Below are positions 1 to 64,000 of a stretch of DNA of 64,000 bases, piece after piece. Made by a program: the position numbers and the translations under genes. A model generated the notes under the pieces. That model saw nothing but the letters and a program-made list of their open reading frames with translations. It did no database searches and was not told the DNA's origin. The DNA lies in NCBI GenBank assembly GCA_964304625.1, contig OZ199839.1, forward strand, positions 5,584,111 through 5,648,110. The letters are read 5' to 3'. This DNA comes from Kudoa neothunni (lineage: Eukaryota; Animalia; Cnidaria). Every line of letters starts with the position of its first letter. Within the stretch, counting starts at the first letter, position 1.

Positions 1-193
1 GTATGAATTTTCCAAATTTATAACAGCGACGTTTCAACAATTATTCACTCGATGATAAGATACAAAATAAATCTAAAGGCAAGTAACAATATTACGGACA
101 CCTTATTGTTTGAGTTGTTATTGAATATGTCGAAGTTTTAAAGATACACGTGTTTGAACTTATTGTCTCCCTAGCGTGTTAAATCCGTAGAAA

Positions 194-2278
194 TGGAAGA
201 TAGGGAAAGAAGAGTTGATTCTGAAAAAAGAACTTTCAAAGAAGATTGGACAAATAAAAAATGATTTCTTGTCGAGAATTTTTTATAGAAGTCCGTGTTT
301 AATTTGTCAATAAAATATCACAGTTGAAAAAATTACTAATGTTAAAAGACACTACGGAACTCATCATAGTCGTTACAGCGGATTTACAGAACCAGAAAGG
401 AAAAACAAGAAATAGAGCGTTTGGAAAAAACCTTGACAAAACAATCATTATTTTTTACAAATTAAGTTGAAAATAATTATAAAATTACTTTGGCTAGTTA
501 TGAACTATCAAATTTTATTGCGAAAAGGATGAAACCTTTTACTGATGGGGAATTTTTCAAAGAAATGCTATTAAGTTGCTGTAAATAGCGTGACCTGAGA
601 AAAAAATCGTTTCCCGAAATCAATCTATTAGGAAGAATTGTAGCGAGATGTATCGAGGATATAACAGGAACTGTAAGAACTAACCTAATAAATGCTTTCG
701 AATGCCTGAATATTTTTCCATTTCTATCGACGAAACTACCGATATGATTGATACCGCACAACTTTCAGTGTTTGTGAGGGGTGGAACATCACGATTGGAA
801 GTTGTTGAAGAATTTGTGAAAATAATTCCAATGAAAAGCACTATAACAGGAAAAAATATATTCAATCGTATTATGAAATGGATGAACGAAATGAACCCTA
901 ACACCTCAAAATTAATTGAGGTTACAATGGATAGGAGCACCAGCAATAGTAGGTGAAGAGAATGGTTTTGTTGCTTTGCTGGATATTTATGTTGGTGATA
1001 ATACAAGTCTTATTAAACTACATTGTTTTCCACACCAAGACGCACTCTGCGAAAAGTCATTACCCTTTTAGAGAAGTTATGACGTCTGTTATAAAATCTG
1101 TAAATCTTATGTTATCCAAAGGCCTGAATCATCGTCAATTTAAAGAATTTTTGAATGACTTCGAAACTATTTACGGTGATCTGACACACTGTTCTAATAT
1201 TATATGGCTAAGTTGTGGAAACATGTTATAAAGAGTGTATGTTTTGAGAAACGAGATTTTCGATTTTCTAGCAGATAAATATCAAGACACCTCTTGATTT
1301 CAAGAGCCGCAGTGACTTGATTAATTGACATTTTTGGCAGATATTTCCAATCACATTAATAACTTAAATCTCGAGCTCCAAGGAAAAAACAAACTTGTGT
1401 CAGACATGTTATATCAAGTCACCTCCTTTGAAAGAAAACTTAAACTTGGGGAAAAAACAGCTTCTGAAGGGGGGTAATTATTCTCATTTTCCTAACCTAC
1501 AAAATCATAAAATCGATATACAAGATGATTTGTTTTCAGACGGTGTTACTGATTTAAAGGATGACTTTTCTTCTTGGTTTCATGACTTTCGAGACTACAA
1601 AAATAATTTTGAACATTTCAGTATCCCGTATGGAATCGACGTAGAAGAAATAGATGAAAGGTATCAATTAGTAGTAATTTACCTGCAATCCAATAAGGAT
1701 CTGGAGTCGATATTTTTGGGTGTGTCAACTATAAACATTTATAAACACAATCTATCACTGACTGGAAAATACAATAATTTATTAGAAATATCGAAAATAA
1801 TGATATCGATACTTGGGAGCACTTATGTATGCGAACAGCTATTCTCGAAGTTAAAAAATACCAAAAGTATGTGGCGGAGTAATTTACGTGATGACCATCT
1901 CGATAACAACTTGTTGCTTTCCACAACAAAGGTGGATATTTCCATCCCTGAGGTATCGAAGAAAACAAACGAATTTTCCATTAATTATTATACATCAATT
2001 TGACGAATAAATTTAGAAAATTAGTTTATTTTTCTCGCGTCCCACTGAAACGATATAATTTTAAATGTCGCATTGTGAATGTCTTAAGCCAGTATTCCAA
2101 TTGCATTGTAAAAAATTCATTTCGCCTAAATGATTTATACACATTTTGGTCCCGCCTTCTAGTTCAGCTTGATTATCCGGCCGGAAGACTATTCGGATTG
2201 CCCCTCTGCGCTAAATGGTCCAAAAAACGAATAATACTATTACTTCGGCCTCCTTAGCTGGAAAAAAGTTTGAGCCAA
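194..2278 (+). mobile_element. Degenerate hAT DNA transposon (Buster/SPIN/GTF2IRD2-like transposase pseudogene)
   Basis: ATG at 194 gives MEDRERRVDSEKRTFKEDWT. Fragments include FSISIDETTD..DTAQLSVFVRG, GLNHRQFKEFL, and the C-terminal dimerisation motif LGSTYVCEQLFSKLKNTKS..RSNLRDDHL. Many stops and frameshifts. GC-rich CGGCC subterminal sequence lies at ~2140-2278; no intact terminus seen. Confidence 0.9.
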
Positions 2279-2329
2279 TAGTCGTGTCCCATCACAGTCA
2301 ACCAAGATGTTTTAAAAATTCAAAACGAA

Positions 2330-3273
2330 AACCGACCCCTTATTATTCAAATAAATATGCCTGAATGACCATTGAAATATTTACTTAATATTTAATCGAA
2401 CAAAAACATTCAAAAACTAAAATTTGAAAGTTTTATTTTTTGTGGAAAATGCAAACTGAAACCTTCCATTAATTAAATCCTTCCAACATTACGTTCATGT
2501 TTTCCCCAAATAACACAACCTATGTACTCCAACCGATGGGTCAAGGTGTAATCAATTCGTTCAACTCGATTTATAAGAAATATTTGATTGGAAACATACC
2601 TTCCCTGCCAAAGATAACTTAGATATAAAACCGATTGAATATTTTGGATTCCTTGGTGTTAATAAAGAAATCCTGGGAAAATGTCAACCGCAGAAAATAT
2701 CGAATTGCTTAAAAAAACTAGCTTTATTTTCGAGGATAATAAATTTGAAATTCCTCCTGACCCATCAGAAGAATTAATCAGTGTTGGCCAGACTTGTAAT
2801 TGGTTAATTTCAAAACAGTCATTTGATGAAGAAGATGGCACTAATCTGTTAAAATTCATAATGGAGGAATCTTTGGATAGAGTGTGTCAGTATGACAAGA
2901 AAAAATCGGCGATTCTTTCAGAGTCATTTGAAAATGAAGAAGACGAAATAGAAAATATACTACACGATTCAACAGAGGCATCAAAATGTTTTGAATACCT
3001 AAAAGCTATTTTAAACAATGCGGTTTTGATGTGTTGTGATTCATTTCATCGACTTGAAACGGAACTTTATAAGACATCGGGAAAAAAGTACGATTCAAAC
3101 AAAAATATTAGATTACATTATTAGTTCTGGATAGATTTTAAATTATTAATAAATACTTGTTTTTTATAATGAACGCTAGCGCGTTATTAGGTACTAAATG
3201 GCCCCCAATGTTGGCTATTTGACACTTTTCCTTCGGTCCCGTAGGTATTACGTAATACCCGTCACCCACTGTA
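2330..3273 (+). mobile_element. pogo/Tigger-like transposase remnant (3' half) with right end
   Basis: Broken frames give YYSNKYA*MTIEIF (NKKAWMT-like) and FSPNNTT..LQPMGQGVINSF (FLPPNTT..LQPMDQGVI-like). The acidic C-terminal ORF is 2681-3124. The element ends ...CACCCACTG followed by TA at ~3272, as in pogo TIRs. Confidence 0.75.
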
Positions 3274-3274
3274 T

Positions 3275-5165
3275 TTCTTCAAGACAGTGACTATTTGCAT
3301 GGATCCATTTAATCCTCTCTCGGGATGGAGACTATTTGAATGGATGGGAATATCTCCTAGAATATGTGAGATATTCAAAATTTGATCTCACAATTATAAT
3401 AGGCTATGTATGTCCTGTAAAACTGTAGAAAAAATATTTTTATAATTTTAAATGGATAATTTGTCTATTGAAACCATACATTAACCATCTTTCATGCCCC
3501 AAAATCGTACTTTTCTTGATTTAATAACATCACTAAATGCTTATACGCAATATGTTAGTGAATTAAGTTCTATTGTCTGCAGTAAAATTGATTATTGCCA
3601 TGTTGGGGGGGGGGGGAATTTTCCCACACAGTGTATTGGCCACATGCCTTGCATGTTCTCCCAATTTTAATAATTGCCATACGTTGAGCGTTAATTCTCG
3701 TTTGATCTAAGTTGTATCATAAACTTCATAGATTCTCTTATTATGCGAAATAATTTCATATGCTAAACCGTTTGGTTACGTTGAATCTATGCAGTGAATT
3801 TAAAACGTGAATCTCGGCGAATACCCCTTTTGAGAACTGTACTATTTAACTCAGGTTTCACTTGAATTTAAATATACTAGATGTATCTATATTTATTTCT
3901 AACGCATCTTTCTTCATAACAACTGTACAAGATTCGTTTAGCTTGACTTATAACAAGTGTACGTGCATGTATCGTATGGTGAATTTGAAGATTCGACCAA
4001 ATGGTTGTTAAAATAATTAGTTGAAGTTTCCCCTTGGCTGAAAACAAAAATATAAACAATAATAACAGATAAATGCCAATAAAGAAGAAAGTTCCTTAAG
4101 ATGACGTTTGAATCTGCTCCCTTTTTGATATACAGGTTTCTGTCAAATATTCCAACGCGAAGAGAAAATAAGAAGGTATGGAATAAATTCGGAGAAAAAA
4201 TTTAAAGTGTGAAAAGTTTCGATGAAATAATTTGTAGTATTAGCAACGATCAAGTTGCTTCCATATGTGATGAATTATACGGAAACGGATTTTACAATCT
4301 CGATATTTATTTTGATAAAAGATGGAAACTTATCGTAAGTGAATGGATCGTTGGCTAAGTTGTGTTGAAAATTATTTTGAAAACTGCATATATGATAAAT
4401 TGGAATCGACAAATGAAAGATCGAAAGCATTGTTAAAAAATTTTCAACTCTGCAAGAATTCTTCCTATCGTTCTGTTCCCTGAAATCCATCAAAATTGAA
4501 AGAAAACAAATAATGGTTACCAAATATTTACAATTATATGATACTATACGTAACAACGAAACTTTCCATCAATTTTATACTCGAATGGCACTTTACTGAT
4601 CTAATATTACTATGGAGGATGTATCCAAAATAAAAATTATCAAGAAGAATAGAATTCAATTTGTCGCTCAATGAATTTAATAACTAGTATTTTAACAAAT
4701 CGATAAAATTATTTCAAGCCAAAGAGCATAGAATCAAAAAATTAAAAGGATAATAACAACCGACCTTTAAAAGCATCGTTTCATTCAAAAATTAAGAGGT
4801 ATTTCGGTAGCCTCATTTTTTCTAATATTTTTAGACACCGGAATTAAGTGTGAAAATTTGTCTCGTATGCATGCCTCTTTCGAGTTTGTAACGTACAATT
4901 TGGTAAATAATTTAAATGAATACCGCAAATAACCTTTGAATATTGTTATCAATTCAAGGAAGGTCTGATTTTTATGCATAAGAGATGGTTAAAGTATGGT
5001 TTTAATGGACAAATCCTCCACTTTAAATCATTCGAAAAATTTTATAAAATTTTTTAGGATAAATATATCCTATTGTAATGGTGAAACCAAATTTTGAATA
5101 TCTCACATATTCTAGGAGATATTCCCACCCATGCAAATAGCCGCATTTCTTTCTTGAATGAAAAA
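3275..5165. repeat. Long imperfect inverted repeat pair (~200 bp arms), probable non-autonomous TIR element
   Basis: 3340-3500 (tggatgggaatatctcctagaatatgtgagatattcaaaatttg...aaaccatacattaaccatct) is the reverse complement of ~4976-5135 (agatggttaaagtatggttt...caaattttgaatatctcacatattctaggagatattcccacccatgcaaatag). Confidence 0.75.
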
Positions 5166-5548
5166 ACATAATAATGCGTATGTCCAAACCATAGATATTG
5201 CATGGTAAATTGCTATTCCCAAAAACCTCGCTATATCGAGACCTTACAGTACACCAGAGGTCGGCAACCCTATTGGGCTGTCGGGTCGGATGGTCATGCC
5301 GAACTAGAAAGCGGGTCAGAATATATTTAAATCCTTTAGATTTAATGAATTTTTCACAGTACAATTGAAAATTGGATTAGTAAATTTATAATTTGGAATT
5401 TAAAAGAATACATTTTTATTTTAACCAAGAAAAGAAATATAAAGAACGTGAAAGTCGATATTTTTAATGAGGGAATTAACTATTTTATACAATTTTTTAA
5501 TTCAAAGTTTCCTGATATTATTGATGCTGAATTTAAACGTTTATATAT

Positions 5549-8042
5549 TTAACCCTCTAACGGGCTTGGGGTCTTTTAGACCCCAAAACGATTTTAATTT
5601 GTCCATAGAATATTTTATAATTATCTGGGATACTTAAAATTTCGTCTATTCTCCTAAATTATTTTAATAAATAGATTTATAAAAATCTTTATGTGGAATA
5701 TTGATTATTTCTTATCGAACAAAATTTTTATCTTCCAACGGGCTTTGGGGTAAAAAAGACCCCAGATTTTATTTGATTTGACGTATGTAGAAAATTATTA
5801 TAAGATGATTTGGAAATTTAAAAAAAAATCTGCCTAATAAATACTGTCAAATTCAGCAATTATTAATCAATATAATCCGCCGTAATCCGATTAAGTATGT
5901 AATCGCAACATATCGTAACCATCGTTTATATGAATACCGCAAGGTCAATGTTTATTAGCTAAATACAAACAAAATTAACATATTACCTCCGTGTACTAGC
6001 AATAAATAATCCCCTACAAAATAAGCTATAGATAATTTAAGCCTTAGGACCGTATATGAGAGTTAACGCGAAATATACACCAATTTTATCGTTTGTTGCG
6101 CACATTGAGATAATCATGGCACCATCTGAGGATTTTAGCGATGAATATCAACCTTTAAGTAGCGACATTGATGAAACCGTTCTTGAATATTCCGAAGAAT
6201 CCGATGATACATCAGACTGCGAACATCCTGCGGATTCTACGACAAGCAAAAGCGGAATACTTTGGACATTGAATAAGCCACCTCCATCAAAAATGCTGAA
6301 GGAGAATATCATGAATCCTCGACCTGGGCCGACAGCTTATTGCATACAAAGAGTCAAAAACGTGTTGGACTGTTTTTTTATATTCTTCACTGATGAAATT
6401 TGCCAGGAAATAATAAAACAAACAAACGTTCACGGGAAATTACACTTTTCTGATTTATGGAATGATTTAGACAACGTTGAATTAAGAGGATTCTTCGGAA
6501 CACTAATTTTGATGGCTGTCTACAAAGACAGAGAGCAACCTCTTTTAGAAATGTTTAGTATAAAGGAAGGGAGAGAGATGTATCGCGAAATCTTTTCATT
6601 TAATCGTTTTCGCCAAATTCTACGATGTATTCATTTTGATAATCCAAGCACCAGATCTGAAAGAAGAGAATTGGATAAATTTTGTCCAATTCGCAACATA
6701 TGGAACATGTGGATCTAGACTCTACCTATATGTTTTTTCCCCGGTGAAAATGTTACCGTTGACGAGCAGTTAGTCTCGTTTAGAGGAAGATGCTCATTTA
6801 GACAATATATGCCGATGAAGCCGGCGAAATATGGCCTAAAGTTTTTCCTAGCTGTCGATCCAGTCCACAAATATGTTGTAAACATTTCTCCCTATCTAGG
6901 AAAGAACGGAACTCAAGCTAGCCAAAACTGTGGTGTTGGTGAGAATATTGTGCTTTCCCTTACAGCTCCCTTGTATAACTCAGGAAGAACTATAGTTGCA
7001 GATAATTTTTTCTCTTCCCTTAGACTAGCCGAGAAGCTGTTAGACAAACGTCTGACATATCTTGGAACAATTCGACACAATAAGAGAGATTTACCACCGT
7101 GTGTTCTTCCGTCTAGAAATCGTTCCTTATTCAGCACTATGTTTATATTTTTTGATAAATATATGATCACTTCATATGTCAACAAAAAAGAAGAGCAGTG
7201 ATTCTCCTATCCTCAGGAACAACCAATAACAACATAACCAACGATACACATAAACAAAAGCCTGAAACAACAGTGGATTATAATGGTTCCAAAGGAGGAG
7301 TAGATACTGTGGATCGGATGTTGGCTTCCGTTTCGGTCCGCAGATTTAATCGACGCTGGCCCATGGTGGTCTTTTATAATATGTTGGATTTGACTTTGAT
7401 AAATTCATTTTGTCTATATAAACACATATTTAACGATTCCACAAAATTGAGACGTGATTTTCTGAAAGAAATGGCTGGAGAGTTGTATAAACCTCTTTTG
7501 GAGAGAAATTCCCAAATGAAAAAATGTTCAAAAAGATCTCATCCAACTTCTATGGAAACATACAACTTTGCAGATTCAAATACTTCTAAACGAAGATGTG
7601 AACATTGTCCTCGTGAAAACGATAACAAAACCTCATCCAAATGCTCAAAATGTGGAAGTTTCTACTGTCGCGCCCATTCGTCAAATAAATCTCTAAATTG
7701 CTAGCTAATATAAACCAAATTTATTAGGGACCCTTGAAAATATTTTATCTTTTATTTTTTACTAAAATGTTATTTTTCATTATTTCAAATAAGACTAAAC
7801 ATATTATACGTTATAAAAACGATTTATCGCGATATCTGCTTAATCTTGCCGAAGAGGATTACTGAAGATTAATTATGAAGTAATTGATTATTTTCTCAGC
7901 GTTACTTAGGCAGAATTTTCCCATATTTCCCTCATAAGTTTATAATAATTTTCTGCATACATTAAATTAAAAAAAATCTGGGGTCTTTTTTACCCCAAAG
8001 CCCGTTGGAGGGTGGTCGTTTTTTCATCCGTTGGAGGGTTAA
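5549..8042 (+). mobile_element. Near full-length piggyBac transposon
   Basis: TTAA TSDs at 5549-5552 and 8039-8042. TIRs are CCCTCTAACGG / CCGTTGGAGGG. Subterminal inverted repeats at ~5733-5840 and ~7905-8013 contain GGGGT..ACCCC palindromes. Confidence 0.95.
6056..7704 (+). pseudogene. piggyBac (PGBD4-like) transposase with one premature TAG and one frameshift
   Basis: Acidic N-terminus; catalytic motifs TVDEQL (~6760), IVADNFF and KGGVDTVD; MPMKPAKYGLK; C-terminal Cys-rich domain CEHC...CSKC..FYCRAH. TAG at 6716-6718 and a shift in the A-run near 7185-7200. Confidence 0.93.
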
Positions 8043-8479
8043 ATCGGTTAAATCATGGTTCGAAATCGTTAAAAACAATAATTAAACGTTTCCATTTGTT
8101 ACAATAAAACTAATATCGTATAATTAGTAAAAATAGGTGAGGAATTTGTGTGGGAAAAAATTTTAAACTTTATTTTTTTTAACACTTATATTTAGAAAAA
8201 AGGGATGATACTTAACTTAATTCACATTGTTATTAGGGTTATTTATATTATGGAAAGATCGTAATTAAAAATTGGGAAAATTATACATACAAGTACCGTC
8301 AACAAAAATAACTTTGTCATTGACACCCCTCGCGGGCCGGATGAGAAAAGCTCTTGGCCCAGTCGTCGCCGACGTCTGCTGTGTACGACTTAAAAAGTTC
8401 TCACTACACCCCAACTATATCACAAACAATGGAATACTAAAATACTATAATATTTAAAATTGTTAACCCCAAATAACAG

Positions 8480-10733
8480 TTAAACCCTCAGAGCATCCGA
8501 AAATCGACTTTACACATTCCTTCTTTGGGGGTCCAATGGACCTCATATTTGATTTAGCTTGAATTATGCAAAAAATAAAATAAATAATTTACTAAAATAC
8601 AAAAGGACATTATCAATAAAATATTGAATAATATAACAAATATCACTTCAACGATTGGTAACGATAAGTAATGAAGAGTTTACAACGTTAAAATAAGCAT
8701 AAAATTCAACGATTTTAACTACCTTTTGCATCTAATGTTGTGTTAATAAATAAAAATTTAATTCCTTATTAATAAAACAGTATTAAAAGTTTCCCTTACA
8801 ATTAATTTATAAAGAGTGGCGGCCAATAAAAACCGCAATATATAAAATTTTGAAATAGACAAAACATGAAATGTATATATTTTAGTTTTTCTTATTAGAA
8901 CATAACAAGCAAGTAATTTTTGAGTGGTTTTCACTGCACTTGGCCCACAAACACAACAAATAATACTCGTTTTTCTATCACGCGATCTTGAACAAAAACG
9001 ACATCTATTCTTGCGACGAGGAAATTTTTGGTTGCAAGTAGAACTTTGATTAACACGATGTGTGTCTCTCTGAATATAATCCTTCACCAAACTATCCGCA
9101 AGTCCTTCTAGAAACATAACCCTTAAACAATCATGGCCGCAGAAAATAGTCTTATAAAGACAAAACACATTTATCAAACTAGGATAAACCATGTTGAAAA
9201 ATATTGCCGGCGGACGTCGATTGGTACACCTTTTTACACTTGTTATTGCAATAATATGTTCAACCATTTCCTCCCCTCCTTTATAAAGGTTATATTCCAA
9301 GGTAACCATAGGTTTTTTTCGTTCACTATCTTTAACGTCTGTATTGAAACAGGAGGATGTACGCACTCGTTTTCGATTAAACAAAAACGTGTACTGAAAA
9401 CCTCTTGCTTTGAATTCTTTTTAAGATAATCCGGAATATCTCATTTATTATTACGGATTGTTCCAGTTATTGGCATTCCCCGTGTTAGGAGTTTTTGGGA
9501 AAGGAGAACAGAGGTAAAGAAATTATCACAGATGATATTTCTCCTACTTTCCTTTAATTCGGAAACAAGATTTAGAACAATGTTTTCTACAACATTTTTT
9601 GACCTTTCATTGTTATTTTTACCTAAATATACCGAAATATTGTGAGTGTATTTGGTCTCGGGATCGGTAAGGAGAAAAAACATTATTCCATACACTTCTA
9701 GCTTTGACGGCATATATTGTTTAAAGGGACATTTTCCGCTAGAAGCAACTAGTTTCTCGTCCGTTGTCAACTTCTCCTAGGGGATAACAAGTTTGGGAAG
9801 AATATCTTTCCAATCATCAAAAACATCACGAATGGGGCTGAATTTATCCAGGATTCTTCGAGTCTCTCTCGTTTCAAAATCATTAAAACGAATAGCTCTT
9901 GAAATTTGAATTAACCTTTCCAACACTCCATAGTAGTTCGAGTGATTCTAATTTGGCTGTAAAAATTGACATATACACAAGAATTCCTAAATATGCCAAT
10001 AACTCTTGGTTTGTTAAATCCTTCCAGGAATGTTGATAATGAAAATTGCCGAACTTATTAGTATTCGAAATTACAATTGAGAAAAAAGCCTCATCGAAAA
10101 ATATGAGGAATGTATCAACCAACGAGGTAATTCTGCTTGACGCATAGGCGGTTATACCTTAAGATTTTCGAATAATATTATCATTAGTGCTTTTAGTTAT
10201 TTGAGGTTTATCAGGATACCAAATTACACACCTCTTAACCTCGTATATATTCCGATAATATTTATTATCGCCAGAAATATCAGAATTTTGTGAATAATCA
10301 AATTATTCAAAGTTATCATAAACTTCACTCACATCCGACTCAAATTCATTCGAAATATCACGCTCAGAACCACTCGTGCAACATTTTTCTTCTCGGTGAT
10401 GATCGTTACTTATCACCCATGGTCTTTTGAATTTATCTCTGTTTCCTCCCGATAAATTTTTGTTTAATCCTCAGAATTGTTTTAAATTATTTTTATACGT
10501 ATTTTAGAAGAATAAACATGGGGTCTATTGGACTCTCAAAGAAGGAATGTGTAAGTTATTTGATTATTTTCTGAATTAAAAGTACAAATTATAATTTTTT
10601 GTAATATTTTAATTTAATATAATTTTTAATAGAATAAATGAGATAACGTTTATTGAGGCGTTACAAGGTTCTCTAAAATGGATTGAAACATCCCTTGGGG
10701 TCCAATGGACTCCAAAGACGCTCGAAAGGTTAA
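8480..10733 (-). mobile_element. Second, more decayed piggyBac transposon (different family)
   Basis: TTAA at 8480-8483 and 10730-10733. Ends are (A)CCCTCAGAGCATC and CCTTTCGAGCGTC. GGGGTCCAATGGACC-type repeats occur at ~8527, ~10520 and ~10697. Fragmented transposase: TTDEKLV..GKCPFKQYMPSK, IICDNFFTS, YNLYKGGEEM, RCRFCSRSRDRKT. Confidence 0.92.
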
Positions 10734-11018
10734 AAAATTAAATTACGAAGTTTTAGCGAATTAAATGCAAGTTAAAAAGACGCACAAATTAATTCACTGA
10801 ACTTCACCTCTGTTCCAAATACACACAATGAGAATTAAGATCGAAAATTGAGCAAACGGTTGAATTGTAAATTTAAAATGAAATTTTGGCTTCTCTATTT
10901 TTAAAGTCTATTAATAACGATCTGTAACAAAATCGTAAAAACCGATTACGCTACGAGACCGAAATTTCGTAGCTGTATACTAGACTATACCATTACCAAC
11001 AAGTCTATGTTTGCATCA

Positions 11019-11592
11019 TTAACCCTTAAAAGATACCCTCATGTAGATTAATTAGATCATTGGAAGGATTTAATCGTGAAAAGCGGGACAATGCGTACGT
11101 AAGTAGAAAAAAACGTATATCATGAAATAACCATATGTATTTTCGACTTAATGTATTTAAATGCTCGTCACAATTGTTGCATATTATATCCTTTTTAGAA
11201 TGTTCATTACATAGGGGTTTGAACATACGTTGCAAATTCGTTTGAATCATAATTATCACATAAATATATATCTAACACAGTCGAAGATATGCTTTTGGAT
11301 TCAGAAAAGATTCGGATGACAAACTGGGTTCCTAAATTTCTGAAATATGATACAATTATGCGAATAATATGAGTTCAAAACCAGGTTAAAATATTAAATT
11401 TTAATAACCCCTTATTTAAAATCTGCTTAAAATATTTAAAAATAATTTTTATGAAATTTTACACAGATATTGAGGAATTAAGTGTAGGAATTTACTTAAA
11501 ATTCCGGTCCAACAAATAAATTTTTTAGTAGAGTTTTGCCAATTTTACTGTCCAAGTGGGCACGTGGAGCCCACAGGTATTTTAAGGGTTAA
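11019..11592. mobile_element. piggyBac-type MITE (~570 bp)
   Basis: TTAA-CCCTTAAAAGATACC at 11019 pairs with GGTATTTTAAGGG-TTAA ending at 11592. No transposase coding. Confidence 0.75.
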
Positions 11593-12289
11593 GAGCGATT
11601 TGGTATAGAATTTTTTTATAAGATAGATTGAAGCTATATAACTCAAGCACCATATTCGTAGATTTTTTTGAAGTCACTCGCTAAGTTTAACTTTCTGTGG
11701 TTAAATTTAATGCTGATGGTTGTACTCTATTTCATCTTATTATTTGACTCGTTTTTGTTGATATTAGCTCGATTTGAAAGGATTAATAAGAAATAATGCA
11801 TTAATGTTCATGCCGGGACAAGTTATAATAATTCGAACATTAAAAATCAACGATCGTAAATTTTCTTCTATTTCTATTTTTTTGCCACCCCAGAAAAGAA
11901 TGACAAAAACTTTCTGAGTCGGACCAGAATCTACTTTGAAAAATCCACGGATACACGAATAACATTTTAGACAAAACTTTAAGCTAATTTAAATAATTCG
12001 GGAATGTAAAAAAAATGACGCGGACCTTAAATTATTTAGCGTTGGTGTCGGGTCACGAAATTTTTAAATGAACATCGGGATTGATACGTTCCTTCACAGA
12101 AATGATCATAATTTAAGTTTCGTCAATCCAAATCGTTAATGTATGGTGCTTAGAATTTTTTAGTTATTTTTCTTTTATGGGTTAATTCACGACTTCAATA
12201 TATTTTGTGAATGTTATTAAGAAGCGTATCTATGCGAAATCTTCCCCAGGCAACGCTGGGCAGTTCGCGCCAATTCATAATAAATGTGT

Positions 12290-12800
12290 TACTCAAAACA
12301 CGTTTTCAAGAATTTGGAAATGAAAGATCGAATTTAATTTTTCTTACTAAATCATTTGAAACCAACATGTCAACTTAGATTATACAGACTTTTCTGATTT
12401 TAATCGAGAAGAATTAGAGTTAGAAATTACTGACTTAAATTATAAAAATCGGCATAAAATTGAAGTTCATAATTCTAGTAAGTGATTTTAGATCTACAGA
12501 TCTACTAAAAATCCTGTTAATGGTTTAAAGAAAATTGAATAAATTGGAAAATTATTTTTACAACGTTATTTAATTTTTGAAGCTAAGAATGCATTAACAG
12601 AAACTTACAGTAACTCCAAGATTTATCCACTTAAATTCTATTTATGCTTGGTTCTACTCGATTGTGTTAAAAAAAATCTACTCTAATATAAACATTATCA
12701 AAAGCTGACTAAATAGAAGAATTGATGGTGAAAACTTACAGTGTTGTTTAAAACTGAATACAACTTCCAAATACCTCTGCATTGAACAGATCTCCGTGGA
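12290..12800 (+). mobile_element. hAT transposase C-terminal remnant
   Basis: Broken frames near 12640-12770 read LFMLGSTRLC...NIIKS*LNRRIDGENLQCCLKLNTT, resembling the hAT motif FGSTYxCE..KSxxRxRLxDENL. Confidence 0.55.
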
Positions 12801-13529
12801 AATTAGTGAGGAATTTTTCCATTTATCAATTTCTTCAATTAACATATTGAAATAATCAAATTATTACGTCATAATATTCACTCTTTTGTAGTAATTAATT
12901 CCTTGAAAATATTTTTAATGGGGAATTGGTAACTTTTAAAATTTCAGATTATTTTGTGAAATTTTTCTTTTTGGCGACGTTAATAATCATCGAGAAGTGT
13001 TTTTTATTGTATAATTATTATATAACGGATATAAGTAGAATTTTCAATCTATCGAAATCAAAATTATGATAATTCAAACTATATATCTTCAAAAAACCAC
13101 AGAAATGTTCGTTTTTAATTTTTTCTGCATTAATTATACTAATACTTAAAATAATAGGTTAATTGGTTTTAGGGTCACATTTATGTAAGACAATTCAATA
13201 ATTTTAGTAAGATTTTCCTAAAACATGTTTTATGATTTCAAAATTAAACGTTTGGATTTCCTAAATTATATTTGGTGTTGCGTCTCCCGAAATAGAAAAA
13301 TTTTTGTCATCACCAATAAATGGTTCTTCCAGTCAGATCGGTTGGTGACTCCTGAACTGAGAAAAGACAACTATTTTCCGAGATTACGTTCTAATTATAT
13401 TTGTCGTTTTCCGCTGAGTTAAACAATGAGATGAGAGATTAAGAGTACCACTGTCTACATTACCATTTTTATTTGTACACGTTTTTATTAAATTTTCATT
13501 TATTTTTAACACAGTTAGATTTAATGCTA

Positions 13530-13611
13530 TTAACCTCCCGAGCGTCTCTGGGGTCATATTGACCCAAAGAGAAGAGTGTATTGTCGATTTGGAGGCTCTT
13601 AAAAGATTTAA
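13530..13611. mobile_element. Minimal (~75 bp) piggyBac-derived MITE related to the 8480-10733 family
   Basis: TTAA-CCTCCCGAGCGTCTCTGGGGTCATATTGACCC resembles the 10730 end. AAAGAGAAGAGTGTATTGTCGATTTGGAGGCTCT...TTAA resembles the reverse complement of the 8480 end. Confidence 0.7.
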
Positions 13612-13724
13612 TTACAATTGAAAATTTATAATAAGGATTTTTTTATTCATCCCTAACCCCTAACTACGATTTTAAATCCAATTAAATAACAAATTATTTA
13701 TTTATAATTAATAAATAATAGTTA

Positions 13725-16102
13725 TACAGTCAGTGGCCGGTTTTACGCACCTTCTAAAAAGCAACACAATTTGAATAATCAAATGTACAATTGATATAGT
13801 ACATTTGTTCCATGTTTTATTAAAGAATTTTCATCCAAATAATATAATAAGGTTGGAAATTTCTAGAATATGGATCAGGTGACTGGTCGGTGTTACGCTC
13901 TTTTTCGGGACAATTTAAAAAAATGATGAATTTTGTTGAATATTCAAAGGAATTCAGTGAAATGAAAAATAAATCAAATGGAAACATAAAGTAATAGAAT
14001 AATTTCACAATATCTCCCCAAATACCGCCAAATCTGTTACTATAAAGCACCAAACATATCCTTCTCATCCAACCCCTATAGCATCTCAAAAACAAAAAGG
14101 GAATATTTAAATGATTGAAAATAAACATATTTTTGTTGTAAGTTGCGAATTTATTACAAAGATTTTAAAAATTATCCAAAATTGATAAAAAAGGATCGAT
14201 CGATCATGTCCGCGATACAGAAAGTTATGTTTCAAAATATTACGAACGAATTATTTGGGTATGGTAAATTATGTGACTCCGGGGAAACACCATCTTTCAT
14301 CTGGTTTGAGTCGTTTTTTCTTTTACGGTTATCAATAATAAATCAAAAGAATACTGAGTGTAGATATTGAGCTCAAACAAATTAATTCAAAATTTTTTCC
14401 TAATCCCTATTCGATTACAGTAGGGTACACGTGTAATCCACATCGTTTTGCAATAAACACCGAAAATATAGCTGATTATTTACTTGTTTCGTAAATTATC
14501 TAAAATTTATATGTTATATTATTTTTAATAAAAACGATATTAAATATTTCTGTAATTACTTACCACGTGAAAATCGCGGCAATGGAGCTTTCAAGTTTCA
14601 GAGGCGATGATGACTTTTTCTGTTTAATTAATGATCATGATAGGTTACTCTACAAATTAGTAACAACGGGTTACCTCGAAGCTGCTACAAAAAGATGCTT
14701 TAATTGTTGGAATTTTGAAACCTTTACATTAAAAAAGAGAAAAATAAATGTAAGGAGAACAATGACAGAAACTTCATGCTGTGGGAAAACCCACATTGAT
14801 TGTGCCTTCACTTACAGATGTAAAAATTACTTATCTTCTGCGGAATAACGATTTAAGGTAGTTAAAGTGTAAAACTAGTGTTTTCCCCTTGGAACGATAC
14901 GTTTTTCTCTGGTATAGCTTTCGTTTGTTCAACAAACAAATTAACGATAAAAAGTATGTATTATTTTATAAAATGTTATATTAAAATTTGTAAGAAAATT
15001 TGAACGAGTAAATCTTCATAAAACTGACCATACATCCAATACATCGTACAACACTTTAATTGCGCTTTAACAGCATGTCAGTTGTTGCAAAGAATGATTT
15101 TGGCGTAACATACAGATTAAAATAATAAATTATTTCATTTCAAAGCTAAATTGTACATTACAACAATAATAAAACATTATTTTATCCCAACAAATATTTT
15201 TGTCCCAAATAAATAAAATTTGTGATGTATAATATGTTCATACTTTATGTCGTATTTAAAAATTAAATAGCTAAAAATTCCATTTATTATTTGTAAAAGT
15301 TCTCCAATTTGATATCTTCAGGTAAATAAATTACGTATTGAAATATTGTTAATTAATGCCTTTCTTCAATTTTATAACCAAAAATATCAATGTAAGATTA
15401 ATATAATTATTGTTAGTTTCAATTTCGCAAGTATTTGGTGTATAAAAATTAATTCACTAATAATAGAGTACTAATAAAAATTTATAAACTAAAATTAACA
15501 ATTATAGATGTTGCTAAATGGGTTAAAAGTTAATTTGACATTTAGGAATATAGATACATGACACATTACTTCATAATATTAGACAAACTTATTTAGGTTT
15601 ACTACGCTATATTTGGTATGTAAATATTAAGACAATTTGAACAACGGTTATAGGATACCAATTAGGATAGAATAACTAAAAAATCAGCTAATTTTTCGGT
15701 GTTTATTTGAAAACGATGTGGATTACATGTGAATCCGACTGTAGTCGAATACACATTAGGCAAAAGTTTAGAAGTAATTTATTTGAGCTCGATATTTTCA
15801 CTCAATACTCTTTTGATTTATTATTGATAATCGTAAAAGAAAAAACGATTAAAACCAGATGAAAGATGGTGTTTTCCCGGAGTCACATACTTTATCATTA
15901 TCATTTTTTGTGTTCAAAATAATCAATTATCGTATCTCCAAGTAAAAGAAATTATTATTTCATAAATGTATAGAATTCAGCTAAATTAAATAGCTACGTA
16001 TATCATTTCACACGCGCGCATAAAATGCGCAAAACTGGGCGTGACCAATTTTCCACATTTTTGTGGTCCCGAGGAGATTACGTAAACCGATCACTAATTG
16101 TA
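13725..16102. mobile_element. pogo/Tc1-type non-autonomous element hosting a nested insertion
   Basis: TA-CAGTCAGTGGCCGGTTTTACG at 13725 pairs with CGTAAACCGATCACTAATTG-TA ending at 16102. The right end resembles the pogo end at ~3235-3273 (GGTCCCG..GGTATTACGTAA). Confidence 0.55.
14261..15900 (+). mobile_element. Long-TIR element with a Merlin/ISXO2-like zinc-ribbon ORF remnant
   Basis: Imperfect ~230 bp inverted arms at 14261-14490 and 15675-15900. Internal ORF 14567-14848 (LVTTGYLEAATKRCFNC...L...DCAFTYRCKN) resembles the N-terminal CxxC...WRC region of Merlin transposases. No TSD seen. Confidence 0.55.
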
Positions 16103-17160
16103 TTTGCATCAGTTATACATTATTGGATTGGTTTAAATTTAAAAACAGTCAATCATATATAATCTTTTTTAATATACAAGAGGCCTTCCACGAATTTTAA
16201 TCAAAAAATTTTCGTGCGTTTTCTTAATTAGTGAAAATTAATAATATAATAATACGATTTTTGTTCTTTGTATTTTATTTATTTGAGATAAGATTAAATT
16301 CGCCATAAATTCCATTGTTTCCTCAAAATAAATATATACTCGAGCTTAAATCATATTTCTCATTCGGTGAAAATAAAAAGTTCCCTTATCGATATTACCA
16401 TTTGAATTATGTTATTTTTATGGTCAATAAATATTGGAATAAGGCATAAAAACTGTATATTTACAATTTGATTAAAAAAATGATAAAACTACAGAATATC
16501 ATATAAAACATCATAATCTGAGCCCGGATATATCTACGAATTAACGCTATTAGAAATTCTGAAGGTAATCGCTTTAAATATTGATGGAACACGTCAGCAC
16601 ATTTTTAGAGTTAACTTCATAATATAAAAAGAAGAATATTGCTTCAGTTGCATTAAGATGGTAATCCTTCAATAAAGATTAATTTGTTAAATTATTCGCA
16701 TTAAACACATTTATTATAGGTCAAATTTGGCATCTGAATGGTATTTGTTTGGGAAAATTCATCTCCACCTATTTGCTTTTGATATTGAATAAACTTTTAG
16801 TACATTATAACAATGAGAAATATGTTTCTAATGGGTTTTGAAATTTATTATAATTAAAACGAAAATAACACTTATAATGAATTAAAAATATTTTTAAAAT
16901 AAATATTTAAAGGATTAATTCATTATAACATTATTTTCTTAATATATAATATTTATATTAACCAATATATTTTTAAATATTATTTTTAGTATTCCTGATT
17001 ATTTATGTAATAAGTAGATTTAATGTAAAACATTAAATTTTAAAAGCTTCAAACTGATATAAATTCAAGTAAAATTAAATAAATTGATTACAATATCTAC
17101 GGTTACTTCAATAATAATACAAAATAGATTAAAGTTGTTTTTATTCCGCCATAAACAAGA

Positions 17161-19080
17161 ATGATATTAAAGGGATCGGCGACACTCGAAGCTTGTAAGT
17201 TTTAACTGGCTCTGATGGTTGATTTTGAACTTATAGGTTTTTGCATTGAGTTAAATAAATAATTCTGAATACGTTTTAGAAAGTAAGAAGGAAGCTTATT
17301 CTCTCGAATTCGTCGAAACTATTCCATCCGGTTATGAATTTCCTCCCCAGGTGACTACGTATCCTTCTATAGGAAGTCGTACTTTGGAAATGGTAAAATC
17401 ATGCGAAAAATCGATCAAGGCCATAAGCTTTTACTACGAGTTGAGGAAAAAGTCGACTCAACATCAACATCAACAGCAACAGCAACAACAAGAACATCAA
17501 CAGCAACAGCAACAACAAGAACATCAACAACAGCAACAGCAACAACAAGAACATCAACAGCAACAACATCAACAGCAACAACAAGAACATCAACATCAAC
17601 AGCAACAACAAGAACATCAACATCAACAGCAACAACAAGAACATCAACATCAACAGCAACAACAAGAACATCAACATCAACAGCAACAACAAGAACATCA
17701 ACATCAACAACAGCAACAACAATGCGTCTGCAAGGAAAGTGCTGAGACCGTAATCTATGGGAACGAAATTTATGATGAACTGGTTCAAGCGGCTAAAAGG
17801 GGTCATTCTCTCTTACTAACGTTGCTAAAGTTATGACAAACATACAATAGGAGTCAAGATACAGTTGATAGCCGACGTTCCTCAAGGATGGAGGGATAAT
17901 CAAGATGTTCTGGACTTGAAGTCTCAATTCCCCGAGAACGTCGACTTCAAATTCATCGATATGTCTCATAAAACTCCCGGTTTTGTAGGCGGAATATGCC
18001 ATTCAAAAATGTGGATATTTGACGACAGTAAATTTTTCGTGGGAAGTGCAAATATTGACTGGCGCGCTTATAATGAGGTTTGTATTTGGCCTTATAAAAC
18101 TAGAGACAATGAATGTTACATCAATTATTGGTTGAAGATTTGTGCTTGATTTTAGTTTCATCTCTCTAAGTTGTTCTAAACAAAATTCATTTTTATGTTT
18201 TAGAACGTCAACACAGGATTTGTTGGAGAGAATCGCTCTGAATTGCTATCAAAATTAAACAGCATCTTTGACGAATTGTGGAATATAAACTCAGCACCCA
18301 CGTCGATAGATCAATCTGTGGAATGTGCTTCTCAAGAAGCTACTCACTCAGTAAAACAAATTGGAGACCTTCCAATTAAGGTCTCAACCAGTCCAAACAT
18401 TATCACTCAAGCCATCCAAAGTATTGATGACAAAATAGCCCTGCTAGACGTGATAGATACTGCTCAGAAGTCTCTATACATCGGTTCATACAAATATACA
18501 CACTATGGATACTTCACCACTCCGAAAAGGTATCATTTTTCAGTTATTGTAATAATATCTAATTAAGCATTGACTATACTGTCGAAAATGCAATTGCAAA
18601 TGCCGCAGCTTTGCGACAAGTTAAGGTGTTTATCATTGTTGATAAAAAATGTGTTAAAGATGAACATGTCGCTGATTCGCTCTTGAGACTGATGAAGAAT
18701 GAAGGCGTCGTTGTCGTACCTATTTGAAATTTTGTAATATTTTCATTGGTGTATTGGTTATGTAGAAAGTTTTCCATGGAAATACAGATGATGATCCAAA
18801 TCCCGAGCCATATACTAAAATATGGCACCTCAAATCAGCTTCGTCTGAAGCAAAAGTTTGGAACAGCACTAACAACATCGATCCTAGTTATTTTGTGTCC
18901 ACGGCTGGAGTCGGCATCAACCTGGATGCTACTCATTCAGCCTATTCCAAGCAAATTATGCCGCTAGTTGATGCTGTTAATGGCCACTTTATGAGGTATT
19001 GGAACTCGAAGTACACCACCATACTGAAGGATAAACACCTGGTCGAGTTACATCCTCATCTAATTTTGTCCGAAGTTTAG
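17161..19080 (+). CDS. Phospholipase D3/D4-family (5'-3' exonuclease-like) protein, multi-exon, with a Gln-rich insertion; 5' end uncertain
   Basis: FVETIP; SFYYEL; first catalytic motif GGICHSKMWIFD..FFVGSANIDWRA (HxKxxxxD); second motif PYTKIWHLKSASSE...YFVSTAGV (HxKxxxxE); C-terminal FMRYWNSKY. Introns at ~17802-17850, 18078-18203, ~18530-18568 and ~18716-18765. One apparent 1-nt deletion near 18770. Confidence 0.88.
17460..17721 (+). repeat. Coding CAA/CAG/CAT/GAA minisatellite (QQQEHQHQQ units)
   Basis: Near-perfect 27-30 nt units (caagaacatcaacatcaacagcaacaa), in frame with PLD sequence on both sides. Confidence 0.95.
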
Positions 19081-22000
19081 GACTTAATTCAGCACCATCA
19101 CCTCCACGAATTCTATATTTCTTCTACTAACTCCATACGTGAGTTTATTCGTTATCGTTCTATATGAATGTTAAAAAATTGTTTTTATGCTTATTTTTTC
19201 GAATTTTTGTTGGTATAGTTTAGAAATCGATCACATTAAAGTTTTGATGTAATATAATTTTAGATTTATTCCTTTAAAAAAATATCTCGGCTTATTTGTA
19301 TTAGTGAAACTAATTTAAAATAGGTTTCTACATTCCCAATTAAATGGAATCTTTATTCTAATTCATTATCGAAGCAATTGTATATAATAAATAAAATTTT
19401 ACATTTGAAATATAAATGATTCTATTCTACTATTATTACGCATTTTAAATCTTTACTCTCACTTTTTCAGGAGATATCCAGAAACCCTCAAGTCAAACAT
19501 CATGTTTAACTAATAATTATTCCTCGATCTCTTCCACTGGAGTCATTATCACTTATATTAATTAGTGTTTTAATGAATATAAGTCATATCATTATGATTT
19601 TTATTGATTTATTATAGTTTTAAATGTATTAAAAAAGCTATTATCCATAATTATCAAAAAATTAATATTATTTGTTAGTTTTATTCTTCCAATACTTAAT
19701 CTTAATAGAATAAATATTCACAAATCTTATTCTTTAATTTCAAGAATTATTTAATTAATCAAAGCTTTTTATTTCTTTTTTTTTAGTTGATTAATCGATA
19801 AGTTTTGTATTTTTAGATTTGTTACAGTTATTTAAGCCCAACAAAAAGTAAATTATACGAATAATATAGAACATTCCATACATCCAGAGATATATGTATA
19901 TAAAATTCATTGAGATCAAATTTAATGATTATAATTAATTTATATATATATTATTCGTTAGTTTACAAAAAAAAGACTATCATGATTGCAATATTAGTTG
20001 CTACCAAAAAATGAGACTATATGTTACAATAATATGCTTACTTGACATATGATGAGTTCGCAATGATGTATCTTAACATTGTTTTAGCCGTGTTTTTATT
20101 AATTTAGAAAGAATATTATAGCGGAATCTTCCTTTTGCTCACTATTGAACCAACACCGTTTAATCACATTGTTGATTTTATATAACTTTGAATTATTGAT
20201 AATATATATTAATCATATTTAATATCATAATAATTTTTGATTCAATTATAGGCTAAAATCAAATGGTCGTATTCGCGCACGCGTCAAATCTAAACGTTAA
20301 TACAGTTTATTTCTTAAGAAATATGTAAAAAACTTATTCTTATCGAATAATAATTACGCTACAGATTTTATTTATGTGTGAATAATAGTTAATTTTTTTG
20401 AAACATCTTATTTAATTTTTTAGTTTTAGATTTATAATTTAAATAATAAAAAAGTTATGCGACAAAATCTGGATAAAATATTTTCGAATAATAAAAAATA
20501 TGAGATTTTTCCATATTAAAGGCAATTACTCACACCCAAATAGACTCTATGATTAACCGTTTCGTTCCCAGATTTTTTGTTTGTGGTCTAAAAATAATAA
20601 AATACATACAAAATTGTTATTATTAGTAATTTAAAAAATTGAGATCCTTAAATAAACTTACCAGCCATTATCATAAAATTACAGAAAAAATGAAAATTAA
20701 AAAAATTCTGCCCGTATATGTCAGAACAACGTAAGAAATTCGGGTTGCCTTCTAAATTCAGCAAACATGTATTTCTCATCTTGTATGTAAACAATAGCTT
20801 AATATAATCATTATTCTTACATCGATAAATTTTGTTGTGCCTGGGTGCCAACTTATCATTTCCGAAACTATTCCATATCTAAAAATATTTAGTGTTGAAG
20901 CTTTTAATAAGCGGTTCAATAGATTGCTATCACACAGTAAAAAATATTTAAAGCTGAGACTTTCAAAAGACAGTACAACAGACTGAGTTTTAGTGTTCAT
21001 ACATTTACTGAGGTAGATGCATTATATAATTTGAAATAATGAGAAATAATTTATTAGTCAACACATAATAATAATTCCTGTATTACTCGTAAAATTAATT
21101 TCCAAACCTTTCAAATAAATAAATAATTAATTAATTAATACTTAAAAACTAAGATATGTTTTAACATAAATCTATTATAAAATATGTCAATATTATGCCT
21201 AAAAATAAATTACATTTTTTAAAGTGGAGTTGTTTTGCATATTTTTAATTTATTTGTAGAAAGATAAAAATTAATATAACATTTTAAAATTATTTTGGAG
21301 AAAATATTAAAATAGAGAATAGAGCGCCGTGGAGATGCAATTTTTTCTCTCGTTCATTTAAATTAACACTAGGCACGTTTTAGGTTAACTTATTACAGAT
21401 GATGTCCCTCACACTTTTGGTTTTTTTTAATTTTCTATAATTCATTTAGACAATTGATAACGCAAAAAATAAGGTTTTATTGGAGAAAATTTAAGACCGA
21501 GAAATTTCAATAATTATTAAATGCCGAAAATTGAACAACGATTCGTAATAGGTAAGCTCATTTATGTGGACGATCGCAAATAAGTTAAATTATTTAAGTT
21601 ATATCATGATTTAACAATGAAAATTAGTTTTTATTGATTATAATTAGTAATCTATCAAAAGTACGAGAAACATAACAACAAAAAATAAAAATATTTGTTG
21701 ATTAACAATATTAATTTTAAAGATCTTCTAAAAATAAATAATCAATTTTTCAAATTAATGATAAATGATAAAAAAAGTCAACAGATCAAAAAAGCTCTAA
21801 TTTCAATACATTCACTCTGGAATTTTTTATGATCAATTCTATTCAACTCGAGAAACCCATTATAATTATTATTTAATTAATATAAAGATGGAGGATATTA
21901 AGTAACGCGTTGAAATTTTTAAATTTGATTCAGTAGACTTATCGATCTGTTTCATAATTATAATATTAAAATCATTTTTAGTGTAGAATCACGTTTAAAC

Positions 22001-22299
22001 TAATTAGAAGCTCATAATTTGAGTTTTTACTTCTATGATGATTTTGCAGTAAATCTAATACTGGTTTATCTGAATAATTTTTAATTATCACTATTAGTAA
22101 TTCTTAACACGAATTAAGATTTACTTTGTAATTTTATTCAATAAAAACTATCCTTGTGCCTTTCGACTCCTTTGATTTCGAATTTAAAAGTTGTTTGAAA
22201 TTTATATATATATATATATATATGTATATACATTTCGAGTTGGAGAATAAACTTAGACGTTTACTAAATTTGATTACTTTAAGAAATCTCACGAAACTA

Positions 22300-25200
22300 A
22301 AATCTATAACAGTTTTTTTCTAAAAAAACATTTCCTTAATAATTCAACTTTTGTGGGAAAATCTTTAATCCTCATAATTCACAAGTAGTGTCTTTGGAAT
22401 TTTTTCTGTAAAAAACGAGTCCTATCACCACAAATAGTGAAGCCACGATTGGTATCATCTCATACAATCTAAAAGAGGCTATAAAACATCGTGTTACTTT
22501 CATAATTACATGTGAGTGCCAAATGTCCTTAAAAACGTTAAAATTTGAAAATTCCGACAAAAATTACGAATGACTGTTCTTTGCAACTTCAAATTTGTCT
22601 TGTCCCTTGTTATCTATTATTATGTTTATCTATATTTAATTTTTTGGATAAAAATTATACTAAATAAAATGTTACAAAATTTTTAGACATATTATTTACC
22701 CTTCTACAGAATATTTTATTTTTTGTGTTATCTCATCTATTTCAATATTGGTATACTCGCTCCCAACATTTCCCTCTTCTATTAATATATTAATTAATTA
22801 ATTAATTAATTAAGTTTTTGGATGTAATTTACTAAAACATTATTATAATAAAACAATATAATTAAAACTCTATTACCTCATTCTCTGAACCATTTTTGAG
22901 TCTTTATTATAAATATTATTCGAATAGACAAATTATAAAATTGTCAAAAAATTCATTTACATGGAATAATATGCCCTTTATAGAGTGAATAATCCTTCAC
23001 TTTCAGCTTCAATATGTAATCTTTTTCTCTTGACAACTTATTCACGTTGATACTACAGTTATTAGCTGAGCATTCTGCATCCTCATTACATCATGTAACA
23101 GTTGGTCCTGCCGCATTTTTATCTGTTTTTTCCTGCAATTAAAACGGACATCTTGAATTATCAGCTTTTCCGACCCAAGTCACTTCAACTTTCAAATCGC
23201 TATCTCCATTTAACGTAGGTGTGATAGTAACATCGGTATTTGCTAAAAAGTTTTATTAATAATAAGACTTTTTATCTAAAAAACTCGTTTGAACTTGGTA
23301 TTTCTTCTCTGCTTTTCCATCGGATGGTTCAACAAACACGTCGTATGTTTCTCCTAATGTCAAATTTATAATTTTGAACTTATTGTCACATTTGTGCTCG
23401 CACGCTCCAATTTCATCGCAAGTAGCCATATATTTTGGATCGGATTCGCCATCCTTTTTATGGTAAATTCTGCATATTGGCAATGAATCATCTGCTGAAA
23501 ATGGTGTTATGGTAGCGTTGCCACCTGTTATGATGGGAGTTAAATCATTTCCGTTTATTGCTGTTCCTCCAGCTAAATTTAATTTCGAAATATGTTGATT
23601 AAATTTACAAAAACTTGTTCGGAATATCATTTTCTTTGTATATTGATTAATTCCAAGATTATTTATCGGTACAGAAACGACGTAATTTATACCAGCTTCC
23701 AAATTAGTAATGGTGTGTGGATCTTTACAGTTGTTATTACATTCACTACTACCATTGCATCGAGCGTTTTGTTCAGTGGAAAATGTGTTTGCTCTTTATA
23801 CTTTAATAGTACATTGGGGATCTGTGCCTTCCTTAATTTCTGTATAAACGACAAGTCCATAGACAGTGACTTCCGAATTCGTAATATCTCTTAAACCGAT
23901 ACCACTAACACCTCCTATAAAACATTATTTATAAAGTCTAATCAAAATTTACTTTTAAAATATTGTTCGAATCCAATAGCATCAAATCTTCGTTTTACTA
24001 TAACACCAACTTTGTCTTTTTCTCCTATCAAATTGATAATGCCGTCTTGACAAAGTTGGAAACATTCTTTTTCCACATCATTACATCCATTCAGAATTTT
24101 ATTTTGATTAACGCCAGAACTGTCGACTTCAAATACCTTGATATAACAAATCTCATCGATATATGGACCAGGAGAGAATTTTATTTGTATTTTTGCATCA
24201 CTATCAACTTTTGAAATGGAATAAATCATCTCAGATCTTAGTGGTGTCTTATCATATAAATAACTATTATTCAAAAAATAGAATAATCCAGGCTACAACA
24301 GTGTTGAATTAATTTTGTAATAATCCATGGATCTATCAATCGAAAATATAGCAGATTTGCTTTGTATAGTGTCGGAATAAGTTTCTACTGCCAACTCATT
24401 TTTAAGATTATCATTATGTGTGTCAGTTTTTCCGTCATACTCAACATTCCACTCTGAAACAGAATTTGTTTTGTAGGAAAATCTAATTTTACCATCATCA
24501 TGAGATATTGAATAAGTGTTTTTTTGATTCAGATCTAAAACAGGATTATTTTAGTTGAATACATCTTATATTAAAGATTATTTCTAGGTCAATTATTGTT
24601 AACGTATACATAAATCAAATAAATCAAGAGGTGATATAATAATTTTTTATTACTCATTATTATTGGGAAAACTTGAACTTTTTTACAAGCTTTTTCTTCA
24701 TCATTATTTTTATCATAACAAACAGATAAATATCGATCTAATTTTGAATTTATGGATCCGACTTCAAATTCATTTTGACTGCAGTCCGTTAAGCATTCAT
24801 TTTGATTAACCATTTTGCAACTTGTTGGTTTGTTGAATTCAGGGGTTGCCGTAAAACCCGATATTTTTATGACACATTTATAACTCTCGGGAAATTTTGA
24901 CAGTGTAACAGAAAACCTCTCAGTATCTTTGGCATCAGAAGGAATAAGTTTTTGTTCAAGTTTTCCACTCCGAGAAAAAGCTATAAAAATATGTTGAACG
25001 AAAGAAATTAAATACGTTACCTGGTATTGATAGTTTAACAAGTTTCAAATTGGGTGCATATATCAACAATCTGTAGTTATACTTATTATCATATATTTTA
25101 TCATCAAACTTGATATCATTGCATTTTTTAATAATTTCGTTGTCAGTGCAACTGATGCAGGACTTTATGATTTTAGTAGGTGAAGCTACATATGATTATA

Positions 25201-28200
25201 TAAAAACATTTCTGTATCATTACTTTAATTCGGTTCATGCTTATACAACTGATAATAGCAGTCTGTACTGCTAGCATCAATGGAAGATGGCTGTGGTTGT
25301 ATTATAAGAATATTCTTCTTGGATTTATCCGAAACTTCAAATTGAATAGATTGACCACCTATTATTTATTATTTAACACAAAATTTATTTTTACCTGTCG
25401 TTTTATTAGAAACAATTTTAATATCATAGGATCCACTAGGAACGATTTTGAGGTCATAGGTCGTGTCTGAGTAAAGCCCAACGATATTAAAAGCTGAGTT
25501 GCATGGTTTTACACATAACTCATTTTCTGAACAAATAGCAGGGTAATATAATTTTTCAGCTTCCCTGACGTATATAGTGCAGGTTTTTGTTCCTGAAAAT
25601 GTACTTTGAGCGATTGTAAATCCATTATTAGTAGCTGTAACTGAACCATCTTGAAGGGAAAGTTCATTATTTTGATCTAAAAAAAATATTATCAACAAAA
25701 TTTGATTATATAAAATACTCGCTTTGTGGTAAAAATATTTTCTGGGTGAATAATCTGGTATATTTGCTATAGTAACCATAACATCGTTAGGTAAATGATT
25801 TGGATCAGGCGTTATTTCTATTTCTCTGAATTCGCAAGTTGGTTGAGCACTCACAGATTTCCTTCCATTTCCAAAAACCAATGGAGCGTATGTATTCCAC
25901 GATTTCAATGTACATTGTACACCAGATTTAGTAGTAACAGCCCCATCGTCTTCATTTTTGTTACTACCAATAAGGTTGATCCTAATTTTGTTTTCTGGGG
26001 ATTTAACAGGAACATCGCTTCCTTGCTTCACTAAAAATTACGATATATTTATTAAATATTTTAAATATTACGTAGGTATATATTATTTTGATAACCAATC
26101 GAAGGTTTCATCCCTAGCTTTAGGACCCGTATTTTCACTGCCTGTACTGTTTCTGGTATACTTCCAAATTTATAACTGCTACACATACTATAAAAACAGT
26201 TGTTCTTATTCTCGCACACGTTTGAAAAAAAATTGTTTGAAGAGGATGATGTGGCATCAATCCATTCAAATGTGCACATTTCAGATGGCTCGTCATTAAC
26301 CAGTTGGACTGTTAATTCCTTCTTTTCATCATTGTTGTATAATTCGTAGTAAAATCTACTGAATATTGGTGCGTGGTTTTTAACAAACGTATTGTCGTAA
26401 AAATAATGAAAATCAAAATATTCTGGACAACTTATATAATAATCTTTAACCAGTTCGTCGAATGGAATAGAGTAACTCTTAAACGTACTTGGCGCACCAC
26501 CACATGCTTCTGGTGTCGGAGTTACCTCATTTCCGTCCGTATATGCTTTACAAGAAGACGGAAATTCATTCAAAGATAATTTAATCTTATCTGCATCCAA
26601 TTCAGCCGTGTGCGGTATTTCTTCGTACAAATCTAAAACAAAGTTAAACTTATCATTAAATTATTTAATACCCATATAGTAGGAATAAACTTTTCCAACC
26701 TTCAATTCCTTTTTTTCTCTCTGGCTTCCTGGTTTCGATGTTTGTTTTTCGCTTTGCTGGCCTCCAACTGGCCAATTTAGAGTTAGGATCAACATTGAAA
26801 AAATGTTTTCAATAATGTCGATTATTTCTGAAATTACCGCATCGACAACTTTATAATCTGGATAAGTGACGGAAATATACTTATATTTGTTTTGAATATC
26901 AATATTAATATCAAATTCTGTTGAAAGTTGGTTGCATTGTTTTGGAAACGGTTCACTGTCACCTCCCAAATCATCATAAGCAGTTAAGCCATCATTGGAT
27001 TTTTTGACAGTACATTGTTTATCATTTTTTCCATTAAGTTCATCGTCAAATTTAACCTTATATTTATTTTTTGATTTGTCGTAGTATAAAATCATACCCT
27101 GAGTATTTTTTTCGATATCAACTATAAAAATAAAGAGAATATCGCGAAATAAATAAATACATTCAAATTCTGTTTCCTTTGGTTTGTCTTTATCTTTATT
27201 CACAATAACAACGATATATTTGACGTCGGCATCAAGTTTAGCCCATGAAAATTCTAATTTGGTAGTCCCAGAATCAGTATTAATAGCGGGATTACAATCG
27301 CTATTCAAACAATCTATTAATGTTTGCTTTGATATTTCTTCCAACAGAATATAGCCCCATGATTTTCCGAAAGCTTCACTTCCACTTGACGCTTTTGTCA
27401 CTGTTATTGTAGTTTTCTTATCTGATTCATATTTGGTAGTGCCTAATGTAAATTCGACTCCACCAGCTATTTCTAACTGATTATTACGTAATTATTTAAA
27501 ATATTACTCGCTTTTATAGCTGTTTCAGTACACGTGTATCCTTTAGAACAAATGGTTATTTTGTAGTTGGTTTCTAGGTCAAGGTTAATAATTTCAAATC
27601 TCTCATTATAAGCTCCAGAACAAAATTTTTTATCACTGTTGTCCCTACATGTCGCAGGAAATTTTGAAGTCTCACTTTCTGTAGTTGAATAATACAGTTC
27701 ACATTTTTTGTCCTTAATATCACCACTGGAGAATAAACTATTAAGATTTAGAGTTAGTTTAGTATTATCGTCTGATCCAGCAGCCGGAGTGAGACTACTT
27801 GTCCCCGTTAATTCATCTCCTATTTAAATTATTAGAATATTCGAAAATTTGATATTATTTTTAGTTTTGAAATAAATATAGCAATGATAATATTTAACTT
27901 TTGGTGAATCTACGGTTGTATGCCCAGTTATTTTAATCTTTAAAATATATTCTGTTAGCGGCTCAAGCGAACTTATATTTATTGTTCCGAATGTCTTGCA
28001 CTTTTTAGTGCGTGTAAGATCTTTGCCATTACTTTCAACTCCAGGATATTTTTCAATTAATTTAAATTCTGTTATTTTTGCTCCATTTCCTGCAACACTT
28101 CTATTCTCATTTAAATTAGTAAATTAACAGTAGCATCGGTCTTTTCAGTTGAAGTGATAGTTGCTTGATTAGCAGAATTAACTGTGGAATAGATTAAAAT

Positions 28201-29246
28201 AAAATGAATTAGTTAGAACTTACATGTTACGATTTGAATGAACTCTTTCGAAATAGTCGTTTCATACGGTTTCACAAGTACTTGGGCATAATCCAAGGTT
28301 GAATCGTGAAATAAAGTTGCTTTGTAGCAAGGCTGGAGACATGGCCCAGCTTTATTCATAACTGAGCAATTTGAGGAAAAGTGAACTTCATTAATATCTT
28401 TTATTCCAAAGTAACATAACTGAGATGGTTTTGGATTTTGGAGTGTAATTATATAATAGTTATCACTTTTGGAGCCAGATGCTATAAACCAATCTACGTC
28501 GGGTTTTTGTGGATTTAATAATATTTCTGGTGACCGATCGAGGAATTCAACAACATAATTAGGTTTATATGATTTAGTATAAAGTGTAACAGATTCTTCT
28601 GTATAAAAACCCTTATCCGGCGAATGTTTAGATTTTTCGACAGAGTTCCCTTTAACACTCAGTCCTCCATTGACTTGAGTTTTTACAGTGACATAAAATA
28701 TATTATTCTCCTTCGTGGCCATAATCACGCTTTTTAGATAAAGATCTATTACATTATATTTTAAAAATATAACATTCTAACCTCATACCTTTGATCGTGA
28801 AAGTCTTTTTAATAGGACATCTTTTGACATTATTAACATCATTTCCTTGACACCACTTTAAAAATTTAACACCTTTCAATTCTTGGCCGCTAGGCTTTAA
28901 TTCTAATCTTTTGCAGTCAAAAATGCACATCTTTGCAATTGTGTCCATGTTCGCACGAGTTATATCACCGCATGTAGAGATGGTGCCGACGGGTGCATTT
29001 GTATGACCATAATATTGAAGTGCACATTTCTTGTAACTATTTTCAATATCATACCCTGAAAGTGAGATAATATATGTGTTTTGCTGGGTTGAATATCTCG
29101 ATATCATAATATTATTATCGATATTAATTGCAAGAACATGCCTTTCACATACTACAGATAATGATAAAAATTATTAATTAAAGCTTAAATTACAAATTAA
29201 AAATAGAAGAAATATTGATGAGACAAATCTAAGATTTATCTCCATA
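22300..29246 (-). CDS. Uncharacterised large type I membrane protein with tandem Cys-rich FN3-like modules (~2000 aa, many exons)
   Basis: ATG at 29246 gives the signal peptide MEINLRFVSSIFLLFLILCERHVLA across a ~40-nt intron. Successive exons of ~300 nt are joined mainly by phase-1 introns. FN3-type motifs include ISSLEPLTEYILKI, IINLDLETNYKI, IVGLYSDTTYDLKI, ITNLEAGINYVVSV and IINLTLGETYDVFV. A TM helix IPIVASLFVVIGLVFY followed by RK lies at ~22400-22460. The 3' end is approximate. Confidence 0.8.
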
Positions 29247-29899
29247 ATTATCATTTTCCGTATCGCGAATTAACGAAGAATATGTGTTTTATATATTACT
29301 TTAAATAGATTAATACATTGGATTAGATATTTATTGGTTCCTATTCAATTCTTTAAACTGAAACTCGGAAGTTTCGTGAAAATAATAACCATTCATAAAT
29401 TAACTTCTTTCATGAATGGATATTGATTTTATTATCTCTCTCCGTTATTATTTTAAATTTTCTTTTTTATTATTACAAAAAAATTCTTAAAAAAATCGGA
29501 GTTAATTTCTAGTAATCGTGAAGGAAATAATTTTTATTTTTAGTTAATACATCAAAACAATAATATTGCTAACATATATATATATATATATATATATAAT
29601 GTAACATCAAATTTCGACCATGGTTCATTCTAGAAACGTGTTTGTACTCCGAATAATTTTTCCAATGCAAAATAATTAAAATTGGTATAATCTGTTATCG
29701 CGCATCAAAAAAATTATTTTTATTCTTATTTATGTAAGCAGAAATTATATCTTTAATTATAAAACAGAATAAAAAATGAATATATATATATTTAGCTATT
29801 ATGCGTTAAATTCAACGGGCCTCTGTGGAACAAAGGAAAAAAGGTTACTCTTTCGATAAGAGGTGCATGATTTGATTGAGAGATGTTTCAAAAATATTT

Positions 29900-30430
29900 T
29901 TAATCCAGTTGGATATTCTTCTGAGCTACCCTTTCTATTTTTGTTGTTAGAAATATGATGACTGTTTTTCCTTGGTGTTAGAAATTCTCTAAAGAATTGT
30001 TTAACCGAATCGTTAAAAATTTCGACTGTTCCATTCAGCAACACTGTATCCTTGTAATACATAGTCTCAAAAAACCTCATTTAATCTCACCCAGAACACA
30101 CTTTTTATGATTGAACTTCATCTTCTTCCTTAACCCTTCCAGATGAATTTTTTTAAACAAATTCTTTTGCTACTTATGTCGTAAATGTAGCAGCTCACTA
30201 GTAATTATTTCGGCCTAATGATCCCCACTAACTCCTCGATGTCGTCATTTTTTACTTGTCTTCTCGTAATTATTCCCGTAGAAAATAATATTTCAACGAG
30301 ATAATTTTAAGTGATGGGAGTATCTGAAACTCTTTCAAAGTAACGTTCTGTTATACACTCCGACCTTTGTTGTATGCATGCTAAAATCAAGGTTCGGAAC
30401 GTCACCTGACTCCAAGCAGTGCCAATAAGA
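29900..30430 (-). mobile_element. Possible highly decayed LTR-retrotransposon reverse transcriptase remnant
   Basis: The region is richer in GC than its flanks, and broken frames include DDI and LEGLRKKMKFNHKKCVLG, resembling the RT 'lklnxxKCxf' motif. Weak. Confidence 0.3.
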
Positions 30431-32581
30431 TAAACTCAATTTAAATGGAAAAATTTTCTTCAAAATAAATCCATCAAATATTCTTTAAATAAACAAGTTG
30501 GGCAAGAACGATGTCCCTTATTACCCTTAGTAATTCTTATTTATAGTCGATTAGTAACTTATTTTTCAGAATTACTTTAATTGATTATTTATGGCCCATA
30601 ATCACCTCTGCTAAATACCAAAAATAATAAAATACAATCAATAAAATGGGTGGCCAGTTTTTCGTAGTCATCTCGTTCGTACTTTTCAAAAAAAGATTTG
30701 TTTTATTAATTTTTTAAAAAGATACATAATATTATTTTATAATGGAAAGCATCAAATGAATGAAAAAAAATTGAATTATAATTAATCGTGATTAGTTTGT
30801 ACTCGTTTTTCGTAATAATAGAAAAATGAGCGATGAAAAGATCAGTTAATACAAGGCATATATGAGAGAAGTATTAAATAATCATCAAAACGTGATTTTA
30901 TATACGTTTAGAGCAATGACTACTACCGATCACCACTTTAAGTTATCTATTTTTTTAACTAACAGTACGGAATAATCAATATTCCAAAATTCCTTCATTC
31001 GAAAATGATATACATTATATTTTAAAGGTTCTAAAAAATTAAAAATGATTAACTATTTAAACTAAAATAATACAAGTTTTATTAATAATGTTTGTTTTAA
31101 TATTTGACTATAAAATAGGAAGTGGCTATATCTCAGGGAATGAATATCTCTAAAACTACTGTATATATTTTATTAATACTTATTTATTATATACTAACTT
31201 ATTTTTCTATATGTTATGGACAGATTTGAAGAATATTAAATTTTTAGTAGTACAATTACCCTGAGTCCATCAATAATCTAGTGTAATCATCATATAATTT
31301 TAATTACTTCGATAAATAAAGCAGTATCCCCCTTTTAGATTTGTCTACATTAATAATTAATTTTTCGCTTGGAAGTTACATTGGCTTCCATAGTATTCTT
31401 TCGGGTTGGAATGTTAAAAGATGAGTTTTAGCACATTTATATTTGGAATATGTTTTGTTCCCTTCGAGGATCTTTGTATTGGCATAATAAGATGTGAATT
31501 ATTAAGTTTTGATTGTCACAAACATTATCCTTCATTTCTAAAAGTTGTGTATTCATCGGTGGATAAAGTCTAATGGAAAGAGGTTTTTAACATGGTTTAT
31601 AAAATAGAAAATAACCAACAAACTCTTTTAACTATTATTGACAGTAAAAAAATGTGAAATCAAAATAAATTCAGACAAAACTTACAATAAAACCAAGTTT
31701 ATCGATGGTGATAGTTAATAAACTTATGAATTTTGTGAGGAACTTTTTAGTAATAATAATAATGATAATAATCTATAAGGTGTATTATTCTACCGGGTAG
31801 AATAACTAAGACTCATGATGACGTTTTTATCGTTCGTTTCCTCAATAAATGTGATGATTTGTTGGCGAGTGAAATATTTACAATATAATATAGCTGAAGA
31901 TATATGTGACAATAAAGAAAAAAGAAATGTTTTATGGCGTAATTTCCGATAATGAGAATTAGGAGACCCCTGTTGATTTAATATGGATCTCATCTAATAA
32001 AATCACGAAGTTTGGTACAAATAATGAATTGAAATCTCATAAGGAACAATTAAATAATAACGATAGAGCTGAAAATAGCATAGAACAGCCACTATTAAAA
32101 GATAACGTTAAAATATTATTATTGTTGTTGGATTATTAAACCTCGGAGTTTCACGGAAATTAGTGTCAATGGAACGTCAGGAGGAAGTCATATATCAACA
32201 ATTGGGGATATAAGATATACAAAAATACTATATTATATCAATAAACCGACAACTTAAATATCAAACATGAAATTTACTTTATGCATATGAAAACTGTTAA
32301 ATTTTATGATTTCTACCTCGCATGTTCACTCATCATACGTCCCATTTCAGTTAGAAATACAATATGATAAAAATATTATTAAAATTATTTGTGTTTAAAA
32401 ATGAAAAATTTTAAATTTATCCAAATTTTTATAAATATAAGATAATTATGCTATTTTATTGATACACCTAGGGTGGTTACGGTTACATTACTAAAAATTT
32501 ATTATTACTCAAATTTTTCCAAAACCTACAGAAAATTAAGTTTTTAAAATATGAGATAATATATATAAATATTAATAAAAT

Positions 32582-35500
32582 ATGTGCAGTAGTTTTGGAG
32601 ATATTTATTCCCTGAGATATAACCAGTACCTAATTAAAATTTGGTCTATTTGCCACAATGAATATTTTCGTTTCAACAAAAAAAATAAACGAGTTACTGA
32701 TTCTAAATTATTTCAGAGGTTAACTAAAATTTGTTTGCATTTTAATCGATCTCACACATGCGCAATCATTAACATTAAAAAATGACTGGAAGAACATTAC
32801 TTTCTACTATAGGCGCAATGAAAAAATGTGAATTTGTCAGTAAAATTATTAATCTCAAAAAAAAGTCAAATGGAAGTTTCAAGTTAATTTTGGATATAAA
32901 TAAAAGTGGAATAAATCGAAAAAAAAGTTATCTGGACAACTTTCATAGAATTTTAGCTGAAACATTATCTTTATATCATCAGCAAGTGAGTTGTTTGATT
33001 GATTTTGAAACAAAGATGGAACTGACCACACAAACTGAGTTGTTTTCTGCTGTGAATGAGGATTGTGTTGGAAGTGGGATGAAAGCACTTCGATATAGAG
33101 TGGAGAACGATTGTTTAACGCATAAAAAAATCGCTGTCGGTGGTACATTTGATCGGTTTCATTACGGTCATTTGTTGTTGCTGACCACGGCGTGTGTATT
33201 ATGTGAGGACACTGTTCACATTGGGATCACATCGGACCAATACATTAAAGACAAATATCTGAGCGAGATAATCGAGCCTTACAACGTGAGGAAACAGAAA
33301 GTGGAAGATTTTGTCAGCCGATTTCCGGGTAGTTGCAAGTTGCATGCGTGTTATATTCTAATAACTCGACGTTAAGTGAACTACATAATACAACCATTGA
33401 GTGATTCTGCTGGTGTTGCTGGCAGTTGTTCTGAATTAACAGCGTTGGTGTTGACCTCTGAAACCGAACACAGTATCGAACTGATAGAATCTTTGCGAAA
33501 ATCCAACAATCTACCTCCTCTTTCTTATTACATTATTGACAATATTATTGCACCCAACAAATCATTGACTGAAATAAGTCAGATGGACAAGCTAAGCAGT
33601 TCATTGTTGAGATTTAACGATTTGGGGAAATTAATCAAACCACCCACCATACCTCGTACATATGATGGAATGGTGTTGAAGGATGGGGACATCAAAAATG
33701 GTGTCCCTTATTTGATTGGTGTTACTGGATGTATAGCCAGTGGGAAATCGAGTGTTTGTAAGCGGTTTCAACGAACAGCCCAAAATTTGGGTGGATGGTC
33801 AATTTCTGTTATCGATTGCGATATGCTCGCCCACAAATCCTATCAATTTGGCAAACCATGTTACTACGAGTTGTTAGAGTGTTTCTCGGATGATGCCAAT
33901 GTAATTGAGTGTTACAGTTGGCATTATTTCAACAACTCTTTAGAATATTATCAACCCACAAACAAGAGAGATTGATCGCCCTGCGTTGGGTCGAATTATT
34001 TTCAACGATAGTGATAAACGTGAATTGTTAAATAAAATCGTGTGGAAATATGTTTTGCAAATGATGTTGGAGGAGATCCAAACTTGTGGATCACAAATTT
34101 GTTTAGTGGAGGCAGCATTTATGTTGGAGGCAGGAAGAGAATCATTTTTCAACGAGGTGAGTATATTTTGTCTACTACTGATAATTAATGCTTCCAGTTT
34201 TAATGATTTAAATTTGAAACCTTCGTTTGATACGAGAATTGATCCGTTAATTAATGATTAGCGATAAACTAGAATTTAATAAGATTTTTACTGTTAAATG
34301 TTTTTGTTTATTGTCATTTTTGTTAATTACATTTTATAATTTTTAATGTTAATGAGTTTGTACAGCTAATTCATTAAAAATACTGTTGTTTAATGTGTCG
34401 TTAAAATTCGGAATAATTAATATTAATTTTTGGATTAATTAATGCAACTAAAAACTACATTCTTTAAGACTTTTGATCCATTTTAAATTTTATGGATTAA
34501 TATATCCTCGCAAGCGTATTAGTTTTTACTTTTGTTATGGTTTCTGCGAGTCATCATCTTCGAATGAAATAATCTCACCAAATTATGCTTACTTTATTTA
34601 AGTAAATTGTTGTTGTAAATTTTCTTAATTAAAAATGTTGTGTTATATTTCAATGTAATGATTTTTATTATTATGGGACATAATTGCAAGAATTTAACAT
34701 CTGCGCGCGATTAATTTAATTAACTAAATTAATTACTTAAAATAATTTTATGTTATAGTTAAATATATATTAATAAGAGTATCGAATTAAATTATAGTAA
34801 AATTTTTAACTATAAATCATTCAAATGCATCCTATCTTCTGTTTATTTAATAGTTATTTTAAATAAACAGAAGAAAAATACACTGCTATTGTTGATATGG
34901 GTAAATTTAATTACTTTATTTTTAATTCAAAACTCTAATCATTTTTTGGTTGATTTTGTCCATACGGTCAGAAATATTTATTTATTTATTTGACCATAAG
35001 GTTAACAATATTATTCAAAATAAAAAATCCAGAAGTTTCAATAATTTTTTAACATGTTTTCGTCATTTGCAATTTCAGGAGGGGAAATTAAATTATGAGG
35101 ACGAATCTTCGTACATCGTTCGAAAGCAGATCGAGAAGTTAGCAAAAATTTTGAATTTCTATCCATAACAAATATTTAAAGTCTCATCCGATGTCCCTTC
35201 TCTATCGTTACAATTACTCCCCTTTCACAGAGATTTTTCTGGAATGAGTCCTCTGATTGGTAATCATTAAAATTTGAGAATTCTCTATTAATTTTTCGAC
35301 ACCGTCGAACATATAGTTGAAATTCTTTTCGAGAATAAGCGTATATTACTGAAAATAAATAAAAACTAGATTTTATTAGACACGCAGTGCCGCCCCAGGC
35401 CTGACTATTCTGACTATTCTATTCTGACTATTCTATTCTGACTATTCTGAATATTTTGACTACTCTGACTACTGTTAATTTATTAATTTTCGTTAATCCA

Positions 35501-36874
35501 CTATCGGCGTGTTTAAAATCATATCATTTGTTTTTAATAATTAGAATATAAATAATTACTATTTAAACCTATAAATAAACAATTAAGAGATTAATAAGGT
35601 TGATTTAGTGATAACATTGTGTATTACATATATTTGCAATATTACTACATCATATTTCAATTTTTTCGCTATTCTGAAACTTTCAAACATTATACAGGTA
35701 TTAAAAAAATTCGTAAATCCTGTGCAGACAGACTTGTAATGAAAAATATAATATTAAAGAATTCGATATTCGATATATCCCACGTTTAGTACGTAGAGTT
35801 AGTTCAGCTTCTCATAATTTGTTCACAATAAACTCTCTATAATGCGTATGCGTAGGTTTTGAGGGCTATAAAAAATTACTAAAATCTAAATGCGGGCGCA
35901 CAATTGATACAAATAATAATTTTACAAAAAATATTCGTTAACTTTTTTACATTTTACCCAAATTTAAACTATCTAAATTGATTTCGGATTAATATATTAT
36001 CATTATAATGTTAAAATTATCAAAAATACGCTAAAATATAACTAATTTCGCAGTATCACATCAACATTATACTATACTATACTTAATGTTTCTTTTTCGT
36101 ATATGGACTAATTTAATATAGTTTACAACTTTTTGTCATAATTAATTTTAAATAGTTGTTATTTTTCAAACCGTATTATGGCAGAATTAACAAGGAATTA
36201 ATTTTAATCCGTATATATTAGTTTCGTGTTATTTTGATATACGTGTTTCTCTCCTATGCTACAACCTAACATTTGAATTTCATATACAACAACCAGTGTA
36301 AAAATTATTTTTGTTTGCTATAGAAAACTTGAACTTAGAGTTAGTACAACTGAGATTCGCGCGCATATTTTTATAAAAAAAATTAAATATTCGCCCAATA
36401 AACTCGGATTTGAATTTTATATTGCTAGGCATAATCTACAACATATATCACACCCATCCAAATAACTAGCTGAGGCTAATCTCACGACAAAATAACTATT
36501 ATTATCTACTATATAAATCTAACCGAAAATAATTAAATATAATATCTATCGATTTTTATTAATATCAATCATCCAAACAAACAAACAAACAAACGGTCAA
36601 GTCACATTTCAACTTTATTTATATCAATCTGAACAAATATTTATAGATTTGGGTCACGTGGTGAAGCGAAAAAGAAGCTATTGCTCGAATAACAGCCAGA
36701 AATAAAGACCTAACTGAGGAATTTGCTCGTAAAAAGTTTTTAGCATCCCAACTATTGATGACCAACCAACAGAAAATTCAACACGCTCACGTCCTCATCT
36801 CCACCATCCACACAGAGCAAATCACCGAGAAGATTATAGATAGGATTTATTTAGAGGCATCAGCCTATTTTTAA
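32582..36874 (+). CDS. COASY: Bifunctional coenzyme A synthase (PPAT + dephospho-CoA kinase)
   Basis: PPAT motifs AVGGTFDRFHYGHLLLL and KLSSS; DPCK motifs PYLIGVTGCIASGKSSV, IDCDMLAH, IDRPALGRIIF and LVEAAFMLEAG. A 2.5 kb intron (34157-36647) precedes the last exon IWVT..SEKEAIARI...HAHVLIST, which stops at 36872-36874. The start codon is uncertain. Confidence 0.93.
35402..35475. repeat. Short tandem repeat (CTGACTATT)n in the COASY intron
   Basis: Direct reading of ctgactattctgactattctattctgactattctattctgactattctga. Confidence 0.8.
36466..36625 (-). mobile_element. Possible mini-Helitron with (TTTG)n microsatellite
   Basis: The minus strand starts ATATAAATAAAGTTGAA...GTTTGTTTGTTTG and ends ...CTCAGCTAG-T, the layout of small microsatellite-bearing Helitrons. 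The 3' hairpin is weak and there is no clean 5' TC. Confidence 0.35.
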
Positions 36875-36905
36875 CGAAAATTGTTTTAAATATATTTTGT
36901 ATTTG

Positions 36906-36915
36906 TGCGCATGCG
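36906..36915. promoter_or_regulatory. NRF1/ewg-like motif just upstream of the RIC1 ATG
   Basis: TGCGCATGCG lies 12 nt before the ATG in an otherwise AT-rich gap. Confidence 0.45.
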
Positions 36916-36927
36916 TTGTAATTCGCT

Positions 36928-39900
36928 ATGTTGTACCCCTATGGTTCGTGGAAGGTGTACGAAGTGCACTCCCACAACCACAACATAGTTCGCCCACAGT
37001 TATCACTTCCCAATGATGAGATAGTTGACATTAGGTATAGTCGAGGTAAAAATTATCTCGCAGTTCTTACCAAAACAATGTTTACCGTGTGGAAAAACTG
37101 AAAGTATGTGCTAATGGGGATTTGTGTGGTGGTGGTGGTAGTAGCTTAGGATGTGATTATGAGGATGTTGCATTTAGCCGAGACTTCAAATAATGACTCT
37201 CACCAGAGATCACACATTTATCGAAACTTTTGGATTTCATTTAATGTTGTGTGGAAAGTGGATGCCACAATGATTGTTATAGTGGGTAGGGCATTAAAAT
37301 ATTACACAGAAATATTGCAGAAAATAACAAAATCTATTTAAGACCGATGAAGGATGGTTCTACTGTACCGGATTATGATTAATACCAATGAGAAACTGTA
37401 TCAACACATTTTCCGATTCATCAGAGTACAACCAAAGATTGATTGCTGGTAGATTTTGTATTGAGTTTAGTTGTGAGCAGGGATATCAACCGATTTTCTT
37501 CATTTGGTTACCCATGTTCCGTCTTCCCGCGCTTCCAACTAGGTATTTCTTTCTCCGGAGAGAATAATACAATCATCCTAATCACTTTTTTCAAGCATTA
37601 TCTCCAGAAAAGAATCCTTTCTAATCAGCACCAACCAAGGTACCTAGAAGCTATGGCTTGGCCTTCAAGCGATGGTCTCATCCATCATAACACTTCCTCC
37701 ATTCGATCGACTTCCAAAGAACAAAATGGTATCCATTTCGACTGATTTTTGTGATCAATTTTAAGTTTTCGAATTTGGTAGGTGATGTTTATTCGAATGT
37801 GTGTATTGTGTCGAGTGATACCAGCCCATGGACTGGATACATTGGATTTGTATTCGATTCGGGCAAATGTGGCCTCATCACATCCCGGTCGACCACATTG
37901 ATAACATTTTTGGCGATACGAGATATAATTTTATTTTTGATCGATGATGTGGATGATGCCACAAAAATATGTGTCAACAGTCGGTTCCAATTTTATAACT
38001 GTTGTTGTAGGAGGTAAGTGTTTACAATTTACTCGCGTCCCTGCGATGTTATTGAAAAATTATTCACTGATATTTCAATGGATATTGGGTTGAAACACTA
38101 TTCTTTTTTAATCCATCTTATAGATTATATAGAAGTGTTGAGGGGGGGGGGGGATTCAAAAATTTGTTAATCTTTAATCTTATTCTTCCATTTTCGGGGG
38201 CTGTCTCGTGAGTTCCTCAAATATTATATTTCAGTAAGCGCTTTAAAAGTTAGGTGTGATTAAATTCGGATCGACCCGCTCATATTAAGTAAAACTCTCC
38301 AAATAATACTCGAGTCACCCCAATGGTTTTTTGTTTTAGTGAGTGGTAGCTAGATCATGATGTTATTTGAAAGAATAAATAATTATAAGTCTCGCCATTA
38401 TTAGAATTTAGAGTTAAGATTTATTGAAATTCATTCGTTGAGGTTAGGGATCAATTACTTGATATTTCCACCCTTTGTTTGAAAATTAATTTGAAATGAA
38501 CCTATTCAAGAATCCACAATATATTTGATGACAATATAATTAATATTAATATTTAAAGATAAATTAGGATTATATAATTAATAATTTTTCATTATTAAGG
38601 AAATCTAACAATATTAAGGTAAAATATTGGATTCATCAAGAGGGATCTTAGTTTTCGATTAAAATCGATTTGATTCGTCTAATTTTTTGAAGAGGGGTAG
38701 TAGTCGGAGAGAAATTGATAGGTTTCTTGTTGAATAGTTCGTCATATAGAAATAGATGGTGGAAAACGAATTAGGCTAGAAATATTACAAATTGAAATTG
38801 TGTAGTTATCTCTACCTACAACCAATTAGATTTTATAAGCACAATTCAATCAAAGAAACATATTTGGTTAAAAAAACATTTCAAAGCACTTCTTCTCTGC
38901 TACTTATTTTTTTAATGCTAGGAAATGGCGAAATTAAAAAATATTTCTTTAATGTTTCTGCTTTCGGTTGTCCTTAAACCGTCAACCGACGCTATTTTTA
39001 TGAGAAATTTTTTTTTAATTTACGTAAATCAAGATCAAGATATCAATATTGCGCCTGCGCGATTTTTAAAGTGGTCGAAATTAAACGGCGATTTTATTCG
39101 TTGGTTTTTTTTCTAAAACGAAAGCGCGAATACGACAACCCTGTTGATAATTAAGACAACTTTGGAATTGATTTAAAAATATTAGTGACAACAATCTTTT
39201 CTTTATATTATTTACAAATTGATTGGTGTAGTTAACACTTTGAGGACTACCTTAAGTTCCACGAGTCCACGCATTTGATTATTTCTAAAATATATTTTTG
39301 TTAAACAAATTTGTTATATTTTATGTATTTTTCCAGAATTTCACCTATTTTAAAAAATATATTATTGTCGATTATTGCAATAAATTGGTAAAAGTTTCAA
39401 ATTTATACTCAAAATACGACCAACGTAACAAAAAAATAATATAGATGGGGTGAGGAACCTATGGTTGCCCTCTAAGGGTTAATGTTTCGATATTTTTAAT
39501 TTAGAATCTTGTAGGATTCAATAGGATTAAAATTTCATTAAGTAACCTTATTTTACATTTTATCAAATAAATTACAGGTTTTATAATATATTTCAGAATA
39601 ATTATATTATTTTGAGATATTTAAGTCAAACTGAATTATAGTAAGATGGAAAATGGGAATAATATTGGAACACGTGATCAACTCATTTTATGTATTTTAT
39701 TGGTGGATTTTGTTAATTGATTAACGATTTTATTCGCAGCGATTATTTTAAACCAAAACAAACACATTATTGATAAATATAAAATAATATTGTAATGGAA
39801 TTGAGATTATTATTTTAATTTTACATATCATAAATTAACACTCGAAATGGATTTTGACAAAATAATGAGACACTGTTTAAAAATTATGAATATTAATTAG

Positions 39901-42900
39901 TTTACCTGATTTAATGAATATAGAAATATTTATATTTTTGATTTACACGTTTATAACTGGATTTTATTATTGGAAAAACATTAGACGCTGCCTACAACAA
40001 AATACTTGGAGTTAAATTAAAAAAAGAAGATTATATCTTTACATAGGGTTAATTTTTATTTTATTTAATAAATCGCAAAATATGTAATAAATAAAACTCA
40101 GCAAAATTTTAATTACTCAATATTCATTATGTATTTTATTCTAATATTGGTATTAGAGACTATTTTTGAATGCTATGGTCCTTTATCGTAACATACAATC
40201 GCCATAGAACTTTCGGATAAAAAAGTTTACCCGCCTTTTTATATATCGATTTTCTAATAATCGCTACATTGATGTAATATCAAAAAATTTTAAATCCCTA
40301 TATTATAAACAATTTGTCACAACATTCTTTTTATGTATACATATATATTACATAGATGTAGAAATTTATAATATAATTCTACTTTTGAGCTCAATGACCC
40401 CTCACTTATAATTTTGTTTTTTATGATAAAAATACTCCATAAGCTTATTATTATTATTATTATTATTATGTTCACATTAGAAATTTTGTGTTAAATTTTA
40501 TATTTAAATTATATAATTGTTAAAATGTTGATTCCACATATGAATAAATATCACGAAAGCTTAAAATGGGTCATGTGATTTTTACAACTTTTATCTTCAC
40601 ATTTACATAAATTGATATTTAATATTAATCATATGTCGGTCTCTAATAGAAGACATTTAAAGAATATTTTCCCTCATTGTATCTTAAATTATTTTTATCT
40701 TTGGTTTTCCATAGAAAAAAAATACGTTGCATAATTGACTTCCTTCGTTTATTGTTTATTTAATGAATTTTACCAATATTGTTTCTATGAAGGAAAATTA
40801 AATAGTTCGTCAAATTTTTGTGTCGATTTGTTTTGTAGTCTAAACTGTTAAAAACTTGGATTAAATATTTTTTTTATTTAGTAAAGTAACTAATCTTTTT
40901 CTCTTTTTTTAATTAAAATATATTTTTTACAAAATTTTTTCTAAATAATTATAAATTCATAATAATAGTGATTTTTTTGACCCCTTGAGTTGATGCGGTT
41001 AATTGTTGTTGTTGTTGTTGTTTGTTGTTGTTGTTGTTGCGGGTTAATGTTTAATTCAATTTTTATTTGCTTAGTGGCAAAATAAAAAGCTACAGATTTG
41101 ACGACAAAACGCAAAAATCTCCTATTCACATACAAATGACTCCTCAAACCGAGCAGCAAATCTTTCAAATATTAATTCTACCCATATGGGTAACAATTAT
41201 AAGTTAACTCCTTCAATAACATTGAATTTTTAAAGGCGCCGTAAAGATTCTTTGTTGGTGCCCCGATTTCACTATTCTTGCCTCGTGTTGGGAGTCGGGG
41301 CATGTAGCCCTCTGGACTACTTTTGGAAGTTTAATTAATTTTGTTACTTTGGGGTATTTTAAAACAGGAACGATTTATTCAAATATTTTATTATTCTCTA
41401 GGAACACCTTCCTTGGCAACAATCCATTTACAATTAACACCATGGTTTGTATTATTGGTTTGTAGTTTTAAATTCTATCCGACTGCTTAGGATTGGGGGT
41501 ATCGACAGTCATTATCTCACAATACATGTTATCGTTGATAACGTTCACTCCACTCAATCTAAAAACCAACACTTTTATGAACTTTCCTTTGTGAAATTTG
41601 ATCAAACAGTTGCCGATTTGGGTTTTCCTTCATGGTTTTAACTATGTTTTGGTGAGCCAAATGAAAAAAAATGTCACACTATCAAGGAAAATATCAGAAA
41701 AAGCACAATATTTCTCATAACAGTTGGTTTGTGCTTAATTTGCCCGAGTTCTATCAACTACACGACATCCACATAAAAACTGTAGCGGTTGACGTAAAAT
41801 CGTTGAATGTAGCAGTGGCCTGTGATAGAGGGTATCTAGTTTACAATTGGGACACCCAAAAATGGCTTAATTCTACTCTAAATCGACAACCCTCAGAAAC
41901 TCTGGTCAATAATTCGTGTGTGTGTTGGTGGCAAGGAGTTTTATTGTTGTCGGTTCTCTACAGTGACACTCCAAACAAATCCCATCTGTTATGTCATATC
42001 ATCAACTCGAAGACCAATGACAATATAGAAATCGTTAAAGAATTTGATTGTGTGAGCGTTTTTCAACAGATCTATCAGAACAACAAATTGATAATTTTTG
42101 GAATGGATTCCAAAGTGCGTATTTTTGATTTGGAAATGATATACCGATAATTCGGATCCTTTGTTGAAAAAAAATGTTTCTCTTGTGGAAGAGAAAGTTA
42201 TTTCACTTGTTGAGATCGTTCCTCATCCTCTCACTCTCATTGATCTGCAATTATATTCGCAAAACTTATATAACACCGCCTCACCTGTAAATAACCCCCC
42301 CACATGAGGTTAGTGGTAATTTGTCCAACGAGCAATTTAAATCCACCATATCTTTGAATTCAGCGTCGTCATCTAGATTTTCTCATTATCTTCTGTTGAA
42401 TATAAGTGGAAATTTGCACAGTGTGTGCGTTAGCGACGACAACTTCATTGATTTGGAACGTTGCCAAATTATAAAGAACTTTGTCGAGTCATTCTGGATA
42501 TTTGAGAATTTTAGATGGTACTTTTGTGGATGGAAAGGAATCCAAGTAGCTCAGTAGATGGTGAAACGATTATTCATACTTTTGATTCTTAGTTTTATGT
42601 TCCTAAAAATGCCGATATTTTGGTGGCTGACGATAAAACAACTTCACCAAATGAATTATCTATTCATGTAAATATCCCTAACACATTCCTATATCCAATA
42701 AGTATGTGTTTTTTCGTGCGAGAATTTGTAACTAAAGAAATTTTTGATGGTTGATAATATGTAGAATTCAACACTAATACTATGTTGATTCATGCCATTG
42801 AAGCGATATCGATGGCGACAACTGTCTGCCAATATACAAACTAAATAATACGGTACATATATACATTTATTTTTAGACTCGTAACTATTTTCTTTCTTTT

Positions 42901-45335
42901 AAGACCACGCTTCTAATGCCAGACATAGTTTTGGATCTTATATTAAATGGGTATGGTGGATTTTTGAATATTATCCATTTTTTTTTAATTAAAAAAAATT
43001 AGTCACGAGACCGAAGCGACTAATTTAATTCAAAATCCTGTACTTTCGATTGAAAATGTGATACACAACCCTCGAGATACTGACGCACAATGTGTTGGTT
43101 GATGATTACACTACCGAAAGTTTTTCTCCAGGTATTTGGATTTGTTAAGTTCGCCTCCGTTCTACCGATCGATTTAGAGGAGGTTATTGAACTTGTGGTG
43201 AAATTTATCAAAAAATTCCCTGAATATCATGAGGTGTTTTGTTACTGTACAAGAAAAAATGAAATGAAGCTTTGGCCGAAATTATTTTCAGCTGTCGGTT
43301 CTCCTGGGAAACTTTTTGTGGTATAGTTTTCCTTATGTTTATTATAATAAAACTTCATTTATTTAGGAATGTGTCGAAAGACAAAAATTTGCAGTAGCTT
43401 CTGCGTATTTGGTTGTTATCAACAATGTTGAGTCTGTTTGTGTGAATAAAAAGGTGATTTAATTTCATGGCATTTGTTCTATGTATAAATTTGTCTTTAT
43501 TAGCTGTATAATTTGTTGTTGATGGAGCTAATGAATCACAAAAAAATGGAAAATATTGCGAGATGTTTTCAGCTACCTTAAAAACACATGTAAACCTAAC
43601 TCTTGTATCCTCCTCTTGTTAACTACTTATTTAACTTAAAAGGTGAAAGTGCTGATTTTGCGACCAATGGAATGGTCGATTCCCCGAGATCTCGTTCTGC
43701 TAGTTATCATGTTTCTTCTAAGGCCAATACGCGATTTCCTCGTGATTCTAATTCTTCGTTGGGAATGAGTATCGATGAACTCTACTCCGAAAGCAAGCCT
43801 AAATTAGCTTTTCAGTAAGTTGTTTATTTTTAGTAATACAAATTTATTTCTCTGCATTTTCATACTTAAAATCCAATAATTTATTTTTCTTTAATCATAT
43901 ATATATATATATATATAAATATTCCATTTATTTTTTTATTTAAACATATTTTTCCTTGTTTAATAAATTTTAAAAAATGTATATACGGAAATAATTGTTT
44001 TTAATCAAAAAAAATTAAAACTAAATTCGCACGCTATGAATTTAATATTAATTTGAAATATCTATGTATACACATTGTTAATATATTAACAAACTTTTTT
44101 CTTGTCTGAAAGACTGTCTCCCTTATTAGTATTGTTTAGCCAAAGCTTTGACAATGGTGACAATATCTACGATGTAACAATAATTTAACTTTTATGTGGA
44201 ATTTTGAATTCGAAATTAGATCGATTTCATCCGTGAGATAATTATTCGCAAAGCTGATGGTTTCCTTAACAATGTTGACATTCTGAGTCTGTCCTACATG
44301 CTGCAAGCTTCCCACATAAACATAAAATCTTTTGTGTTAAAAAAAAGGTATTAATATTTAAGTAAGTGTCAGTGAATAAAACTTACTTTAGCGAAAAATT
44401 CGAAGAACTAGTATCCACTCCCGAGAAAACTTATGATACTTTTTCTAAACTTGTAGTGGTTTTTTCTGATTTTGTCCAGTACTATGAAATGAAACATCAA
44501 AACAAGAGTATTTTTTATTTTTAATTCAAATTTGATGGAGTTATATGCCTCTACAACTTTTGAGAAACATTGTTAATGGCTTGTTTTGATATGAGAAAAT
44601 GTAGATATGATCAGTTCGATTGTCTCTGATAAAACCTACAAAAGTCAACTATCCCAAATTAAGTATATTTTCTGAGTCGAACATTGGTTGAATGGAATTT
44701 TCATTTAAGGGCGTTGCATGGCATCTTTTGTGAGTGCCAACTATTCAAATGGGCGACCTTGTTCACCAATACTCGATTATGAAAGCGTTGAGTTGTTGAA
44801 AAAAAATCTTTCTTCATTGCAAGAAGGCCTCGAAAATAGCTTCAATACACCTCAAGTTAGTTACACGGATGTGGCAGAAATTATTGTTGTTACAATTGAT
44901 AAACTTTTACAAGTGGGAAACGTACTTTCATACAAGTAATTACGTGGTGAAATAATTCACCGTCTAATTTTCTCAATTTACTTATCTCATGTGTCGTTTA
45001 GGTCGCGTTTGTGGAATAACGCCTTAACGTTGAAAGTAAATTTTATACCCAAATGTTTGTCCTATCACACCAGCGTGTCTGAAGATTTGGATTCTACTGC
45101 GGCTTCTCAACCTGGCGGAGGTCTCCTAGCAACCAGCGCCAACTCAATCCCTATGTTTGAATTTGATGGTAACTCTGATAATCTGAATTTTTCTAAGAAG
45201 AGTCTCTCTACCACTAATAATCCTCTCGTGTGCATTGATGAAAAAATCCATGCCGATGACAACTCTACAGCCTCCACATCAATCGAAGATCTCAACACTA
45301 GTCCAAAAAAGCTCTGGCACTGCATCAACTGCTGA
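36928..45335 (+). CDS. RIC1: RIC1 (Rab6 GEF Ric1-Rgp1 subunit), multi-exon, with apparent frameshifts
   Basis: N-terminus MLYPYGSWK; VVWKVDATMIVI; WD-like repeats (LASCWESGHVALWTTFGSLI); RIC1 domain FPEYHEVFCYCTRKNEMKLWPKLFSAVGSPGKLF-ECVERQKFAVASAYLVVI. A ~3 kb intron follows position 38012. Stop TGA at 45333-45335. Confidence 0.9.
39232..39482. mobile_element. piggyBac-type MITE (~250 bp) in the RIC1 intron
   Basis: TTAA-CACTTTGAGGACTACCTTAAGTTCC pairs imperfectly with GGAACCTATGGTTGCCCTCTAAGGG-TTAA. Confidence 0.6.
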
Positions 45336-46083
45336 AGGTCTGAATGATGCGCAAGGGAGATGTAGAATTTCATAGATTTCTTACTTTATTCGCTCCAATT
45401 TCAATTCTCTGCTACGTAGTTATTAGAGCTGTTGCGAAATTTTATTTGTATCCCAATTATTTTATATTTCATCATACATATTGAACTTTTGATTCAATCG
45501 TTCTCTCTTTTATTTATTATGCATTTTTATGAGGGTACAGATTAATTTATTTGATTGGATTTTAAAATAAGATTCTAAAAATTTTCACAAATATAATTTC
45601 TACAAACAAATTAAAAATGGCTAATTTCAAATAATGTTTAGTCTGGCTTACTCTCCAATGCAAAAAATGAATACGGAAGGATGCTAAAAAATATTCCCGG
45701 AACTCACTAAATTAATAAAATTATGTATTTAAATACTAACATATCTATATCTAGATGTTAACGTAAATATTACATTTATTATCTTTTCTAATTATGCAAA
45801 TATCTTTTAAAATAATCGAATATACGGACTTTTGAAATAATTTCACTCATAGAAAGTATATGGGATTCCACCAGAAAAGAAACTATTTAATAATGTATTT
45901 TTTAAAGAAAAAATATATTAGTAAATGCATGATTTTAACAATGCTAATTTTTCATGAAATGTTGAATGGAAAAAATCCGCTGCTAGCTAGTTTGTGAGCA
46001 CATCCAATGCAATGCATTATACTCATTAGTAGAAAATTTTTGCTTGATACTAATATTCGAGAAACAATTATCTCATTTACATA

Positions 46084-46125
<42 letters not shown>

Positions 46126-46981
46126 AAATTCATTTGTTTTATTATCAATAACTATATACAATCCAACAGGGCTCGAACGTAATGGAGTAGCGCTACATAC
46201 GAATTGTTTTTGAATTAATTAATTTATTTATATGGTAGCTAAGTGCATTTATTTTATTATAAATAGTAATTCAATCATTCAAATTTCTTGTAGCTTGAAA
46301 AAAGGAGCGATCACTTGCAAATCGGTTTCACTGTAAGATTGATAGTCGCAGTCGCACTAATGGTTAAACAGCAAGATGCAAATAGAAAATTTGACAATTC
46401 AATAAACGATTGATCAACCGATCAGAAAATTTAAATTTAATGATTGCGAGGAAAACGGGACCTAACATATTTTCAATAAGCATTAAGAAAATTTTTATCA
46501 TTTAATGAGGGCTTCATATTGTGATTTTCAATAAAAAGGGAAGAAAAATTGGCAAGTCACGAAAAATGGGATGCGTTAAAAATTGTAATGAGGAGACGAA
46601 GAAATAATTTCTTAATGAACATTAAGAAAACAATATATTAATTATACTATCCAAATTGATACTTAAGGTAGATAAAAATTTAAATTGCCACAAAATAGTT
46701 ATTATATTATCTAAACTGAATATTTAAGAATGATCACAAAATAATAATTTTTTTAATTTTAACTGTTATAATAAAAAATATAGCAGTTTATTTGAGAAAT
46801 AAATTAACATAATATTTGGAAACCTTTGACGGGGTGTGAATGCACAATACAAAATTATAAAGCAAAATGAAAATAATTAATAAAAATAAGAGAGAGTAAA
46901 CGATCAACCTACAAAAAATTCATCTAGTTGAATTCGGTTCCACTAGGAGGATTGTCACTATTGAGATCAAGCGAGATATGG

Positions 46982-49900
46982 TCAACGGTGGAAAGATGGT
47001 CCTGTGGTTTTTCTGGCATAGAAGTGGTTGAAATCGAGTCGTGTGATAAGTTGCGAAGCACAGGTTGAATAACTGGATTCTCCAATCATCGAGTAAAGTA
47101 TTTGAATGAGTAGATATTTTCGTTTGAGGAATTCCTGAAAAGTTATAGATCAACAGACATCAATTAGAAAATTGCATGTTTACATTTTCCAGTATGTTCC
47201 AAACATCAGGCACAATTTCAACCGTCTTATCAGTCTCTTTGGAGATAACGCTATTGGCGGCACAAATGCAAATTTTCAGCATTCCACTAATAATCTCTCG
47301 AATCTGGTCACAAAAAATGAGCATCTATAATCCAAGCAATACATCAATCAACCTGCTCGTTTGTCTGAAAACACTCTTTAGCGATGTGATCCAGCAAATT
47401 GTTGGCTATAGTATTCATTTGAGGGAATTCGTTAGTATTTAGCATGGAATTTGAGAATTTTTCATATTTCTCCTCAATTACATCTATCTAATTTAACGAA
47501 AATCGATTAGCGCAATAATAATTTGATAATTAATTAAATATTTATAATCGTCATAGGAACATTAAAAAATAGAAAATTAATTTTCTCAATACTTGAATGT
47601 AATATTGTAAACAATCCACGACAAATAACATTTGTCTAAAGACCATCCAGGAGCGGAGATGAGTGGTGGGGCGAGTTTTCAAGTAAAGATACCACGACTT
47701 TTTGAGTTGAATATGGGCTCGTTTAAGATTGAGCAAAAAAACGAAAATTTGATTTAACCTACGCATGCATATATATTTATATAAACTCCTGTATCCTCTA
47801 TAAAATCAAGAATATCTAGTTGTGTGGATATTACCTATCAATGACATTCTCATCGAACACCAACGCAAAAGGCCAAGGAGGATTGTAATCGATGCGAAAA
47901 GAATTAAAGTTTAAGACGCTATCCAATTTAGGTTGAATATTAGGGGTGGACTCATTATTAAGGGAAGCGCTAATTTTAAAGACGTCTAAATATTGGTTGC
48001 TATCAAGACCAACCTTAATAAAATTGATAATGTGATATCACTATTGAATTGAGTAATATAGATCACTTTATCCAAACATATTGAAAAAAGGTTGTTTATC
48101 TCTATATCGATTACATTCGAATAAAATCACAACCGACCGACCATATATACCGTAAAAACAGTTTCCCGTCCTTAATGATCGTTTAAGGTGTTTACTGTTG
48201 AGGCAATCCAAAAACATAACAAATAACTCGCCCCTCGCTAAAAAATACATATCTTTAATCATCTATATGATCGTGAATGTTTATGGATTTGATCGACTCT
48301 ACAAGATTACCAACAGTTGTTGGTTAACGTTGATATCTTGAAGAAATTTGACCCAAAATTTCTATTTTCAAATATTTTCAAATTAGGTTATTACAGTAAA
48401 ATTAGACTATGTGATAATACTCCTGTTATTTGATTGGACATATCGACAATTATATTTTCAAATGGTGAAAAATCGTTCAACAAATCACTCATTTCAAGTT
48501 GATTAAGTTGGTCATAGTAGGAGCTAGTGAACTGTCTTAATTCATTATCTACCACAACGATTATTATAGAAGACGCGTATATCACAGAATAAATCAATAT
48601 ATCAGTATATCAGTTACCAATAATATTATTGTTTGTCCTTTTGGATAGCAATCGAACAGAATATCCAATATAAAATATCTATTCGGTTAAATGGAATTAT
48701 ATATTACGATTATCAACCAAATAATAATTAATTTAGAGGAAAATAAAAATAATTCGTTTAAGCGTTTATTTTTGAAAAGTGGTAATGTAATTTGCGATTA
48801 GATGTCATTGAAGTACATTTGTTTTCTTCAAATATAACTAGAATGAAAAATATCTTTAACTTTTAACTTGGTCAGAAAAAATACTGAGCCTAATTCTTTC
48901 CAACATAATTAATTTCAAAAATCAGAATTTGTGATCATTAAAGTTTCAAAAATCTTAAAAAAGTTTGAAATCGGAAAAATACCAATAAGCAGTTTAGCTA
49001 AAATAAATCAAATCTCAAAAATATTAAAAAATAGTCTTTAAACATTAAAAATTGCTCTATTCTCAGATCAATATTGACCTAATAATGTTTCAAGAATATT
49101 GTTAAATTGATATAATTTATTAAATTAAACGTTAAGTAGATGCTAAAGACAAAATAAATCCTTTAGTTTAAATATGAGCGCGCATACAAATACATGCAAT
49201 CAAATTTTGTGTCTTTAATTTATATTTAGGATAAATTGAGAATGTTGATTACATTGTGAGTGGCATAATACAAATATGCAACTCTATCTAGCTATGTAGA
49301 TATGTAGCTGTGTAGCATAGAGAGCAATCAGACTCAATTAGAGAAATCACAACCGCGCATGCTTTGTTAACATTTCTTCGGATAATCGCAATAACAATCG
49401 AGTAAAATAAAAAACATTACTTACATAAGTGCGAAGTGGAATTAAAAATTATGATCTTTTTTGACTGCGCAATTAAAAGAAAAACCCACCACCGCGTATA
49501 AAAATATTTATATCCACGTGATCATCGAAATCCTCTTTAAAGAAATACGCGCGCGCAATATAAAGCAATGTTGAAGTCGCGTGACATTCTGAAATCGGAT
49601 ATTGTTCATTTCACCTGGTGTAAAACTGCAAAACGGCGTATATCCTAGCATCAATTATTAGAGCGAGAAATATTTGTATTTGATCATGAAATATCAATTG
49701 ACAATGTTTTAGGAATTTTTCGTAAAATAAACTCTCAAATGTGAAGAATTAAATTTATAGTTATACATTTAAACTAGTTATAATAGCTATTTATACGTGT
49801 GATGAATGAATTAACAAAATTTAAATAACGCGCACGCATATAGAAGAATTATGATACAATCGAGCAGACCACCTACTTTATCCGCCAATTTCAAAGAAAT

Positions 49901-50905
49901 AATTGCCTCGGGAACCGAACCCGTATTCACACAGAACGATTCATTGTCCTAAATAATCCTATAAACAACAACAACAACAACAAACCCACCAACCTTCTTA
50001 ACAATAAAATAACCACTCATGTAATCCTCAAATGAGCTATCGAGACACCAACGTATGGTTTGATTCATGAATATTTTTAAAATGTGTTTAAGCAAACTAA
50101 AAATATATTAAATCTCCATTCATACACAATAAATTACCATTTCATAACTTGGGTTAACTCAGCCACACCACAATAACATTGCTGACAAACCAGTGAAATC
50201 AAATGACATCCATTCAACTAAATTCCAGAAAAAGTATAACTCAATAAAATAAATATCGACACGATATTAATTACATCGGCATTAAACCGATAAATAATAA
50301 GCTACTAGAGATAATAGTTTTTAATCTTATAATAATTAATCCTTTTTTATGCGAATTAAAATAAATCACTTCTCTATTGTTTATCATATCCATTATTTTC
50401 GAGAGAAATACAAACAACAATTGATACTAGAATTGAGATTCAAGCGGGAAACAAACAAATGAAATACTTTGCTAACACTGGTAGCAATGAACGAATAACT
50501 TGGTTGGGCATGCTTGAATTTCTAAAATCTATGATTTAAAATTCAAATCAAATCAATCCACATTCTCTATGTAGATCAATTCTTGATAGTAGCGCACTAG
50601 AATTTCATCTAATCCGTTAGCGAATGCCCTCACATACACAGAAACGCCCTCATTGTATGTGGTTTGATCAATAAAATTTTTTATTCGTCTAATATAACCC
50701 CCTATAAGACAAATGGTGGTCATTTGGCTTTTCTCACCAACCGATACACCATCCAAGTTATCTACTATCTAAGTCAAATCTTCGGTCAACACTCATTAAC
50801 ACAACGTTAACTTGTAGTGATATAACGTTTTTGATTTGGATTTTGAGTAAAAATCTCACTCTCAAACCCACAAAGGGCGTACAACACCTCCTCTAATTCG
50901 AGCAT
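46982..50905 (-). CDS. TUBGCP4: Gamma-tubulin complex component 4, multi-exon, with apparent frameshifts
   Basis: N-terminus MLELEEVLYALCGFESEIF; VYVRAFANGLDEILVRYYQELI; IKDMYFLARGELFVMFLD; C-terminal GRIP2 signature SQLITRLDFNHFY; stop at 46982-46984. Confidence 0.88.
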
Positions 50906-51639
50906 GCGCGTTGAATGAGAAAAGATTATTTAAGCCAATAGTTTTCAGTGGTGAAAGTACAAAACTGAAACAAATTGGTTTTTTAAATCAATTCTCTCGA
51001 TGCACAAAAATGATGCCTTTTTCACGCTAACGCATAACAAGAAGAAACGGGGTATTTTCCCATTCAAATTGATCGGATTTTAATTAGTCAATCGTATATA
51101 TAAAACTGATCAAACGAGAAGGTGAAAATACACGAGAAAATTAAATTTAACAATGTAAACGTTATCAGTGAATCACCTCACGCTAGCGCGTATTTCTCGT
51201 TTGTCATCGGCATAATCCGACTTATGCATCGCGAAATATTTGAGTCTCATTTTCACGAAATATTTGCATTTAATTGAAATTTATCTTGTGCATATAATCG
51301 AATATTTATTTTGTATCGATATTAAACCTTAACAAATTTCTTGTTCTATATTACTTCTCATTTACGTGGTACTTATACAATTTCACACTTTTTTAATAAT
51401 ACAAAAATTATTTATTGAAATTTTTAGGTGTAAAACAAAAAATATTGTGCTTCAAGTGAAGTCTTCTAATTAATGGATAAAAATATTCAAACTAAGAAAT
51501 ACAACTTCTTAATTTGCATAGATTTCATTGAAAAATTAACCCGCATTGAATCAACAGCAGTAGTATACTTAATTTAGTTCTTAAATTGTTAGTTGGTGTT
51601 AAAAGCTTCAAAAAAGTTATAAAAACAAAGTTTTAAATA

Positions 51640-52910
51640 ATGCACAATTGGATGATAAAATTAATTATTACAGTTGGAACAAAACGCAGTATATCTTTGA
51701 TTTCTGTGCCGTGCATACACAAACTTTCGACAATGGAAACAATCCATATTAGTTTTTTTGTCTACGTTCCTAGGAACCAAAGCACATCGTTTCCTACTTG
51801 GCTGTGGCAAACAATTCACTTCGGATGGCGAAGAATCATTCTTTTCATCAATAAATACGTCGATGCTGCCATATTTTATATAATGTGGCAAATTTTTACA
51901 ATGACTCTGGCGCTGAAGAACATTCCTCTTTGCTAACTGAATGGAAAGTTCGCGCAAAAAGTACTGTTGCTTACTTCTACTGTTCTTTTTCCAACCGGGA
52001 TATTTTTTACTCCATAGTATGTATGAATTTAAACAACATGCTATATCCAAAATATCCTAACGTAATGAATAATTCAAAGGTCTCTAAAATGGTGTTGAAA
52101 TTTGCTGACTCTCCTAAAAATTCAGAAGATGGAGGAATCTTGTTATAGGAACGATCCTTTGTTTTTGTGCGAGGTTCTATACTCCATTTAAAGCCAGATT
52201 GAGAAACTAACTCAAAATCGTGATTTTCTGTCACAAAAGAATAGCCCAAGTCCTCAGAAAAGTCTTCTTCTTCAACACCGCTATTAATGTCCTCAAGAAA
52301 ATCCTCAGTGGATGTATCATCTGACTCAGAAATTTCATATTCTGAAGTGTCATAACGGTCAGTGGAAGAGGAATCCTCAATATATTTCTCATATTCGTTG
52401 CTTATAATTACAAAATAAGTACTTTATCAAATTAAATAAAAAAAGAAAATTTTTAACACAACCAATTACCTTATCAGAATTAGAATTAGAATAAAACTCG
52501 ATCGAAATGAATTAACACGAGGGAGATTGGCAAACAGATGTCGGATTAACTTTCATAATTCCCCCAAAATATCACAGTGTAACTTTAAATTTGATTTCAA
52601 CCCATGATATCTATACAAAAAGACATTTCCAATTAATATGAAAGGTTAATGTAGCTATGAAATAAAATAGGAGATGAGGTTGGCATTATTTCTTAAAAAA
52701 TATGTAAGACGTCATTTTAAAAGCGAAAACTATTTATTATAATTAAATAAAATTATATATAAAAATATTTAAATAGAAGCCTTTTATCTTTATAGAGGAA
52801 TTCAGGAAATTTTACAATCGAAAATTAAACGTGTTTGAAATTATAAACAAAATGGTTATTTTGGGGTCCCTGAGTGGTCCCGCTTCGGGCGGACGGGCAG
52901 GCAGGGTTAA
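51640..52910 (-). mobile_element. Internally deleted piggyBac remnant (third family)
   Basis: The 5' end is TTAA-CCCTGCCTGCCCGTCCG...GGGACCCC at 52910. An acidic N-terminus with SQSGFKWS and ETFELFIT is joined directly to the C-terminal MDIACCLNSYILW...FLRELSIQL...RKRCALVPRNVDKKT..CFHCRKFVYARH. The DDD core is missing. Confidence 0.8.
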
Positions 52911-53356
52911 CTGTGTGCACCAATAACTTTTTAAGGGATAAAAAAATAGAAAAAAAAATAAAAGAGATAGAAAACTTATGAAAATTAATCGATATTGCTA
53001 AAATTAGCAACGCTTGGTCCGGCATCAACATTAATACAGTTTTCCCAAACAAATAGCTAAAAATAGCGCCAATTTCAACGTAAATAATTTAATTTAAATA
53101 ATTGGGTGAAATAAAAGTACAACCATCTGCATTGAATTTAATGAAACCTATGGACTCAGAATTTCCATTATAACGCTTCAATCAATGTAACTTTAACGTT
53201 CTCCATAAATTCTTTATTCATTAAACGTATATAGATTTTTTATCACATTGAAAACCATTAATAGAACTTATAAAATATACTTATCAAGTCATATACGTTA
53301 AAACTCCACAAATAAGGAATGTATTTAAACAGACATCCAAATAGAAATTCCAACCT

Positions 53357-53383
53357 TATATATATATATATATATAAATATAG

Positions 53384-53414
<31 letters not shown>

Positions 53415-53452
53415 AATAGATAGATAAATAGATAAATAGATAGATAAATAGA
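53357..53452. repeat. Compound (TA)n/(TAGA)n microsatellite
   Basis: Direct reading of the sequence. Confidence 0.85.
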
Positions 53453-53807
53453 AGCAGTTAATGAACATATGATGGAGCATATAAGGGAGATAGTAAACTT
53501 CAACCGACCATAATCATGAAAATCATGAAAATCATGAAATAAGCAAGTGCTAATCCTATAGTTGAACTCATGTAATCCGATAAACAAACTTCAAATCGAC
53601 AAAATCACTATTTCATAAATACTTTTTGGAAACTTTAGTAGTCCGAAAACAATTAAACTATTTTTGTAAATATCACAGATTTATAAAAATTTTATATATA
53701 ACTCTCTATAAGGAAAAAAATTGTGTACTTAGGGGTAACACACGCACAAACACTACTACTTTATATAAATATATGTATAAAGGATTGTGAAATTATGTTA
53801 AAATAGC

Positions 53808-54297
53808 GAATACGTGAGTTACCACTCACAGCTTTTTAAAACATCCTTTATAAGATAGCGAAAAAAGGATTAACAATTAATATTTATATTTCGAAGGTAT
53901 CTATCTTAGGTTGATTTTATTTTTTTTATCGTTTATAGACTAATAATAAATTTTATAACTAGAAGGATTGATTTGTATCGCAGAATTTTTAAAGAACTGA
54001 AAGTCCTATTTAATTTACTTAATGATTTTGTTAAATAAATAAATATATATTAATCCTTAACCAAATCGCTCATAAAATTAAAGTGATTACATTTTTGGCC
54101 AATAATTTGTCAAAGAAACTCAAAAATACTCATTAATATCCTTAAAATAATAAATTTATTTTCGAATGGAAAGTACGCACACTATTTTGTTCATCACATT
54201 GTAAAAATAATGACAAGCTTTTAAATGCATCAATTATAATAGAGAAATAAAATCTCACATCCCGCAGTAATGAGTAATGCTGTGCATTAACGTTAGT
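53808..54297. repeat. ~490 bp interspersed repeat, copy 1
   Basis: Highly similar direct copy at ~59282-59772. Confidence 0.9.
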
Positions 54298-54506
54298 TTA
54301 TGAAAAGTTGGCCGGCCATGTAGAAATAACTACACACAGACAAACAATTACGGTTGTTTGCGCTCTAACACACTGTAAACCTTGTGTTGATAAACAACAC
54401 CGAAAGTCATTTAAAAAGCAGATCGAAAATAGAAAGATTTGATATAGACAGTACTTATCTCTAAAAAGAACTACGTACAGAAAAAACAATTTTTATCGAT
54501 AAAAAT

Positions 54507-55713
54507 TTATTTCAGATAGTCCAAAGTTTTTTGAGGTATTTTTTCCAAAAGAGGCTTATAGAGGGATTCACTCGTAGCAATTATTCCATGGTTATTTTTG
54601 ATTGGAGCATCACTGGAATAGTTGAAAAAATGACCGAAAAAATCGGTAACAATAAGAGGAGGATCCATCGATCGACAAACAGCATCAGTCGCACAAATAT
54701 CCCACTTAGATGTGCCTTTACCAGGATAGACAAAGGCGTCCACATGTTTTTCCATCAGCTAACAACAAAAAATAGTCAATAAAATGGGATGATAACTGAT
54801 TGATGGTTGAAGCTGAATTACTTCGATCGCTTTAAAGCCAGCTCCAGGAGTGTGTAGAATTTTGTCCGCTCCCAAATTACTCACTGTACTCAACACAATT
54901 CCATCTACGTGAGTTTTTGACGTTGCAATGACATAAGAGCCTGATTTTTCGGCCGATAAATCCTCGAGATTGAAAGCACCAACTCCAACAATACCCCAAA
55001 CAGTTCTTCCCTTGGAGTTGGTATTTTTGTGGAATGGTTGATGTATGACACCGGCAATAGGTTCACCACTCTTCAGCGCGATACCAATGAGCACAGTTAC
55101 ATGTTCTCGTATACCAGCAGCAAAATCTGTGGTTCCATCTAATGGATCCAACCAAATAACCAACTAAAAATAATATCGATCAGTCAAATTGTATTCTATC
55201 GATTCTATGTAAGACAAATGTATCACATCTTGTTGGGTGATATTTTCATATCGTTGAGGTAGTTGTGTGCAACGTTCTAAAACTTCATTACTTGGGGTGA
55301 GTTGATTATTGACAAACTCTTTATCTTTATCACGTTGAGACAGAGAGGTCAATCCGGTTGATTCCTAGTTGAGAAATTGTATTAATTTCATCGTAAAAAA
55401 ACCGACAGATTGAAAGTTTCTCCAAGATTATACCTCCTCGCCAATAATTTTGCAATCGGGGTATACTTTCCTTAGACTACTCACGATAATCATTTCAGCA
55501 ACACGATCCGCCTCTGTTTGAGGATCGAACTCTCCTATTTCACTATCACCCTATATCAACAAAATCAATCAGATTTCTCTCTCTCTCATGTGATATCAAT
55601 TATTCAATCACTTTATTGATTATTTTTAGGTCATCATCTGTGGATATTCTACGAATGGATGCACCTGCATTTTCCGCTAATGATACACACAAAGCAACCA
55701 AATCACGAATCAT
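54507..55713 (-). CDS. BPNT1: 3'(2'),5'-bisphosphate nucleotidase 1 (inositol monophosphatase family)
   Basis: MIRDLVALCVSLAENAGASIRRI...LKIINK; DPQTEADR; KIIGEE; VIWLDPLDGTTDF; HVTVLIGIA; GRTVWGIVGVGAF; GGAG-like PGAGFK; AFVYPGKGTSKWDICA. Confidence 0.93.
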
Positions 55714-55783
55714 TTCCAACCAACTATCCAATGCTTTTATTAATCCTACGCATAACTTCGGCTTCATTCAACCACAATCGTAA

Positions 55784-58700
55784 ATGTTTCAATGTTTCTT
55801 TCATCGATTCTTTTACCAGTTCTCCACTAACTCTCGGTCATATTTGTTTTTAAAAAATAAAAGATACTTATTTGTATATTTTTTAATGGTTTCTACTTGA
55901 TGAGAATTTTGATTTAGATTAATGATGAGAAATCACGTTTTTTAACATTCCCTAACGCGTTATGTGTAGCAAGGATAGCACTAGGACCAGCAACTGTGTA
56001 TTATGTTGGTGAGAAAAAGTATAGAACAAGTCTCAGTTTGACTGGACTTGCCGCGCTCACTGACCTTGTAGGAATTGTTTTTTCTTTTTTCGGTGCAAAT
56101 AAATAAAAGTTTTTAGGTGGATGGTTATATAGCGAGGGCGATTCCATCTCAGGCTTCCAGATTCGGCAGCATTTTTGACCCTATCGCCGACAAAACATTC
56201 ATGTTATGTTTGACTTCGGCTCTTGGATATTACGGCTTGATCCCGAGTAATTGGCAATATCTGATTCTATTCAATGTGGGACGGTACGCCGTGATTAGTT
56301 GAGTCCAATTTTTCACTCCAATCAAATCAACTTAAACATACACGAAATTCGCTCATGTTATAACTAGTTCGTACTCCATTAATTTGCTACAAATAATTAA
56401 TTCGTATAAATTTAATCCCATACGCATAATAGTTGTCTATCGTTAAATCCCTGCCTGGTAATGTGTTTTTATGTTGAATGTAATTGAGAATTGAAACCCC
56501 TACCCTAGTAACAAAGCATTCTATGCGATGCATACATAAGAAATCTACAACATATTATATGAATATTGTATAAGACGCGCCTGCGTGTATTTCCGTCAAG
56601 TAGTATTCATATGTGCGCGTGTACATTTGACGTGATATTCTTTTGTTGTCACTTATTTTTGGGGTGTCAAACAATAAAATTTAAATTACTTCATTTGGGC
56701 TAGTAGATATTCGGAAAATTTTAATTACATGGGAAGGTGATCACTCTGAAATCAGACATTATTTAAGTGTTATTAGAATTATTTTTTTATTAATATTTCC
56801 AGTCAACTATTAACTATTGGGGAAAAAATTTTTATCGTTAACGATAAGGAAGTAGATAGGTCAGTAGTATTGCTTTTCGAGCTGCTGTCAATCACTATCA
56901 CAGTCAAACCTCCATTATCCGGAAAATTTGCGATCAGCGATTTTCTTTCTGAATAATCGAACATAAGAAATTATGTAGGCGGACGTATTTTAATAAAAAT
57001 TTCGAGTGAAAGGATTTTTTTATTGGGTTCTCATTTTTCCTTGTGATTCAATGATAATAGTCGATTAAAAGTTTTATGAGCGTTTTAACTTTTTGAATCG
57101 TTATAAATAACCATATTGAAGTTTATATATTATTTTCTGACCTCAAACAAATAATTTCAGCATGAAAGGATTAATAGTAACCTTTTTGTATTGTTGGGGG
57201 GCTGCGTGATTTTTGTTAAGAGTGGTTTTAGTTGTTTCTACCCGACATAAATATCATATTTTCAAGAATGTCGAATATCTTTAAATTTATGATGGCAGCA
57301 AAATTGTATAATTTAAAATCAATAATTAAACGGTTCAACTCTTTAAATCAAAATCTAAATGTAATAACAATAACAACAACAACAACAACAACAATAATCA
57401 GTGTTACTAATGAAATCAATATGTTTTCATTTAATCTTACTCCTGACACTTCTTAATGCATTATAATGATGTATATCATCTAATGTAATCAATACTAATA
57501 AAATGTGAGTGATCTTATTTATTCAATTATCACCATTTTCGTCAACAACAATATTCGAACAAAATCTCATTACATTATAAATTAAAGTTGCTTTTCTCCT
57601 GATTAGATTACGAATAATTTTGTAGCAATGAATATTTGTCATATTAGTGAAGTTGTTACATACTTAAATTCTAGTTGTGCGCTTGCGTGTCATTTAAAAA
57701 TATCGGGTTTGATTTAAATTGTCTGTGCTAATTTCAAAGAATATATATTCGCGTGGCCACTCTAATTTTTATACGGATATTCTAAAGATATGAGTAGATT
57801 TTATAAACTTTAGTTGTGTGTCACGAAAAAGATATGTGATATTTATATATTTAATGAAATATCGGATTTCCTCATTTATTCACACAAAACTAATATTATC
57901 CAACTGTATTTAGGTGTTTAAGACTGAAATAATAAACTTTACAAGTCTATTTCGTCTAGTCACGTGACATCCACTCCGTTTAAATATTTCTATCAAAACA
58001 AAATTTTCTCTACATAATATTAAATTGAAAAAATTTATTCCCAATATATACATATATATATGTATAATCCTTTTTCTGTCAATTTGTGTGCGCATGGATA
58101 AACTTTTTTTAAGTAGTTTTTAATTCACATTTGAATAGAAGATACTGTTGAGAAAAATCGTTCATTTACGTATAAGTACAAATATAATCAATATCGTTAT
58201 CAGAAGTAATGAATTTTCTGGCTGTTCACATCAATTAACAGATTTTAAGAAATACTTGCATAATATTGATGTTTGTTTACTTCTGATTGATGATTGATGA
58301 TTGATGATTGATAGCCAAATAAAATGAATTTTTACTCACGATATACAACGAGAATCTGCTGATTATGGTGTGTAATGTTTTAAAAATGTTATATATGCTT
58401 GTTTGGAGTAATTTTAAGACAAATAAAATTATAAACTTAACAAAATTATTTTGAATGTATTTTCAATTTTACAACATTATAGATATATTTTAGGCAAAAT
58501 GACTTATGATCATTTTAAATAAAACACATAATTGGAGATTGAAGTTGTTGCCACGTTGGAATAATTTTGGTCTCTATACGCATTCTAAAAATGATGTAAG
58601 ACATGTGTAGAGTTTTCAAATAATTAAATTTTTGCGAAAATTTATTTTTATCCAATATATCGATTAAGTTATATTCTATATTCGTCTTTTCGATGAGTTT

Positions 58701-60268
58701 TTACTCATTTTTTGGTTTTCCTAAACTTTCTTGCAAAACAGCTGGCATCACTAATTCGACAAGTTTCTATAGTTGATGAGATAATTTTTTAAATATTATT
58801 TAAGTTCTTGGCAACCAATTATTCCTTACCCCCAGACTTTTTAAGGTTAACATTCAAATCAATATATAATTTTCTTTTCGCCAAAACTAACTCATTATGA
58901 TAAAAAGTGTTGCATTAAAATATGCAACACCGCGTTCTATTCTTCTATACGTAGTTTAAGAATTTATATTCACGATTACTTTTGCGCAAAATACAGTACA
59001 ATCCCAATACGTGCCATGTAAGTTAATAAGGAATTATTGGTCTATTCGATCCAACCGATATTTTCACAAAGTTTTCGTTAATCTAAGAATAGTTGTTCAA
59101 TACGAAGAGATTTTTTAGGGCAATTAAACAGCACGTTAATTTTTTAAACAAAAAACATCTTTACATTTTTGATATAATCGATTTTGATAATTGAATTTAT
59201 ATATTTTTGAACCAGTAAGTATTATTGATAAAAAGCAAGGTTGGATTTGTTTATAAATGGGGAATTTCGTTACAATAGTGTGAATACGTGAGTTACCACT
59301 CACAGCTTTTTAAAACATCATTTATAAGATTGCGAAAAAAGGATTAACAATTAATATGTATATTTCGGAGGTATCTATCTTAGGTTGATTTTATTTTTTT
59401 ATCGTTTGTGGATTAATAATAAATTTTATAACTAGAAGGATTAATGTTTATCGCAAAATTTTGAAAAGAACTAAAAGTCCTATTTAATTTACTTAATGAT
59501 TTTGTTAAATAAACAAATATATTTTAATCCTTAATTAAATCGCTCATAAAATTAAAGTGATTACATTTTTGGTCAATAATTTGTCAAATAAACTCAAAAA
59601 TACTCATTAATATCCTTAAAATAATAAATTTATTTTCGAATGGAAAGTACGCACATTATTTTGTTCATCACATTGTAAAAATAATGACAAGCTTTAAAAT
59701 GCATCAATTATAATAGAGAAATAAAATCTCACATCCCACAGTAATAAGCAAAGCTGTGCATTGGCGTTATTTACTTCAAAATCAATGTTGATCTCTAAAT
59801 ATTGACATTATTGAATTAATTAACTCAATTTTATTATAGACTACCTGATGACTACAATTATCGGAAGAGATTTAATGCTAGGATTCCTCTCAGTATACGT
59901 ACGCTATTGTAAGATAGGAACCAAAGTTTCGCTGAACTCCATACGAATCAATCCAACATTCCTAAGCAAAGTAAATTTACGTACAATTCGAGCAAGGGAT
60001 TATTGTAAAAAACCTAACTTTGAATAGTTCAATACTGCACTACAATTGGTAACATTGCTGCTGTCGCTGGCTTTCCCGCAAAACCAATCCGACTCGACCT
60101 CCAAAAACAACCAACTCGAATATCTCTGGTATGTTTCATGTGTAATTCAGACAATTTAATTAAAAGAATAGGTTGGCATGTGCCATAATAACTGCGATAA
60201 GCGGACTCGACTACCTATACAAATGTCTACAACCTGGCTCACTCAATAAACCCTTCAAATGCTGTTGA
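55784..60268 (+). CDS. CRLS1: Cardiolipin synthase (CDP-alcohol phosphotransferase family)
   Basis: Basic/aromatic N-terminal leader from ATG 55784 (intron 55874-55917); LTFPNALCVARI; AALTDLVDGYIAR...SRFGSIFDPIADK. After a ~3.6 kb intron: IIGRDLML...YVRY, PTFLSK-FNTALQL, ISGLDY; stop at 60266-60268. Confidence 0.92.
59282..59772. repeat. ~490 bp interspersed repeat, copy 2 (in the CRLS1 intron)
   Basis: gaatacgtgagttaccactcacagc...aaatctcacatccc...gctgtgcatt matches copy 1 along its whole length. Confidence 0.9.
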
Positions 60269-60350
60269 TCTAAAAAAACACCATTTTTATATATTAAAAT
60301 AAACGGATGTGTGTAATTTGTTGGAAAAAATTGTTTTTATATCAAATATA

Positions 60351-61581
60351 TCAAATTAGAGGGACATTTTCGTATTGTTGAGGCATAGTGTATTCCAAAA
60401 TTTTTGAGATAATGTACAAATTTTTTAATGAAACCAATATGAGGTATTAATTCCACTTCCAGTTTGAATTTAATAGGTCTTCCCCTATATTATAAATAAT
60501 ATACATAAATAATATACATAAATAATATAGATAAATAATATAAATAAATAATATAAATAAATAATATAAATAAATAAATAATATAAATAAATAAATAATA
60601 TAAATAAATAAATAATATAAATAAATAAATAAATAATATAAATAAATAAATAATATAAATAAATAAATAATATAAATAAATAAATAAATAATATAAATAA
60701 TAAATAATATAAATAAATAAATAATATAAATAACATAAATAACATAAATAATATAAATAATATAAATAACATAAATAACATAAATAATATAAATAACATA
60801 AATAATATAAATAACATAAATAATATAAATAACATAAATAATATAAATAACATAAATAATATAAATAACATAAATAATATAAATAACATAAATAATGAAA
60901 ATCAATGAAAATCAATTAATATCAATGAATATCAATGAATATCAATGAAAATCAATGAAAATCAATTAATATCAATGAAAATCAATATGTTAGGTCGAGC
61001 TTATTTTACAAAGCAACTCAACATATCAACATACCGTAGGTAATGACCATCATCCTGTAAAGTGTATTCCGAATAGATGTGGTCTTTTTTCACAATGTGA
61101 TTCTCATGACGCCTAACAATTTTGTCATAGAGAAGAATTTCGTTACGAGGCTGAATAAAAGCAGTTAATCCAACACAACACAACCACCACTCTCACATTC
61201 AAAGGGCTACTGTAATAAGCTATCAGATGGAGATTGACTTGTTTACAATTCCAATGGAAATTTTTGGTCAAATCTTGATAAAATTACTGTGTGTTTTTAG
61301 AGTGTTAGCTTACTTGCGTTCAAACTCAAAACAAATCTAGCACCATCTATATCCAGCATTCTTCCCACATAAATCTTTTTTCTAATCAACAAAAAAAATC
61401 ACACCACTCAACTCAAGACGAGGGTGTTTATTTACAGATTAACCGATTGCAGCGCAAAATCGCCATCCAATTCCATCCTATCTAGATAGTAACCAGATAG
61501 CCATATTGCTGACGCAAGAACAGCCATTGTAATGCTCAAATGTGAGACAACTGTGTTGAGTCTTGATTGAAAGGTGTCCAT
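60351..61581 (-). CDS. SPCS3: Signal peptidase complex subunit 3 (SPC22/23)
   Basis: Spliced reading MDTFQSRLNTVVSHLSITMAVLASAIWL...NLTKNFHWNCKQVNLHLIAYYSSPLN-PRNEILLYDKIVRR...YTLQDDGHYLR-GRPIKFKLEVELIPHIG, matching the family motifs FDWNVKQ, NQVVLWDKIV and DDGNGL. The stop position assumes one frameshift in the last exon. Confidence 0.9.
60490..60990. repeat. Almost pure A/T minisatellite plus (AATCAATGA)n filling an SPCS3 intron
   Basis: About 400 bp of (TAAA)nTAATA and TAAATAACATAAATAATA units, followed by 9-nt atcaatgaa units. Confidence 0.95.
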
Positions 61582-63224
61582 TGGAAATTGGTGTGACTGC
61601 TCGCGCACTGTGTTTGCTTAGTCACACCTATGGATAAAAATGGTTAGTCATCTCATCACTTTCTTAATGTATTATGTATTTTTTATAAAATTTTGAAGTT
61701 GATGTTTCGCAATTAAATTTTTATAATTCTTTCTAAATTGTAAATTACGTTAGGATTATTAATTTGGGGTAGATGAATTTTTATAAATGAGGAGTTAGAT
61801 TGTATTTATTTTTATATTTTTTAAATAACAATTATAATTGGCTCTTAAAAATATCATCTGATAAAATAAAGAGGAAAAATCGAGTCAAAATTTTCGAAAT
61901 ATGAAATATAAAGTATTTCTTGCGTAATGGTGTGAATGCCATGGAAAACGTAAGAGGAATCACGTTGAAAAATCTGTTGGAATCGATACTAGATTATTAG
62001 ATTATCCGCTAAAGATCAACAGAAATTTATTCGATTTTTAGGGTGGGGAATAAATAGTTTATTATTTGAAAAATTGATAGTTTATTTAATTTTTGATTGA
62101 CCGTTAACAGATCAATTAATTCTATACAGTAAATAACCTTGTAAACTTTGAAAATAATCCATTAAAATTAGATTACTTAGGCGTTTGGCCCTACTTTAAT
62201 CATAGAATTATAAATTAATTGTTTAAGGGTTTATTGAGGGTAGAAAATTCATTATTAAAAATTATACACAAAAATAATGTTCTTTTATTTTTATCTATTA
62301 TGATTGACCTTTAATAAATTATGAGATATCATTAGTGAATAATTTGGAAAAAAATATATACGATAATATTATTGCTAATCCATATAGATTTATTTTTATT
62401 TTTTTTATTAATTATTGAAAATTCTTCTATCCAAAATAACTTGGGAATTTCGCATAATGATATTAAACTCCTTTTTGATCACACAAAATACCTATGTCAG
62501 TTAATTTATAAAAATAAATCAGCGTCTTTCTTGATATAATTGGTTTCTAACTAAATGATACTAATAATGAATAATCATCATTGTATGTTGTGAATTTATA
62601 TAAATCTGCCTATAGACGTCAATCATAAAGTTCCGCTTAATTTTAGATTAATTACATTCATTCCATATTCTCACCAAACTAAATATGTTAATAATACGAT
62701 AAAACTCTAATATGAAAACAGTAAATTTGCGCTGGATTTTAAATTTTTTATTTAAATTAATAATTTTTATTTTTAAAGGTTTTTGAATAAAAAAATGCAC
62801 CTACATGAATTTAATATGCTGCGCGTGCGCCAGATATTTGAAAACGCGATATATGGGAAATAGACTAATGGACGTTTGGTTAAATAAACCAATTTTTCAG
62901 AATAAATACATTTATTCAACATCATATTTTTTTTTGATGGTTACATGCGCAATTTTTGACAAATTTTTTCTAAAAAAGATTCAGTTTTTATTAATTTATA
63001 TTATTTTAATCTCTATAGATTGTTATAAACAAGTTACCTAGATTAACTGTGTAAATAATGATTGGAATCCAACAATAAAATTCATAACGAAGGATTTTTG
63101 TATTATTAACCTTCTAAGTTAAGTAGCTGAAAATAAAAATTCAAGATAGACCGACAAAATATGAGTAAAATTCATTGATTTAATTTGGAATAAATGACCA
63201 ATTATTAAAATTGTATTTTATGGT

Positions 63225-63236
63225 TGCGCATGCGCA
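63225..63236. promoter_or_regulatory. Perfect NRF1-type palindrome
   Basis: TGCGCATGCGCA in AT-rich DNA ~1.6 kb upstream of SPCS3. Confidence 0.4.
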
Positions 63237-64000
63237 TGTGTAAATATTGTTACATTTCTTCGGAGTATGATTGTATTTATAGGTGTATCTGTGCGTTTTT
63301 TTAATTCTAATATTTATTTCAAGTTGCCAATTGATTTATACTATTTTAAACATCGCAACGTAATGCTGAGCAGAATAACAGAAAATGATGGAAAACAATG
63401 CTTATTTAATTAAAAAATCATTATTTATGTTTTCTAATGCATTCTAAAACACAAAACTTGTCAATATGTTGAACAATTATACCATATGTTTTTTAATGTA
63501 TTCTACAACGAAGAAATGAGAGAATACGATGAAAAGTCATTGTATTTTGAATAACTGGTATCAAAATAATGAGAGACCCTCTAATATGTTACATAACCAA
63601 TATACGTACGACTGGCCCATCACTGTTATTGAAATAATCCACGAGGAATAAAATATTTGTTCATTGATAAACGGTTTAGAATATCCAACATTAAATAATG
63701 ACGTTTCTAATTATTGTATTATAGCAATCAGTAACAATACCCAATCACCAAAATATTAGGGAAATATCTTTGAACTCGATTAATAATTTAATCAAGCTCA
63801 AAACAAATACTTGAACGCAAACAGAAAATATTAAATCGCGCATAAAAAATAGAAAATAAAAATATATTAAAGTAAAAAAATTGAGTTGGATAATAAAATA
63901 GCAATCACAAATTATTAATCATTTTTCGATGTGTCCCAACAAAATTCCCTTAACATTAGCATTCCAAGAATCGCCTGTTTCTCAATATCTCTCAAAGCGT

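What the first reader, a model, noticed from the sequence alone, without database searches (positions are those of the whole stretch)
22300..29246. Unrecognised giant surface protein built from a repeated four-Cys FN3-like module
Seen in sequence: a signal peptide, roughly 15 modules of ~90-110 aa, one TM helix and a short tail. At least seven modules share C-x(~14-20)-C-x(5-14)-C-x(3-4)-C. Examples are TCTIYVREAEKLYYPAICSENELCVKPC, ICRIYHKKDGESDPKYMATCDEIGACEHKC, KCVIKISGFTATPEFNKPTSCKMVNQNECLTDC, ICYIKVFEV...GCNDVEKECFQLC and LCYFGIKDINEVHFSSNCSVMNKAGPCLQPC. Several of these are followed by the FN3 tyrosine-corner motif (L-x-P/x-x-T-x-Y-x-I/V). Established: canonical FN3 domains usually lack such a Cys set. 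Inference: this is a lineage-specific beta-sandwich with a disulfide-stapled variable loop, arrayed as an adhesin, surface antigen or receptor. The modules are very divergent, so this is an old or fast-evolving expansion and a candidate host-interaction system.
Basis: partly seen in the sequence, partly recalled or inferred. Interest (0 to 1): 0.8.

Follow-up and report, generated by a model that had tools for sequence, protein, structure and literature searches.

The report
Dead copy, Kudoa FN3 surface family
This is a broken copy of a roughly 65-member gene family of the fish parasite Kudoa neothunni; intact members encode about 2,000-residue membrane proteins built from some 18 cysteine-bearing fibronectin-III-like domains, and their membrane anchor appears to need two nested introns of a kind I found described only in fungi.

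Summary
The locus (minus strand, 29254-22372) is one 22-exon gene: N-terminal hydrophobic leader, about 18 modules (mostly one per phase-1 exon), one TM helix, 12-residue tail. The four-Cys motif occurs 9-10 times per protein (shuffles: 0.3-0.4). Two modelled exons fold as FN3 sandwiches (best Z 9.7). (1) This copy is a pseudogene: five stops, one frameshift, one lost donor; short-read contigs agree with the assembly. (2) It belongs to a family of about 65 colinear genes in Kudoa neothunni (Myxozoa); 6 of 21 copies examined are intact (1,954-2,024 aa), dN/dS 0.3-0.5, with gene-conversion tracts. The Cys loop is not positively selected. (3) Two juxtamembrane introns have [D1,2] stwintron layout in 42/42 cases and in a distant relative; one-step splicing loses the TM helix. 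Only 3 of 1.84 billion representative proteins carry the module. It is not a receptor phosphatase, cytokine receptor, VSP or Alr. No RNA evidence was available, so splicing and function are inferred. This scan had already noted the family and the nested introns on other DNA of this genome.

The parts
22372..29254 (-). Whole 22-exon gene model (pseudogene copy of the family)
   Evidence: colinear with 20 paralogues
29194..29254 (-). Exon 1: start codon and hydrophobic leader (probable signal peptide, continues into exon 2)
   Evidence: SignalP not run
28789..29151 (-). Exon 2: N-terminal module with extra Cys, related to exon 13
   Evidence: 65 distinct loci in the genome
28224..28745 (-). Exon 3: probably two modules, the second with four Cys
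27859..28181 (-). Exon 4: two-Cys module with tyrosine-corner motif; one-base deletion near 28120; following donor lost at 27858
   Evidence: short-read contigs match the assembly across 27948-28411
27508..27819 (-). Exon 5: four/six-Cys FN3-like module (one conserved Cys lost in this copy)
27161..27466 (-). Exon 6: two-Cys module
26672..27121 (-). Exon 7: two-Cys module plus hypervariable low-complexity insert (exon 414-636 nt among copies)
26072..26632 (-). Exon 8: probably two modules, most conserved exon, aromatic-rich middle
25719..26030 (-). Exon 9: two-Cys module
25395..25676 (-). Exon 10: four-Cys FN3-like module
25021..25358 (-). Exons 11+12 (25358-25224, 25185-25021): one four-Cys module split by an intron; stop at 25227
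24654..24980 (-). Exon 13: six-Cys module
23953..24534 (-). Exon 14: tandem pair of beta-sandwiches, second with four Cys; stop at 24295
23615..23914 (-). Exon 15: four-Cys FN3-like module; stop at 23798
   Evidence: short-read contigs match across 23364-24278
23285..23572 (-). Exon 16: four-Cys FN3-like module (the exon modelled, from paralogue L024)
22961..23242 (-). Exon 17: membrane-proximal four-Cys module; stops at 23141 and 23093
22878..22901 (-). Exon 18: 24-nt micro-exon
22779..22877 (-). Nested twin intron 1 ([D1,2] layout): external G at 22877, internal intron 22876-22832, rest of external intron 22831-22779
22701..22778 (-). Exon 19: stalk exon
22614..22700 (-). Nested twin intron 2 ([D1,2] layout): external G at 22700, internal intron 22699-22660, rest of external intron 22659-22614
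22510..22613 (-). Exons 20 (22613-22568) and 21 (22527-22510, 18 nt): juxtamembrane stalk
22372..22468 (-). Exon 22: TM helix, about 12-residue tail, stop. Most paralogues end Y-[DE]-L; this copy ends C-E-L

Best explanation
The locus is a recently disabled member of a Kudoa-lineage multigene family (about 65 loci, about 1% of the genome) of very large type I membrane glycoproteins. Shown: gene structure, copy number, pseudogene state, FN3 fold of two exons, purifying but loose selection, gene conversion among tandem copies. Inferred: intact members are secreted into the membrane as long rods of about 18 FN3-type domains whose four Cys form disulfides around the C-C'-E edge; having no catalytic or ITAM-type tail, they act as non-enzymatic adhesion or coat proteins at the parasite-host or parasite cell-cell interface, tethered through a short Y-[DE]-L tail. 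The repertoire turns over by birth-and-death and patchwise conversion, not by a shown switching system. The TM exon stays in frame only if two [D1,2] nested introns are each removed in two ordered steps.
For: Genome identity: three chromosomes plus an 18,219-bp remainder equal to the K. neothunni mitochondrial contig in PMC12239612. 65 exon-2 loci and 56 TM-exon hits; 20 of 20 fetched loci colinear (L029 lacks its first exons). Six intact copies of 1,954-2,024 aa with 13-20 N-glycosylation sequons. Exon 16 model pLDDT 87.5, top structural matches almost all FN3, Z 8.3-9.7, rmsd 2.0-3.3; exon 14 matches FN3 tandem pairs, E 2e-4. dN/dS 0.29-0.54 between intact copies against a median of 0.058 for Kudoa orthologues in PMC12239612 (different method). 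Identical runs of 112-335 nt among tandem copies only 80-86% alike, where about 32-43 are expected. Nested layout in 42/42 introns; single-step splicing ends the frame before the TM in all six intact copies; same layout and same frame dependence in contig L037, 25-50% protein identity.
Against: No transcript or protein evidence: the only RNA run laid gave zero reads and no RNA holder is on record. Surface location, disulfide pairing, ligand and stage are untested. Only 3 of about 18 modules were modelled. 15 of 21 copies look disrupted, although some single frameshifts may be assembly errors at the low read coverage reported for this genome. The 20 copies examined are the nearest relatives of a dead copy, not a random sample.
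Confidence: 0.7

Rival explanations
1. Variant surface antigen system: one or a few members are expressed at a time and switched to evade fish antibodies, with pseudogenes such as this one serving as donors of sequence.
For: Large paralogue family, many pseudogenes, conversion tracts; antigenic variation is reported for some myxozoans with the mechanism unknown (bioRxiv 10.64898/2026.02.11.705288).
Against: No segment has dN/dS above 1; conversion tracts cluster at the membrane-proximal end, which homogenises rather than diversifies; the window copy shows no long tract shared with any examined paralogue (longest 60 nt); loci are dispersed on all three chromosomes.
Confidence: 0.15
2. Regulated membrane/secreted switch: one-step excision of either twin intron gives a frameshift and a soluble ectodomain, so the nested introns set the ratio of anchored to shed protein (decoy or matrix).
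For: Single-step excision ends the frame 16-75 residues short of full length, before the TM helix and after all modules; both twin introns are kept in a distant relative; one-step excision is documented in fungi (PMC9024468).
Against: In fungi one-step excision is rare mis-splicing usually cleared by nonsense-mediated decay; the frameshifted tails are not conserved in length or sequence among copies; twin introns may simply persist because short-intron genomes cannot lose them without a frameshift.
Confidence: 0.12
3. Self/non-self or cell-in-cell recognition receptors analogous to Hydractinia Alr proteins, binding homophilically between parasite cells.
For: Cnidarian host lineage; one domain per exon, extra Cys in an FN3-like fold, single TM, many pseudogenes, as in the Alr family (PMC9546547).
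Against: Alr FN3-like domains keep the strand-B Trp, lack the EF Leu and tyrosine corner, and have three Cys (B, BC loop, E); the Kudoa module is the reverse, with four Cys from strand C onward. No ITAM/ITIM room in a 12-residue tail; genes not in one complex.
Confidence: 0.08
4. Truncated descendant of an R3-type receptor tyrosine phosphatase or other known FN3-array receptor, now a catalytically empty family.
For: About 18 FN3 domains plus one TM resembles R3 receptor phosphatase ectodomains (own knowledge); weak matches to CD148/CD45 and Dep-1 FN3 domains.
Against: All matches to known proteins rest on the generic E-F motif, at most 21 bits per domain against 52-87 for true relatives; stop codon 12 residues after the TM in all copies; the four phosphatase-domain hits of the genome are not next to these genes.
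Confidence: 0.1

Closest known systems
Fibronectin type III domain (Pfam PF00041) and FN3-array membrane proteins (R3 receptor phosphatases, DCC/neogenin, Dscam, gp130)
   Same: Seven-stranded sandwich (Z up to 9.7, rmsd 2.0), EF-loop Leu and tyrosine corner, one domain per phase-1 exon, type I membrane layout
   Different: Four near-invariant Cys, no strand-B Trp; no member reaches the Pfam cut-off; no Ig domains detected, no cytoplasmic enzyme; about 65 whole-gene paralogues
Hydractinia Alr family (PMC9546547)
   Same: Cnidarian multigene family of single-pass proteins, one domain per exon, Cys-stabilised FN3-like fold, genes plus pseudogenes
   Different: Alr has 1-3 Ig domains and one FN3-like domain without tyrosine corner, three Cys at other positions, often ITAM/ITIM tails, clustered in one complex
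Taeniid EG95-type oncosphere antigens (PMC2671473)
   Same: Parasite surface family built on FN3, proposed role in host invasion
   Different: EG95 is a small GPI-anchored protein with one FN3 domain and positively selected sites; no sequence relation found
Variant-specific surface proteins of Giardia and Sphaerospora molnari (bioRxiv 10.64898/2026.02.11.705288)
   Same: Signal peptide, Cys-containing ectodomain, one TM, short conserved tail, multigene family in a myxozoan
   Different: Here Cys 3.1-3.4% and one CXXC; VSPs need at least 5% Cys and six CXC/CXXC motifs; different fold
Fungal [D1,2] stwintrons (PMC9024468, PMC12403724)
   Same: Internal intron between G1 and T2 of the external donor; one-step excision gives a +1 frameshift; both halves are of normal intron length for the genome
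   Different: Here in an animal, two in a row, directly upstream of the TM exons; not confirmed by RNA. The 12 papers that use the term are almost all fungal and I found none reporting an animal case

Membership tests
FN3 domain | Seven-stranded C2-set/FN3 beta-sandwich | tested here: met
   Exon 16 model pLDDT 87.5; VIA Z 9.7, rmsd 2.0, 84 aligned to collagen XX FN3; exon 14 two sandwiches, weaker, Z up to 7.6
FN3 domain | EF-loop Leu and F-strand tyrosine corner | tested here: met
   Leu 99%, Tyr 100% of 79 modules from five exons; absent from modules of exons 3, 8, 13, 14
FN3 domain | Strand-B Trp, strand-A Pro, first strand-C Tyr | tested here: not met
   65 of 79 modules have no Trp at all; an invariant Cys stands at the start of strand C (hallmark list from PMC9546547)
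FN3 domain | Pfam PF00041 gathering score | tested here: not met
   20 of 79 modules hit fn3 at E<=0.1, best E 2.3e-4; window exon 13.1 bits against cut-off 25
Receptor protein tyrosine phosphatase (R3) | Cytoplasmic PTP domain with HCxxGxxR | tested here: not met
   12-residue tail, motif absent; PTP hits elsewhere in the genome
Type I cytokine receptor | WSxWS motif and CxW four-Cys pattern | tested here: not met
   Zero WSxWS and zero CxW in six intact copies
Usherin | Laminin N-terminal, EGF-Lam and laminin G domains ahead of the FN3 array | tested here: not met
   No such Pfam hit in ten exon-level scans covering most of the ectodomain
Variant-specific surface protein (VSP) | At least 5% Cys and at least six CXC/CXXC motifs | tested here: not met
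   3.1-3.4% Cys, one CXXC (criteria)
Hydractinia Alr | V-set/I-set Ig domains plus one FN3-like ECS lacking the tyrosine corner, six invariant Cys across Ig and ECS | tested here: not met
   Tyrosine corner present, Cys positions differ; direct sequence comparison not run
[D1,2] stwintron | G|GT...AG|T layout with two standard-length introns | tested here: met
   42 of 42; halves 38-54 nt, most ordinary introns 36-45 nt; also in L037
[D1,2] stwintron | Reading frame kept only by exact two-step removal | tested here: met
   Six intact copies and L037 reach the TM helix only with nested excision
[D1,2] stwintron | Splicing intermediate and final junction seen in RNA | not testable with these tools
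   No RNA run holds the locus
Antigenic-variation system | Mutually exclusive, switching expression | not testable with these tools
   No expression data

The most novel reading that the evidence does not exclude
Kudoa carries a previously undescribed surface-protein repertoire built on its own four-Cys FN3 variant, and two conserved [D1,2] nested introns, the first in an animal gene, act as a regulated switch between membrane-anchored and secreted forms used at the host interface.
Probability: 0.15. Interest if true: 0.85.

Novelty: new variant of a known kind. Interest (0 to 1): 0.58.

Why it matters
Myxozoans are thought of as reduced animals, yet this one devotes about 1% of its 40-Mb genome to one family of roughly 2,000-residue surface proteins for which I found no published description. 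It gives concrete candidates for the unknown molecules of host attachment and immune interplay in Kudoa, a genus that matters to fisheries. The conserved nested introns would extend [D1,2] stwintrons beyond fungi and are testable with one RT-PCR. The specific copy flagged is dead, so work should use the intact paralogues.

Tried and rejected
Word-based protein search with exon 15-16 and with the module alignment: nothing. Pfam on ten exon-level pieces: nothing above cut-off. ESM Atlas features for exon 8: best 0.80, below meaning. Full HMMER search of 1.84 billion proteins: 1,491 hits, but of the best 150 only three carry the module; the rest score through summed generic E-F motifs. Assembly error as the cause of the breaks: rejected for those covered by listed long contigs with zero differences (28120, 27858, 25227, 23798); no alternative base was reported at 23141 or 23093; at 24294 one contig shows another base with two more differences close by, which I read as a paralogue. 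Several separate genes: rejected, since exon order and phase are colinear in all copies with one leader and one TM. Hidden micro-exon instead of nested introns: no conserved donor at the needed phase after the internal AG. The control for the nested pattern (0 of 399 ordinary introns) is weak because most are too short to hold it. 7tm_2 search to check earlier notes on adhesion GPCRs with similar modules: no hit and no control rang, so uninformative. Joined spliced models were never sent to a search or folding tool; all searches were exon by exon by reference, and joined models were used only inside scripts for counting. The window copy was read with X at stops and not repaired.
Full report
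Source. The window is G000:C2:5584111-5648110 of a 40,260,978-bp genome in four contigs. The three large contigs measure 17,154,348, 12,040,071 and 11,048,340 bp, leaving 18,219 bp. PMC12239612 reports for Kudoa neothunni a 40.2-Mb assembly, three chromosomes, N50 12.0 Mb, GC 30.41% and an 18,219-bp mitochondrial contig. The match in numbers identifies the organism as this myxozoan parasite of tuna (inference, strong). Neighbouring genes are ordinary: PLD-like, CoA synthase, RIC1, inositol monophosphatase family, and hAT and IS4-type transposase remnants.

Observation. The quoted Cys segments are present in minus-strand frames. I fetched the 20 nearest paralogues, aligned their DNA with the window copy and read off donors and acceptors conserved across copies. 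This gives 22 exons from 29254 to 22372, with most introns 36-45 nt. Exons 2-17 are symmetric phase-1 exons; most are 280-360 nt and hold one module, exons 3, 8 and 14 are double length, and exons 11+12 share one module, about 18 modules in all. The four-Cys motif occurs 9 times in the window copy and 9-10 times in intact copies, against 0.33-0.40 in shuffles. There is one TM-grade hydrophobic segment at the end and a weaker leader at the start.

Fold. An alignment of 79 modules from exons 5, 10, 15, 16 and 17 has four Cys conserved at 97-100%, Leu at 99% and Tyr at 100%. AlphaFold2 on it gave pLDDT 87.5 and an all-beta domain. The 50 best structural matches are almost all FN3 domains, best Z 9.7, rmsd 2.0; Foldseek and the Atlas agree. 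Exon 14 modelled as two sandwiches matching FN3 tandem pairs. The first Cys begins strand C and the other three lie between strands C and E; I had no coordinates, so the pairing is not shown. Of the six FN3 hallmark residues listed in PMC9546547, the EF Leu and tyrosine corner are kept, a strand-C Tyr is partly kept (61%), and the strand-B Trp is lost. No module reaches Pfam's fn3 cut-off. It works like an FN3 array and is structurally FN3, but it is a distinct sequence variant.

This copy is a pseudogene. It has stops at 25227, 24295, 23798, 23141 and 23093, a one-base deletion in exon 4 near 28120, a lost donor at 27858, two lost conserved Cys and a changed tail motif. Short-read contigs from the same sample match the assembly with zero differences over long stretches that include 28120, 27858, 25227 and 23798. 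Its private changes still show dN/dS of about 0.36, like intact copies, so inactivation is recent relative to its branch. All six members of its subclade are disrupted.

Family. Exon 2 hits 65 distinct loci, the TM exon 56, on all three chromosomes, with tandem clusters; these are lower bounds. All 20 fetched loci are colinear with the window gene (L029 lacks its first exons). Six are fully open, 1,954-2,024 aa, with 13-20 N-glycosylation sequons and a tail ending Y-[DE]-L; several others differ from open by one frameshift that could be an assembly error. dN/dS between intact copies is 0.29-0.54, far above the 0.058 median for Kudoa orthologues (different method) but below 1. The loop between Cys2 and Cys4 has 0.54, the rest 0.48; exon 7, with a low-complexity insert of variable length, has 0.81. 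Tandem copies on chromosome 1 share identical runs of 112-335 nt against an 80-86% background, mostly at the membrane-proximal end, which indicates gene conversion. Different modules of one protein are only 11-28% identical, so the array predates the gene expansion.

Outside this genome. Word searches found nothing. HMMER over 1.84 billion representatives returned generic FN3 arrays plus three true relatives scoring 52-87 bits in one domain, against at most 21 for the rest of the best 150. Two lie on short contigs of metagenome assembly ERZ28624939 (40-70% identity, exons 4-6 and 9-14 in order); one lies on a 3.1-kb contig from run SRR33849685 (about 25-50% identity) carrying exons 10-22 in the same order. 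The source organisms are not named; the intron style suggests other myxozoans (inference). A paper search for Myxozoa with fibronectin type III found no description, and the K. neothunni genome paper does not mention fibronectin.

Nested introns. The introns after exons 18 and 19 are twice normal length. In all 21 copies each begins GGT and has an internal AG directly followed by T, dividing it into two halves of 38-54 nt (42 of 42). Spliced once from the visible donor, the upstream exon ends in phase 2 and the downstream exon needs phase 1, and the frame ends before the TM helix in all six intact copies. If the internal intron is removed first, the leftover G joins the T to form a new donor and the frame runs through the TM to the conserved tail. 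The distant contig L037 has both structures and the same dependence. This is the [D1,2] stwintron layout of fungi, where one-step excision gives a +1 frameshift and is rare (PMC9024468). I saw this before consulting earlier notes; the scan had recorded it on another copy. It is not confirmed by RNA.

How it most likely works. Intact members are long, glycosylated, disulfide-reinforced FN3 rods anchored by one helix; at about 3.5 nm per FN3 domain (own knowledge) 18 domains would reach roughly 60 nm. With a 12-residue tail and no enzyme, WSxWS, ITAM or consistent RGD motif, they are best read as adhesion or coat proteins; the Y-[DE]-L end resembles a class II PDZ ligand (own knowledge, untested; L037 ends D-E-I). 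The repertoire turns over by duplication, conversion and loss, and this locus is one of the losses. Antigen switching, a splicing-controlled secreted form, and Alr-like recognition are rivals that the data neither show nor exclude.

Verdict. Real feature, correct fold call, but a dead copy of a large family that I found undescribed in papers. New variant of a known kind (FN3-array surface protein). Interest 0.58, carried by the family size in a reduced animal genome and the conserved nested introns, and limited by the absence of expression or functional data. Method limits: searches and folds were run exon by exon by reference; the joined model was not searched.

Noticed in passing
window 17351-18566 (+): PLD-family gene (PLDc motif at 17865-18146) with a long Q/H/E repeat tract at about 17460-17720; also noted earlier by the scan (s1-696087).
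   Followed up: no
window 32782-34261 (+): Bifunctional CoA synthase-like gene (cytidylyltransferase-like plus dephospho-CoA kinase pieces).
   Followed up: partly
window 1395-2003, 6056-7704, 8758-9770, 51661-52050: hAT and IS4/piggyBac-type transposase remnants (the last one by eye only, no Pfam hit).
   Followed up: partly
window 41671-42150 and 54759-55163: RIC1 second beta-propeller exon and inositol monophosphatase family exon.
   Followed up: no
window 60447-60915: Very AT-rich tandem repeat giving spurious Y/L/I-rich ORFs in three frames.
   Followed up: no
G000 C2:7.99-8.17 Mb, C3:10.77-10.97 Mb, C1:16.86-16.90 Mb, C2:8.6-8.7 Mb: A second, distant group of loci (24-30% identity) carrying tandem four-Cys-like modules; could not be fetched. 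Earlier scan notes describe further FN3-like families and adhesion GPCRs in this genome.
   Followed up: no
window 26330-26410 (exon 8): Aromatic-rich stretch nearly invariant across copies; reads from many paralogues pile up here (depth 57-72). Candidate conserved binding or folding site.
   Followed up: no
L018, L028, L029 (G000 C3:9.01-9.07 Mb): Three tandem copies sharing identical runs of 1.1-1.3 kb: very recent duplication or conversion; all three disrupted.
   Followed up: partly
L037:1127-1170: The distant relative also looks disabled: a short tandem duplication and a stop in its exon 14 equivalent, and a stop in the exon 11 equivalent.
   Followed up: partly
window 24535-24653 (intron 13) and 22902-22960 (intron 17): Two further longer introns (46-120 and 57-64 nt among copies) without the nested signature.
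   Followed up: partly
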